Part shown: one piece after another, positions 1 to 64,000 of the stretch | Numbering within the stretch: the first letter of the stretch is position 1 | How the letters are laid out: every line of letters starts with the position of its first letter | DNA from: Ministeria vibrans ATCC 50519 | Lineage: Eukaryota; Protista; Filasterea | NCBI GenBank assembly: GCA_943704425.1 | Contig: CALSCP010002159.1 | Location: 87,815 to 151,814, forward strand | DNA length: 64,000 nucleotides | Reading direction: 5' to 3' | Program-made: the position numbers and the translations under genes | The notes under the pieces: model-generated | Told to the model about the DNA's origin: nothing | The model's database searches: none | The model's input: the letters and a program-made list of their open reading frames with translations, nothing else

Positions 1-3000
1 GACGGCAAAGAAGCTGTACCAGCTGCCGTTGTCTTCGGAGAGCTCCACGAGTCGCGCGCCCGCCGCAAACGGTGGCGTGACACACTCAATTTTGCTGGGG
101 CTAGACAGGAGCGCGACCCCCGCGACAATTTGTGACGAGCCAAAGCGGCAACGGTACGTGTGCTCGGTGGTGTTACAGTTGTCACAGTCGACGATCACTC
201 GTGTGCCGCCCAGGTCAATTCCAATGCTAGGTGTGACGGAGAGCACGGCAGGCAGTGGCAAACACGAACTGCCATAGTTGTGAAGCGTACACAGATTGCA
301 CAGACTTCCCGTCCAATTGGGGCCGGAGCAGTCGCAACCGCCAACCGAGTTGCACGTGCCATGGACACACGAGGGACACAACCGACAGTCAAGTGGAGCA
401 GCCTTCCAGTAGTTTGAGCGACAATCGCTGCAATCGGCGCCCGCATAGCCACTGGCGCATGAGCATGTGTCGGGCGCCGTGCAGGAACCTTTGCCGTTGC
501 AATTGGACACGCCGCTGCACGACGGATACCGGCAGTCGGGTGCGATCCAGCCGGCGGTACAGTTGCACGTGTTGGGCCCGACACACTCACCATGACTGTA
601 GCAGTTGAAGATGCCGTTGCACGAAAATTGGCTGCAGTCAGAGCCGGTCCAACCGCTGTCGCACACGCACGAACCGTCGCTCAGACAGAAACCATGGCGG
701 CTGCAGTCGTTGCACACACACTCGCGATCTTTGGTCTGGTTCTTCGCGCCACAAACTGTCTTCTCGTATTGTGTCGAATCGCAAGCGGGAGAACAGTCGA
801 CGCAGACCGAATCAAGGATGTACTGTTCGCTTGGACAGGCGTTGGCACACGCAGTGCCCGACAACACTTGGCCAAGTCGTTCGCAGATGAAGCCCTCCGT
901 GACGTCGGTGCACGACGAACCGGCGTAGCCCAAACGGCACGTGCACTGTTGCGGCTGATTGCAGAAACCGTTGCCGCTGCAGTCGTTCAGTGCCGAGCAA
1001 TTTGCTGACTGGCAGAATGGCGGGTTCCAGTCCGCCTCGCATGCGCACACATCAAACCCAATGCAGGCGCCGTGATCGTTGCAACTGTTGACTCCCGCGC
1101 ACGTTGGCTCGGAGCAATTTGCACCGCCCCAGCCGGTGAAACAGTCGCAACTGTCCGGCCTGAAGCACAGGCCGTTGTCCGAGCAGTTGTTACGCGAAGT
1201 GCAGTCAAACGAGAAGCTCTCGAGGAAGGGAGTATACACCACGTCGGTGAGCGATGCCACGTCCTGTTGGTCACGCACTCGCAGCGAAACGCCCACTGCA
1301 GTTGCCACGGACCACCAGTTTTGCTCGGCAAAGAGCGTCGCACCGTACGTTGCCGACGCTGAGTTGGCATTGAGCTCGTACGCATAAAGGGGATTCTTGA
1401 ACAGATTGAAGTGCACATGCGGCAAGTACGACGCGTCAACAAGCAGCGTTGACTCGAGACCCGTCGAGGTTGAAGTACCCGTGACCGGTGAATTGGAGCG
1501 GAACACATTGCTTGTAATGTTGTGGTAGCCCGCTCGTGAGACGGACCAGCGCACAAGGGAGGCGCCTTGACACGAGTCAAACTCGTTCTGGGCAAACGAG
1601 AGTCCCCGCTTGTCAAAGTATGTGTACCCCGAGTAGTGCCGGAGATAGATGTAGACGCAGGCAATCGCGTCGCGACAGACAAAGTTGACGGCGGTGTTCT
1701 TTTCGATCTCATAGATGCGGACGGTGGGTTCGCTGTAGGTGGCCACTTGAAAGGTCATGATGCGCTGAGCGGACGGTGTGTCTCGGAACGTGTTGCTGAC
1801 TACCGATACACGTTTGGCGTAGTATGATGTACTTGTGTAGGCAATGTGCAGCGCGGTGTTCCCAATAGCCTGGAAGACATTGTCGTGCACGTTGGAGATG
1901 AGATTGTACGCGGAAAGGGAATGGACTACGCCGTGCGAGGCACAATTCTGAAAGGTTGAGTTTGCGACCTCGAGGTGATTACTCGCCGACGAGAGACAGT
2001 AACCGGACGAGTATTGTACGAGCGAATCGCGAATTGTAGCAGAAATAGTGGCAAACTCAACCGTGTGGGTGCTGGTCGACGCTCCATTGCCGCTGAAAGT
2101 CGATCGCTCCACCAGTGTTGAGCCACCCGACGTCGTGGTGGCGTACAAGCCGCCGCCGCGGTTGAACTCAAAGACACAGTCGCTCACTCGGAAGGCGGTC
2201 GAGGCCGTGGTGCGCAAGTAGACGCCCCGCAACGAAGTGCTGAGCGAGCGAGAGACGGTCACGTTGATCATCCAGGCGTATGTGCCCTTGGTGTCGTCAA
2301 AGACGACACCACCGCCCGCCGAGTATCGAATCAACAGGTGTTGAAGGTGCGCCGTGGACTGAACACCTTGAATGACGCCGACCTTGGTACCGTCAAACAA
2401 ACCCCCACCATACTCGAAGAGAACATTCTCCACGATGGAGCCGTCCACAAGCTCGGGCACGGCACCCGTCGTGTCGTAGCGTGCGCTCGTGCTCTTCTCG
2501 CTAAAGTACACCTGACCCCAGTCGCCCTCGAGGGGATTCGCGTTCGCCGACGTGAACACAATCGGCAGATCGCGCGTCCCTTGTGCGAAAAGTTTGCCAT
2601 TGACAAGCCACACCACGCCCGTCTCCATGGCAAGTTGCACGCCAGGCTCGATCACAAGTGTCACACCCGCTTGAACGGTAATCGAGCCGCTCACAATGTA
2701 CGGCTCGGCGCGATAGGGAATCACCGAATCCTTGCCCACCGAACCCTTGAGCGTCCCATCAGCTCGCAAAAATGAGACGCGTTCCGCATCGGGGTGCAGC
2801 GTGTCAGTTAGGTTCTATAAAAGTATAATAATATTATTAATATTATTATCATTTTATATTTTATTAGTATTATTGTTTTATTATTGTGTTTTTATGATGT
2901 TTTCTTTTTACCGCAGATAACAGATACGGGAAATACTCGACAAGGGCCGTGGTTGGGTTCTCAAAGTAGTCTTCAATGACTGACTCGATGGTCAACTCAC

Positions 3001-6000
3001 TGATGGTGCCCCACCAACAATTGGTTGCGACAATTGGACCGCGAGTGACAGGCAGAGCCGCATTGACGACTGTCGTGGCATTGTTGTTGTCGTAGAAGTT
3101 ATTGGGCATCGTGACGGCATAGCTTGTGTCGGCAATATTGAAAATGGCAATAGAAGCCGTGTTGTTACGCAAGTCATTGTGCTCAAAGTCCGACGATCCG
3201 GTGGCAGTAAAGAAATTCCAAGAGATCATATTGGCTGCTGTGTTACTCTCAATCACGTTTGATTGCATGATCAGACGCTCCGAGTAGGGTGTACCAAAAC
3301 TCAACTCAATCAGTGAGCCGCCACTAAAATGCCACCATTACAAGTGAGTCCCAAAACACATCATAAAATTAATTAATTTAACAACAAATTACCTGTACGA
3401 GCAGTCGCGAAATGTGTTGCCTGAAATCACAAAGAGTTCGCCGATAGCGCCCGAGCGACGGTACATGTACGAACCGCCGCGCAAAGCCCGATTGTTCTCA
3501 ATACGCTCAAAGATATTGTCTTGGACAGTGAATCGGTACATGCTCTAGATTGAGAAAAGAAGAAGAAAAACATAATATTTAAGTTAGTGCTCCACTTGAA
3601 AAAACTATTAATAAATCAATTCTAGTACGTAAGTGGCATATCGAATGGCTTGGAAGTAACCGCCGCCGCGACAATCGTGCAAATGAGAGTTCTTCAACGT
3701 CACTTCATGGGATGAAGTGTGTATGTGCTGGTAAATCCCTACACAACCAAAGTATCAAAAAATAAGGATTAGTCACAACGAACCAAAACCACAAGGAATC
3801 GCTCAGAGCGTACCAAACCCAGCGCAATCAGAGACTGTAATGTTGTCGGCAACAAAGTAGTAGACGTAGTTGAGCAAGTAGAGACAGTGCGAACCGCTAC
3901 CGCGCACGGTGGTGTCACTACAGAAGACATAAAATTAGCGTTGTCAAAGACATGAATACATTATGAAAATGCACTATTTCAACTTTTCAAACTTACCGCA
4001 TGTACAAATAGCCTCGATTCATATACAGGGTGTAGACTGAAGAAGGAGCGTTGACATTCATGTTGGTGAAGGAGGAGCCATCGAGAAAAAGGCGCGCGTT
4101 GTTGTTGACCGAGTAGAAGTAGAGGTTGGGGCCGTTGTAGCCCTGGTCCACGACACAATCGCGCAGGATCAAGGTGCGCCCGCTCTGAGGATCCGACCAA
4201 AAAGCATAGCGCGTCGACGCCGACGTAGCCAGCCCCGACGAGTTGGTCAGGCGCACATCGTCAAACACAGTGGTGTACTTGAGACTGTTTAGACGCACCG
4301 CGCCTACAAGAGAGCCGACAAACTCAACGTGCAGCAGGTATGGAGCAGTTTCGGTGCACGTGATCGCATAGCTGCTAGTGGTTGAGCCAGCATTGACAAT
4401 GCGAACGTGCTCGAGAATGGAGCCAATCGTGAGAATCTGAGCATCATAATTGGTCGAGGAAAAGGTGCAGGGAGGCGCAGAATTGGAGAAGGCGAGGCCG
4501 TCCCACGTTGCCGACGCGTCTGGGCCAGTGGCTGTGAAGACAATAGGCGCAACGTCAGTGCCTTGCGCAATCAAGCGACCCTGCACAGCAAATCCAACAC
4601 CGGGAGCAAAGACAAGCACACAGCCAGGCTCGATAATGAAAGTGACGCCCTCCGAGACGGACAGGGTCGCGGTGACATTGTAGGGCGAGTTGATCGCCGG
4701 CAGAGTGTAGTTGGAGCCAACAACACCTCGCAGTTCACCATTTCCACGAAGAAACGTCAGACGAGGTGAGTCGGGATCAATGAGCGACGACTGATTTGCC
4801 GCAAGCAGGAACGGGAAGGTGTTCACAAGAGCCTGTTGTGTATATGAAAAAAAGAAGAAAAAAAAGGTCAGAGACAAAACCGCACACCATTGCACACTCA
4901 TACGTAGGCGTTGTTATCGGTGAAATCATAGATGCGTGACTGCATCACCTCCTCGTCCGTGGTGCCCCAGAAACACTCAGTGGCATCCATCTAGAAAGAG
5001 ATAAACAAATTAATGAAAATATATTTCTATCTTATATCCATGGGAGACATTAATTGATATTTTTCTTACGGGACCACGCACGAGAGGAAACGCCACAAAC
5101 AGCTCCTGGTCAAACGTGGGATTGACAAAGTAGTTTCGCTTGAGATCAAGTGGATACGAGGTCGTGTCAAAGGTGACGGTGGAGCGCGCAGAAACCGACA
5201 CGGCGGTGGTCGGCGAACCGACGTAACTGTTGTTGCGAAAGTCGTTGAAAGAAAACGAGATGGGCGGTTTGGGTTGCAGACGGTTCCCCCGAACCACGAC
5301 ACCAGTCGCCGTGTTGTTCGTAATAGTGTTGTTCTCGAAGAAGAGGCGGTCTGTGTAAAGGCAACCGCATTAAAAGCATAATACAATCATAATAATGAAG
5401 AAAATAATGACAATAATAATAATAATAATTATTATTATTATTATTATTATTATTATAATTATTATTATTATTATCATTATTATTGCTGTTGTTGTTGTTG
5501 TCATATTGATAAAGAAATGTAAGACGAAAGCACTTACTATTAGAGTAGCCCGACACTGTAAAGTAGATGCACTGTGCCGTACAGAGGTTGTTGACAATGA
5601 GATTGTCGGTGAAAAGGAACAGCCGCTCGGCGTTGGTCGACGCATAGAACGACAGGTAGAGCGCAGTGCCCACATTATTCTCAATGAGCTACACATAAAT
5701 TGTTAGACACAGAGCTGTATTTCATTCTGTTTTGCACCGTACGTTCCCTTGGATAAGTCCACCATGTTTGTAGTAGGAGTTGTAACGCGAGTCAGCAATC
5801 AACCCGCTCCCGCATCCAGTGATGACGTTGTCGATATATTTGAAGTAATACGTCGAACTTATCAAGCAAGGGGAAAGAGAAGAGACGAGATAAGGATAAA
5901 AAGAAGAAAACAAATCTGGTTCTACCTCGTTCGGGAATACTGACGGACGCCCCAAGATCCAACGTTTCGAATGGTGCAGCCGGTCACATAAAGACGATAG

Positions 6001-9000
6001 CAATAGTTGTATGCGTATATGCCATACCCTAAAAAAAATGTGCAATACAATCATTTTAATAACAATAATAATAATACAAAAAATAAAAAATACAATTTAA
6101 ATCTATTATTATTAACAATTTACCTCGGAAGTCGGAGATGTTCGAGTTCTGGACCTCAATAACATAGGCACTCGCCGAGTAGACACCATGATGATTGGTT
6201 GAAGGAGACGCAGATTCGTAGGAGAGCTCCGAGTCGGACAGATAGACACCGCCGTAGTTGTTAGAAGACGTATACTGAATGGCAGTTGCGTGAGACTTGA
6301 CAATACGCATTCGTCGGATAGTAATCCACGGCCTTTGTGACGAAGTGGCCGTCAGAGACACTTGAATCTGAGATCCCGTCTGGTTGAACAAGTACACGTC
6401 ATCGAGTGCCATGTAGCTCGCCATGAGCGACGAGTACTGGATTCCGTTAGTACAGTGGCGGATTTCCACATTGCGCAAGTACGGAGCATACTACAAAAAT
6501 ATGAAAGAGGGGAAGGAGGGTGAGGGAGAAAATGAGAAAGTACGACGTGAGAGAGGGAAAAGGCGATAGAACAAGGAAAAGAATAAAGTGAGAGAAATAA
6601 AAATAAAAACACTTTGATGAGTGCGTACCGACTGTGCCGTCAGAACATACGAGCTGCTGTCACCGCCGCCAAACTCGAGAATGACATGCTCGAGAACACT
6701 GCCACCCGAGATGTACTGCAGCTCAAAACGAGTGTGATTGTACAGACCCTGCGACAATGATGAGAAGGACAGACTGCCCCAGCTGCCGGGGACACGTGTG
6801 GCACTGGTGAAAACAATCGGCAACAGAGATTGGCCTTGCGCAATGAGAGAGCCCGAGACGGTGAACGACACGCCGTCGTTCATCAAGAACGTTGTTCCCG
6901 GCTCCAGTGTGAGAATGACATCCTTGGCAACATTGAGCGAACCCGTCACGTTGTAAGTTCCCGCCGGCAGAGTATAGTTGCTGCCAACAGTTCCTACAAA
7001 ACAGAGAAAAAAAATGACAATGAGTCTCGAAAAGATTTAGGGTAGCACTTATTGTTAGTCTACCTTGCATCCGGTTGCCACCACGCAAGAAGCTCAGACG
7101 CGGCGCGTTGGGATCCACTCCGTCCGAGAAATTGGCTGAAACAAGGTAAGGGAAAAAGTCAACTTGGGCGAGGTCGGGATTCTCTTGGAAGTCATAGATG
7201 GACTCTTCAATGCCGATTTCGTTGGAGGTGCCCCAGTAGTTGTAGAGAGCCAGGAGAGGCCCTTGCACAAACACGGGTGCTTCTACTCTGACCAAAAACG
7301 GGAAGTTTCCGTCCAAGAAGTTCCACTGGAAGGAATCCACGGGGTACGTGTTGGCGAGGTAGAGCAGGGCAGAGGAGGACGAGGTGGGGTCGAGCGCGAT
7401 GTTGCCACGAAGGTCGTTTCCGTCAATGTACGTGGGGGAGGTGGCGCTTTGCACAAACGTGTAGATGAGCTTGAGACACGTGTTGTTCGTGAGAGTGTTG
7501 TTGTGCACGTAAAAACGGTAGCTGTCGGAGTAACCACCGACGGTGAGAGCCATCACATAGTCTGAGACAGTGCAGTTGCGAATGGAGTTTCGTTCGATGC
7601 GAAAGACGTCCGCCGAGTTCTGAATGTAACCCGCATAATTGATAGCGTAGCCCGTCAGCTCTTCAAAGAGGTTGTCTTGCACAACAAATGTGGACGAGTA
7701 GTAGCTATTGTAGCGATGCTACAAGAAAATATATGAATAAATTAATAACACTTAAACTAAACATCACACAGTGTGTGTGCATAATCCTTTTCGTACCCAA
7801 TTGTGAATGCCGGATCCGCATCGCCGAATGGTGTTTCCCGTACAGGTGAGCTGATCGTTCTGGCTGCGATAGTAGAGGGCAATGGCGGTGCCGCGCACAT
7901 CCTCAAAGGTTGTGTTGGTGACCGAGACCAGACGTGTGTAATAGTATGCGTAAAAACCTAACAAAGCGAAGAGACGACAAGTGCGTTTAGAGAACTGTTT
8001 ACTTAATATTATATTTTCTTCTATTTCTTTTCTTATAGTTTTTTTGTGTGTAGTACCTTCGCCAGTGTAACCAGAAATTTCAGCCTCGTTGATGTTGACA
8101 CGAAGAAAGTTGTACACGTAAATGCCACGCTTGGCGGTGGGATCAACGACAGAGTTGTTGAACGAGTACGAGCCCTAATAAAACAAAGAGAGTGAAAACA
8201 AAATGTGAATGTACGTGTGTGTGTGTGTGTGTGACTGAGTATGTGTACCTTGGTGACATACAAGTAGCCATACCCACTGCTTGTCGAGTAGGCGTACACA
8301 GCGGGTGCACGCGATTGGACCGTTTCACAATCGTCCATGTACACGTGGGTGTGGGCGGCGGAGATGGAGAGGAACTGAAAGTCGTAGACAGTGGAGCGAG
8401 CGGAGGCAATGGCGCGCACGCGCGTGAGCACCACACGCGAGTCGTGGGGAAGGGAACCAAACGAGACGGCGCCATACGAGTTCTCGACAGTAACGTCAGA
8501 CAGGTACGGGGGATACTTGGTGGCGACAATAGCCTGCGTCGAAGTGCCCGAGAGCGTTTTTCCGGCGAAGCGAATGATGCAGTTCTTGAGAAGCGAGCCA
8601 CTGACAAAAACGGGCGGGGTTGTTGATGTGTTGTACACAACCGGCGTGTCCGGCTGGCGAAATTCAATGCCGTGCCAATCTCCCGCAGCGCCGACGGCGG
8701 CAGTCGAGGTGAACACAATGGGCAGTGAGACAGAGCCCTCGGCTAATAGGATGCCGTCAACTTGAATAGTGGCGCCGGGAGATGCACGGATCTCGGTGCC
8801 GGGTGCAATTGCAAGCTTGGCACCAGCACCCACGAGTAGTGTGCCGGTCAGGAAGTACGGCGAGAGGCTGGCCGACAAGAGAAAGTCCGAGTGGATCGTT
8901 CCAGAGAGAGAAAGCCCGCCAGATGTGGGGGTACCCGTCAGGAACGTCTCGTTACCGGGCACAGCGGAGCTCACGTCGTTGGGGTTTGTCGAAAGCAAGT

Positions 9001-9480
9001 ATGGCACAAAGTTGACAAGCATGAGATCGATGTTGTCAAAGAAGTCATACTGCACAAAGACGATGTCATGTTTAAGTCGAGCATGACAACAATAATATTA
9101 TTTTGGCTTACGATGCGATAGGCAATGTCGCGAGGTTGGACGGCGGAGAAGAAGTTGCGGGGCGCCAAAATGGTTCCGTAGTTCTCAGTATATTGCGAAG
9201 AGATCTCGTAGAGAGCGGCGGGGTTCATAAAGAGATTGTCCTCGATGATGATGGGGTAGTAGTTGCCTGAGGGGAGCAGCAGTGCGGCCTGGTTGGCCGC
9301 CGTCGTGTGTGTCACGTGGTTGTCGCGCAGTGTGTTGGACGAGAAGTAGATGAGGCCGTTGGTGTAGGGTTTAATGATGCCCACAATGTACCCGAATGTG
9401 TTCTCCGTTATCTGGTTGTTCTTGATCGCAAGCTGAACAAAAAATCAATAATTGTTAACAACAACAACAACAACAACAGC

Positions 9481-9533
<53 letters not shown>

Positions 9534-11339
9534 CAACAACAACAACAATATAATAATAATATAATAATAATACATCTTCTATTTTCGTACGGGAACATTG
9601 GTTGTGTCGCTGGCACCCGTGTTGATGTAGATCATGTAGCCAGTGGTCGAGAGCCCCGTGTTGTTGTGGAATGTGTTGTCGCTCACCAAGAACTGCAGAA
9701 CAAAGTGAGAAACATGGGCGTTGAGCGGGAAGTGAAATGAAGTGAAGAAAACATACGCTGTCGATGGTCGCAACGTTTGCCATTAGCATTGCAATGTTGA
9801 GCGCATAGTTGAATTGATTGTTGATCTAAGAAAAAGAAGAAAAAAAGAAAAGAAAAAACTTAGGCGAGTCTTTGACGGTTGTATCGCGAGTAACTTACAA
9901 ACGTGTTTCCTCGCACAATGTAGCCACCATTGCGGTACGACGTGTACCTTGTGCGTATATACAATCCACTGTGCAAAGTGTGAGCCAAAAACGAATGAAT
10001 CTTGGAATTATTTGAAAATGAACGTACTAATTGGTGACACCACGAAAGGTTGAGTCGGTGACTGAAACTTTGCGAGCGGCGCCATTCTCAAAGTTGTAAT
10101 AGTAGAAGGCAGAGTGGGTGTCGATAAAGGAACAGTTGTGGATGGATGCACTCCCGTAGTAATAGGAGTAGATGGCGTGGTTATTCAAGTGAGAGAAGGT
10201 GGAGTCGGTGACGGTGAGAGTGTTCAACCGATAGGCGTAGACGCCGTAGTGCGATGTGCTCGTCGTGATGGGATCGCGAACGGTTGTTCCCGTCACAATG
10301 CCGTATCCGTACCCATTTGAGCCGGCAAAGTAGATGGCGATCTTTGCGATGATGGTGCTGCGGATGTAACTGTTTGCCACGGCCACGGTTGCATGTGTGC
10401 TGGTGCGATACGCAAAGTACATGGGGTAGTTGCCCGCACAGTCGTTGATGGTAACGCCCTGGAAGAGCGCATAGTCCACCGTCATATCACTGCCGTACAA
10501 GCCTGAAAAGGGGGAAAAGAGACGGAGAAGAAAGAAACAAAAAGAAAAAGAAAAAAAAAAACAAGAGATGTTGTGTGAAGAAAGCGGTGAGTCAGTGCTT
10601 ATCATTTCAGTGTGCATATTAATATGAACCTCCAAAAAGCGGAGCGTCGATGTGAACATTGTCGAGATAGGGTGCTTCGCCGCCCGAGAAGGTGATGGCA
10701 GCTGTTGAGCTGTAACACAGACGTAGATGGGACCACGACGAGAGAGGAGTGAGTGAGTGAGTGCCACAAAATGAAAAAAGCTCCCACAAAAAAAGAAAGA
10801 TTTTTAAAAAGGTGGAAACAGAGCAAAGAAAAGTGTACCTTTCGCCAGCCCATTCGATGACGGCGTGCTGGATCATGGAGCCACGGACAAACTCTTGGCC
10901 GCTGCCGAGGGTGCCTTCGCGGTAGCGAGCGCCGGTGGCGGTGCTGGCAAAGAGGATGCCGCGCCAGCGAGTGGGCGGTTGCGTTGCCGATGTGAAATTC
11001 ACGGGGAGGAGCGCCGTGCCGAGAACCTGTAGGTCGCCGTTGACGACCAGGCGAGCGCTGGCTTGAAGAGCGCGCACGACGACGCCTTTGTAGATATGGT
11101 GTGTGAGTGAGAAGTGCGAATCTGTCATTTTACGGATATCACGCTGCGGGTGTACCTGCTTCGATGGTGAGAACGACGCCAGCATTGACCGACACAGAGT
11201 CGGCGAGGTCAACAGGGCTGTCGGCGAGCGTCCACGTCGTGGTTGAAGCGACTTCCGTCGAGACTGTGACCGCATCAACTGAGATGCACAGCGTGGTGAG
11301 CGCGACCAGCAGCAGAGAGAGCAGGCTCGCTACCGACAT
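1..11339 (-). CDS. Giant secreted/cell-surface protein, ~24 exons in window, 3' end beyond left edge: signal peptide, five right-handed beta-helix super-repeats (Bark beetle/Anakonda-like modules), tenascin-type EGF/Cys-rich repeats, IPT/TIG domain
   Basis: ATG at 11339 gives signal peptide MSVASLLSLLLVALTTLCISVDA. GT-AG joined exons stay in frame. Each repeat opens with SPY.V.G.L.V..G..L.IEPG...G.L.A.G....PIVFT...G.W.G and closes with a WGT..E..I...IYDF..N..LA.V.F.PYL-like motif. The last exon (2814 to <1) is an uninterrupted frame absent from the ORF track. It encodes EGF repeats (e.g. CSDNGLCFRPDSCDCFTGWGGANC) and an IPT/TIG start (PAVLSVTPSIGIDLGGTRV...YRCRFG...KIECVTPP). Confidence 0.85.
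5413..5500. repeat. Intronic (AAT)n/(ATT)n/(GTT)n microsatellite
   Basis: Read directly; source of the spurious poly-Ile/poly-Asn ORFs. Confidence 0.95.
9457..9571. repeat. Intronic (AAC)n/(AAT)n microsatellite
   Basis: Read directly from sequence. Confidence 0.95.
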
Positions 11340-11904
11340 GGCACGCAGAATCAGACAGTCGACAAAGGGGAAGTGTAATCGCCGGAAATAAATGATTGGA
11401 GACAGACTGGGGTCTGGGCGACGAGCTTGTACAATGACGGTCTTTTGTGCGTACGCATTTGGACATTCACATATGGCGCGAGCCCCTTTGGGTCCTGGGA
11501 GGGCACAGCGGCGCCCAGGGTATCTAGGGGGTGCGTGGCTGATAGGTGTACTGCTCCATTTGCTCATTGGTGGGGTAGAGGCGATAGCGACTCGCTTATC
11601 ACACAAAGTCAGTCGACTTTGGTTGAAGGTTAAAAAAAGACGACGTTTGTGCGTTTGTCCGTGCCCTTCACGGCACACACACACACACGCGCGCCCATAC
11701 ACGACTTTAAAACTGATCGGCAGCGTGTACTACCCACTAATGAGACGATCATTCGAGACATCAGACAAGTGCGATACATTTCGATTTTTGAGCTAAGGAG
11801 TCGTATTTCTTATTCAATCAGTTCCTCCACTTTTACATTGTAATCTTCCTTCTCGGAGCAAATGCACCAAAAAGAAAGCGAACTTGTTTTAAACCATAAA
11901 GTAC

Positions 11905-11953
11905 ATGACCCATGACTGAGTGCAGAGTGATGACTCCATGACTCATGAGTCAC
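11905..11953. promoter_or_regulatory. Cluster of ATGAC half-sites including perfect palindrome TGACTCATGAGTCA (two back-to-back AP-1/TRE consensus sites)
   Basis: Sequence reads atgacc-catgactgag...gatgactccatgactcatgagtcac. Palindrome at 11939-11952, ~600 bp upstream of the ATG at 11339. Confidence 0.35.
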
Positions 11954-12262
11954 TGCTATGGACGGTTGATAACGTCTGCTGTGAAGAGAGAGGAATCAAT
12001 GTGGGACGCGCTGGGTGAAGTATGAGAAATCGGCAAAGACCAAGCAAGAGCAATCTCACACAGGGACGTAATGTCGTAAATCCTAATTGTCATGAAGCAC
12101 AATGGTAATTGGTAAGAACAAAAAAAATCGAATTATGGTTGTGTACTAAAATGTTAATCTGTGTGCGTGTGACTCACTCACTCTCTCACTCTCACTCCAT
12201 CTTTCCCACGCTCGCTCTCGCACTCACTCTCGCTCTCTCACTCACCCACTCTATCAATCTAT

Positions 12263-13442
12263 CTACTCGTCATCGTCGTCCTCGTCGTCGTCACTCTCAT
12301 CGGCACCGGCAAACTTCGAATAGTCGACTTTGTTGCGCGAGCGGCGAGATCGACTGCAGACGTATGAAAAGAAAGAAGAATAATTACTATCATGTCCACA
12401 CGATGAATGACGGCACATCATACCTGGGCAGAATGTTACTGGTATCAATGGCTTCGTCGCCAGACTCCATTTCACCCTCAAAGTCCTCGTCGTCCTCGTC
12501 GACTTCGTCTGCCTTCTTCGCCTTCTTCTTCGGTGGCTTCTACACTCAAAAAGTTCAAAAAGTGTCACGTCGCGACAGTCAAACACAATCATAATCTTTA
12601 CCTTGGTCTTGGCCTCCTCCTCCTCACCCTCCGATCCCGATTCCGATCCCGATCCTGATCCTGATCCTGACTCATCCTCATTGTCCTCAGGAGTCTCGTC
12701 CTCCTGTATTGTGAGAAACAGACAACGTCATGATCAATATATAAATATACATATATCCCGCGCGTGTGTGTACACCACATGCCAGTAATGACGTCCGCAT
12801 TCACCATATCAATCACGCAAAAGTAGACGCATATAATATTATATCAATTTCATCACAAGAAGGAAAATGAATATCATAAGAAGGAAAATGAATAGTGTAC
12901 CTCCAGCTCTCGCTTCTTTGACTCCTTAGAGACCTCCGCGCTACATCAGAAACCCAAACACAGTGTTATAATCTTAATCACCATTACAATCCCGAGCGCA
13001 ATCAAAAATTCTATCATTCTGGTGAATGTCACAACTCAACAGAACGAAAAAAAAAAATCGCAAAAGTGACGAAAAAAAAAAAGGTTGAATGGTGAAGACG
13101 CGGAAACACTTGCATCACACTAGAGTAGTGCTGGTGGGCACAACCTGCGGGGTAATCGGCGCGGCGTTGGCCAGCGCTTGTCAATAACACACGAGGTTGA
13201 CAGCAGCCAAGGCTGGACGAGCCACGCCGGCGCACGTGCCGGCGTCACACCCACCCGTCGACTGGGCAATCGCCACACGTGCACGCACACAATCAAAGTC
13301 GCCTTGTCGCGCAAAGGAACGAAGCGCGTTCAAAAATGCACAACGCCCTCTGCTGCCCCCTCCATCTGCACCGCCACGGCCCACCCAGCCCTTCCACCAC
13401 ATGCACCATGCTTCAAACTCTCTCTATCTATTTCTCTATCTA

Positions 13443-13481
<39 letters not shown>

Positions 13482-13578
13482 GCGACTGGGCCGAGCGCTT
13501 GCAATGAGAAACAAGTAAAACAAGAGAAGAGACACAAGACCGCACACAAACTGCCTCTTACGCGCTCTTATCCGACAT
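12263..13578 (-). CDS. Small acidic CHZ-motif histone chaperone (Chz1/HIRIP3-like), 5 exons
   Basis: Spliced product MSDKSA|AEVSKESKKRELE|EDETPEDNEDESGSGSG...AKTK|KPPKKKAKK...GDEAIDTSNILPS|RSRRSRNKVDYSKFAGADESDDDEDDDDE*. The segment IDTSNILPSRSRRSRNKVDY matches the CHZ motif (ID.SNII..GRRTRGK.IDY). Exon 1 (13578-13562) was assigned by phase compatibility. Confidence 0.75.
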
Positions 13579-13815
13579 GGTGTTCTGAGAAGGGTATGTG
13601 TTGCAGTAAAAGAGTGTCGCTGGGAGATTCAAGATTGTCAGATTGACTGAGGGGTCGAGTCGCAACTCTTCCATCATTGTCATTGTTCTACTCTGATCTT
13701 TCATTCACATTTGCCATTTATCAATCTTTTTGATTTGTTCGCTTGTAGTCTGCTGACCCTGCGACGATTCGCGAGCCCTCGGTATCCCATACTCATCACG
13801 CAGCGATTGTAAACA

Positions 13816-15899
13816 ATGGCGCGCCCGTCGGAAAAGGATAAGCTCAACAAGAAGCATCAGGTACACTCAAGGTGTCAACCGCTGCTTGGCCAGCTCTATC
13901 TGTGTGCCTCCGCTGCAGCCCCTCTGGCTGTTCGATTCGTTCCATCGAGAGAGGGTTTTTTTTCGATGTGTTTCTTTTTTGCCTTAACAAGACGTTTCAT
14001 CGAAATCCATTGCTTCATAAGGAGCCTAGCATGCGTATAGACCGATGTGGACCCATCCTTGCCGCCTGGGAATGATGCACAATCGACTCTTTTTTGGAGG
14101 AGTGACGTTGCGAACTCTTTCCCTCCCGAAACTCTGCCACGCACCCTCTCGCCTCCCCTCTCCTTTACTCTCCGACCGCACACCACCATGCGAGTCGTCA
14201 TTGTCCAAAACTGCTCTGATCCATTGTGCGTTGTCTGCTTTTTTCCAACGATAGCAAATTCTGGTCTCAATGTTGGCCGACTCGGCCAACAAGGTCTGTG
14301 CAGACTGTTGCGAACGAGGTATGCTGTCGACAAACACCATGCCACCGAGCCCCATGCAGGATCTCTTTCCTTGTCTTCTCTCTCTCCCTTTTTTTTTCCT
14401 TCTTTTTTCGTTCATAATAATAATAATGCTTATGGCGTCGACTCTTTCCGCTCAGGTCCTCGCTGGGCCAGCTGGAATCTCGGTGTTTTCATCTGCATCA
14501 AATGTGCGGGCCATCATCGCAACTTGGGGACGCACATTAGCAAAGTGAAGAGCGTCACTCTGGATAGCTGGACACCACAACAGATTGAGGTAAGGTGTCT
14601 ATATTTTTATCGTTTGTCAAGCATCATCACAATTGAATCGATGGCTCGCAAGTACTTCTCAATTTCACGTGTAGTTGCTGTTATTGTTGTTATATTATAT
14701 TGTTGTTGTTGTTGCTGCTGCTTCTGTTGTTAACGAGGCACACTGAATTATGTACTTTTTGAGAGACACCTGTTGTTTTACAATCGAAGACGTAGTAATA
14801 ATAGTAATAGTAATAATAATAATAATAATAATAATTTTCCTTCTCTTCGTTGTGTAGAATATTCAACAGTGGGGAAACGAACGGGGCAATCTATATTGGG
14901 AGGCAAATCTGCCACGCGACTTCCGCAAACCCGACTCGAACGCGCCCAATCTGGAGCAATGGATTCGCGCCAAGTATGAGCGCGCTCTCTACAAGGGCAG
15001 CATGCCACCCGCCGCGAATGGCGCCGGAAGTACCGCCGACCGTGAACAGGCCGAGCTTCAGGCACGCCGGGAGCGCAGAGAGCGCAAGGAACAGGAACAG
15101 CAGAAGAAGGAACAGGCGCGATCTCTCGCTGCTCCCCAGTCCGCCCCCGTCGCCACCTCTCCATTGCGCGCTCGTCGCACTGCCGCTCCCGCCGCTGCCC
15201 CCGCTCCCGTCACTGCCCCTGCTTCTGCTCCTGTTGCCACCAAGCCCGCCGCGCCTCAGTTCGACTTACTTGGCGACCTGGACGCGCCGACTACCACATC
15301 TGCCGCCGCCACTGACGACTTCTTCTCGTCCGCTCCCACCTCCAACTCGGCGCCGTCCTCGGCAGCGCCCGCCGCTCAAGGCGCAGTCTCTACAGACGCC
15401 TCAATGATGTCGTTTGCATCGACTCCCGCCTCGGCACCTCCCACCACTTCCAAGGACTCCATCATGAGTCTGTTTGCGGCACAGCCCCAAGCACAGCAAG
15501 TGCAGCAGCAGCCTGGCATGGGTATGGGCATGGGTGGCGGCATGCAGCCCCACATGATGATGGGCACTCCTCAGGCACAGGTCATGATGCTCCAACAGCA
15601 ACAACAAATGGTACGAACTCATTCTTATTCTCGTCGTTTCAACTCTTATGCTTTCTTTTGGGCTCTCTTTTTTTTTTTTGTCTCAGATGATGCAACAGCG
15701 AATGATGATGGGAGGCGGCGGAATGCGGCCGCAGGGCCAGCAGATGATGATGGGCGGGGGAGCGTATGGAGGTGCGGGTATGGGGAACATGGGCATGCAG
15801 CAGCAACCGCAGATGGCGTACATGCAGCAGCAGCAGCAGAGACCCCCGCAGCAGCAACAACAGCAGGGACACACCATGAACAGCTCACTTTGGCAGTAG
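13816..15899 (+). CDS. SMAP: SMAP1/2-type ArfGAP, 5 exons
   Basis: Zn finger [45 protein letters not shown], then WIRAKYE, clathrin-box-like [17 protein letters not shown], and an M/Q/G-rich tail ending TMNSSLWQ* (cf. SMAP TLSxQLWK). Exons ~13816-13860, 14255-14318, 14456-14589, 14859-15610, 15687-15899. Confidence 0.9.
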
Positions 15900-15961
15900 T
15901 AAGGCCACGCAATACACCTATCTTCCTTGTGGAACATAGAACGACAACAACAGTGGAAGCT

Positions 15962-18900
15962 TTACTTGAGAATGGTTGGCAAGTAGCCAGTGTAGTAGTC
16001 AGCAATGGCCTGACCCCCCAGATCGGACGGATGGGTACCGCCGACAGTCGGGTTGATGCCGTCGACGCTCATGAGGGTACCCCACAGCTGGTCGCCCGTC
16101 ACGTAGTACAGGTTCTTGTCCGTCTTGCTCAAGGCGTCAAAATCCGCGCGAAGTGCACTGCGTTTCGCCTCCTGTCCCTTGCGCTGATCGTCAGAGCACC
16201 AGTCGTCGCCATAGGTTGTGCCCTCGACCATAAATATCGGTGCCGTCGCAAAGTTCTGGCGCAGGTAGTGCACAAGCGGCGTAGCATTGTTGCCGATCGA
16301 ATCCCCATTCATGTTGCTAAACGAAACCAAACTTGCTCTTTCACCAATCCTGTCGTTATCGTTGTGGTTCCATTTTCGTTACGGATTGCAGTCGATGACA
16401 AATGAGCCTGCGTTGGGGATCTGGCGCAGAAATCGCGCCACTGATAGCTCCATTTTACCATTGCCAGGAAACCTAAGTGGCCGAAAAGCCAATCGGCATA
16501 AAATTAAAATAAAAATAATTAATAGTTGAAAATAGGAAAAACACATTCAACTAACCCAAAGTTATAGACTTCCCTTCCAATCTGACGCAAAAAAAATCAT
16601 GATTGTCAATAATAATGAATTATCTATCATTAGTTTCATACCTGACGCTGCGTGATTGTGGGATGATTCATTCCTAGCAAGAGTGAAAAAAAGTGTGAGA
16701 GAGTGTTCGAGAGAAAAATAAAATGATAGAATGCAGTGATTTAGAGAGAGATCAAGAGAGAGAATACAAAGTAAATCGCAAAGCTTGATTGAGGAGAGAA
16801 TGCAAAAGTAATCAAGAGAGCAACAGGCCAGGTGGAAAACACACACAAGAAATCGACGGGTGCATAGTCGCTCCATTAATCTTGTCTTACCGCTTCGACC
16901 GGCAGCAGCAGATAAAATAGACGTGCCATACCACACAATGGGCAGTTTTCCAGGGCTGAAGGGTCCATCTGCCGCAATCGACGCACCCGAAGGAACACCC
17001 ACATGGAAATCAACCACTTGCGAGCGAAGAGGCAGATAGATGATGAAGCGTCTACATGAAACACGCGACAGATAAGCCACACATACATGCACACACGCGC
17101 GTGCTTACCGCTTCTTCTGGGGCATCCCCGAGATCATGGTCGCCGTGAGCGTTGATCCTTCAAAACCCGTGTAGACACAACCGGCAAAGCGCCAGACGTC
17201 GGTCTCTTCGTCAAAGGCGTACATATTGGCGCCCGCCGTCGCACTCAACGGCATGTGCCACAGCGACCTACATACAGACACAGTCAAAAGAAGACCATAC
17301 TTTTGAGGAATTTCCAGGGTTGTACGTTGGCTTGCCCACAATAGTGTAGTTCACAGCAATGGATTCGGCGTCCGTCGTGAACGGTCCCACAAATATGCCC
17401 ATCGCCAGTCTACAAAGAGTGTTCAATCCTCGACCTCTCCACCTCAAACCAGGTAATGTTGTTACCGCGAAAGGTTCCACACTGCGTCGCGTACAACCCC
17501 ATCTGCTGCCTTAGGCAGTCGGTCATAGTACATCTCGCGCTGTGAATCCTCCGTGAAGTTGGCCCGTCCACCAATGCTGCACGCACAAACAAACGTTAAC
17601 CTTTGCCTCGCTCTACCTCCACCCGCAGTTACCCGAGAGTACGCGCATCCACATAGACAACGTCGTTGCGCGGAGGCACATGCGTTGTTTCCACGACAGT
17701 GGCTGCGTGCACTGTTGGCGCTGCCTCCCGCACTGTCTCCACACCAACAAGGCGTAGAGCACGCGCATGCGACATGGCTGGCGCCGTTGCAGCATTCGTC
17801 TCGGCAAGCAGTGGGGGGAGCACCTTTGCGTACACTTGTGCAATGGCACGCATACCCAAGTCGGTGGGGTGAGTTCCGGCGACAGTCGGTGAACGCAGCG
17901 TAGTGCCGTCCACAGTAAATAGCTGGTCGCCCGTCACATACGTCAGCTTGTCGACTCCCGCCGCCACCAAACGGTCGTAAGCAGCGCGCAACGCCTTACG
18001 CTTGGCCGCCTGATTCGACGCAACCGACGGCACAATCCACGACGTCCCGTACGTTGTGCCTTCCGCAAGCACAATAGGAACACCTGAAGACCATCAATGA
18101 GTAAGTAAGTGTCTAACATTATTAATTAAAATACAAAAAAAAATTATAATAATTATAACAACAAAAAAAGAGGGCGCGCAAAGAGGCAAGCCTTACCGGG
18201 ACGACGTGCACGAATGTAGTTCACGAGTGGCTCAGTGTTGTTCGTGATCAGATCCGCTTGCATGTTGGGCAAGCAGTCAATGAGGTACACGCTTGCCGGA
18301 ATCTCCACAAGGTATTTCGCGACGTTCAGAGACATGAGTCCATCTTGAAAACAACCATCAGTGAGTCGATCGTCTATCCCCTTAAAAAAATTGTCTTACG
18401 TCCGGAAAATCCAAAGTTGTACACATCCGATCCAAGGCTGCGAGCAACCATGTTGGTCCATGCTTGGCCCGGTCGGGAGGCCACTGAACATGAAAGTAGG
18501 GCGAGAGTCAATGTGTGACAAGTTACATTTCGTATCCTGTTGTGCTACTCCTTCCGCCTTACCGCCCCCTTGCAGAATCGAGGTGCCATACGCCACGACT
18601 GGTAGGTGCTTGTACTCGGCAGTATCAGCGACAATCGTGTGCCCCCCAAGAATGCCAACATGCAGAGACACAGGCGCATTGTAGAGCGGCAGGTGCAGGC
18701 GAAAGCGTCGCATCGTTCCGTTCGTCGGAGCACTTGCCAAATTGCTGGCCAGGACATTGCTGGCAGATGGATAGTGGATCGTTTTTGTTGTGCCGACCCA
18801 TCGCCAGGTCGCGTTGGTGGTCCACTGGTACAGATCGAGCCCAGAGACGCCTGAAAGACAACGCAAAAACGTAAACAATGACACAAAATAATGACACAAA

Positions 18901-19301
18901 CTCAATGCCACTGCACACCTGTGCTCGGAAAATGGCCCATCTCCATGCCGCTCGACATCCATGTTGTGTTCAGACTAATCGACGTCGAATCCGTAAAGAA
19001 TTGAACGTACCTACACCGCAAACGCAAAAGACGACAAAAGTCAGCAAACCCCCCAAAAAATACCAAAACTAACGACGATACAGACAACCGCGTACATGCC
19101 AGCCGAGTCACGGCTCAGCGACCACACGGCACTCGTGACGTCATGCTGTGCAGCGGCGGGAAACCGATCGTAAGGAGAGTTTTTGGACTCGACCGGAAAA
19201 CCAGTCCCACGAATGCCCAGCGAGCGCGCGTCGGTCCACAGCGTGGTCGCACTCGAATACGCCACCGCCGCTGCCAACAGAGACAGTACAACAGCAAACA
19301 T
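15962..19301 (-). CDS. Secreted tandem (two-module) SGNH/GDSL hydrolase with GxDLY-type N-terminal domains, multi-exon
   Basis: Signal peptide MFAVVLSLLAAAVAYSSA. Module 1: YDRFPAAA..VWSLSRDSAG, GVSGLDLY, LHLPLYN, YGTSILQGG, NFGFSG, IDCLPNM, GTHPTDLG. Module 2: YDRLPKAA, IYLPLRS, YGTSIL, NFGFPGNG, IDCNPNM, GTHPSDLG. Confidence 0.85.
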
Positions 19302-19396
19302 TTGAGGCTTTTATAATTTATTGTTGATTGATCAGTGAAAAGGGAAAGTCAAAAACTGAAGTCTCAAACTTATTTCAATTTTCACAATTGAATTGA

Positions 19397-22300
19397 ATGG
19401 GAGCTGTCGGTGGCAAGGCTTTACGTGCCGCCGCCACTGCTGGTGACCTTCAACAGCTCCAGCGTGTCCTTGTTCGTTGCGCGGTTGACCAAGACAAAAG
19501 TAAGCAAAAGTCTCTCTTTCTCTCTCAAACTCTCTCTCTCAAACTCTCTCTCAAACTCTCTCTCTCTCTCCGCCCAACTCCCATTCTCCCGACCTGTAGA
19601 TGTACAAAGTGCCCTTGACGACGCCGACGAACGCAGCGGAGTCACCGCACTGCACGCAGCCGGTAAAAGAGGCACACCACTCCACACCATTATTATTAAT
19701 ATTATTATTATTATTATTATAATAATATTTTTTTTCTAACTCCGTTTCGTCTCTTTTCTTCTCTCTTCTGCGTCGCTTGTGCAGCCGCCGAAGGACATAT
19801 AAAATGTGTGGATGCCTTAATAAAAGCCGGGGCCGATGTGCAGGCTCGCGACAAGCGGGGAGAAACGGCTCTCATGACAGCGGTAGGTTTATGCGGACCC
19901 TCTCGAAACGCCCCCTCTTGACTTTTTTTCTCGCTTTCTCCTTCCTCTTGCTCAGTCGCTTGCCAACCGCTCGTTGGCGCTGCGGTCGCTTGTCAACGCC
20001 GGCTCTGTCGTCGACGCCATAGGGGGTCGTGACGAAACGGCTCTGATGCTGGCGGCGCGCAAGGGCAACGCTGACGCCGTCGAGTACCTGCTCAGCGTCG
20101 GTGCGAGTGTTGACCTTATCAATAGCTATGGTCGCACGGCGCTGTGGCTTGCCGCGCAGACAGGCCAGACGGTCGTTGTTGGAATGCTTGCGGGTAGTGG
20201 AGCCGACGTGAACCGTGCCGACTCGGATGGCGCAAGCCCACTCATTGCCTCGGCCAAGGCAGGCTCCGACCTTGTCGTGCCCATTCTCTTGCGTTTTGGT
20301 GCCTCGCCACATCTCAAAGATGACGCGCAGCTGACTGCTCGCGAGTATGCCCTTGCCCTCAAACACGCCTCGTGGGTAACCGTGCTCGACGACTGCACCC
20401 TGCCCGTCAGCAGACACAGTCGAAACAACTCCGGTGTCGGCACTCCACAACATCATCATGTCTCTTCGGCTACAGCCGCCCTCTCCTCATCAACACACAC
20501 CGCTGCGACAGCCGCGACCACATTGTTGTCACAGTCGGGCGACGTCACGCCGGCAGGCATGGCCACGCCCGTCGACGACTCGTCCTCAGTCATTTCCAGC
20601 GGGGAGGTGCGCCGTGCCCTGGCCGCCGTGCCCTCCACTGCAGACACCATGGCCGTGCTGCAGGAACAGGTGCTTGATAAACATCGTAAACTGCGCGAAC
20701 TCGAACGTGAAAATGCCCGTCTTGCACACGACATGCGTGGCGCGACGACGGTCAAGATGCGCTCGGTGCTCGAGCGCCTACGCGCAGTTCGCGCCGAACG
20801 CACCATTGCGACGGGTCCCGAGTCACTCTTGTCACCGATGATCGCGACCTTTCTTGCTCAGGTCAGCTCCTTTTGTACAATGGATCGCAGCATGGCGGAT
20901 CCGGGCGAGTGGAAGAGCATGCAGGCATACGTCGCAAGTGAGTCGACGCTTGCAGTGCTCCTTGCCGAAATCCGCGCCTACCACGGCACAACCAACTGCT
21001 CGGCGTTCCAGGCGCTTGTCGAGAGCAAGGAGCTTGCGCGTCGCCAATACGCCGAGGCCATGAAGTTCTTCTTGGACGATCTGCATGCGGCGCGTCTTGA
21101 TGAGCGGCGCAAGACGGTCGAGTCGGCACTCAGTGAACTCGCGGCGTGTCTCGCGGTGCTTGACCAACAGGGCCGTGTGAGTGAACAGCAGGCGGAGCTG
21201 CATCGAAGCGTCATGGCCGAAGACATGGCAGTTGCCAAGGCTAAGGCAGCCGCCGAAGCTGCTGGCGAGTACGGCTCGGCCCTTGCCGACGTCGACCAGC
21301 TGCAGTCGTCTCTCATGGACTGCGTAACGCCCGCCGAGCGATCTACTTCGCCCAAGGCAACTTTTTCTGACATTGTCGAGGATCACTTTCTCGAGGACCC
21401 CTCCAACTCCGGGGCCGTTGCTTCTCAACATCATCAGCAGCAGAGTGGCGTACCCGTCTCTCCGTCGCGCGTCTCCATTACTTCGTCGTCATGGGCTCAC
21501 GTCGTCGCGTCGCCTCCAAAGCCCTCCCTGCGCCAACAGTCCTTTTCGGCTGCCACTCACCGGCGTCCCAATTCCCACTCGACACCCTCGTCGCGTCGCT
21601 CGTCGTCTCCTCTTACGCGACCCGGCTCGTTGCCGACCCTCTCTGCGGCAACGACGGTCGCTAGCGCAGGTGGGAGTGCCGGGGAGCGCGAACGCGAGCA
21701 CAACATTGCACATAACCGTATGAGTTTGTTCGACCGACGTGTGCCCACCAAGGTCCTCGACGAGTGTTTCCACTGGGTGCTCCAGCGCGAAAAGCAACTG
21801 TGGCTGCTTCGCGAGAGCACCACGCGCGCTTCGGTGCAGCTCGAAAAGGCTCTTACGCAATTGGCGGCGTTGTTTTCAGCGTCACCTGCGGAGGGCGAAG
21901 CGGTCGACCTGGACGCGCTTGTGGAGGATCTGCACAACTGCCTCGACGCCGAGACACTCTTCTCCTTCAGCGAAGACCTCCAGTTCACGTTCCCGCGCGA
22001 TCCCCTTGTGAGCGTGGCGCGTGCTCTCGTGGACACCATTGGACGACGCGAACTCATTGAGATTGACCGGCTCATTCATCATCGAGTTTTCATTGAGGGC
22101 CGTCTCGCGGCCATGCGACGCTCCTCAAAGATCCCCTCGGACTTCAAGTCGGCCCAAAAGTGGCTTGGCGACACCAAAACACTCATGGAGAAGATGGCGG
22201 AGCGTCACGGCGATCTCGACCAGTTGCTGCAGATGCATCAGGTGTCGCGCAGAGGCACAAGTGGTGGTGGTGATGGTGATGGTGATGGTGGTGGTGGACT

Positions 22301-24952
22301 GGTGGACTTTGAGGAGTCAGTGCCGTCGCATGCGGGCGAAGCTCTCTTCAACGAGGACCTCAACGGCGATAATGTGCACGCGGCGCGGGCCGCCATGTGG
22401 GCATGCGAGGCGGTGTTTGTCGAGCGCCTCAACGTGCTCTGTCAGCTTGCAGGCGAGCATTTTCCCGAGCTCGTTCTAATGTGTGCAGACGCCAAAGATC
22501 TGCGTGACGTGCTGCAGTCGGCACTGCGTCGCAACGGCGTCAGCATTGTGTACCCGTGGCGCTCGCGCAAACACTTCGCGCTGCTCGAAGATGGTGCGGA
22601 CGATTGGGCCGACTCGTCGCTGTCAGTGCTCACGAGCATGCAGCGACCCACCACATACACGGCACGCCACGGCAATAGCACCTGCCTGCTCAAGGAGTAC
22701 ACGCTGGTCGACGGCAATGTGGACGAGCTAGAGTCGCGCGCGTCACTTTGGTACCAGCTGAGTCGCCAGGCAACGAGTGCTCTCGTCTGTCCCATCTCGC
22801 TCTTCCACGACAGTGGTACTGCCAAGTTCTTTGTACAGCTACCGGCGTCGGAATTTTGCGGTCATTTGCGACATTGGTGCGCGCAATTCCCGCACGCGAC
22901 CATCGAGGAGGTGCGCCTCGTTGTGTACGATGTGCTGCGTGGCCTGGCGGCACTCCATGTACATGGCGTCGCCTACGGCGAAATGCGCGCCGAACAGGTG
23001 CTCGTCACCGAGCAAGGGCGTGCCAAGCTTGCCGACATTGATTTGCGCACTTGGTCGGCCGAGTGCAGCACGGACGCACTTGCCAACGACATGTTTGCTT
23101 GTGGTCGTATGCTTCAAGAGCTCTTTTTGCCGCCTGAGCTATACAGCGCGTCGAAAATTCTCTTGTCGCGTCGCGAGTCGGCCACCAGTGCCCTCTCGAG
23201 TACCGTCGCGAGTAGTGTGGAGACGTCGCCTCGTAAGGCGAAGCGTCACAGTGACGTGCGCTCGGGGGCGATCACGTCAAGCGCTCCCTCGACCGACATC
23301 CTCCTGAGCACGTCGCCGTCGTCGTCGGCGGTCACCACGTCGAGTGCCACGGCCGCTACGACGTCGGCCACGTCGTCGTCTCTCAACAGCAACAGTACTG
23401 TGACGACGAGTGTGGCGCAGGGCAACAGCGTTAATGCGAATAGCAATAGTACGGCGGCCGGTTCGCTTGCCTCTGTATTGCAGTCGCATCCGGGCAGCGG
23501 CACGTCGACCCCCCGCACTCGCAATGCCACGTCCACGACGTACACCGACGAGGCTGCAGAGGAGTTTAGATTGGGCGAACGAGCAGCGCTGGCGGCGGCC
23601 GCACGACTGCAGGCGCTTGTGCATCGCAGCAACAGTGACAGTCTGTCGCTGTTAGCACGCGACGCTGGCTTTGTCGACCTACTCACGTGTCTGACAGTGT
23701 CGGACCATTCGCGACGCTTGACAGCGCGCGAGGCACTTGTGCATCCATTCTGCATGCAGTCGGTGGCGATGGCAATGCAGCGAGGCATTGAGGAGCAACT
23801 TGCTTTTTGGTTGGGGCGCGAGCGCGAGCTGGTGGCGGCGCTGGCGACATGTGAGACGGACACGGAGCAGATGCTGTCGTGCATGAGCAGCACGCGTGCG
23901 CAGGAGCGTGTGCTCAAAGAGCAACGTCGCCACGCGGTGGGCCGACACCGCGTCTTTGAGTTGGAGCTACTGCTACGGGGCAATGCTCGTGAGCGACGGC
24001 GACTCGAGACGCAATCGGACGAGTTGCGCGCACGCGGACGCGAACTGGTTGGTGACATGACCGAGTGCCAGCGCAAACTGGTGGAGACGCGTCAGGCACT
24101 GAGCGAGGAGCGCATTCGCGTGCAAGGGGGCGGCCTCTACCCAATCTATTGGACATCGCGCGACATGAGCGTGTTTCCGCCGCCGAAGGAGCTTACTGTG
24201 AGCGACCACCTTGTCCCGCTCGTGTCCGAGCTGGTTTCGTCCACCTTTGTGGGGCGCTATGCGACACGCACGTCGGGTCTCGCCGTCGACTGGGTGGTTC
24301 GTGTCGAGAACTCGTGGTTATACGCACGCTATGTGCAACGAGCGATAGCGTTGCGCGCGCAGGAGATGGCGTCGGCGCGAGTGCGGGTGGAGTCACACCG
24401 CTCGTGGATGGACACAGAGCTGTGTGTGGATCGATCCATCAACGAGACGTACCTGTTGCTGCCGTGTGCCAATGTGAAGCGAGCGACGGCAATCAAGAGT
24501 CTGGGGGTGGGGCGGGCAGTGGGTGCTCTGGGCGCCACGTGGCTTGTCGAGAACAGCTCGTGCGCCGACGAGCATACTATGCCCGCCGACCAGTCTGTCT
24601 GCTACATGTTCCTTGCACGCGTTGCCCTTGGCCATGCCGCTGCGTTTACTGCTCAACCCCGTGCCGATGAAGTCCATGCCCATGATGACCACTCGTGGAG
24701 TGTCAACGGAACGCTCGTAAGTCCGACAAAGAGTGATCGAGCACTTTCCCATTAATAATAATAATAATAATAATGGCTGACGAGGAAATTTTATTTATCA
24801 TCTTTTTGTGTGTGTGTTAGATGAACACAATGATTGTGGAGAAGAAGGCGAATGATTCGCGAGCGAGCGGGCGCTATCGACACTACGGTGTGTTCTCGCC
24901 GGCTCAGGTGTATCCTGAGTTTCTCATCAAATGTCGTCGGACTCTGGTGTAA
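19397..24952 (+). CDS. Ankyrin repeats + coiled coil + degenerate protein kinase + degenerate PARP/ART catalytic domain, 5 exons
   Basis: Ankyrin motifs GVTALHAAA, GETALMTA, DETALMLAA, GRTALWLAA, GASPLIASA. Kinase remnants CLLKEY, LRGLAALHVHGVAYGEMRAEQVLV, AKLADID, DMFACG, RLTAREALVHPF. PARP remnants YPIYW, VVRVENSWLYARY, INETYLL, YMFLARVALG. Spliced last exon 24821-24952 encodes ...YRHYGVFSPAQVYPEFLI. Confidence 0.8.
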
Positions 24953-25053
24953 AACATTATTATTATTATTATTCAATAGAATGAAAGTAATGGATGAAGA
25001 ACGGGTTCCCTGTATAAATAAAACAAACACATGCTTATGAGTGGTAATGTGGG

Positions 25054-25679
25054 TCATTCAAGAGCCTCTATTCTGAAATCGCGCAGAGCCGACACACACT
25101 CGTCCATTGTTTCGGCATAGTCACACTTGAGCTGGTCCAGTTGCGACGCGAGAGCCGCATTCTCGCAACGCTGGTCGGGCGTCGCCGTCTCTGAGTCGGC
25201 AGCGGCATCGTTGGCATCTTCTTCTTCTCCGGCGTGATCACACTTGTGGTGGGAGTTGGGCTGAGTGAAACGGGCCAAGACTTGTTTTTGCTCGGTGATT
25301 TGGATTTGAGCGCAGAGGTTCAGCTTGGTCTTTTCCGCCTGCTGCACATCCTCAAGGACATCCACAAGATCCTGTCGGTGGTGGACGTCGCGCAGCTCGT
25401 CCATGATCGCCTTCATTTCGTCGCTGATGTCCTTGAAGGTTCGCGTCACTTCGCGCACGAGCAACGTGAAGATCTCCCCGTTGAGGCGGGGCGCTGCTGC
25501 GAGGTACGCCTGGAAGCCTCTGTGGTGGGGCGACAGGCAACGGAATGAGTTCATGTGTGTGTGGGGGGGGGGGGGGGGGTGTCGTACTCGCTGTAGAGGC
25601 GATAGGTTTCTTCGCGTTCCGCTTGCAATGTTTCGACCCGATTGACAATGTCGTCAATCTTACATGCAAAAGGGTGCAT
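25054..25679 (-). CDS. REX1BD: REX1-B domain protein (REX1BD/C19orf60-like); 5' end uncertain, possible extra exons up to ~26100
   Basis: Spliced IVNRVETLQAEREETYRLYSE|GFQAYL...LVREVTRTFKDISDEMKAI...DLVDVLEDVQQAEKTKLNLCAQIQ follows the REX1-B helical pattern. Confidence 0.7.
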
Positions 25680-26321
25680 GTTGAAGTGTGAGTGCCAACG
25701 CGAGTGTGCAAGGATGCTTATATTGTATGTGTACCGAGCGGGGGCAGTCAGATGACATGGGAAAAAGGTGAAAAAAAAAGTAAATCAAATCAATCAATTA
25801 ATCAAAGCAGGACAGGAGACACAAAGGAGACGAATGTAACAATCATGAATAATTACAACGAGACATCAGACAAGCGCCCTTGAGAAATACGCTAAGAGAC
25901 GGTAGAGAGATGCAGGTAACATGAATCACTGATACTCACCCGCACTGGTGGGAATTTCTTTCAGCTCGATAAATAACTCAGTGTGAACATATTTTTTTTT
26001 TTTTTTTTTTTTGGCTTTCTAACGCACGGAAGCGTCGAGAGAAGGTGAAGATAAACTGGTTGGCCGACGATTGGCTTTCTTTGTGCCTGCGCGATCTCGA
26101 CATATAGATTGACTTGCAAGTGACTGCTCTCCTTTTATTCAACGACACCCTTTTTGACAACGATTGACTGGCCTGCCCATCGTTTTTTTATTCCGACTTC
26201 TTTTTGGTTGCCACGGAGACGGCGGTTTCATTTTAGCATTCGAGGTACAGCGCAAGCGCATTAAGCCTTCCGTTCAATACTCACACGCTCACTGTCGTCT
26301 TTTATATATGTTGATGTAAGA

Positions 26322-28204
26322 ATGACGTCGGTATCATCTGAGAAGGCACAAGACTATCAGACGGGTCGCAAAGGCAGTTTTCGCGGAGTCTTCAGAAGCA
26401 GTTCACGAGGTGCAGCCGGTATGGTCTGTACAGTTCAAAGCACTACTCAAACGCGTGCATGCACTGTCCCTTGCATGGCTGTTTTGCTTTAATTTCAGCA
26501 AGACTGACAAAGCTTTTTCTTTCTTACCCCGTTTTAGATGAACAAGAACCGCATACGAAATTGGTGAAGCGCGCGTCGACCATTCAACCGCGGCAGTCAA
26601 GCATCATCCAACTGGACTCGGTACCGGCCGATCCCAGCGTGTTGCCACCGTCGGTACCGCTCACACGGTGTGCAAGTGCCGACTTTTACGGGACAACAGA
26701 CTCTCTTGCCCTCCCTGAGCTGCCACTCAATGTCGGTCGTGCAAGTCCCATTTCAAGGGGTGGCTCTGTCTCGCCGAGCTACGCCAACAAGGCACTGAGT
26801 CGTCGCTCGAGTCTCATTACACTCAGTGCAACCGCCGGCTTGGACGGCACCGAAGCTCAGGTGCCGTACGTCGAGTTGCCTGACCGCACCCATGATCCCA
26901 TCATTCCCGCTCTGGCAGAAGTAAGATCGTCAACTTAAACAAGAAGGAAAAAATGATTGTAATTATTATTATTAAATTGTAGCCTGGCCCGGCGGGATAC
27001 AGAACGGAACAGCGGCGAGCGTCGGTGGAGCGTCGCACGTCGGCCGAGAATTCGAACGGCAGCACAGCCTCAGATTGGGCAAAGAAACGACGAAGTTCCA
27101 TCAACACTGCGATCAAGTGTACGAAATATTGAGTTTATGGTCGCCTTTGATCATGATAATTATATATGATGAGCTTTTAGTCGCCACCAATATAATTATT
27201 ATCAATATTAATGTTAATAATTAATAATGATAATAATATTATTATTATATTTTTATGTAGATACTGGCGTGTCCTATACGAGCGAATCACCAGCGGTAGT
27301 GAGCCTGCCGCCATTGGGGGGCTCTCAAGCACAACAAGGCGCAACCACTGCACGCACTTCGGTGTCGTCGACGACAAAGCGAGGCTCGATCGAGGCGGAT
27401 ACGATGTTTGACGGCCATGGCAGCGATGGAGTGGCGTGGGAGCGGCCACGCGCCAACTCGATTCATCGGGCGTCAACAACACAGGCCCGCGAGGAGGAGC
27501 GAGCACGGGAGCAGCGACAGCGCACGAAGATTGGCAACACGCCGCACATGGTGACGACACGGGTGCAGACAGACGAGTGGACAGACCCGGCCGAGGTGCA
27601 CCCGGTGCTCATGGCCGCTGGCGAGATGTACGACGCAAGCGAAGTGCACCCATCGCTGGCACTGTACGCGAGCAAGTGGACACAGACGATTGACGTGCGC
27701 ACCACCAACCCGACCGACGTCGACCCGATGATTCAGTGGCCGCCAGAGAGAGCAGGGGCAGGAGCACCCATGGTGATGATGGCGCCGTATGGGCTGGTAC
27801 AGCAGTCAGACGGATCTATGCAGGTGGTCATGCTGGGTGGTCATGGTGGAGGAGGAGGAGTCGACGACGTCGATGGGGGGTATGTGGATGTGGACTCGGA
27901 CTCGGACGCGCGAGGACACATTGCAAATGCTCTGACAGTGCCGCAGCCCATTGAGAAGTTGAAACGACGTAAGACGTGGCAGGAGAAGGACAATCAAAAG
28001 CGGCACAAATCGCTTAAGAAGAAGAAGTCCAAGAAGAAGAGCGATAAGACGAAGAAAAAGGGGACGAAGACTAAGAAGGTCAAGGGGAAGCCACGCTATA
28101 TGGACTTTCGCAAGAAGGAGAGCGCGGAGCGCAGTGAGAAGAAGGAGTATGAGAAGGTGAAGAAGGCAACTGACGCTCGCATCAAAAAGGCTTTGGGCAA
28201 GTAA
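26322..28204 (+). CDS. Hypothetical protein, largely disordered, Ser-rich with Lys-rich basic C-terminus; 4 exons
   Basis: ATG 26322 MTSVSSEKAQDYQTGRKGSFRG... GT-AG exons join to ORFs 26459-26938 and 27227-28204. Tail KRHKSLKKKKSKKKSDKTKKKG... and three short D(P/A)(A/S/T)(E/D)V(H/D)P repeats. Confidence 0.6.
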
Positions 28205-28282
28205 ACCTGATGATTTGTTCATCTCAATTCTTATTATGAGTTTAAGGGTTGAGTGTATGGATTGTAGAATTGTATTCTTCTG

Positions 28283-33537
<5,255 letters not shown>

Positions 33538-34112
33538 AGCACCTACAGGGAGAGAGAGACGAGGAGAGACGAAGAGAGAACGATTTTCAAAAAAAGTTGA
33601 GAGGAAGAGCCATGATGGCGAAAGGGATGACGCCATGCGCATGGGTGACGCACAGGACAAGGACAAAGGCGTTGGGAAACGAAACGGGGAAGAGCGCCGG
33701 GTGTGAGAGAGAGCGAGAGAGAGAGAGAGAGAGAGGAGAGAAATGCAAAGGAGAAAGTGTCAGATTGTGACTTCATGACACGTCTTACCCGAAAACGCGG
33801 CATTGCCGTCTTTGGACAAGGCCAGCTTTCCAACAGAAGGGGAGGTGCTTACTACCAGGGGCATATCGGCATCAATCGATTAAAATGAAATTGAGTAGTG
33901 ATAAATGATAATCTTTTGTGTGATTTTTGTGGTGGTACGTCCATCTCAATTTATTGGAGTCAGTCAGGTACACAAGGTTGCCCGATGACCGGTTGCCCGC
34001 GGTGTGACTGGTGTCGGCGCTCAGTCACTCAGACACTCACTTGGCAGAGTGGTAGACATTTAACAGAAATCGGATCAATTTGAATGACAATAAACTTTCA
34101 TCATAAATATGT

Positions 34113-34215
34113 CGACACAGCACTATGACCTGCCACTGTTCTCCCATGTTACCTCTAGAGTTTCGGTTGAGTTTGCAAGGCGGTCTGGCTGTGTCTTCGC
34201 GTGGTGACTGTATCA
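34113..34215. repeat. Dispersed ~105-bp intergenic repeat, copy 1
   Basis: Aligns by eye at roughly 80% with 52329-52430; shared core ctcccatgt(t/g)acctctagagtttcg(g/t)ttgagt..gcaaggcggtc. Confidence 0.8.
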
Positions 34216-35160
34216 TTAATAAATGGGATGTATTCTTCTTCTTCTTCTAATTTATTATGTGTATGTTTAGTGAAGGGGTTCTGTTAACTCTTTCCACTCG
34301 GAAACGGAACGGCGACGGAATGTGACGCAGAATCGTCCGTCGACATTGCAGGCCTGTGTACATCAGAGCGATCGCGGCGACTCCGCGTCTGAAACAAACA
34401 GACATGACAGCCATGGGGGATCGAACACTTCTGACCATTCGGGGTTGACGGAGGGTTGACGGGCGACGGCGTATTCAGGGAAAATGTCTTGAGGGTGATG
34501 GAAGATTTTCGGAGACGGAAGATCAAAAGATAGACGATCTCCTGGGGAGGACTTCGATGCGAAGAAAGTTCAGCTGGCACAGAGACAAAGATGACACGGC
34601 GTGTGGGAGAAATCGGCAATCGCAAGAGACATGGCAAGCACCAAACCTGATGGCGAGGCGGATGTCGACCTTCGGCAAATTGCATCAGATAGACCGACAG
34701 GTGACGAGGAAGTTGGTCGCCTCGACGCAATACAGTTGGCCTGACATCAAACGGTCTGAAACTGATCAGAGGAATCAGGAGTAAACACAAAGAAAGAGAA
34801 CATGACCCTCTCTGCGGAATTTCTTCGAGCCGCTGCGAGTAGCGGATTTTCAGGAACTATAATAGTTATCGGCCATTTGACATTGATTGACGTTGAAAAA
34901 GCTATCAACATTTTCGTTGCTTGCTTCTCTAATGACTGCCAAGGCTAGCTCCTCGGTCATTCCCAAATTCCAAGTGCAACAAACGAAAATAAAATTTATA
35001 AAAGTAAATAATGTTGTCTTCTTATTCGAAAGCAGTGATGATAAAACTTACAATAGTAAAGTAATTAATATCATTCTTATAATATTATAATTAACACGAC
35101 TAACAGCTAATTAAAAAAATATATATATAAAAATGATTATTGATTATAATTATACCTCCG

Positions 35161-38100
35161 TCACAAAAATGACGAAGAGAGATCCTCTAACTCTGCGCCA
35201 AGCGATCGCACAAGTGAGCCCTTGTCAATCTCCGCCCTCATATACTGCACCAGACGGCAATGCAGCTCGGTGAAAGTGGGCCTCTGGCTTGCATCCTTGT
35301 GCCAGCAACTCAGCATCAGCTGATGGCAGGCGTCAGGACATTCCCGTGGTCGATCCAGTCGCTTCCCTTCACGTAGGGTTTGCGCCAAACTCTGAATCTC
35401 TAGAGACTTGTATGGGCGCACGGTGCCAAAGGTCATCACCTCCCACGCAACCACTCCAAAAGACCACACGTCCGTCTTGATCGAGAACTTGCGGAACTCC
35501 AACGACTCAAGAGCCATCCAACGTACAGGGAGTCTGCTTCGCGTCTTGACGCGGTAGTAGTCATCGTCATCCATCCGGCGTGACAGTCCAAAGTCAGCCA
35601 CCTTGATCACTGAGCCATGGCCAACGAGGCAATTACGAGCAGCCAACTGGCGAAGGAAAGGAAGAAAAAAGAGAGGGGCGAACTAAACTTAGAAAACAAA
35701 CATCATCACCATCACAAGGCTTCTTACATCGCGATGAACGAAAGAGAGAGACGAGATATACTCCATGCCTGAACTGATTTGCATCAACATATTCAACTGC
35801 TCAGCATAGCTCACGTTCAGAGCCGCGCAGGTGACACACAGGCGCAAAAAGTTGCGCAAATCACCGTGAGGACAATGCTATACGCAAATAAGAGGAATAA
35901 GAATAATAATAATAATAATAATTATAACAAAAGTCTTTTCTCATGGGGCTTGGTTTGGTGTGTACCTCAATAATGATGAGATAGGGATCATTGACAACGC
36001 ACACACCCACTAGTCCGAGAATGTTCTCATGATGAAAGGTAGCGAGAAGATGGGCTTCCGACAGGTAGTCTTCGCGCTCCCTTGCCTTCGCCCCATCTTT
36101 CAGCGTCTTCACAGCCACATACTTGGGATTCTTCCCATTCACATCAGTTGCACTTGCCTTGAGCACAACTCCAAATTCTCCTTTGCCGATTTCTTCGATA
36201 AAGGATAGTCGCGTGCGGTCAAAATGAAACGCGTCCACCTTGCTGGGGTCAAGTGGGAAGTTGTAAATGTTGCTTGAAACTGAGTCGGCGTTGTATATCG
36301 CGACCTCAGGAGGTAAGTCAACCCTCACGGTTTTGCGACTGGCTGTACCATACTTGGCAAACTCATCTTCATCCTCGAGAGCACCGTTGCTCTGTCTGAA
36401 AGGATTCATGGCGCGAGAATTCGGGCGCTGACCCCGCGCCGATATTTTGATTGTCTGGTAGATGTTCTCCAAGTCACCGGTGCGTACCTGTCTCTCGTAC
36501 AAGTCATAGTCGTCATAAGCTTCCCCAACGGTCTCATGGCAAACCTGTGGCGCCCGCAACGCGCCATACTCGGCACTAATTGGTCGACGATATTCCTCGA
36601 GATTCACATAGGCTGATTGCGACATGCTGTCAGAGAGAGGAACGTGATTAACATTCTCGTACTGCACAGAGGCTGTCGCGGTGGACGCTGCGACAGATTG
36701 ATAGATATCATCAAGCGCTGGTATGCTATCAGTCGCGTCGTACACGTGAGACCCGCTTGCCGAACCGCCAGGCTGGGACACCAACTCGTCCAATGATGGA
36801 GGCGCCGTACCAAGGGTACCATAAGCTGACGTCTCTTGTGGCCGAGAAACGTTTTTTGCGCTGAGTAGATTGTTGATGTCGTCACTTGAGATACCATACA
36901 AACGGCGAAGATCTTCAATATGCGCCTGCTGCTCTGGGATTTCGGTGAGTACTTCCGCAGAGTAAAAAAATGGCATGGCCTTCTGAGAGAGAGAGCCTTT
37001 CTGGGCCTCTCGCGACTTGTGAGACAGATTCCTTTCGTGAAATGTCACTTTATCTTGCGCGCTGTGTAAAAATGAGAGAACCGAAACTGGTCGTATTGGA
37101 TTAATATCGGCAGTGCGATTCATATCGGCAGTGCTAATCAGTTCGCTCTTGTGCGATTCGATCATCGGTATAGAGATTTGTGATATCGAAACTAAATCGT
37201 GACGAGTCCGCCCGAAACGCTTGCCACGACCACGACGTCGCCACAACACCACAATCACAATCATCAGGAGAATGCCCACGGCAACGGCAACAATTGCTCC
37301 AATGATGGGCAAGCTCGACGACGAGCCCGACGACTGACCACCCGTCCCACCACCTCCGCCGGGCTGATCCGGATCCAACGCTTCGCTGTCCGCCATCACC
37401 GCAAGCGCATAGGTACCCGTCTGTCGTGTCAGGCACGTTACACTCTCGCTGCTGCCAGCAAGGCGCTTCGAGCCTGTCGGTGTCCATGAACCACTCGTCG
37501 CACTCCAGCGCACACAACTGATTGTTTGGCCCCCGGACACACTGCTGACCGTCGTGTTGCTCGTGATGGGCAGTGTCAATTGAATGCCGTACTCATCCAT
37601 GTCGACAGGCACGCCCACTTGTGGGCTAGCAGTGGCACGCAGCGACACATCGTAGTAGTTGGACATAATGGTGCGTGTCGACGCGACCGCCTTGGGATTG
37701 CTCGTGAACACAAGCCAAATGGCGGTCAGGTCACAGCTCGAAGTGGTCGAGCAGCTCGTCACCGACGACACCGTCTCAATGAGTTCATCCGCGTCAAAGA
37801 GAGCACGCGTATTGCACGTGCCCGAGTGCGACAGGGCACACAAACCCGCATAGTCAACAACATTGTTAAAGGGCGACGTTGCATACGCAATGGCGCGTCG
37901 TCGGCCGGTCGCTGAGATCGCAGCAGGTGTCACCGTGCGCACACCCACAAGCAGTTGTGTCATGCCCGCATCCACTACCAGAGACTTCACGCCCGGTGAG
38001 AGAGTAGCGCCCACGCTGGCGCCCACATCAAGCATGCTCGCAATCACGGCACGTGAGGTCGTTGTCATTGTTTTCGACGATGACGACGAAGCACGCGCCA

Positions 38101-41100
38101 ACTGAAGACTCAGTGGTCGCATCAGTTGACCGGCCATGTCCGTGTCAAATGGCGACGCACCGCTCACCTGCCATGTGTCCGCATCCGTCAGACGCGCACG
38201 CGCCAGCTCAATGGCCTGGTACGAGGCATCAAAGGCCGAGTCTGAAATGCACGCAGACGTGTACTCGAGCGCCACGCCCACAAAGGCCGTGAGACGACGC
38301 GAGCTCATTTCGTTCGTACTGATCGACAGCGAGTCCAATATCGCCGTCGAGCCGCTCACCACAATCTTGTTGAGCAACTGCTGCGCGAGATCAACTACAC
38401 TGGTGTGTGCACACGCATCGCTCACCGTCGCGTCCCAGTAGGTGTTCACAGTGGCAAGCGCCGCCACGAATTCGCTCAGGGCCACTTGAACATTGCCCGA
38501 CGAGGCAAGTCGTGTGGTGGAGTTTGCAGCCGCCTCGCTCGCGTACGCTGCTACACTCGCCTCCGCTGCGGCAGCACTCACACCAGTCGACGCCACCATG
38601 TTGTCGGTGCGCACCGTCACGCTCGAGTCTGACACCGCTCGCGAGCCAAATCGATTGGTGATGCGCGCGCGTACCGTCACCGCCGTGCTCGACTGGTCGG
38701 TGGGGCTCGGCAACAGCGAGGTGATGGTCGAGTCCTGTGACTCGCCAGGCAGTGGAATCCACGCATTGCGTGCGCCCACAAATCCAAACGAGAATGAAAG
38801 GGGTGCATTGTCGGGCGAGTCGATCCAGCCGCTCGCCGTCAGCGTCGACTGCGAGAGCAGTGCAAAAACATCGCTGGTCGGCACGGTCACGGAGCCAGTC
38901 GACGGACTGTTGCGTGTCGGCAACGACGTCGACGTAGTCACCGAGCCAATTTTGTCGGTGACCGTGATGGCAATGAGATAGGTGACGCCCGGCGAGACCA
39001 CGTCCGCACGCAAACACAAAGTGGCCATGTCACGCGTGAATCCCGTGCAGTAAATGCTTGAGTCAGTCATGTCGAGTGCGGCAGCGCCCGAGCCCGAGTT
39101 GCTCCACTGTGTCAAAAGCGTAGCCGGAAACGACGACTCGATCTCGGTGTCGACAAACACACGTTTGCTCACGTCCACTTTGCCGTCGGCACCGAGACGC
39201 GGTACCACACTCACAATGGGCAGAGCAAAGGTGCTTGCTGACACAATGTGTGTCGCGCTGGCAGTGCGCGTATCGCGCGATACCTCCACCCGAAATCGAT
39301 AGGAGCGCGGCGAAAAAAGTGAGTCCGGTGGGAGACTCAAAATTGCTTCGTTGCGCACGGGAACGACCGAACTGAAGGAACCCGCCGTCGTGAATGTGTT
39401 GTCACAGTCGATGCAGGTCCAGGCAAAGGCGCAAGGCGCACCGCCCGTGCCGTCGTTGTCGACACACTGCGCCGTCAGAGTGAGCGCAAACTGCGCTCCA
39501 ATCGTAGTGGCGCCAATGATGGAGGCCAGCAGAGGCGTCTGCAACACCTCAAGCTGTTGCTGCGCCGATCCATACACCGTCGAGTCTGTGGCGAGCGTCG
39601 CCACTACAGAAAGTGTGTATGTGGCGGCACGAGCGAGCTCATTCGCACCGATGACAAGCACGGGTGCGGTCGCCGAGGCACCCAGCGGAATCGAGGGCTC
39701 AACAGACCACTGGTACAAAATGGATGAGGCATCGACAATGCCAGTGCAAGACGACGGCAGCACCACCGACACGGAGAAGGAGTTGACAACGGAACGTGAG
39801 ACAGCGGTGTTCGCCTGTGGAAATGTCACGCTTGGCACAACTCGACTTGTCACGTTCATGTGTGTCACCACAGGCAAGCTAGAAGTGCCCAAAAAGTTGG
39901 TCGCCACCAAAGAGATGGCGTAGCTTGTGTCGACCTGAAGCACCGACGCAATGGGTACAGCCGTGAGCGGTGTCAATGCGCTTTGTCCGTCTAGCAGCGT
40001 CTGCAGTGCACCACCATCGTCGGGCATCACACTGGTCACTTGCCACGCCAGTGTGACGGATCGTCCACCACTGCCGCTGTCCACAGCGTACGCCACCGTG
40101 GTGTTCGTATCGCAGGCGCTCACCGTGTCTGGCAGTCCAACAATTCGCACGACGGGCACCAGAGGTGGCACACTCGTGGCGCCGGCAGGCGTGTAGCCAT
40201 CGACAGTGACGGAGCCACTCGCGGCAAACGAATAGGGTGTGCTCGCAAGGAAGAGAACACTTGGGTTGCGTCTGAGCACGAGGGTATCGTCGGGCATCAG
40301 GGTGCTCGTAGTGCTCAACGTGATTTGCATGGTCGACAACGACGACCAGCGACACTTGGCGGTCGCGCCGAGTTGCGTCGCCGCGTCCACAAACACGGCC
40401 GCGCACAGCGCCACAGTCGAGAAAAGACCGCCTTGAACACGCACACCCACGTCGAAGACCACATCAACACGCAAGTAGTCGGGCGAAAACATGGCCGACG
40501 TGAGTGTGGGTGCGGATGCAAGCCAGACAAGTCCAAGTGACAGCGAGGGCGCCGTCACAATGGTGACCGACACTCCATTGAGCGTGAGCGAAAGCGGCCG
40601 TGCCTGAGCCACGCCAATGGCGTCCACTGTGCACTCGAGACGTGTCGACGAGACACGCACCGCCGACGATGACACGATGGCGAAGGCGCCGTCCGACGCG
40701 ACAAATTCACATGCCCAGACGCCAGTCGCGTCAAAGGTGCCATTCAGAACAATGACCACCGAAGTGCCAATGGATGTGACCAAAGGAGTCTGCGAATTGA
40801 CAAACACCGTCACAACGGGCGGTGTGCCGGGTGTCGAAGACGGAGAGGGCGCGACCGTGGGTGCAACGGAAGGACGCGGAACACACGAGGTGCGATCCGT
40901 GCCCAACTCGGTGGTCGGGTCGGGACAGGAGCACACAAAGCCAAAGGGTACATTGGTGCAGGTGCCTTCGCAGCCGGCGTTCGCACACAGGTTGGGCAAG
41001 GCACATGCACTGGCACCGTCCGATGCCAGACCCGATCCCTGATAGCCGGGTGAACACGAGCACAGCACATGACCGTCCGAGTTCGTACACACCTGCGCAC

Positions 41101-44100
41101 ATCCACCATTCGCCGTTTGACACTCGTCCACGTCAACACACACCACCGAACCGGTCCACAAGCCCGAGCTGGCGCAAGTCACGCCCGTGTCGCCAGGCGA
41201 CTGCAACACATAGCCATCGTCGCACGTGGCTGCACACACGTCTTGAAAGACGCCCGTCGAGCAGGCGTACGAGCCGTGGACAAGTGTGGGCACAGTGCCA
41301 CACGATTGACGAGCGCACGAGGCAACGGGAGCGGGCACCAGCAAACCGGTCGCGTCGCATGTGCTTGTCATCGTGGCCACATTGGTCGCGGCAAACACAT
41401 AGCCGCCGGTGCACGTCCAGGTGACCATCTCGCCAAAGGCAAGCGCGATGCCAATCTGCTGCGAGGACGAAGCACCCGTCACAAGCGGTGCGGCTCCGCA
41501 CGAAATAGGCAGACACAAATCACCCGTCGAAAAAGCACCCGTGTGCGAGCAGTTGCGGTCAATAAAGGTCGGGCCGCCCAGCGCGCCGGTCGTCGTGTAG
41601 CCTACGAGACACTCATACACAACCTCGCCCGTAAACGAGATTATATCGTCAGCCTTAGACGAAACGAGACGCGCGTTGCTCTGGAACGGTGGCACACCAC
41701 ATACAATTGCCTCACACAGCGGGACAAACGAGGCAAACGAGCCCGACGATTCGCACGCCACAGAAAAAGTTTTCAAGCCTGTTGACTTGATTTCGTAGCC
41801 CGTGTCACACTCATACTGCACCATGGTGGGATAGATGACGTTTGGGGCACCAGGTGCACTTACAATAGAGGCCAGACCGGCCACGGGAGGTATACCGCAG
41901 CGCACGGCGGTGCACGTCTGAACGCCCGTCAGCTGACCGTTGGTCTGACACGTCGCGTTGAACGTGGTGTGCGTTGCGGTGTAGCCCGCAGCGCACGTGT
42001 AGGTAGTGCGATCATTGAAGAGCAGAGGTGTCGTGCCGGTCGAGATGGCTGCATTGGAAACAACGGTGGCAGCTCCACACGAAATGGGGTTGCAGCTGGC
42101 CGAGGCCGGACCAAAAGTGCCGTCGGCATCGCATGTGCGGTTGAACAGAATGCCGCCGCCGAAAAGACCGCTTGTGGTGTGGTGCAACTCACAGTTGTAC
42201 TCGGCAATGGCCGGGTACGAGACGGGAATCGAAGGAGACAGAGCGGTCGCATGCGATTCGCTGGGTGGCAAACCACACGAGACCGGCACGCAGCCAACCG
42301 TGGAGGCCGACACGGTACCACCGGCGTTGCACGAGCGCGTAAACTCGGCGAGTTCGCCTGCCACACCGGTCGTGGTGTAGCCCGATTCACACGTGTACAC
42401 AACACTCTGACCAAACGAAAAGGTGCCTGAAAGGCTTGCGGTGGCATACTGTTCGGTGGTAATGGCCCCACAGGCTTGCGGCATGCACATGCCCGGGGTC
42501 GAAAAAGTGCCGGACAAGTCACAGTGCACGTCGAAGGAGCGATCGCCCGTCACGCTCGAGTCATTCGAATAGCCCGACAGACACGTGTACGTGACCGTCT
42601 GGCCGGCAGTTTGCACACGCGTGTCCTGTGCCTGCNNNNNNNNNNNNNNNNNNNNNNNNNNNNNNNNNNNNNNNNNNNNNNNNNNNNNNNNNNNNNNNNN
42701 NNNNNNNNNNNNNNNNNNNNNNNNNNNNNNNNNNNNNNNNNNNNNNNNNNNNNNNNNNNNNNNNNNNNNNNNNNNNNNNNNNNNNNNNNNNNNNNNNNNN
42801 NNNNNNNNNNNNNNNNNNNNNNNNNNNNNNNNNNNNNNNNNNNNNNNNNNNNNNNNNNNNNNNNNNNNNNNNNNNNNNNNNNNNNNNNNNNNNNNNNNNN
42901 NNNNNNNNNNNNNNNNNNNNNNNNNNNNNNNNNNNNNNNNNNNNNNNNNNNNNNNNNNNNNNNNNNNNNNNNNNNNNNNNNNNNNNNNNNNNNNNNNNNN
43001 NNNNNNNNNNNNNNNNNNNNNNNNNNNNNNNNNNNNNNNNNNNNNNNNNNNNNNNNNNNNNNNNNNNNNNNNNNNNNNNNNNNNNNNNNNNNNNNNNNNN
43101 NNNNNNNNNNNNNNNNNNNNNNNNNNNNNNNNNNNNNNNNNNNNNNNNNNNNNNNNNNNNNACGTGCAGCCTGAGCCAACCTGCGCACCGGTACAGATCG
43201 AGGTGGAGTCCGACACGGCGGGTACGGAGCCGGGGCATGACACAGTAATGCACGCTTGTACATTGAGAAACTGTCCGTTGGGGCCGCACGTGACGGTAAA
43301 GGAGGTGCGTTCGCTCGACACAAGCGACGGGGTTGGGAGACCGTCGGTGGTGTGACCGGCGGCACACGAGTAGATCGTTGAGTCATTGTAGAATTGAGGG
43401 GTGCCCGTACGACTGGATACTGCGCTCGATATGAGCGGAAGGGAACCACAGAAAATGCGAGTGCACACTTGCAACGGGGTGTACGTGCCGTCGGCCTGGC
43501 ATGTGATGGAAAAAGTGCTGGCACCGTCAACCGTGCCGGTGACAGTGAAGCCTGGGGCACACGTGTACGCCACGTTCTGGTTAAAGGTTACGGCCGTCGT
43601 GCTCCACGATGCGTCTGCAGCCTTTGGTGGCGCACCACACGACACGAGAAGACAAGTCGCCGAGGTGGTGGCAAGCATGCCGTTGGCCTGACACACGCGA
43701 GAGAATGTTCCATCGCCGTTGCCACCGACCAGGGCGTAGCCTGAACGACAAGTGAAGCCAACGAGAGTGCCAAACGACGCGGTACTCGCCCTCATGAGGG
43801 AAGCCACCGACGTCGTGTCGGCAGGCACGGCGCACTGTACCGGCATGCACTCACTGGCGCCCACGTCAAAGGTACCGTCGGTCTGGCAGTTGACAAGAAG
43901 GGGCACCGCATCACCCACAATGCCCGAGATGGTATAGCCTACATTGCAGGTGTAGGTCGCCGTTTGTGGGTACACCAGCAAACTGCTACTCGCTCCGGTG
44001 CTCACGGTGGTGAGGTTAGCGTTGAGCACGACAGGCGCACTCCCACAGACAATGGGCCGACAAAAGGCGCCCGCGTTGGACCAGGATTGGTCACTCTGGC

Positions 44101-47100
44101 ACTCGCGCGTGTACTCCACGTCCGTGCTGCCGCCCACGACAAAACCAGGGTAGCAAGTGTAAGTGACCGTTTCGCCAAACACTTTGGTGGTGAGCGAACT
44201 TTCGGAGGCGGCAGGATCATTTGGCGTCAAACCGCACGCCTGAGGTGCACAAGTCAGGGCCGAATTCGACCAAGCCCACGAACCAGTTGAGCACGTCGCC
44301 GTCGCCGGAGACACCCCAAGTAAGGAGACGAAGCCGGCAGCACAAGTGTACACACAGCTGTCACTCGAGGCGGTTGCGGTGCACGCCACGTCGGCGTTGG
44401 CCACAACAAAGCCGTTGGGACAGGACGTGCGAATGCACGCGAGGCCCGTGTTGTTCCACGCGCCCGACGACTGACACACACGACGAGTGTCCGCTGTGGT
44501 CGCTTCAAAGCCGGATTCACAGGCGTAGGTACAGGTGTCGCCTTGTTCGAGCGAGGCTGGCGTGCACTCTGGCGCGGCAGCATTGCCAATGGTGGGTACA
44601 GCGTCGCAGACTCGCACGTTGCAACCAACAACGTTGCTGTACACACCCGTGTTGGTGCAGAGTACAGCAAAGGTAGTGACGAACGAGCCGAGGGTGTAAC
44701 CGGCGTCACATGTATACACCACGGACTCGCCGGCGTTGCGGGGTGTTGTGCTTGCGGCTGCCGTGGCATGGGCAGCAAGGGGTGGCACATTGCATGAGAT
44801 GATCCGGCACGAGCTGGTCGCCGAGAAGGTACCCGAGGCAAGACAAGTGATGCTAAAAGTGGTCGCACCCGAGGCGGTACCGGTGAGCGAGTAGCCCGAA
44901 TCACACGTGAACACGGTTTGTTCGCCAAAGAACGAGGCTACACCCGGTCTCGTTGCGTGCGTCAAGCTGGGAGGAAAGCCACAGGAGATATCAATGCACT
45001 GAGCGGTACTTGTCGAAAACGAACCGTCGACGAGACATGTGAGAGAGTAAGAGGAATGATTGCCAGCGATTCCCGTCACAGTGTATCCCGAGTTGCACGA
45101 CACGACGGCAGTGTCGCCGACAAGGTAGGGTCCGGCCAAGACCGACGAGGAAGCAGCGTGCACGGTGGGCGCGGCGCATGTGATGGCTTCGCACACGGGT
45201 GCTCCGGCAAAGGTACCGTTGGCATAGCAGTCCAGAGTGAACTGCGTAACGCCACCCGACACTCCCAGAATGGATGTGCCGGACGCACAGATGTACGTGG
45301 CACCCGCACCAAATGTGATGGCACCGTTGGAGACGGGCGAGGCGCTCTCAATGTTCGGCGGTACACCGCAGCTGACGGGCAGACAGGCGGTGGCATCGTT
45401 GGACAGCCGTCCGGACGACTCACAGACGCGCACAAAAGAGGCAGCGCCATTTGCAAGGCCAGTCGTTGTGTAGCCAGTGCGACACTCAATGGTGGCAGTG
45501 TCACCAAAGAAAAGTGTTGTGGGTGCTTGCGTCACCGTATTGAGTGTTGTTGGAAGTGTTCCACAGCTGATCGCGGTGCAGCTGAGTGCAAAGTTGTTGG
45601 TCCATAACCACGACTCGCTCAGACACGTACGCGTAGCCGGTGAGGAAGCACCACCGGACACAGCCTCGTACCCGACCTGACACGTGTAGGTGCACGATTC
45701 ACCATGAGCCAGCGGTCCCGTGAGCGGCGAGGTACAGACACGCGTGGAAAAAGCAACGACCGACGGAGACGAGGCGCACAGTGTGGCGACGCAGGCAAGA
45801 TCGACGTTGTCCCACACGCCCGACGAGGTACACACGCGCTTGTTGCTTGCCGAGGGTGGATCTTGCTTGAAGCCTGTGTGGCACAAGTAGGTGCACGCAT
45901 CACTGACAGCGGTGCCCTGGGTGCACGAGCGTGCCGAGTTGGAAATGGTGGGTGCAATACCACAGGAAATGGTTCCACACACGCGCGTGCCCGCGTACGC
46001 GCCCGTCTGGTCGCAGGTGACCGAAAAAGTGGTGGCGCTACCTGGCTGACCGTCAACGGTGGCGCCCCCATCGCAAGTGTAGAGGACGGTCTGGGAGAAG
46101 CGAAGCGACGCAGTCGAAGCGGGCGTGGAACCGGAGATGACAGGCAAGGTACCGCAGCTGATGGGCAGGCACGAGAGAACATCGGTGAAGGTGCCCAAGG
46201 CACTACAACCAATATTGAAGGACGACTGTCCTGACGTCTCACCTGTAACAGTGTAGCCTGTATTACAGTCAATACGATGCTGCACGCCAAAGAGAAGCTC
46301 GTCGGAGCTCGAGGTCGAAAAGACAATGGAAGGAGGTGTGCCACACGACACTTTCTGGCATGCATAGGAGAGGTCAAGCTGGCCGGTGGCAAGGCACGCC
46401 GCAGAGAAGGTATTGTTGGTTGACAAGCTCACGGGAGCCCCGTCGGTTGAGTAGCCCTCGTCACAGCTGTAGGTAATGGAACCCCCGACAATGGTGGTGA
46501 TGGCGGAGGCACTCGCATGTTGGACGACGCTAGCGCTGCACTCGATAGCAAGACAGAACAGGCCGAGGTTGTCAAACGAACCGGAGGCAAGGCACAAACG
46601 AGTGAATTCCGTGTTTACTGTCGTGGCAGGTGCACGATCCGTGCTGTAGCCCGTGTCGCACACGTATGTGACAGCACCACCAAAGGAGACGGTGTTTGTT
46701 GACGAGAGAGAAGCATGTGCGATAGGCTGCGGTACGCCACAGGTGACCGGCAAGCACTCTGCGTTGGCGGGTGTCGCGGCCGAGTAGAGGCCTGTGTCGA
46801 GGCAGGTGCGCTCGTAGAAACTTGAAGCGGGCAGAATGCCACCGACGGTGGCGCCTGTCTTGCACAACAATCGGACCGTATCACCAAAGTTGACCGATAC
46901 AGTGGGACCGCTTGTCCACGTATCCTGTGCTGGTGGGGGGCACTTGATACGCACACACACAGTTTGAGCATTGTCGTAGGTGGCCGACTCGAGACAGGCG
47001 CGGGTGAAGGTGAAAATGCCACCGGCGGCCGCGGACAAACCGTTTGTGGAGTAGCCGGTGTTGCAGGTGTAGCTGGCTGCGTGTGCGTTTGAGGTGGGGT

Positions 47101-48178
47101 CAGCGTTGTACTGGCTAGCCGTCGACGTGATGGTCGCATCACTCACACTTGGTGGAGTGGGACATGTGACGAGGGAGCAGCCGGGAGCAAATGAAGTGCC
47201 GTCAAAAGTCGCAGCGGTGGTACAGGTGCGTGTGAATGTCTTTTGAGCACTCGAGCCGACCGGTGAGCCGTCAAGCGAGTATCCTGTACGACAGGTGTAG
47301 ACGGCGGGAAATGGAGGCAAGTAATACCGAATGGAGGAGGGCTGGGACACGTAAGCATTAGCCATGGTGGGAGGTATGTCGCAGCTGATGACGTTGCAGG
47401 AGAGCACGTTGGTGAAGAGGCCCGTGCTGGAGCACTGAGCGACAAAGTTTTCGTTGGCCGATGTGAGCGCACCAGCGTTGGTGGTAAAGCCAGTTTCACA
47501 ACGGTAGCTCGGCTGGAAAGAAACTGAACTAATTATATCAGACGCGCCTACGGTGCCCAGAATTGCGTTTTGAATGGCGGGAGCCCTGCCGCAAGTGATG
47601 GGCACGCATGAGCCAGGAGTAGACCACAACCCCGTGACCAGACACGTGATCGTAAACTGCGTGGTGCTGTTGAACGCGATGCCCTTGCCTGTCGTGCTGT
47701 AGTTGTCGCTGCACGTGTAGATGGCGACATCCTCGTAGACACCCGTGGTAAGACTGCGAGACGCCTGCGAGATGACTGGCGTTGGGCCACACGAGAGACG
47801 CGTCTTGCAGTTTGTCGACGGGGTGTTATAGCCCGAGCGACAAACTTTGGCGCCCGAGATTGGATTGCAGGTGTAGTGACCCTGAGCGTCCGAGTCTTGG
47901 GCGATGCACTGAAAGGTGCAGCCGCTAAAGGGATCGTTGGTGGGGTACCAGTCGGCGGCGCACACACGATAGCCATTGCTTGTGTCACACGTGTACGCGT
48001 TGTTGCTGGGCGCGAGGCAGTAGCGACACTGGCTGCCGTAGGCGTTGGGGTAGCAGTCAGCGGCAAGGTAGACGGTGGCCTTTCGTATCCCATCAACATT
48101 GCCTCGGTCGATGGTCGATATGAGCCAATTGGGGTCGTTGGCATTGACCTGCGCCGAGGAGTACACTCTAAAGATAAT

Positions 48179-48210
<32 letters not shown>

Positions 48211-48926
48211 TGAAACAGTGACAGCGAGAGAGAGAGTTTCTTACGTTCCCATATTGTCATGACCTGTCAAAAAATCTTCGTCCCAACAGGCAACATAATA
48301 GAAAACGGAACCAGAATATACTCCTGAGAGCGATTTGGACGCTAAAACACTCCCAAACGACCATCTACAAATTTGAAGAGTGAAAAATAAACCATTTACC
48401 CCAAGAGGAGCAAGGAGGTTTTGACATTCAAACAGGCACGCATTGACGGCCTCCATTTCAGCAATTAGCTACAGGGAATAGGAGCGGATGGCGGGGAGCG
48501 GGCGGAGGGGTATGGGGGTTTTGGAGAGGTTCTCGCTTATTTTCTCCTTTTGATTATTATTTCTTTGCCGTCCGCTGAGCTCTTCTGCCATATAGGCCAT
48601 GGCAGAAGGGCAACACTTGATAAGAAAATGTGCTTGCCAATGGGTAATGTGAGGCAAGAGGTTTACGGAAAGGGAGAACTCACGGATATATACGTATTAA
48701 CTTACGTAGCAGTGTTCATGTCCGACATGGTGGAACTATTCGATGAAACCTCGTAATTTGATGTTGACGACGACACGGCGATAATGCATTGCGTGTCACA
48801 GTCTTCGGCAAACGTTCCGTGGTAGCACTTGCCAGTGACGCTCGTGAGAGTAGCTCGCAACTGGTAAGTGTTCTGAGATTCACAAAGCATCAAACAGCCG
48901 AGACTGAAAAAGAGTTGCAGCCACAT
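35161..48926 (-). CDS. Giant receptor tyrosine kinase (~4,400 aa): signal peptide, C2-like, tandem DSL-like, ~30-35 Sushi/CCP, EGF-Ca, IPT-like, REJ/PKD, degenerate GAIN/GPS, TM, Tyr-rich juxtamembrane, TK; 5 exons
   Basis: Exons 48926-48704, 48364-48245, 48167-35965 (includes N gap), ~35877-35728, 35646-35161. Signal MWLQLFFSLGCLMLCES. TM LPIIGAIVAVAVGILLMIVIVVLW-RRR. Kinase IGKGEFG, VAVKTLK, VHRD|LAARNCLV, DFGLSR, DYYR, LPVRWMALES, DVWSFGV all intact. Confidence 0.92.
42636..43161. other. Assembly gap (526 N) inside the Sushi array of the RTK
   Basis: Run of N with Sushi-type sequence on both sides. Confidence 0.99.
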
Positions 48927-49469
48927 GATGCTTTTTAACTTAACTGAAAACGCAATCGCAAGAGTGGGCATGCCTCACTCCTGTGCGCGATAGTAAAAAG
49001 TGAGATTAAGATTGTTAAATCCCGAGTTCATCCCGAGTTCATCGAGCACACCAATCCTTACCGATCTAAGGGTGTCAATTACTGTACTCAAGTATTGAGT
49101 GTGTGCTCAGTATGGCACTGTACTCGGGGAGGTCCAGGTTACCAGTATGGAATACTCGCAAAATCAATCTGAGCCGAGAAATACTGAAGTAAAAGCCTTG
49201 CCCATCAGGGGTATGCGGCTTCCAACCACTAATTATATCCTCTTCTACAGCAGCGCCTTGAGGTACGCATGCAACAAACTGTATGTCGCACACCGACACC
49301 CTCGAAACAATCCAAATATTGGGTGTGCCCTGACGGTGGTGGAGCTTGCTCCCTCCTCCCAGTGCCAGCACAAGGGTGCTGGCAGAGCCTTATGTCCCTC
49401 CCAGGATATGGTGCATTTGGTGTCTATCGCGTCACTTGTCTGGCTATTAGTCAATCTGTCTCGAGATCT

Positions 49470-49805
<336 letters not shown>

Positions 49806-49882
49806 CATTTATTTTGCAGAGGAATAATAAGCATACTTTTATATTGGTATTCATAAACCTGTCACTCGCATGCATGAATATA

Positions 49883-50575
49883 TCACAGCCCGATCTTGTC
49901 TCCAATCTTGGGATTATCCGCTCCAATAGATGGCGCTGTGTCCCCAAGCAGCACCTCGGCCATGAACGCCCAATGCTCCAATGTGATGGGCGTCGGCACT
50001 TGGACAATTTCTTGAGTGGTGCTCGAGTGCAGAAAGCTTGACGTGGAGGTTGTCATGATCGTTTCAAAGTTGGAGATGGTGAAACTAGCAATGGTGACGC
50101 GCACGTCCACCTCATAGTTTCCGGGGTAACGACTCGACGGCCAATAGGCATAGGCGCACACAAAACCCTTGCCGCTCGGCGCCACAATGTCCGTCACTCC
50201 AGCCGTGAATGGATCCAAGGCTACGTGGTTTAGTACAAGGTCTTTGCTGGGCAGAGCTAGGGCCACGTTTGAAGTTTCTTCTCCATGCAGTCCCATTGCT
50301 ATTTTAACCACCTCGCAGAAATCCTTCTCCACTCCCTCGATCGTCTGGGCCACGCCACGAAGTCGGATTGCGCTTCTTTTTGCACGCTCAAAGTCAATGG
50401 TACGATCAATCTTGCCAAGCGTGACCGATTTCTGGCGAGAGAACACCTTTTGAACCCAGTCGGCCGCTTTGTCGGCTGTAGCAATAGCCGCATCGATGGT
50501 GGAAAAATTAATAGCAGACACGTGCGGTGGTAACAAGCAAAGTAATACGGCAATGAAGCAAACGAGAAAGCGCAT
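49883..50575 (-). CDS. Intronless secreted protein A, 230 aa, unknown family
   Basis: Single ORF with ATG, clear signal peptide MRFLVCFIAVLLCLLPPHVSA, globular composition and non-coding flanks. Confidence 0.8.
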   Translation of the reverse strand: MRFLVCFIAVLLCLLPPHVSAINFSTIDAAIATADKAADWVQKVFSRQKSVTLGKIDRTIDFERAKRSAIRLRGVAQTIEGVEKDFCEVVKIAMGLHGEETSNVALALPSKDLVLNHVALDPFTAGVTDIVAPSGKGFVCAYAYWPSSRYPGNYEVDVRVTIASFTISNFETIMTTSTSSFLHSSTTQEIVQVPTPITLEHWAFMAEVLLGDTAPSIGADNPKIGDKIGL

Positions 50576-50916
50576 GATAGAAGCTTATGGCAAAGGAAGA
50601 AGAGCAAATTAATTGATTCTATATTTTGATTTCTATTCAAAAAAAGGTGATGGAAGTGATGTGTCACTTAGAAAAATGAGACGCAGACCAGATGAAATTT
50701 CTCTCTGCAGATACCATCACTACCTATACATCAGCGCATTGCAGAGATCAGTATTGGGTATTCATGACCAGTAATCAGATAACAAGAACATTGACCATAT
50801 GAAAAGTTGGAAAGGCTACCCACGGACGGAAAAAAATAATTATTATCACAATCCATTATAAATTATTCGATTCGACATTGCAGTCGGTCGGCTACACATT
50901 CACACTTTTTTTTATC

Positions 50917-51552
50917 ATGCTTCGCCTTCCTCTTCTTGTTGGCATTCTTGCTATTCTTGCCATTGCTTGCGTGAACCCTGCCGAGGCGGGATGGCGGAAA
51001 AAAATTAAAGGCATTATTAATAGTGTGTCGAGGCCCGGCCGCCGAGTCGTGTCTGGCTTGGGTATACACAGGCAGACGGAGTCCATTCAGACGCACACGG
51101 AGTTTACACTCGGCGAGCCGACTCTTGAGACGGAGGCAGGCGAAGCGCTCCTGCGTGAGCCGACGTGTCACAATGACATCTCCCAAGCGCCCGAAAACCT
51201 CCGCGACTTTGCTTGCAGCCACATCGCCGGCTCGCTGGCCATGGGCCACGAGTGGTTTACTAACGTTGGAGAAAACGGCTACGAGATTACACGCATGACG
51301 CTAACTCCCAACCCAGACGATCGTTCAGTCCATGCGGCGTGGGTCGTTGCCAAATCCGTGGTCGAAGTCAAGAGCACAACCACAGTGACGAAGACCAAGA
51401 CTAAACGGCTCCTTGGCGTGAAAGTGTCCAAACGAACGTTCACATCAGACCACCCGCGCGGCCTTACACCAACGGAGATTGCGGATATCCGAGCCGCCCT
51501 CACCAAGACTGTGCGCGACGCGCTTCCTCTGTCCGAAAACGCTGAGATGTGA
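50917..51552 (+). CDS. Intronless secreted protein B, 211 aa, unknown family, cationic amphipathic mature N-terminus
   Basis: ATG 50917; signal peptide MLRLPLLVGILAILAIACVNPAEA followed by GWRKKIKGIINSVSRPGRRVVSGLGI. Confidence 0.8.
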   Translation: MLRLPLLVGILAILAIACVNPAEAGWRKKIKGIINSVSRPGRRVVSGLGIHRQTESIQTHTEFTLGEPTLETEAGEALLREPTCHNDISQAPENLRDFACSHIAGSLAMGHEWFTNVGENGYEITRMTLTPNPDDRSVHAAWVVAKSVVEVKSTTTVTKTKTKRLLGVKVSKRTFTSDHPRGLTPTEIADIRAALTKTVRDALPLSENAEM

Positions 51553-52328
51553 AATGTAGCAGAGAGTACACATTAATTCTCAACCAGGCCTTGCACAAGC
51601 AAAACAAACAATATAAATATTATTATGATTCACTTATGAGAGAGGGATGGGAATTAAGAGCGAGACGAATTAAGGTGATGTTTTTTTAGGAATCAATAAG
51701 CGTGCCAGTATCCCCGCACTGCATGCGCTGGCATGTGCCTCCCGGACGCAGCTACCCAAGCACGCATACAGTCTCCTTATATCATAATTATTCACATCGT
51801 ATTCTCGCGACACCCATCTCCAGCATATATACAATATAATAATTATATATAATTATTATAATAATTATATAATTTATATTATATATGCGGCGACCACGAT
51901 TCTCATGGTCATGCGAGCGCCCACGGATGGCGATCGCGACTCCGATCACCAAGCTTCAGGTACGTTGAAGGTACGTTGCGTCCGACTTCTCAGCGCTAGC
52001 GGCCAGCTTATACATAATTGCATATACATGCTTATGACGGGCGAGCACGTATACTAAGTACTGCATGCGCACTCGAGCTCGTACGTATGCACCTCCCTGA
52101 GGACTCAAAATATTAATCGTATGCAGTCACCAATGCAGCTGACCATATACGCATGGATCCCCCGCCAACCCCTGATGCCGATCCAATTGCTTCAATTGCA
52201 ACGTACAAGTGTACAACAACTTTAACCTAGCAGACACCTGTATGGCGTCAGAGTCCTACCCTCCTGTGAGGGTGTGGCGTCCCATGGCGTCCCTACGGCG
52301 CACCATGTCAATGCCTCACTGGATACCA

Positions 52329-52430
52329 CGACACATGCACCTCTAACCTGCAACGGCTCTCCCATGTGACCTCTAGAGTTTCGTTTGAGTGCGCAAGGCG
52401 GTCGACTATGTCTTCGTGTTTGGCTATCAG
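52329..52430. repeat. Dispersed ~105-bp intergenic repeat, copy 2
   Basis: Homologous to 34113-34215, same orientation. Confidence 0.8.
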
Positions 52431-52536
52431 TTGAAAAAAGTATTACAACACACACTCTCCCTCTTAAAAATAAGTTAGAAAACTCATTCAGAATTCCAGA
52501 TTCATTGCTCACTTGATCTTCAATCGCAAACGCACA

Positions 52537-53569
52537 ATGGAGCTCACGGACGAAGAGCTGCTGAAGGGTCTGAAGCCTTCGGAGGAAGCGCAAGCACTGT
52601 CGCTTGCGGCCAAGGTACGCGAACGGGACACTGCGGACGGGAGCTGAGCCGCCTGCCTGCCTGCGGGCCTCTCCTCGTTGTTTTAGGCGGATCGGCTCAA
52701 GCAGCAAGCGGCAGAAGCGCAGCAGAAGGTCAGAGACGTCTTATCATTTGAGCAGTTCAAACCTCTTTTCCTCTTTTTTCCTCTTTTCGTCTGTTTTTGT
52801 ATAGGCGGAGGAGGCGAAACGCTTACGCGAGGAAGGGGAGATGAAGGAACGAGCTAAGGCTGCTAAGGTTGCCGAGAAGGAGACCGAGAAGGTGTGGAGA
52901 AAAGACACTACAGAAATTGATATCTCTCTCTCTCTCCATCACTTTGTCTCTTTTCTCTCTCTCTTACTTTGTTTCTGTCCCCTCCTCTTCTCTCTCTCAC
53001 TCACTCCTGCTTTCCACCACTTTGTAGATCAGGCACGAGCTGTCGGATGTGGAGAGACAAGAGGCGGAAGCCAAACAAGGTATGGAGTGGCGCAGGGTGT
53101 GTGCAGGGTGTGTGGGACTCAACGGCTGTGTCATGTTGCTTGCAGCTGCCGAGGAGAAAGCGAAGGAGAAAGCGCTGGCGGATGGAGAAAGGGAGGTGTT
53201 GGTGAAGGATAAAGAAGAGAAGGAGACAAAGCTGAGAGAGATTAAGCTGAAACGTCAGGAGAGTGTGAGACAGCTGGAGGTAAAGAATATGCACACTGAA
53301 AACCAGGATGGGGGTTTTAAACGATTATTATTTTCGTGTGCGCGCGATAGGAAGCGAAGCGGGCACTGGCGGAGGAGGCGGCTCGACAAGCAGCAGTAGG
53401 GAGAGAGTGTGCCGAGTGTGTGTGTTTTTGTGGTGTGTATGTGAGTGTGTATCTGTTTTTGTGGTGTGAATGTGAGTGTGCTTTGGTGATTGAATGTCGC
53501 GTGTGTGTGTTTTTACAGGAGCCTATTGACGAAGTGAATCCGGAAGAAGAACGTCAAAAGCTCGAGTAG
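52537..53569 (+). CDS. Small E/K/A-rich coiled-coil protein, ~7 short exons
   Basis: MELTDEELLKGLKPSEEAQALSLAAK|ADRLKQQAAEAQQK|AEEAKRLREEGEMKERAK...|IRHELSDVERQEAEAKQ|AAEEKAKEK...|EAKRALAEEAARQAA|EPIDEVNPEEERQKLE*; GT-AG boundaries keep frame. Confidence 0.65.
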
Positions 53570-53756
53570 GACACCACCAAATGACAGACCTTGATAGGAT
53601 ATTCATTTTATTTTATTTTATGTTGTTTAGAGAGGGTCGATTGAGTGGCGCAATGGCAGACATCGGGGGATCCAAACTGGAACGACAGGGCACAATTGGG
53701 TAAGGTGCAGGAGAGGACACTCTCGGTTTGGTGACTCTCATTCTCACGATTCCTTC

Positions 53757-53960
53757 CTTCTCTCTCTATCACTTTGTTTCTTTCTCCCTCTCTCTATCAC
53801 TTTGTTTCTTTCTCCCTCTCTCTCTATCACTTTGTTTCTTTCTCCCTCTCTCTCTATCACTTTTTTTCTTTCTCCCTCTCTCTCTATCACTTTGTTTCTT
53901 TCTCCCTCTCTCTCTATCACTTTGTTTCTTTCTCCCTCTCTCTCTATCACTTTGTTTCTT

Positions 53961-54053
<93 letters not shown>
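53757..54053. repeat. Minisatellite: seven ~30-bp units TCTCTATCACTTTGTTTCTTTCTCCCTCTC followed by (CT)n
   Basis: 30-bp periodicity visible across 53763-53965, then a pure CT tract. Confidence 0.95.
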
Positions 54054-54059
<6 letters not shown>

Positions 54060-54423
54060 TTAGTGTCATGCCGGGTGAGCTCACAAAGCCCAAGAAACCA
54101 CTGTGCATCATTCTTTAAAACAGGATAATTATTTTGCTTTCTTGACGATTTTCAAGAGATGTGTGTATGTGTAATGTGTGTGTATGCGGATACAGCAACG
54201 CTCAAACAAAACAAAACCCTCACTTGCACTGGCCATGCCATTTGGCCATTCGTCCTTCAAGCAAGACTAAGGGAGGTGTAGGATAATAGTAGTAGCTGCT
54301 ACCTAGAGCCCGTCGATCAAGTCAGTGGGCCTTCAAATCAATGCATGTATCCGACTAATCCGACCATTGCACTTTCCGTTGTCAAAGAAAAAAAAAGACA
54401 AGAACATAATTATATTATATTAT

Positions 54424-55661
54424 TTACAAAGCCGGACAAACTTGCTTGAGGCGCTTGTAATCCTCGCCAGTGATATAATTCCATGGCTTATGCACACCAA
54501 ACGGATCGTTGTTCACTGTCGGGTCCCATTGCGTCTCCACCGAGAAGCGTCGTGCTGTGGCCTCATCCGCAACCACTCCCGAGTTCTCCTAAAGGGACTG
54601 AATTGGCAGTTTATAGTATGTTCTTTCGTACCGCTTGGAGGGTGTGCGAGAGAAACATGTCAATTTCAAGACCACCAGTGTAGTCGGCGTGGGCCTGCGT
54701 GAAGCGGAGCATGGTCGAGGTGCGGAACAGCGCCAGACCGCTGTTGCCAACACAGCGCGGGAAAAACTTGTTGGGTCCACAGTCGCCACGCGACCACAAT
54801 GCTACAATAGATAATTGACGGAGAAACCACGCCAATGGTGAGTCGAGCCAAAATATGTTCGCATCACACATAAATTACCGCCAATATAGTCGTATTTGAG
54901 TGCAATAAGTTCCTTTAGGCGCGCGCCACTCGTGTCCCGTCCGACACAGATACGCGCATCCGCTCTGGACAAAAAGAAACACAGCACGTCCGTTAGCTTG
55001 AGTGACCGTACACACATCTCTTGTGTTCACATACTCCAGGTTTAGCATGTATTCGGATCGAGCGCGAGACCAAAGCGATGAGCTGCCGAGCAAATGACTG
55101 TAGCCATGTCGGTCGACTTTCCACGAGAGCGTCACTGGCGTGAGGACGACAGCGCGCTTGGAAGGACCGCGGGGAAGAGCCTCGCGCACCAACGACTCCG
55201 GTAGGTCGCTGTTGAAGAACACTTGGAACCCCTAAGAGGTGACATTAGTGGAGTCGAAGTGTGCTCTGGAATGATCATACCACTTCGTCGGAAAGCACTG
55301 CATCAGCATGCTTGTACGTCGCTGACAGTTTGGGAATCGAGTCCAAATGTAACACACAGTGCATGACAGAGACTGGGAGAGACGGCAAGGCGAGGGACGG
55401 CGAAGACGAAGCCGTGGCTGTCGTCGGTGCACTCACTCTCCTCTCCACTCTCTCCTCGCCCGGCTGCATTCGCGGCTGCTCTGCCATCTTCACAGCAGCG
55501 GCATGGTTCGCCCCAAGACCGTCGTCGGCGTCGTCGTCGAGGGTCCAGGGAGTCTGTAGGCGGGGTGGGGCGCGCAGGGTCGCCTTGCGCTGCACCGAGC
55601 CATACACCAGAATGAGGAGGAGCGCACCGACGAAGTAGACCAAGCGCCGTAGCCTCGCCAT
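54424..55661 (-). CDS. Type II membrane protein with DUF5672-like putative glycosyltransferase domain, 5 exons
   Basis: N-terminal anchor MARLRRLVYFVGALLLILVYGSV. Motifs NLE|ADARIC, KYDYIG|ALW, CVGNSGLALFR, EIDMFL, ARRFSVET, PFGVHKPW, VCPAL* follow the YDYIGAPW / GNGG.SLR / FSVE / PFG.H pattern. Confidence 0.72.
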
Positions 55662-56172
55662 GGACAATGTCGCCGACTGAGCAACCTTGTCTGAAATGCG
55701 CCAGGCGTGAAGTGGCGAGGTGGAAAAACTGTGTGAAACAAGTAAGATTTTTTAGAGTATTCTCTTTTCACTTGTTTTCCCTTCTCTATTAATATTGAGT
55801 AAACTTTTCGACTTCATTTATTCCTATTAATATTACACTAATATTACACGATGGTGCACCGGAGACTGCCGTATACAGGGTCTACCTGTGACTCCGTACA
55901 TTCTTCTCATGGGTGTTCAGTGGGTCTATGGGCTTCTTTCGGGACATTCTCGTCTTGAAGTCTACGGCGGAAGTATTGTGCTGCTCTTTGTTTTGTATAC
56001 AGTTTTGTTTTGACATTGAGTTCAGCTCTCGATTCTCTATTTATTTCTTACACTTAATCAGATTTTCTTCGTTCATTGATCATTCACTTTATATACTATA
56101 TCCATCCACCTTATTGTATGACTGTCCTAGTAAGTAGCGAGTGTGTGAGCGAGAGAGTGACCTACAGGCGCG

Positions 56173-59100
56173 CTACATCGTGTTCTCGGGAAGCAGAACA
56201 CGATTCAAGGACAACGTACCCAACGCCATATTACTATCCCCTCCAGACGCATCCAAGTCTTGCCCCACCGTCATCTCCTGCACCGTCTCCATTGCGTGCG
56301 CCATCGTGAATCCTTCTTCCGCCAGCCCCACAATTTGAGTGTCCCGTCGGTCACTCAGTGCCCCCAGACTCGCCTCCATCGACACAAGCACCGACAATTC
56401 TTGCTCCTCCTCTGCTTCCGACACAGAATTCGTCTTGGCCGATACACCACTTTTTGTTGCACGCTTCTTGTCCTTCCCCCCACTCTGAGTGATCGACGCG
56501 CTGCTCGTGTGCTCCGTCGACCTGGAACTGTTCTTCTTCCCATGCCCCGCACCGCTCGACGATACCAATTGCAGGCCAGGCAGTGCCTTCGCCACACGCT
56601 CCTTCCATTCCTTGCGCTGTCGTGCGTTCATCGCAAAGAAAACTGCCACAAGAATCGCTATAAAAACAAAAAAAAGCAAAAAAAAAGTGTATTAATAATA
56701 ATTATTATTATTATTTAATTTTATCTTATACTATGGGATGTCACACAATACCTTGCGAGCACACTGCAATAACAAAGAGATACCAAAAGGCAACCTGACG
56801 CGACACAACGGCAATATATGCAAAAAGCCATGAAATACCCAACGCAGACTGTAAAGAAAAAAGATGTCAAGACCGAACATGTCTTTAAGAAAGGATCGCG
56901 TACCGACATGCCAAGGTAGACACGGAGAAGCGCCGACGCCGATTTTCGTCGCGAATTCTTTTCCTGCTGTTGCTTTCGAAGCTGACGCACCAACAAAACA
57001 AACACGACCAAATTGTGCACAACAATGAGCGCAGTCGGTACAAGAAATGCGCCAATCAGCGAGGAAGAATAGGCAAACCAACAGTTGTCGGTGCCTGAGC
57101 CAAGCCCAATCAGTCGCGAGTGCGTTGCCTGGTCCACCACCACCACCACTACGCATACAATGCCAGTATTAATAATATTACTAATTATTATCACTCACGC
57201 AGTGAGTTCATACAAACAGTGAGCAGCAGCGGGACAAGCCATCCACAGACGACAAAGGTGCGGGTGCGAGGAGGCGAGCCAAACACCGTCACAAGGAGAA
57301 AGCGCAGATTGTGCGCCACACACGCCATCCACATAAACGACGCCAGCAAGAAAAAGTACAACAGGGCACCAACAATCTACAAAAAAACACACATTCCATT
57401 CATGTTAAAATTCTTCCAATGTATGCTATATTTTTTAAAGTGCTCTTCTTCTTCTTCTTCAACAATAATTATTAATATTATTTACCTGGCAGCCAACTGT
57501 ATTGGCCGTCTTCTCAATGCCAATCAAGAAAATCAGGTAACTGCAAAAAAGCGCCACTGACAAGTGCACAAGCAACAAAAGCGGCTGCGTGTGCATCCCT
57601 TTGAGTGCAAAATACGACACGGTTACATAGAGTGCGCCGAGAAGCGACAACACACATCCCACGTAAGTGAGTGCACTGAGCGCCGTCGCATGACCTGGTG
57701 TCAGACTTGCATCCTCATTGACAAGCGATGCTCCCGCAAGCACCGCAAAATTGGTGAGATGATTGCAGGCACAAACAGTGTGCGTTTCGTCTGACGAGCG
57801 TCGTTCACAACCGGCACCCGACCAGAGTTGCTCATCCTCGCGCCAGAATACACACTCCTTGACCGTGTCGCTCGTGCGCGTCGCAAACGTCAAAAGGACC
57901 TCAGACGTGTTTGAGAGAGCATTCACCGAGACATTGGCAAATGCCAACTGCACAGTCTGGCTCAGTTGAGTCTGGTTACCAAGCACCGAATAAAATGGTA
58001 CAGGGTCCCCGCTGTACACAAAAAAACGCGCCGTAAGACACTCGGAGGACGGTACAGCACCGAGAGCCTCACTCGCAAAGTCGGCTCCCAGCGACACGGT
58101 CGACAGGGCATCAACAGACGTAAAGTTGCGCAGAGCCAACGCACTCGCATCCGACTGTCGATCAATTTCCACGAGTAAGCGACTCTTCTCACGACGAGAG
58201 ATACTCTCGCATGGAAGCGTCGCCTCCACCAAGTCACCATACAACTCCGTCAGCGGAATGAGCGCATTTTGAAAGCCTGCCGACGAGAGTGCCCCCAACG
58301 ATGCATTCAGCATAAGCGAGTCAAGCACGCTGAACACACCATCGACAATGTAGGCAGTCGTGTTGAGCTGATTGGTCGCGTTGCGACCATACAATGAAAA
58401 TTCACCAAGTGCCGTTTGAACAACAGCCTCGGTCGAATTCACCATAATCTGCGATGCCACCGAGCCGTCGTAAAAGCCGCTCCAACTGCTCGAGTTACTC
58501 AGGCCCAACAGCAAACTCGTCGCCTCGGCGGCAGCAACACTTCCGTTGATCGGCAGCAGCAGCAGGGACAAAAGAGAGCAGGGCACCGAAGAGGGCCTCG
58601 CTTCGCCCACCACAGCAAAGTTGGGCAACGGCTGACTGAGGTCCAGGTATGCACCCACACACAAATTAGGATTGCGAATGAACGACATGTTGCCTACAAT
58701 GCGTGTCTCGTGCTCCCGTAGCACGATCGCAAGAGCGCTCAACTCGAATATATCTTCGCACTCCTCAATGAGACAATTGCCCTGGAACATTGACAGTACA
58801 CCCGTGCCTTCGGCCAGCCGCACGTCCGACACGCGATCGCACTCCGCAATCGTCAGGTCACCAGCAAACGTCTCAATCGTGCTGCCCAATGAAAATTCAG
58901 TCAGCACGGAGCAGTTGCGCACTTGGACGTTGCCCTGAAAAACACTCCCGCTGACAGGTGGTAGTACAAGAGACTCGAGCGCGTCGTTTTGCTCCACAAA
59001 AAGCCCACGATCGATCTGACGCAATAGTGGAAACACATCAACCGCATGCAATTGTTCAAGCGCCGAATTGTTGCTGACAACGACGGAACCTGACACAACA

Positions 59101-62100
59101 GTGAGTTGAGCAAACCCCGTGACAGTGTGCAGCAGTGGATTATTCGCAATGGTGAGCGTGCCAAGCGCGGCAATTGCATTGAGCGGGCATGCAACAGAGA
59201 GAAGACTGTCGTTGTCCACAATCGAAATGTTAGCATTGGCATTCATCACCAATGTCGCACCAAGCACATCATCTGTGAGCATCGCCAATTTCGCATTTCG
59301 TTCAATCACAATGCGAGATACCACCAACTCAACACTGCCAAACCCATCAAGGGAAGTCAGCTCAAAGTTGTCCGTGATCCACATCTCATCCAGACGAGCG
59401 CCCGTCATCTGTACACACCAAAAACCAGAATAATCATGAGAAGATAGTAATATAAAACAATACACAACAAAGAAAGGAACAAAATAACAAACACAGACAC
59501 ATGTGCAAAACCAACGGCTTACTTTCAAGAAAGACACGTCTGTCAATGCCGTCGCCACAATCAAAACACCGCTTTGTATACCGGTCGCGTTGACCATCGT
59601 ACCCACTGTGTCGATCGCTGTTAGGTTCAACAAGCTGCTAAATCGCAAGCTGTCCGCAGACTGCAGCAAAGAAAAAAGAGGCGTTGTCACATTGGTGAGC
59701 GACGGGAGTTTGTCAAAGACGATGGCGCCTTCAACAAATTCCACCGCCGCGAATGCAGACATCACAATCTCGCGCAGTTGCTGGTTGTCTTGAATCGATA
59801 GCGCGCCGTACACACGCTCGAGATGCGACAGAGTATCGATTGATTGAATAGACGTGCCTTCGACTGTGAGCGATCCATTGATGGTGCGCAGAAGCGAAAG
59901 GGAGTTCAGGTTGATCACTGCCGCCCCACTGAAGGTCACGTAACCTTCAATAACAACACAACCAGCAAAAGTGTCCACGCGCGCCTGCGTTGTCACCACC
60001 TCATTTCCGCGACAGTCACTTTCGCAATGTAGCCCAAACACGTTGGGCACACACATGCAAGTATAACCACCAATCAAATCGGTGCAGCTTCCACCGTGGC
60101 GACAGGGAGCACTCGCACACTCGTTAATCTCAATCTGACACTGTGTGCCAGTGTACGCAGGCAAACACTGGCAAGAGAAAAAGCCTTGTTGATTGGCACA
60201 CACACCATTATGAAGACATGGCGACGAGTCGCATTCGTTCACGTCCACGTCACAGAGTACACCAGTGAATCCCTGCATACAAAGACATGTAAAGTTGAGT
60301 GCCTCAACGACACATGACTGAGTCCCCAGTGTGGAACATGGGCTGGACGAACAAAAGTCAAACGTAGCCTGACACCGGTCACCCACACGGCCGTTTTCAC
60401 AGGAACCTGGAGAATAAAAAACAAAAAAAAACACAAGACAAACAAAAAAAAGAGCCAGCTCGGTAAATCAACTTGACGCACCACAACTTTTCCCCGGATC
60501 TTACAATTAAAATTATTCCCAGGTAAAGGAGTACACTGGCCAGAAAACATGCACGGCGATGAAGCACACGCGTCCACACTCGACTCGCACAGGTGGCCAG
60601 TGAAGCCTGCTGAGCAAGTACAAGTGATGCTGTTGGTCAACGCATCGTTGGCACAGACACCCTGATTTTGGCACGGCGACGAATCACACTCGTTGACGTC
60701 TTGCTGGCAAATCTTGCCCGAATATCCACTTGTGCAGACACAAGAAAAGTCATCAATGAGATCAGTGCAATTTCCTGAATGAAGGCAGGGTGACGAGGCA
60801 CACTCGTTGATGTTCGTTCCGCAAGTGGCATCGGTGAAGCCGCTGGCGCACACACATTCAAACGCATCGACAAGATCCACACAAGTACCACCATTAGAGC
60901 AAGGCAAACTAGAGCATTCAGTGGTGGGAGTGTCGCAAAGGGCGCCGGTGTAGCCAGGCAGGCAGGTACAAGTGTTGGGAGCGGAACAGGCACCAAAGAC
61001 ACAAGTCGACGAGCAAGATGGAACGTTGCACAATGGAGGCGAGAGGAAGCCAGTTGGACATTGACAAAGACCATCCGCGTCACAAGTGCCACCGCTGCAG
61101 GTTTCGCTGCAAAAGAGTACCGGTGAGTAGGTACACGACGATCCATCGACGCCAGCCTGGTATCCAGTGCCACCAGTTACATCAATTTGACTTGTCAACA
61201 ACGACGAGTACACTGTGTGTAAGCACACTCGGCCGCCGCCGCCGCCACCTCCTTGCCGAGTAGCCGAAGGCGATGAACCTCCAGTCGCACTAATAGAGCC
61301 TGTCCCGCGGATTGATTGTGCAGTTAACAGCACACTGCCACCCGATCCACCACCTGTCGACAGAGTGATACTGCAGCAAGTGCCCCCGCGATTCACACCG
61401 CCACCTCCGTCAACCACAATGGTACCGTTCATGATAATCGCACTTGAACTAATCACTTCAATTGCGCCACCGCCTGCTCCACCATAGGTGCTCATCACAG
61501 AGCCACCAGGTGACCCACACGTGCGAGGCCAAGTGGCATTTCCGTATGGCGCGCCGCCACTCAATGAAGTCCATCCATCTCCACCGCTGCCACCATGACC
61601 ACCACCTCCTCCACCTTCATTACCAGACGTACTGCCACCGGTTGCCATACCCAGCTCAGCCTGAGAGGACCGCACACCAACTCCAATCAGCTGTCCACTT
61701 GATTCCACTATAAGGCCCGTTGGCGCCGAGATGGATACATTGGCAAAGGCAAACATGCCGGCAATAGACATGTTCTGTTGCAGCACGACCGTCATACGTT
61801 CATAGCTCGCAAAGTCAAAATTAAGCGTTGATGAGGTCTCGACAGTAAGCGAACCCGACGAGAGCGTGACACGTGCGTGAGAACCAACGGACGCAAAAGA
61901 ACCGACATTCATGACGCTGCCGGACAGAAGCTCGATGGCAGTGAAATCTCCACGAAACACCCCTTGCACAGTAAGCGTGACATCCGCAGGAACAGTGAGC
62001 GACGAACCAAAAACCAAAGAGGCGTTTAGGGACACGTCCAAATCAAACGGCACTACCGTGCACGTAACACACACGAAGACACCGTTCACGGTGACAAGCG

Positions 62101-64000
62101 CAGATGCGTCACCGTCAAGGGAAGAACTGGACACAGAAATGTCGCTCGCGATATCAACCACTGCAGCAGCGCCAACAGAAATCGAATCCAAGTCGATTCC
62201 ACCCGAATGACCAAGCGATTCAGAAGTGATCATAGTCTGCGGCCCAAGCACTCCACCATTGGCAATGATAAGGGACGCAACACCCCCAAATGACGTGTAC
62301 ACGGTGCCGGCAGCGCCAATCTCATTGCCGCCGCCCCCAACGGCCGTCAGTGTCAACGATGCGCTCGTCGCCAACTGCGAATGCACTGCGATCCGACCCC
62401 CAGAACCACCCTAAAAACACCAGGGGAAAAAAACAGCAAGAGAGAGTTCGAGAGAGAGAGAGGGGGAGAAAACGATAAAGTCAGTACAAACACATATTGC
62501 CATTGCCAAAATTGTTCGCCGTACCCCTCCCGGTCGATTGGTGCTCGATGTGGTCGCACTTCCGCCACTTGCCGTCACCGATCCTGAGCCCACGACCTGT
62601 CGAGCAATCATCACAACTGACCCGCCCGATCCACCACCCAGCGATGAAAAGATCCCACAACAAGTCCCTCCGACGTATCTAAAACAAATCGGCAAACAAT
62701 CGAAACACAGCAACGTATTAACACAGATGTTGCGTTGTCGCATTACTACTTACACGCCAGTGCCACCGTTCATAGTCACTGTGCCGTTGTGCGTCAGTGT
62801 CCCCGCACTTTCGATCCACCACGCCCCGCCACCGGCGCCGGCTGCCACTCCGTTGTAGTTTGTACCACCGCCAGAGCCAGGTATTGCTGCGCGCAACAGA
62901 AACAAGTATAATGATTACATTAAATCACGAATCCAGACGCACGTCAACACACGCTGTCACACACGCACCAAAATAAAATCAATACCTGGATGTTCAATGT
63001 CGCCAAACTGAACGCCACCCGACGTTCCAGCTAGTCCAGTTCCGCCCGATCCCGCGTGTCCACCCCCTCCCGATCCCGTGTGAATTGTCGTTGCGTCCGC
63101 TCCGCCTGGTCCACTCGACGATCCATATCCACGACCCTACAATCAACGGCGGAGCACGTCAGAAAAAATATCACATCACAAACGAAACAAGGCATGTCTT
63201 ACGTCGCCCGTGACTGTCGTCTCCTCCCCAATCAGCACATCGCCACCCACGTTCATACGCGCATTCGTCACCACCACCGTCGTGCTCGCACTTGGCGACG
63301 ACAGCCCCGTGCCCAGTGTCACGTGCCCAGTCACATTCAACTGCATCATCGCCGCGTACGATGGCTCCTCGCTGAGTGTCATGCTTGCTCCGTCGTCCAG
63401 CCACAACGACCCGCCGACAGTCACATCCGTCTGCTGCACTGTCAGCAATCCTCCGCTCGCAACCGACACAGAGCCGCTCAGATCAAACACGCGCCCTCGA
63501 TTGGCAGTCGCCCGGAGCGTCACAGCCGACATCGAATCCACAATCGTCACACTGCCGTCCAAACCGTCAACTTGCGCGCCGTCCACCACGTCGAGCGAGC
63601 CACCGTTCGACACGACGATGTCTCGTGCCCATTCCAGCTCCCCGCGCACCTCCAATGCGTACGACAATTCCTGTTCTCCCATCACTCCCGCAGCACACGC
63701 AAGACGTCCGTCCACTCGAAGCTGCGCCGAAACACTCCCGCTCGTCGTCGTCGCTTCAATTGTCCGGTTGGCCGGAATACGCGCCACTGCGCCCCGTTCC
63801 ATCCGTAGCTCGGTCAGCACCAGTGTCGTTGTGGTGGTTGGGATCAGGTTGACGCCAATTGCGGTGGATGGGCTCGTCAGAGCTGAGTCCAGACGCAGCG
63901 TTGACACGCCGCCAAACGACGTGTAAATGGTGCCGGCAGCGCCAATCTCATTGCCGCCGCCCCCAACGGCCGTCAGTGTCAACGATGCGCTCGTCGCCAA
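56173..64000 (-). CDS. Adhesion GPCR, 5' end beyond right edge: Gly-rich/beta-helix repeats, 9 EGF (7 Notch-type), receptor-L-like domains, GAIN/GPS, secretin-type 7TM
   Basis: GPS CVFWREDEQLWSGAGC...TVCACNHLTNFAVL with intact HL/T. TM1 LTYVGCVLSLLG, TM3 LLYFFLLASFMWM, TM4 GWLVPLLL, ECL2 NCW. EGF-Ca motifs NINECASSPC and DVNECDSSPC. L-domain-like GCVVIEGYVTF...LSLLRTINGSLTV. Gly-rich GGGGGGHGGSGG..YG..P..GSPGG..GGAGGGAI..GGGSGGSV. Confidence 0.9.

Follow-up and report, generated by a model that had tools for sequence, protein, structure and literature searches.

The window analysed here, a 64,000-nucleotide stretch of contig CALSCP010002159.1 of Ministeria vibrans ATCC 50519, carries on its minus strand a gene whose product, as read from its sequence, is a type-I receptor tyrosine kinase (RTK) of ~4,390 aa. 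It comprises an N-terminal head, ~34 Sushi repeats, an EGF region, a REJ region, a transmembrane (TM) helix and a predicted-active kinase (Table 1). The host is a unicellular holozoan with a genome of 29.7 Mb.

Table 1. Features of the receptor kinase gene, numbered from the first nucleotide of the window.
Feature	Positions	Strand	Description
Exon 1	48706..48926	-	start codon 48926, signal-like peptide of ~18 aa, first part of the C2/MNNL-like domain
Intron 1	48365..48705	-	341 nt, GT..AG; joint 48364->48706 in X1 and X3 contigs
Exon 2	48245..48364	-	middle of the C2/MNNL-like domain, acidic WDEDF..GHD loop
Intron 2	48168..48244	-	77 nt, GT..AG, for the most part a CT/CA microsatellite
Exon 3 start	48056..48167	-	37 aa, last strands of the C2/MNNL-like domain
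DSL unit 1	47918..48055	-	six Cys: C38, C47, C50, C60, C69 and C83 of exon 3
DSL unit 2	47807..47962	-	C69..C120 of exon 3, GHYTC motif
Sushi/CCP stalk	41153..47791	-	24 repeats before the gap, 8 after (iterated HMM count)
N run	42636..43161	.	526 N inside exon 3
Calcium-binding-type EGF	41015..41134	-	Pfam EGF_CA 7e-5 (under the curated cut-off), second EGF-like unit next
REJ domain region	38474..39733	-	Pfam REJ 2.7e-24 on second piece
Transmembrane helix	37241..37312	-	predicted; followed by RRRGRGKR stop-transfer stretch
Juxtamembrane region	36206..37240	-	~345 aa, Tyr-rich
Kinase N-lobe	35966..36205	-	end of exon 3; GKGEFG Gly loop, VAVK lysine
Exon 4	35728..35877	-	kinase hinge to HRD; GT-AG sites, frame; PK_Tyr positions 96-130
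Exon 5	35161..35646	-	LAARN, DFG, DYY activation loop, PVRWMALE, C-lobe, stop codon

Gene structure and continuity of head and kinase

The head region gives rise to transcripts in which its three exons are joined as in the gene model. All introns are of the GT-AG type and the reading frame is preserved, with AC|A at both head junctions. One RNA-type contig (record 13 of run X3) maps to positions 47909-48167, 48245-48364 and 48706-48818; it is contiguous over 48167|48245, from which intron 2 has been removed, and the joint that skips the 341 nt of intron 1 was found in X1 as well as in X3. The DNA run X7 is unspliced over the head exons. The joining of exons 1, 2 and 3 that an earlier note had proposed from the bare sequence was thus borne out by spliced contigs in two RNA-type runs. 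The peptides quoted in that note lie on the minus strand where it had placed them, and its coordinates were exact, since it is at position 47807 that the final Cys of the DSL-like region ends.

Behind the head, the Sushi array that the same note had described starts five residues past the last DSL Cys (Pfam Sushi 1.9e-74 and 7.6e-25 on the stalk pieces), and no EGF repeats of the Delta/Jagged type follow the DSL region. Closer to the membrane, the matches to EGF_CA and FXa_inhibition (1.6e-6) each lie under Pfam's curated cut-offs. Counted from the first TM residue, the cytoplasmic stretch of exon 3 spans 449 aa, with the kinase N-lobe, and contains 19 Tyr residues. The Pfam kinase model PK_Tyr_Ser-Thr matches the N-lobe over positions 2-81 (1.2e-15), and exon 5 matches PK_Tyr over positions 128-258 (1.1e-49); the intron between exons 4 and 5 splits the catalytic motif as HRD|LAARN. 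The features expected of an RTK are all present, namely a signal peptide, one TM helix, GxGxxG, VAVK, HRDLAARN, DFG and P.RWMA.E. The earlier note had called the kinase intact, and GKGEFG, VAVK, HRDLAARN, DFG and PVRWMALE were all recovered. A word-index protein search with the cytoplasmic piece returned only a generic Ros-like kinase, a result that reflects the index and its length window rather than an absence of relatives.

Two further genes with the same head are present in the genome. One, on contig C313, is a kinase-less paralog that shares head, stalk and TM segment with the gene in the window and has an unrelated, Tyr-rich tail; it is free of gaps, contains 34 Sushi repeats and matches Pfam REJ at 1.7e-31. 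The similarity between the two genes stops just past the TM segment and the RRRGRGKR stretch. A kinase located 28 kb downstream on C313 was considered as the missing kinase of this paralog and was rejected: it is part of another receptor gene, which encodes an ectodomain and a TM segment of its own in the same exon, and the two are separated by an ORF on the plus strand. The other gene, on contig C1426, combines the same head with a stalk of at least 30 EGF units and a closely similar kinase. Genes with Notch LNR domains are also present in this genome.

The run of 526 N inside exon 3 separates the head from the kinase. The assembly contains a further contig, G000:C697, of 747 nt and free of N, which agrees with each flank at 100% over 110-111 nt, and the interval between these flanks is exactly 526 nt of open frame encoding Sushi sequence, 95% identical to the paralog. 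The gap-free paralog is colinear with the gene in the window, with 529 nt left unaligned in each copy. The view that head and kinase belong to one gene was therefore upheld by C697, which closes the gap in frame, and by the colinear paralog. A switch of phase between the paralogs in the assembly is still conceivable, since immediately on the tail side of the gap only 2 of 300 nt distinguish the copies. Either phasing would nevertheless join one head to the kinase tail, since there are just two copies of the gap-flanking DNA in the assembly and both carry the C2-DSL head.

The head and its relation to Notch ligands

The earlier note had read the Cys-rich start of exon 3 as ~1.7 overlapping DSL units. 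Our analysis supports a somewhat fuller arrangement of two tandem DSL units that share the loop C69-C83, such that the C5-C6 loop of the first is the C1-C2 loop of the second, as in cnidarian multi-DSL arrays. The Cys spacing is x8, x2, x9, x8, x13 in unit 1 and, from C83 to C120, x3, x12, x8, x10 in unit 2. We take ~C-x8-C-x3-C-x11-C-x7-C-x8-C, from Jagged-1, as the DSL reference spacing, and both units contain the six Cys of this pattern. The GHY.C motif before the fourth Cys reads GHYTC in unit 2, and unit 1 retains only A-Y-T-C.

The DSL identity of the stretch is supported by its neighbours in both sequence and structure. An index-free HMMER/phmmer search with the first 120 aa of exon 3 gave 125 matches at E<=1e-3 among 1.8 billion representatives (top E 7.6e-33), and Pfam DSL was present in 122 of the 124 matches scanned, the best of which were named cnidarian multi-DSL Delta-like proteins. 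In hhalign against an MNNL-DSL reference, the DSL part of exon 3 reached a probability of 98.3%. The AF2 model of the 120 aa has pLDDT values of 71-95 over residues 31-120 (87-95 in unit 2), and blocks within residues 1-30 average 38-54. The closest PDB structures found by Foldseek with this model were Serrate, DLL4, Jagged-1/2 and DLL1, in line with what had been anticipated for the DSL part; the top 27 ranks were Notch-ligand chains with probabilities of 0.84-1.0, except for a SCARF1 chain at rank 6. For unit 1, VIA-align gave the Jagged-1 DSL domain as best match (2vj2_A residues 187-232, Z 4.0, rmsd 2.5 A over 43 residues, 30% identity). The low structural Z (<=4.0) can be explained by the DSL domain being a disulfide knot of 45 aa.

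Profile annotation was less responsive. A HMMER comparison had been suggested as a check; DSL relatives were retrieved by phmmer, but Pfam's own DSL model (PF01414, gathering cut-off 24.2 bits) gave no row for the window copy even at E<=10, and the heads of the kinase-less paralog and of the C1426 gene missed the cut-off with 21.4 and 21.2 bits, respectively. On single exons, Pfam gave no DSL, MNNL, C2, EGF or laminin-EGF match. Across the single head exons, Pfam reported a sub-threshold Sushi match and two chance matches. A word-index protein search over the length classes 220-700 and 917-2919 aa found no relatives of the head, which again reflects the index and length window rather than absence, and phmmer of the head against PDB sequences yielded no DLL or JAG entry, only spurious Nup120 matches (E 0.045).

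The ~130-aa domain between the signal peptide and the DSL units is probably a homolog of the MNNL/C2 domain of Notch ligands, judging from profile alignments made exon by exon. A hydrophobic signal-like peptide directly follows the start codon, and behind it exon 1 contains a Cys pair and a CD..C.I.V motif. When profiles of the three paralogs were compared with the MNNL-DSL reference by hhalign, exon 1 aligned to template positions 8-86 with a probability of 69% (47% without the signal peptide, score 27.3 against 11.0+-2.3 for shuffles), exon 2 to positions 108-131 with 58% (27.1 against 10.5+-2.2), and exon 3, from its residue 8 onward, to positions 140-214; the scores of exon 1 without the signal peptide, exon 2 and exon 3 were each attained by 0 of 150 shuffles. 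The three exons thus fall in order on the template, with z-values of ~7-9 over column shuffles. With a custom MNNL HMM, exon 1 ranked first of 1761 six-frame fragments, and exon 1 of the three paralogs took ranks 1, 2 and 4 of 2446, although the single-exon scores are weak (4.5-8.7 bits). The motifs CC..C.C..F.ICL and WD.D..DD.ID occur in this order between signal peptide and DSL, and the acidic loop of exon 2 corresponds to V.[AS]WD.D....DD.[IV]D, a loop found in the MNNL domains of cnidarians. Furthermore, the phmmer alignments to four cnidarian MNNL-DSL proteins begin at residues 6-9 of the exon 3 query, and in the 37-aa start of exon 3 the AF2 model has two beta-strands, with low pLDDT. 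Of the C2 head that had been claimed, the ordered alignment is the part that stands; Pfam MNNL (PF07657, gathering cut-off 22.5 bits) did not reach its threshold, being silent on single exons and without a match in a six-frame search of the whole genome, which was uninformative since the controls were silent as well.

These observations have to be weighed against simpler explanations. The likeness to DSL could be convergent, the Cys-rich stretch being a generic EGF or laminin-EGF-like knot, as might be suspected from the sub-threshold Pfam DSL model and the low structural Z-scores that small disulfide-rich domains produce. We consider this extremely improbable: nearly all sequence neighbours are DSL proteins although the library is far richer in EGF proteins, and the Pfam models for EGF and laminin-EGF, a better score of which had been named in advance as evidence against the DSL reading, give no match on the stretch. 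Moreover, unit 2 shares 52-59% identity over 39 aa with the DSL domain of single-DSL MNNL-DSL-EGF proteins, and the Foldseek probabilities for Notch ligands compare with values of at most 0.15 for generic EGF chains (Notch EGF, Pfs25 and netrin). An error of scaffolding, by which head and kinase of different genes were wrongly joined at the gap, is likewise very improbable. The N run lies within exon 3, the paralog proteins are 97-100% identical around it, and no RNA contigs crossing it were seen; against this, C697 fills the gap with single-base precision, has perfect flanks and keeps the frame, both copies of the flanking DNA lead to a C2-DSL head, and the separate gene on C1426 joins the same head to a sister kinase.

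A larger share of doubt falls on the first ~130 aa, which could be an unrelated beta-rich, Cys-containing domain with a chance acidic loop in front of two genuine DSL units. This would agree with the absence of Pfam MNNL matches on any exon or elsewhere in the genome, with the low bit scores per exon and with hhalign probabilities of 47-69%. However, consecutive parts of the MNNL profile are matched in order by three exons, the domain sits where MNNL is canonically found, between signal peptide and DSL, the four cnidarian proteins align unbroken from the MNNL C-terminus into the DSL domain, and all three paralogs behave in the same way. An unrelated domain is therefore unlikely in our opinion, and we retain the MNNL/C2 assignment as the probable one.

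Proposed function and comparison with known systems

The protein is probably a filasterean kind of 'Delta-like' RTK and not a Delta or Jagged ligand. Overall, we regard it as likely that an RTK is at hand whose outermost part shares ancestry with the head by which Notch ligands bind their receptor. Held far out on its long stalk, the head would contact a surface-bound partner. Candidates for this partner are a lipid of a membrane, to which the C2-like domain would bind, and a protein of the EGF/LNR type carried by another cell or by prey. Such contact could cluster the receptor and thereby activate the kinase by trans-phosphorylation, and the near-identical kinase-less paralog with its Tyr-rich tail may act as a co-receptor or substrate. 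Alternatively, the protein could be a true Notch ligand, the head of which trans-activates Notch-like LNR receptors of the same species while the kinase provides reverse signalling into the ligand-bearing cell. We hold this to be quite unlikely. Sushi repeats stand where Notch ligands have EGF1-2 after the DSL domain, and the basic and aromatic DSL residues that contact Notch in Jagged-1 are presumably not conserved, with just GHYxC and one Asp retained. What speaks for a true ligand is the homology of the head to a Notch-binding module together with the LNR genes of the genome. In addition, a paper of 2026 reports that genes with domains of the Notch type, and a putative RBPJ gene, are upregulated as M. 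vibrans aggregates (PMC13366479).

Notch signalling counts among the hallmarks of animal development. In the literature consulted, DSL domains are known from Capsaspora, within a receptor kinase, and from ichthyosporeans, and the combination of MNNL and DSL reaches back to choanoflagellates only; one review assumed that the gain of MNNL took place on the animal stem. Should the domain at the N-terminus be a true MNNL/C2 domain, the complete C2-DSL head would be older than the divergence of filastereans from the lineage of choanoflagellates plus animals, and in the filasterean lineage it would be wired to phosphotyrosine signalling. It is conceivable, albeit doubtful, that filastereans, choanoflagellates and animals inherited this head ready-assembled from their common ancestor, and that it served first as the sensing tip of RTKs, from one of which Delta and Jagged arose by loss of the kinase. 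Under such a scenario, the C313 paralog, which lacks a kinase, would illustrate the kinase-loss step in a living species. In any case, the three-gene family, with its Sushi/REJ-stalk kinase, EGF-stalk kinase and kinase-less twin, offers a testable system for the conversion of a receptor into a ligand by domain swapping. As these heads escape standard annotation by Pfam, the number of Notch components in protists may be underestimated by surveys.

Among known systems, polycystin-1 and its REJ family resemble the present protein in that a REJ module adjoins the membrane, and receptors with CCP stalks (selectins, CR1/CR2) in that a long Sushi array presents a distal binding domain, but all of them lack both a DSL head and a tyrosine kinase. 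Delta, Serrate and Jagged (4cc0, 4xlw, 4xbm, 7alt, 2vj2) share with it the C2(MNNL)-DSL order at the N-terminus, the type-I membrane topology and the DSL fold; they have one DSL domain, EGF repeats and a short, enzyme-free tail, whereas the protein encoded in the window has two DSL units, Sushi repeats and a complete PK_Tyr domain. The best sequence matches, at ~40% identity, are the multi-DSL Delta-like proteins of cnidarians, for example Nematostella XP_032232844 ('delta-like protein D') and XP_032232843 and those of Actinostola, Exaiptasia, Sanderia and Clytia. In these, too, an MNNL domain is followed by head-to-tail DSL units with a common Cys loop, but they are animal proteins with 4 to 14 DSL units and without a Sushi/REJ stalk or a kinase. 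In the choanoflagellate Salpingoeca dolichothecata, MNNL and DSL occur in one protein of a non-animal holozoan (Richter et al. 2018, PMC6040629), as they appear to do here; for that partial transcript neither a kinase nor a TM segment was reported, and Pfam detects both domains there and neither here.

The closest precedent comes from Capsaspora owczarzaki. The earlier note had not known the architecture from animals. The combination of DSL domains with a kinase is precedented, since a 'Delta-like' RTK with two DSL domains and EGF repeats is described from Capsaspora in a review citing Suga 2013 (PMC4810162); what sets the present gene apart is its Sushi/REJ stalk and its MNNL-like domain. By that description, both receptors have two DSL domains, a single-pass anchor and a cytoplasmic tyrosine kinase, the Capsaspora protein carrying tandem EGF repeats and no MNNL domain, and the M. 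vibrans protein an MNNL-like domain and ~34 Sushi repeats plus REJ. A stalk of the EGF type does exist in the M. vibrans genome, on the C1426 gene, whereas the gene in the window has only two EGF-like units.

Structure and transcription of the head exons

The gene encoding the DSL-headed receptor tyrosine kinase has a coding sequence of 13,179 nt in total, and the head, which consists of a C2/MNNL-like domain and two DSL units, is encoded by its first three exons (Table). The joining of these exons, as proposed in the earlier note, was borne out by spliced contigs in two RNA-type sets. Record 13 of the public set X3 is unbroken over 47909-48167, 48245-48364 and 48706-48818, and the joint 48364->48706 was found in set X1 as well as in X3. 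The DNA-type run X7 was colinear with the genome and retained the introns. The head exons are transcribed and spliced, and the spliced transcript of the gene is present in 2025 RNA runs, all of one study. Near-identical fragments of the gene also occur in marine metatranscriptomes, including two short contigs of the poly-A set X5 that cover the DSL region (95-99% alike). The final Cys of the Cys-rich stretch coincides exactly with the end of the interval 47807-48926 assigned to the head in the earlier note.

One X1 contig showed six changes at 47857-47863, which convert the window codons into those of the paralog on contig C313 (P-I-S to S-A-T). This paralog is probably transcribed as well. 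Intron 2 is largely a CT/CA repeat (microsatellite at 48180-48240), and long (CT)n/(GA)n microsatellites are located upstream of the gene at 49460-49810, with a run of 6 N at 49677-49682.

Features of the window and related loci. Positions without a prefix are window positions; G000 is the genome assembly, C its contigs and L the loci on them.
Feature	Position	Strand	Description
Start codon ATG	48926	minus	opens hydrophobic signal-like peptide
Exon 1	48926..48706	minus	GT-AG sites and frame
Exon 2	48364..48245	minus	GT-AG sites and frame
Exon 3	48167..35966	minus	single open frame, 12.2 kb
526-N run	42636-43161		within exon 3
Unplaced contig, 747 nt	G000:C697:1-747 (L008)		fills window gap 42636-43161 to the base
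C313 twin	G000:C313:113276-125866 (L004, L006)		three-exon C2-DSL head, 34 Sushi, EGF, REJ, TM
C1426 gene	G000:C1426:1-9394 (L005, L009)		three-exon head, intron phases identical to those of the window gene
Separate receptor tyrosine kinase	G000:C313:84535-89826 (L010)		ectodomain: Cys-rich, EGF, Val/Ala/Thr-rich repeat, Sushi
Adhesion-type GPCR	57459-62386	minus	two long open frames: EGF, EGF_CA, Receptor-L, GPS, 7tm_2

Identity of the Cys-rich stretch and the N-terminal domain

The earlier note had identified the Cys-rich stretch as DSL, the alternative being that it scores better as a generic or laminin EGF domain. Pfam searches on single exons gave no DSL, MNNL, EGF or laminin-EGF match at E≤10. 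An index-free HMMER search of 1.8 billion representatives, with the 120 aa that begin exon 3 as query, resulted in 125 matches at E≤1e-3 and 27 at E≤1e-10, the best having an E of 7.6e-33; the top scores add up several repeats per target, and single-stretch matches get to 5e-10. Pfam DSL was found in 122 of the 124 matches scanned, together with MNNL in 9, and none of the matches to the head contained the HRDLAARN or DFG kinase motifs. The top named matches are cnidarian, namely Nematostella 'delta-like protein D', a relative misnamed 'draper', and proteins of Actinostola, Exaiptasia, Sanderia and Clytia. A second group, of environmental or unnamed sequences, has the canonical order MNNL-DSL-EGF (MNNL being picked up by Pfam in some members), is 52-59% identical to unit 2 and has the 'GY..PSTNC' ending in common with it. 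Profile-profile comparison of the three genomic head copies with an MNNL-DSL reference gave a probability of 98.3%. In the AlphaFold model of the start of exon 3 (mean pLDDT 75; 71-95 for residues 31-120), the top 27 Foldseek ranks were nearly all Serrate, DLL4, Jagged-1, Jagged-2 and DLL1 (probability 0.84-1.0), with sub-alignments of 49-53 residues at an rmsd of 1.4-2.5 Å, while generic EGF chains had probabilities of at most 0.15. A structure search independent of Foldseek placed the Jagged-1 DSL first, with a Z of 4.0 that is weak in absolute terms (rmsd 2.5 Å over 43 residues, 30% identity). The stretch thus compares with Notch ligands rather than with EGF domains. Formally it lies outside the Pfam DSL family, because a paralog copy of the head scored 21.4 bits, below the cut-off of 24.2, and the window copy is absent from the model's list; its homology to DSL is nevertheless well supported.

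Of the 1.7 interlocked units previously proposed, the interlocking stands but the count becomes two tandem units, the C5-C6 loop of unit 1 doubling as the C1-C2 loop of unit 2. Exactly this loop sharing between neighbouring units is seen in cnidarian multi-DSL arrays.

The C2/MNNL-like domain was analysed separately for each exon. With a custom HMM from the MNNL part of 13 matches, exons 1 and 2 ranked 1st and 4th among 1761 six-frame window fragments. When the loci of both paralogs were added, the three copies of exon 1 ranked 1, 2 and 4 of 2446 fragments, all aligning at one profile region, the 'CCD...CD.yf.icv' motif. In hhalign comparisons of three-copy exon profiles with the MNNL-DSL reference, exon 1 matched with a probability of 69%, which fell to 47% (template 45-86) once the signal peptide was removed. 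For exon 2 the value was 58% over template 108-131, where the acidic WD.D..D loop lies, and for exon 3 it was 98% over template 140-214. These placements are colinear, and in 150 column shuffles per exon none reached the observed score (27-32 observed versus 11±2). The alignments to four cnidarian proteins run without a break from the MNNL C-terminus into DSL. The C2/MNNL assignment of the earlier note therefore gains from colinear matches above shuffles, although Pfam MNNL is silent on single exons; the domain is probably homologous to MNNL/C2 and would have the C2 fold.

Continuity with the kinase and related genes

Continuity of head and kinase across the N gap, which had been presumed, is supported by the gap-free C313 paralog, colinear from exon 1 to just beyond the TM helix (88-93% nucleotide identity), with an unaligned interval of 529 nt at the gap in both copies. 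It is also supported by contig C697, which bridges the gap in open frame: its flanks of 111 nt and 110 nt match at 100%, and the 526 nt between them code for Sushi, differing from C313 at 37 positions. C697 resembles the other arm of an assembly bubble formed by the two paralogs. The gap-flanking DNA is present just twice in the assembly, each time with this head; under either phasing, the kinase tail is therefore connected to a C2-DSL head. Along exons 3, 4 and 5, Pfam detected Sushi repeats, EGF_CA, REJ and PK_Tyr, in this order; an iterated HMM counted 24+8 Sushi repeats, and 34 in the gap-free paralog. The kinase had been called intact, and the full set of catalytic motifs is indeed present: GKGEFG, VAVK, HRD and LAARN (split by an intron), DFG, a DYY activation loop and PVRWMALE. 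At the level of the predicted protein, the receptor architecture, head homology and intact catalytic motifs are established.

The head is present three times in the assembly (29.7 Mb, 2860 contigs). That of C313 shows 82% aa identity to the window head, and the protein is 97-100% identical around the gap position. Directly after the TM the similarity is lost: the tail of this protein, some 400 aa long and containing Tyr residues, is unrelated and lacks a kinase. The C1426 gene continues from the head into a Sushi-like unit and a series of 30 or more EGF repeats that contains a cupredoxin-like insert (plastocyanin/azurin-like, Copper-bind), and then has a TM and a kinase that closely resembles the one in the window. 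The separate receptor kinase on C313 has an ectodomain unlike the window's, but in its juxtamembrane region and kinase it is a close paralog of the window gene; one cytoplasmic module is thus combined with shuffled ectodomains. Pfam DSL exceeded the cut-off at G000:C2494:19909-20043 and G000:C2427:35387-35521 (30.6 and 28 bits), in giant open frames of 7,098 and 14,922 aa, and C2457 has two tandem sub-threshold matches, so that several giant surface proteins of the genome use DSL units. Notch LNR domains (PF00066) were detected at no fewer than four loci, on C2097 (three in tandem), C2583, C386 and C985, with up to 52 bits.

Possible function and known receptors

The head would act as a contact sensor at the tip of a very long stalk, clustering would activate the kinase, and the C313 twin, which lacks a kinase, could serve as a partner or as a substrate. 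The protein might also be a true Notch ligand, but this is less likely, since the EGF units found after DSL in ligands are missing here.

RNA-seq data on aggregation in M. vibrans were published in 2025-26 (PMC13366479). For another M. vibrans kinase, a 2024 paper drew a connection with DLL, JAG and NOTCH via EGF repeats only (PMC11594159). Richter et al. 2018 (PMC6040629) reported DSL from two ichthyosporeans and, together with MNNL, from one choanoflagellate. The short sponge gene model of Oscarella lobularis P0091/P0129 (XP_065845465, XP_065845464; 165-170 aa) joins the MNNL C-terminus and DSL to a remnant tyrosine-kinase subdomain-IX motif (WSFGVVLWEIFTLG); it could be the vestige of an animal DSL-kinase gene, or else an artefact of gene prediction. 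In the literature, no description was found of MNNL with DSL on a kinase, nor of a Sushi/REJ-stalk version of the DSL receptor kinase. The DSL-kinase receptor itself is an already known filasterean kind: the Capsaspora genome paper described receptor proteins like Notch and Delta in architecture (PMC3753549), and the architecture given for a Capsaspora receptor in a review (PMC4810162, citing Suga 2013), two DSL with EGF repeats and a kinase, is that of the C1426 gene. The window gene is therefore a variant of this kind. Its genuinely new element is the likely C2/MNNL domain, the later addition of which is assumed in the review (PMC4810162), and which would thus complete a Notch-ligand head on a kinase.
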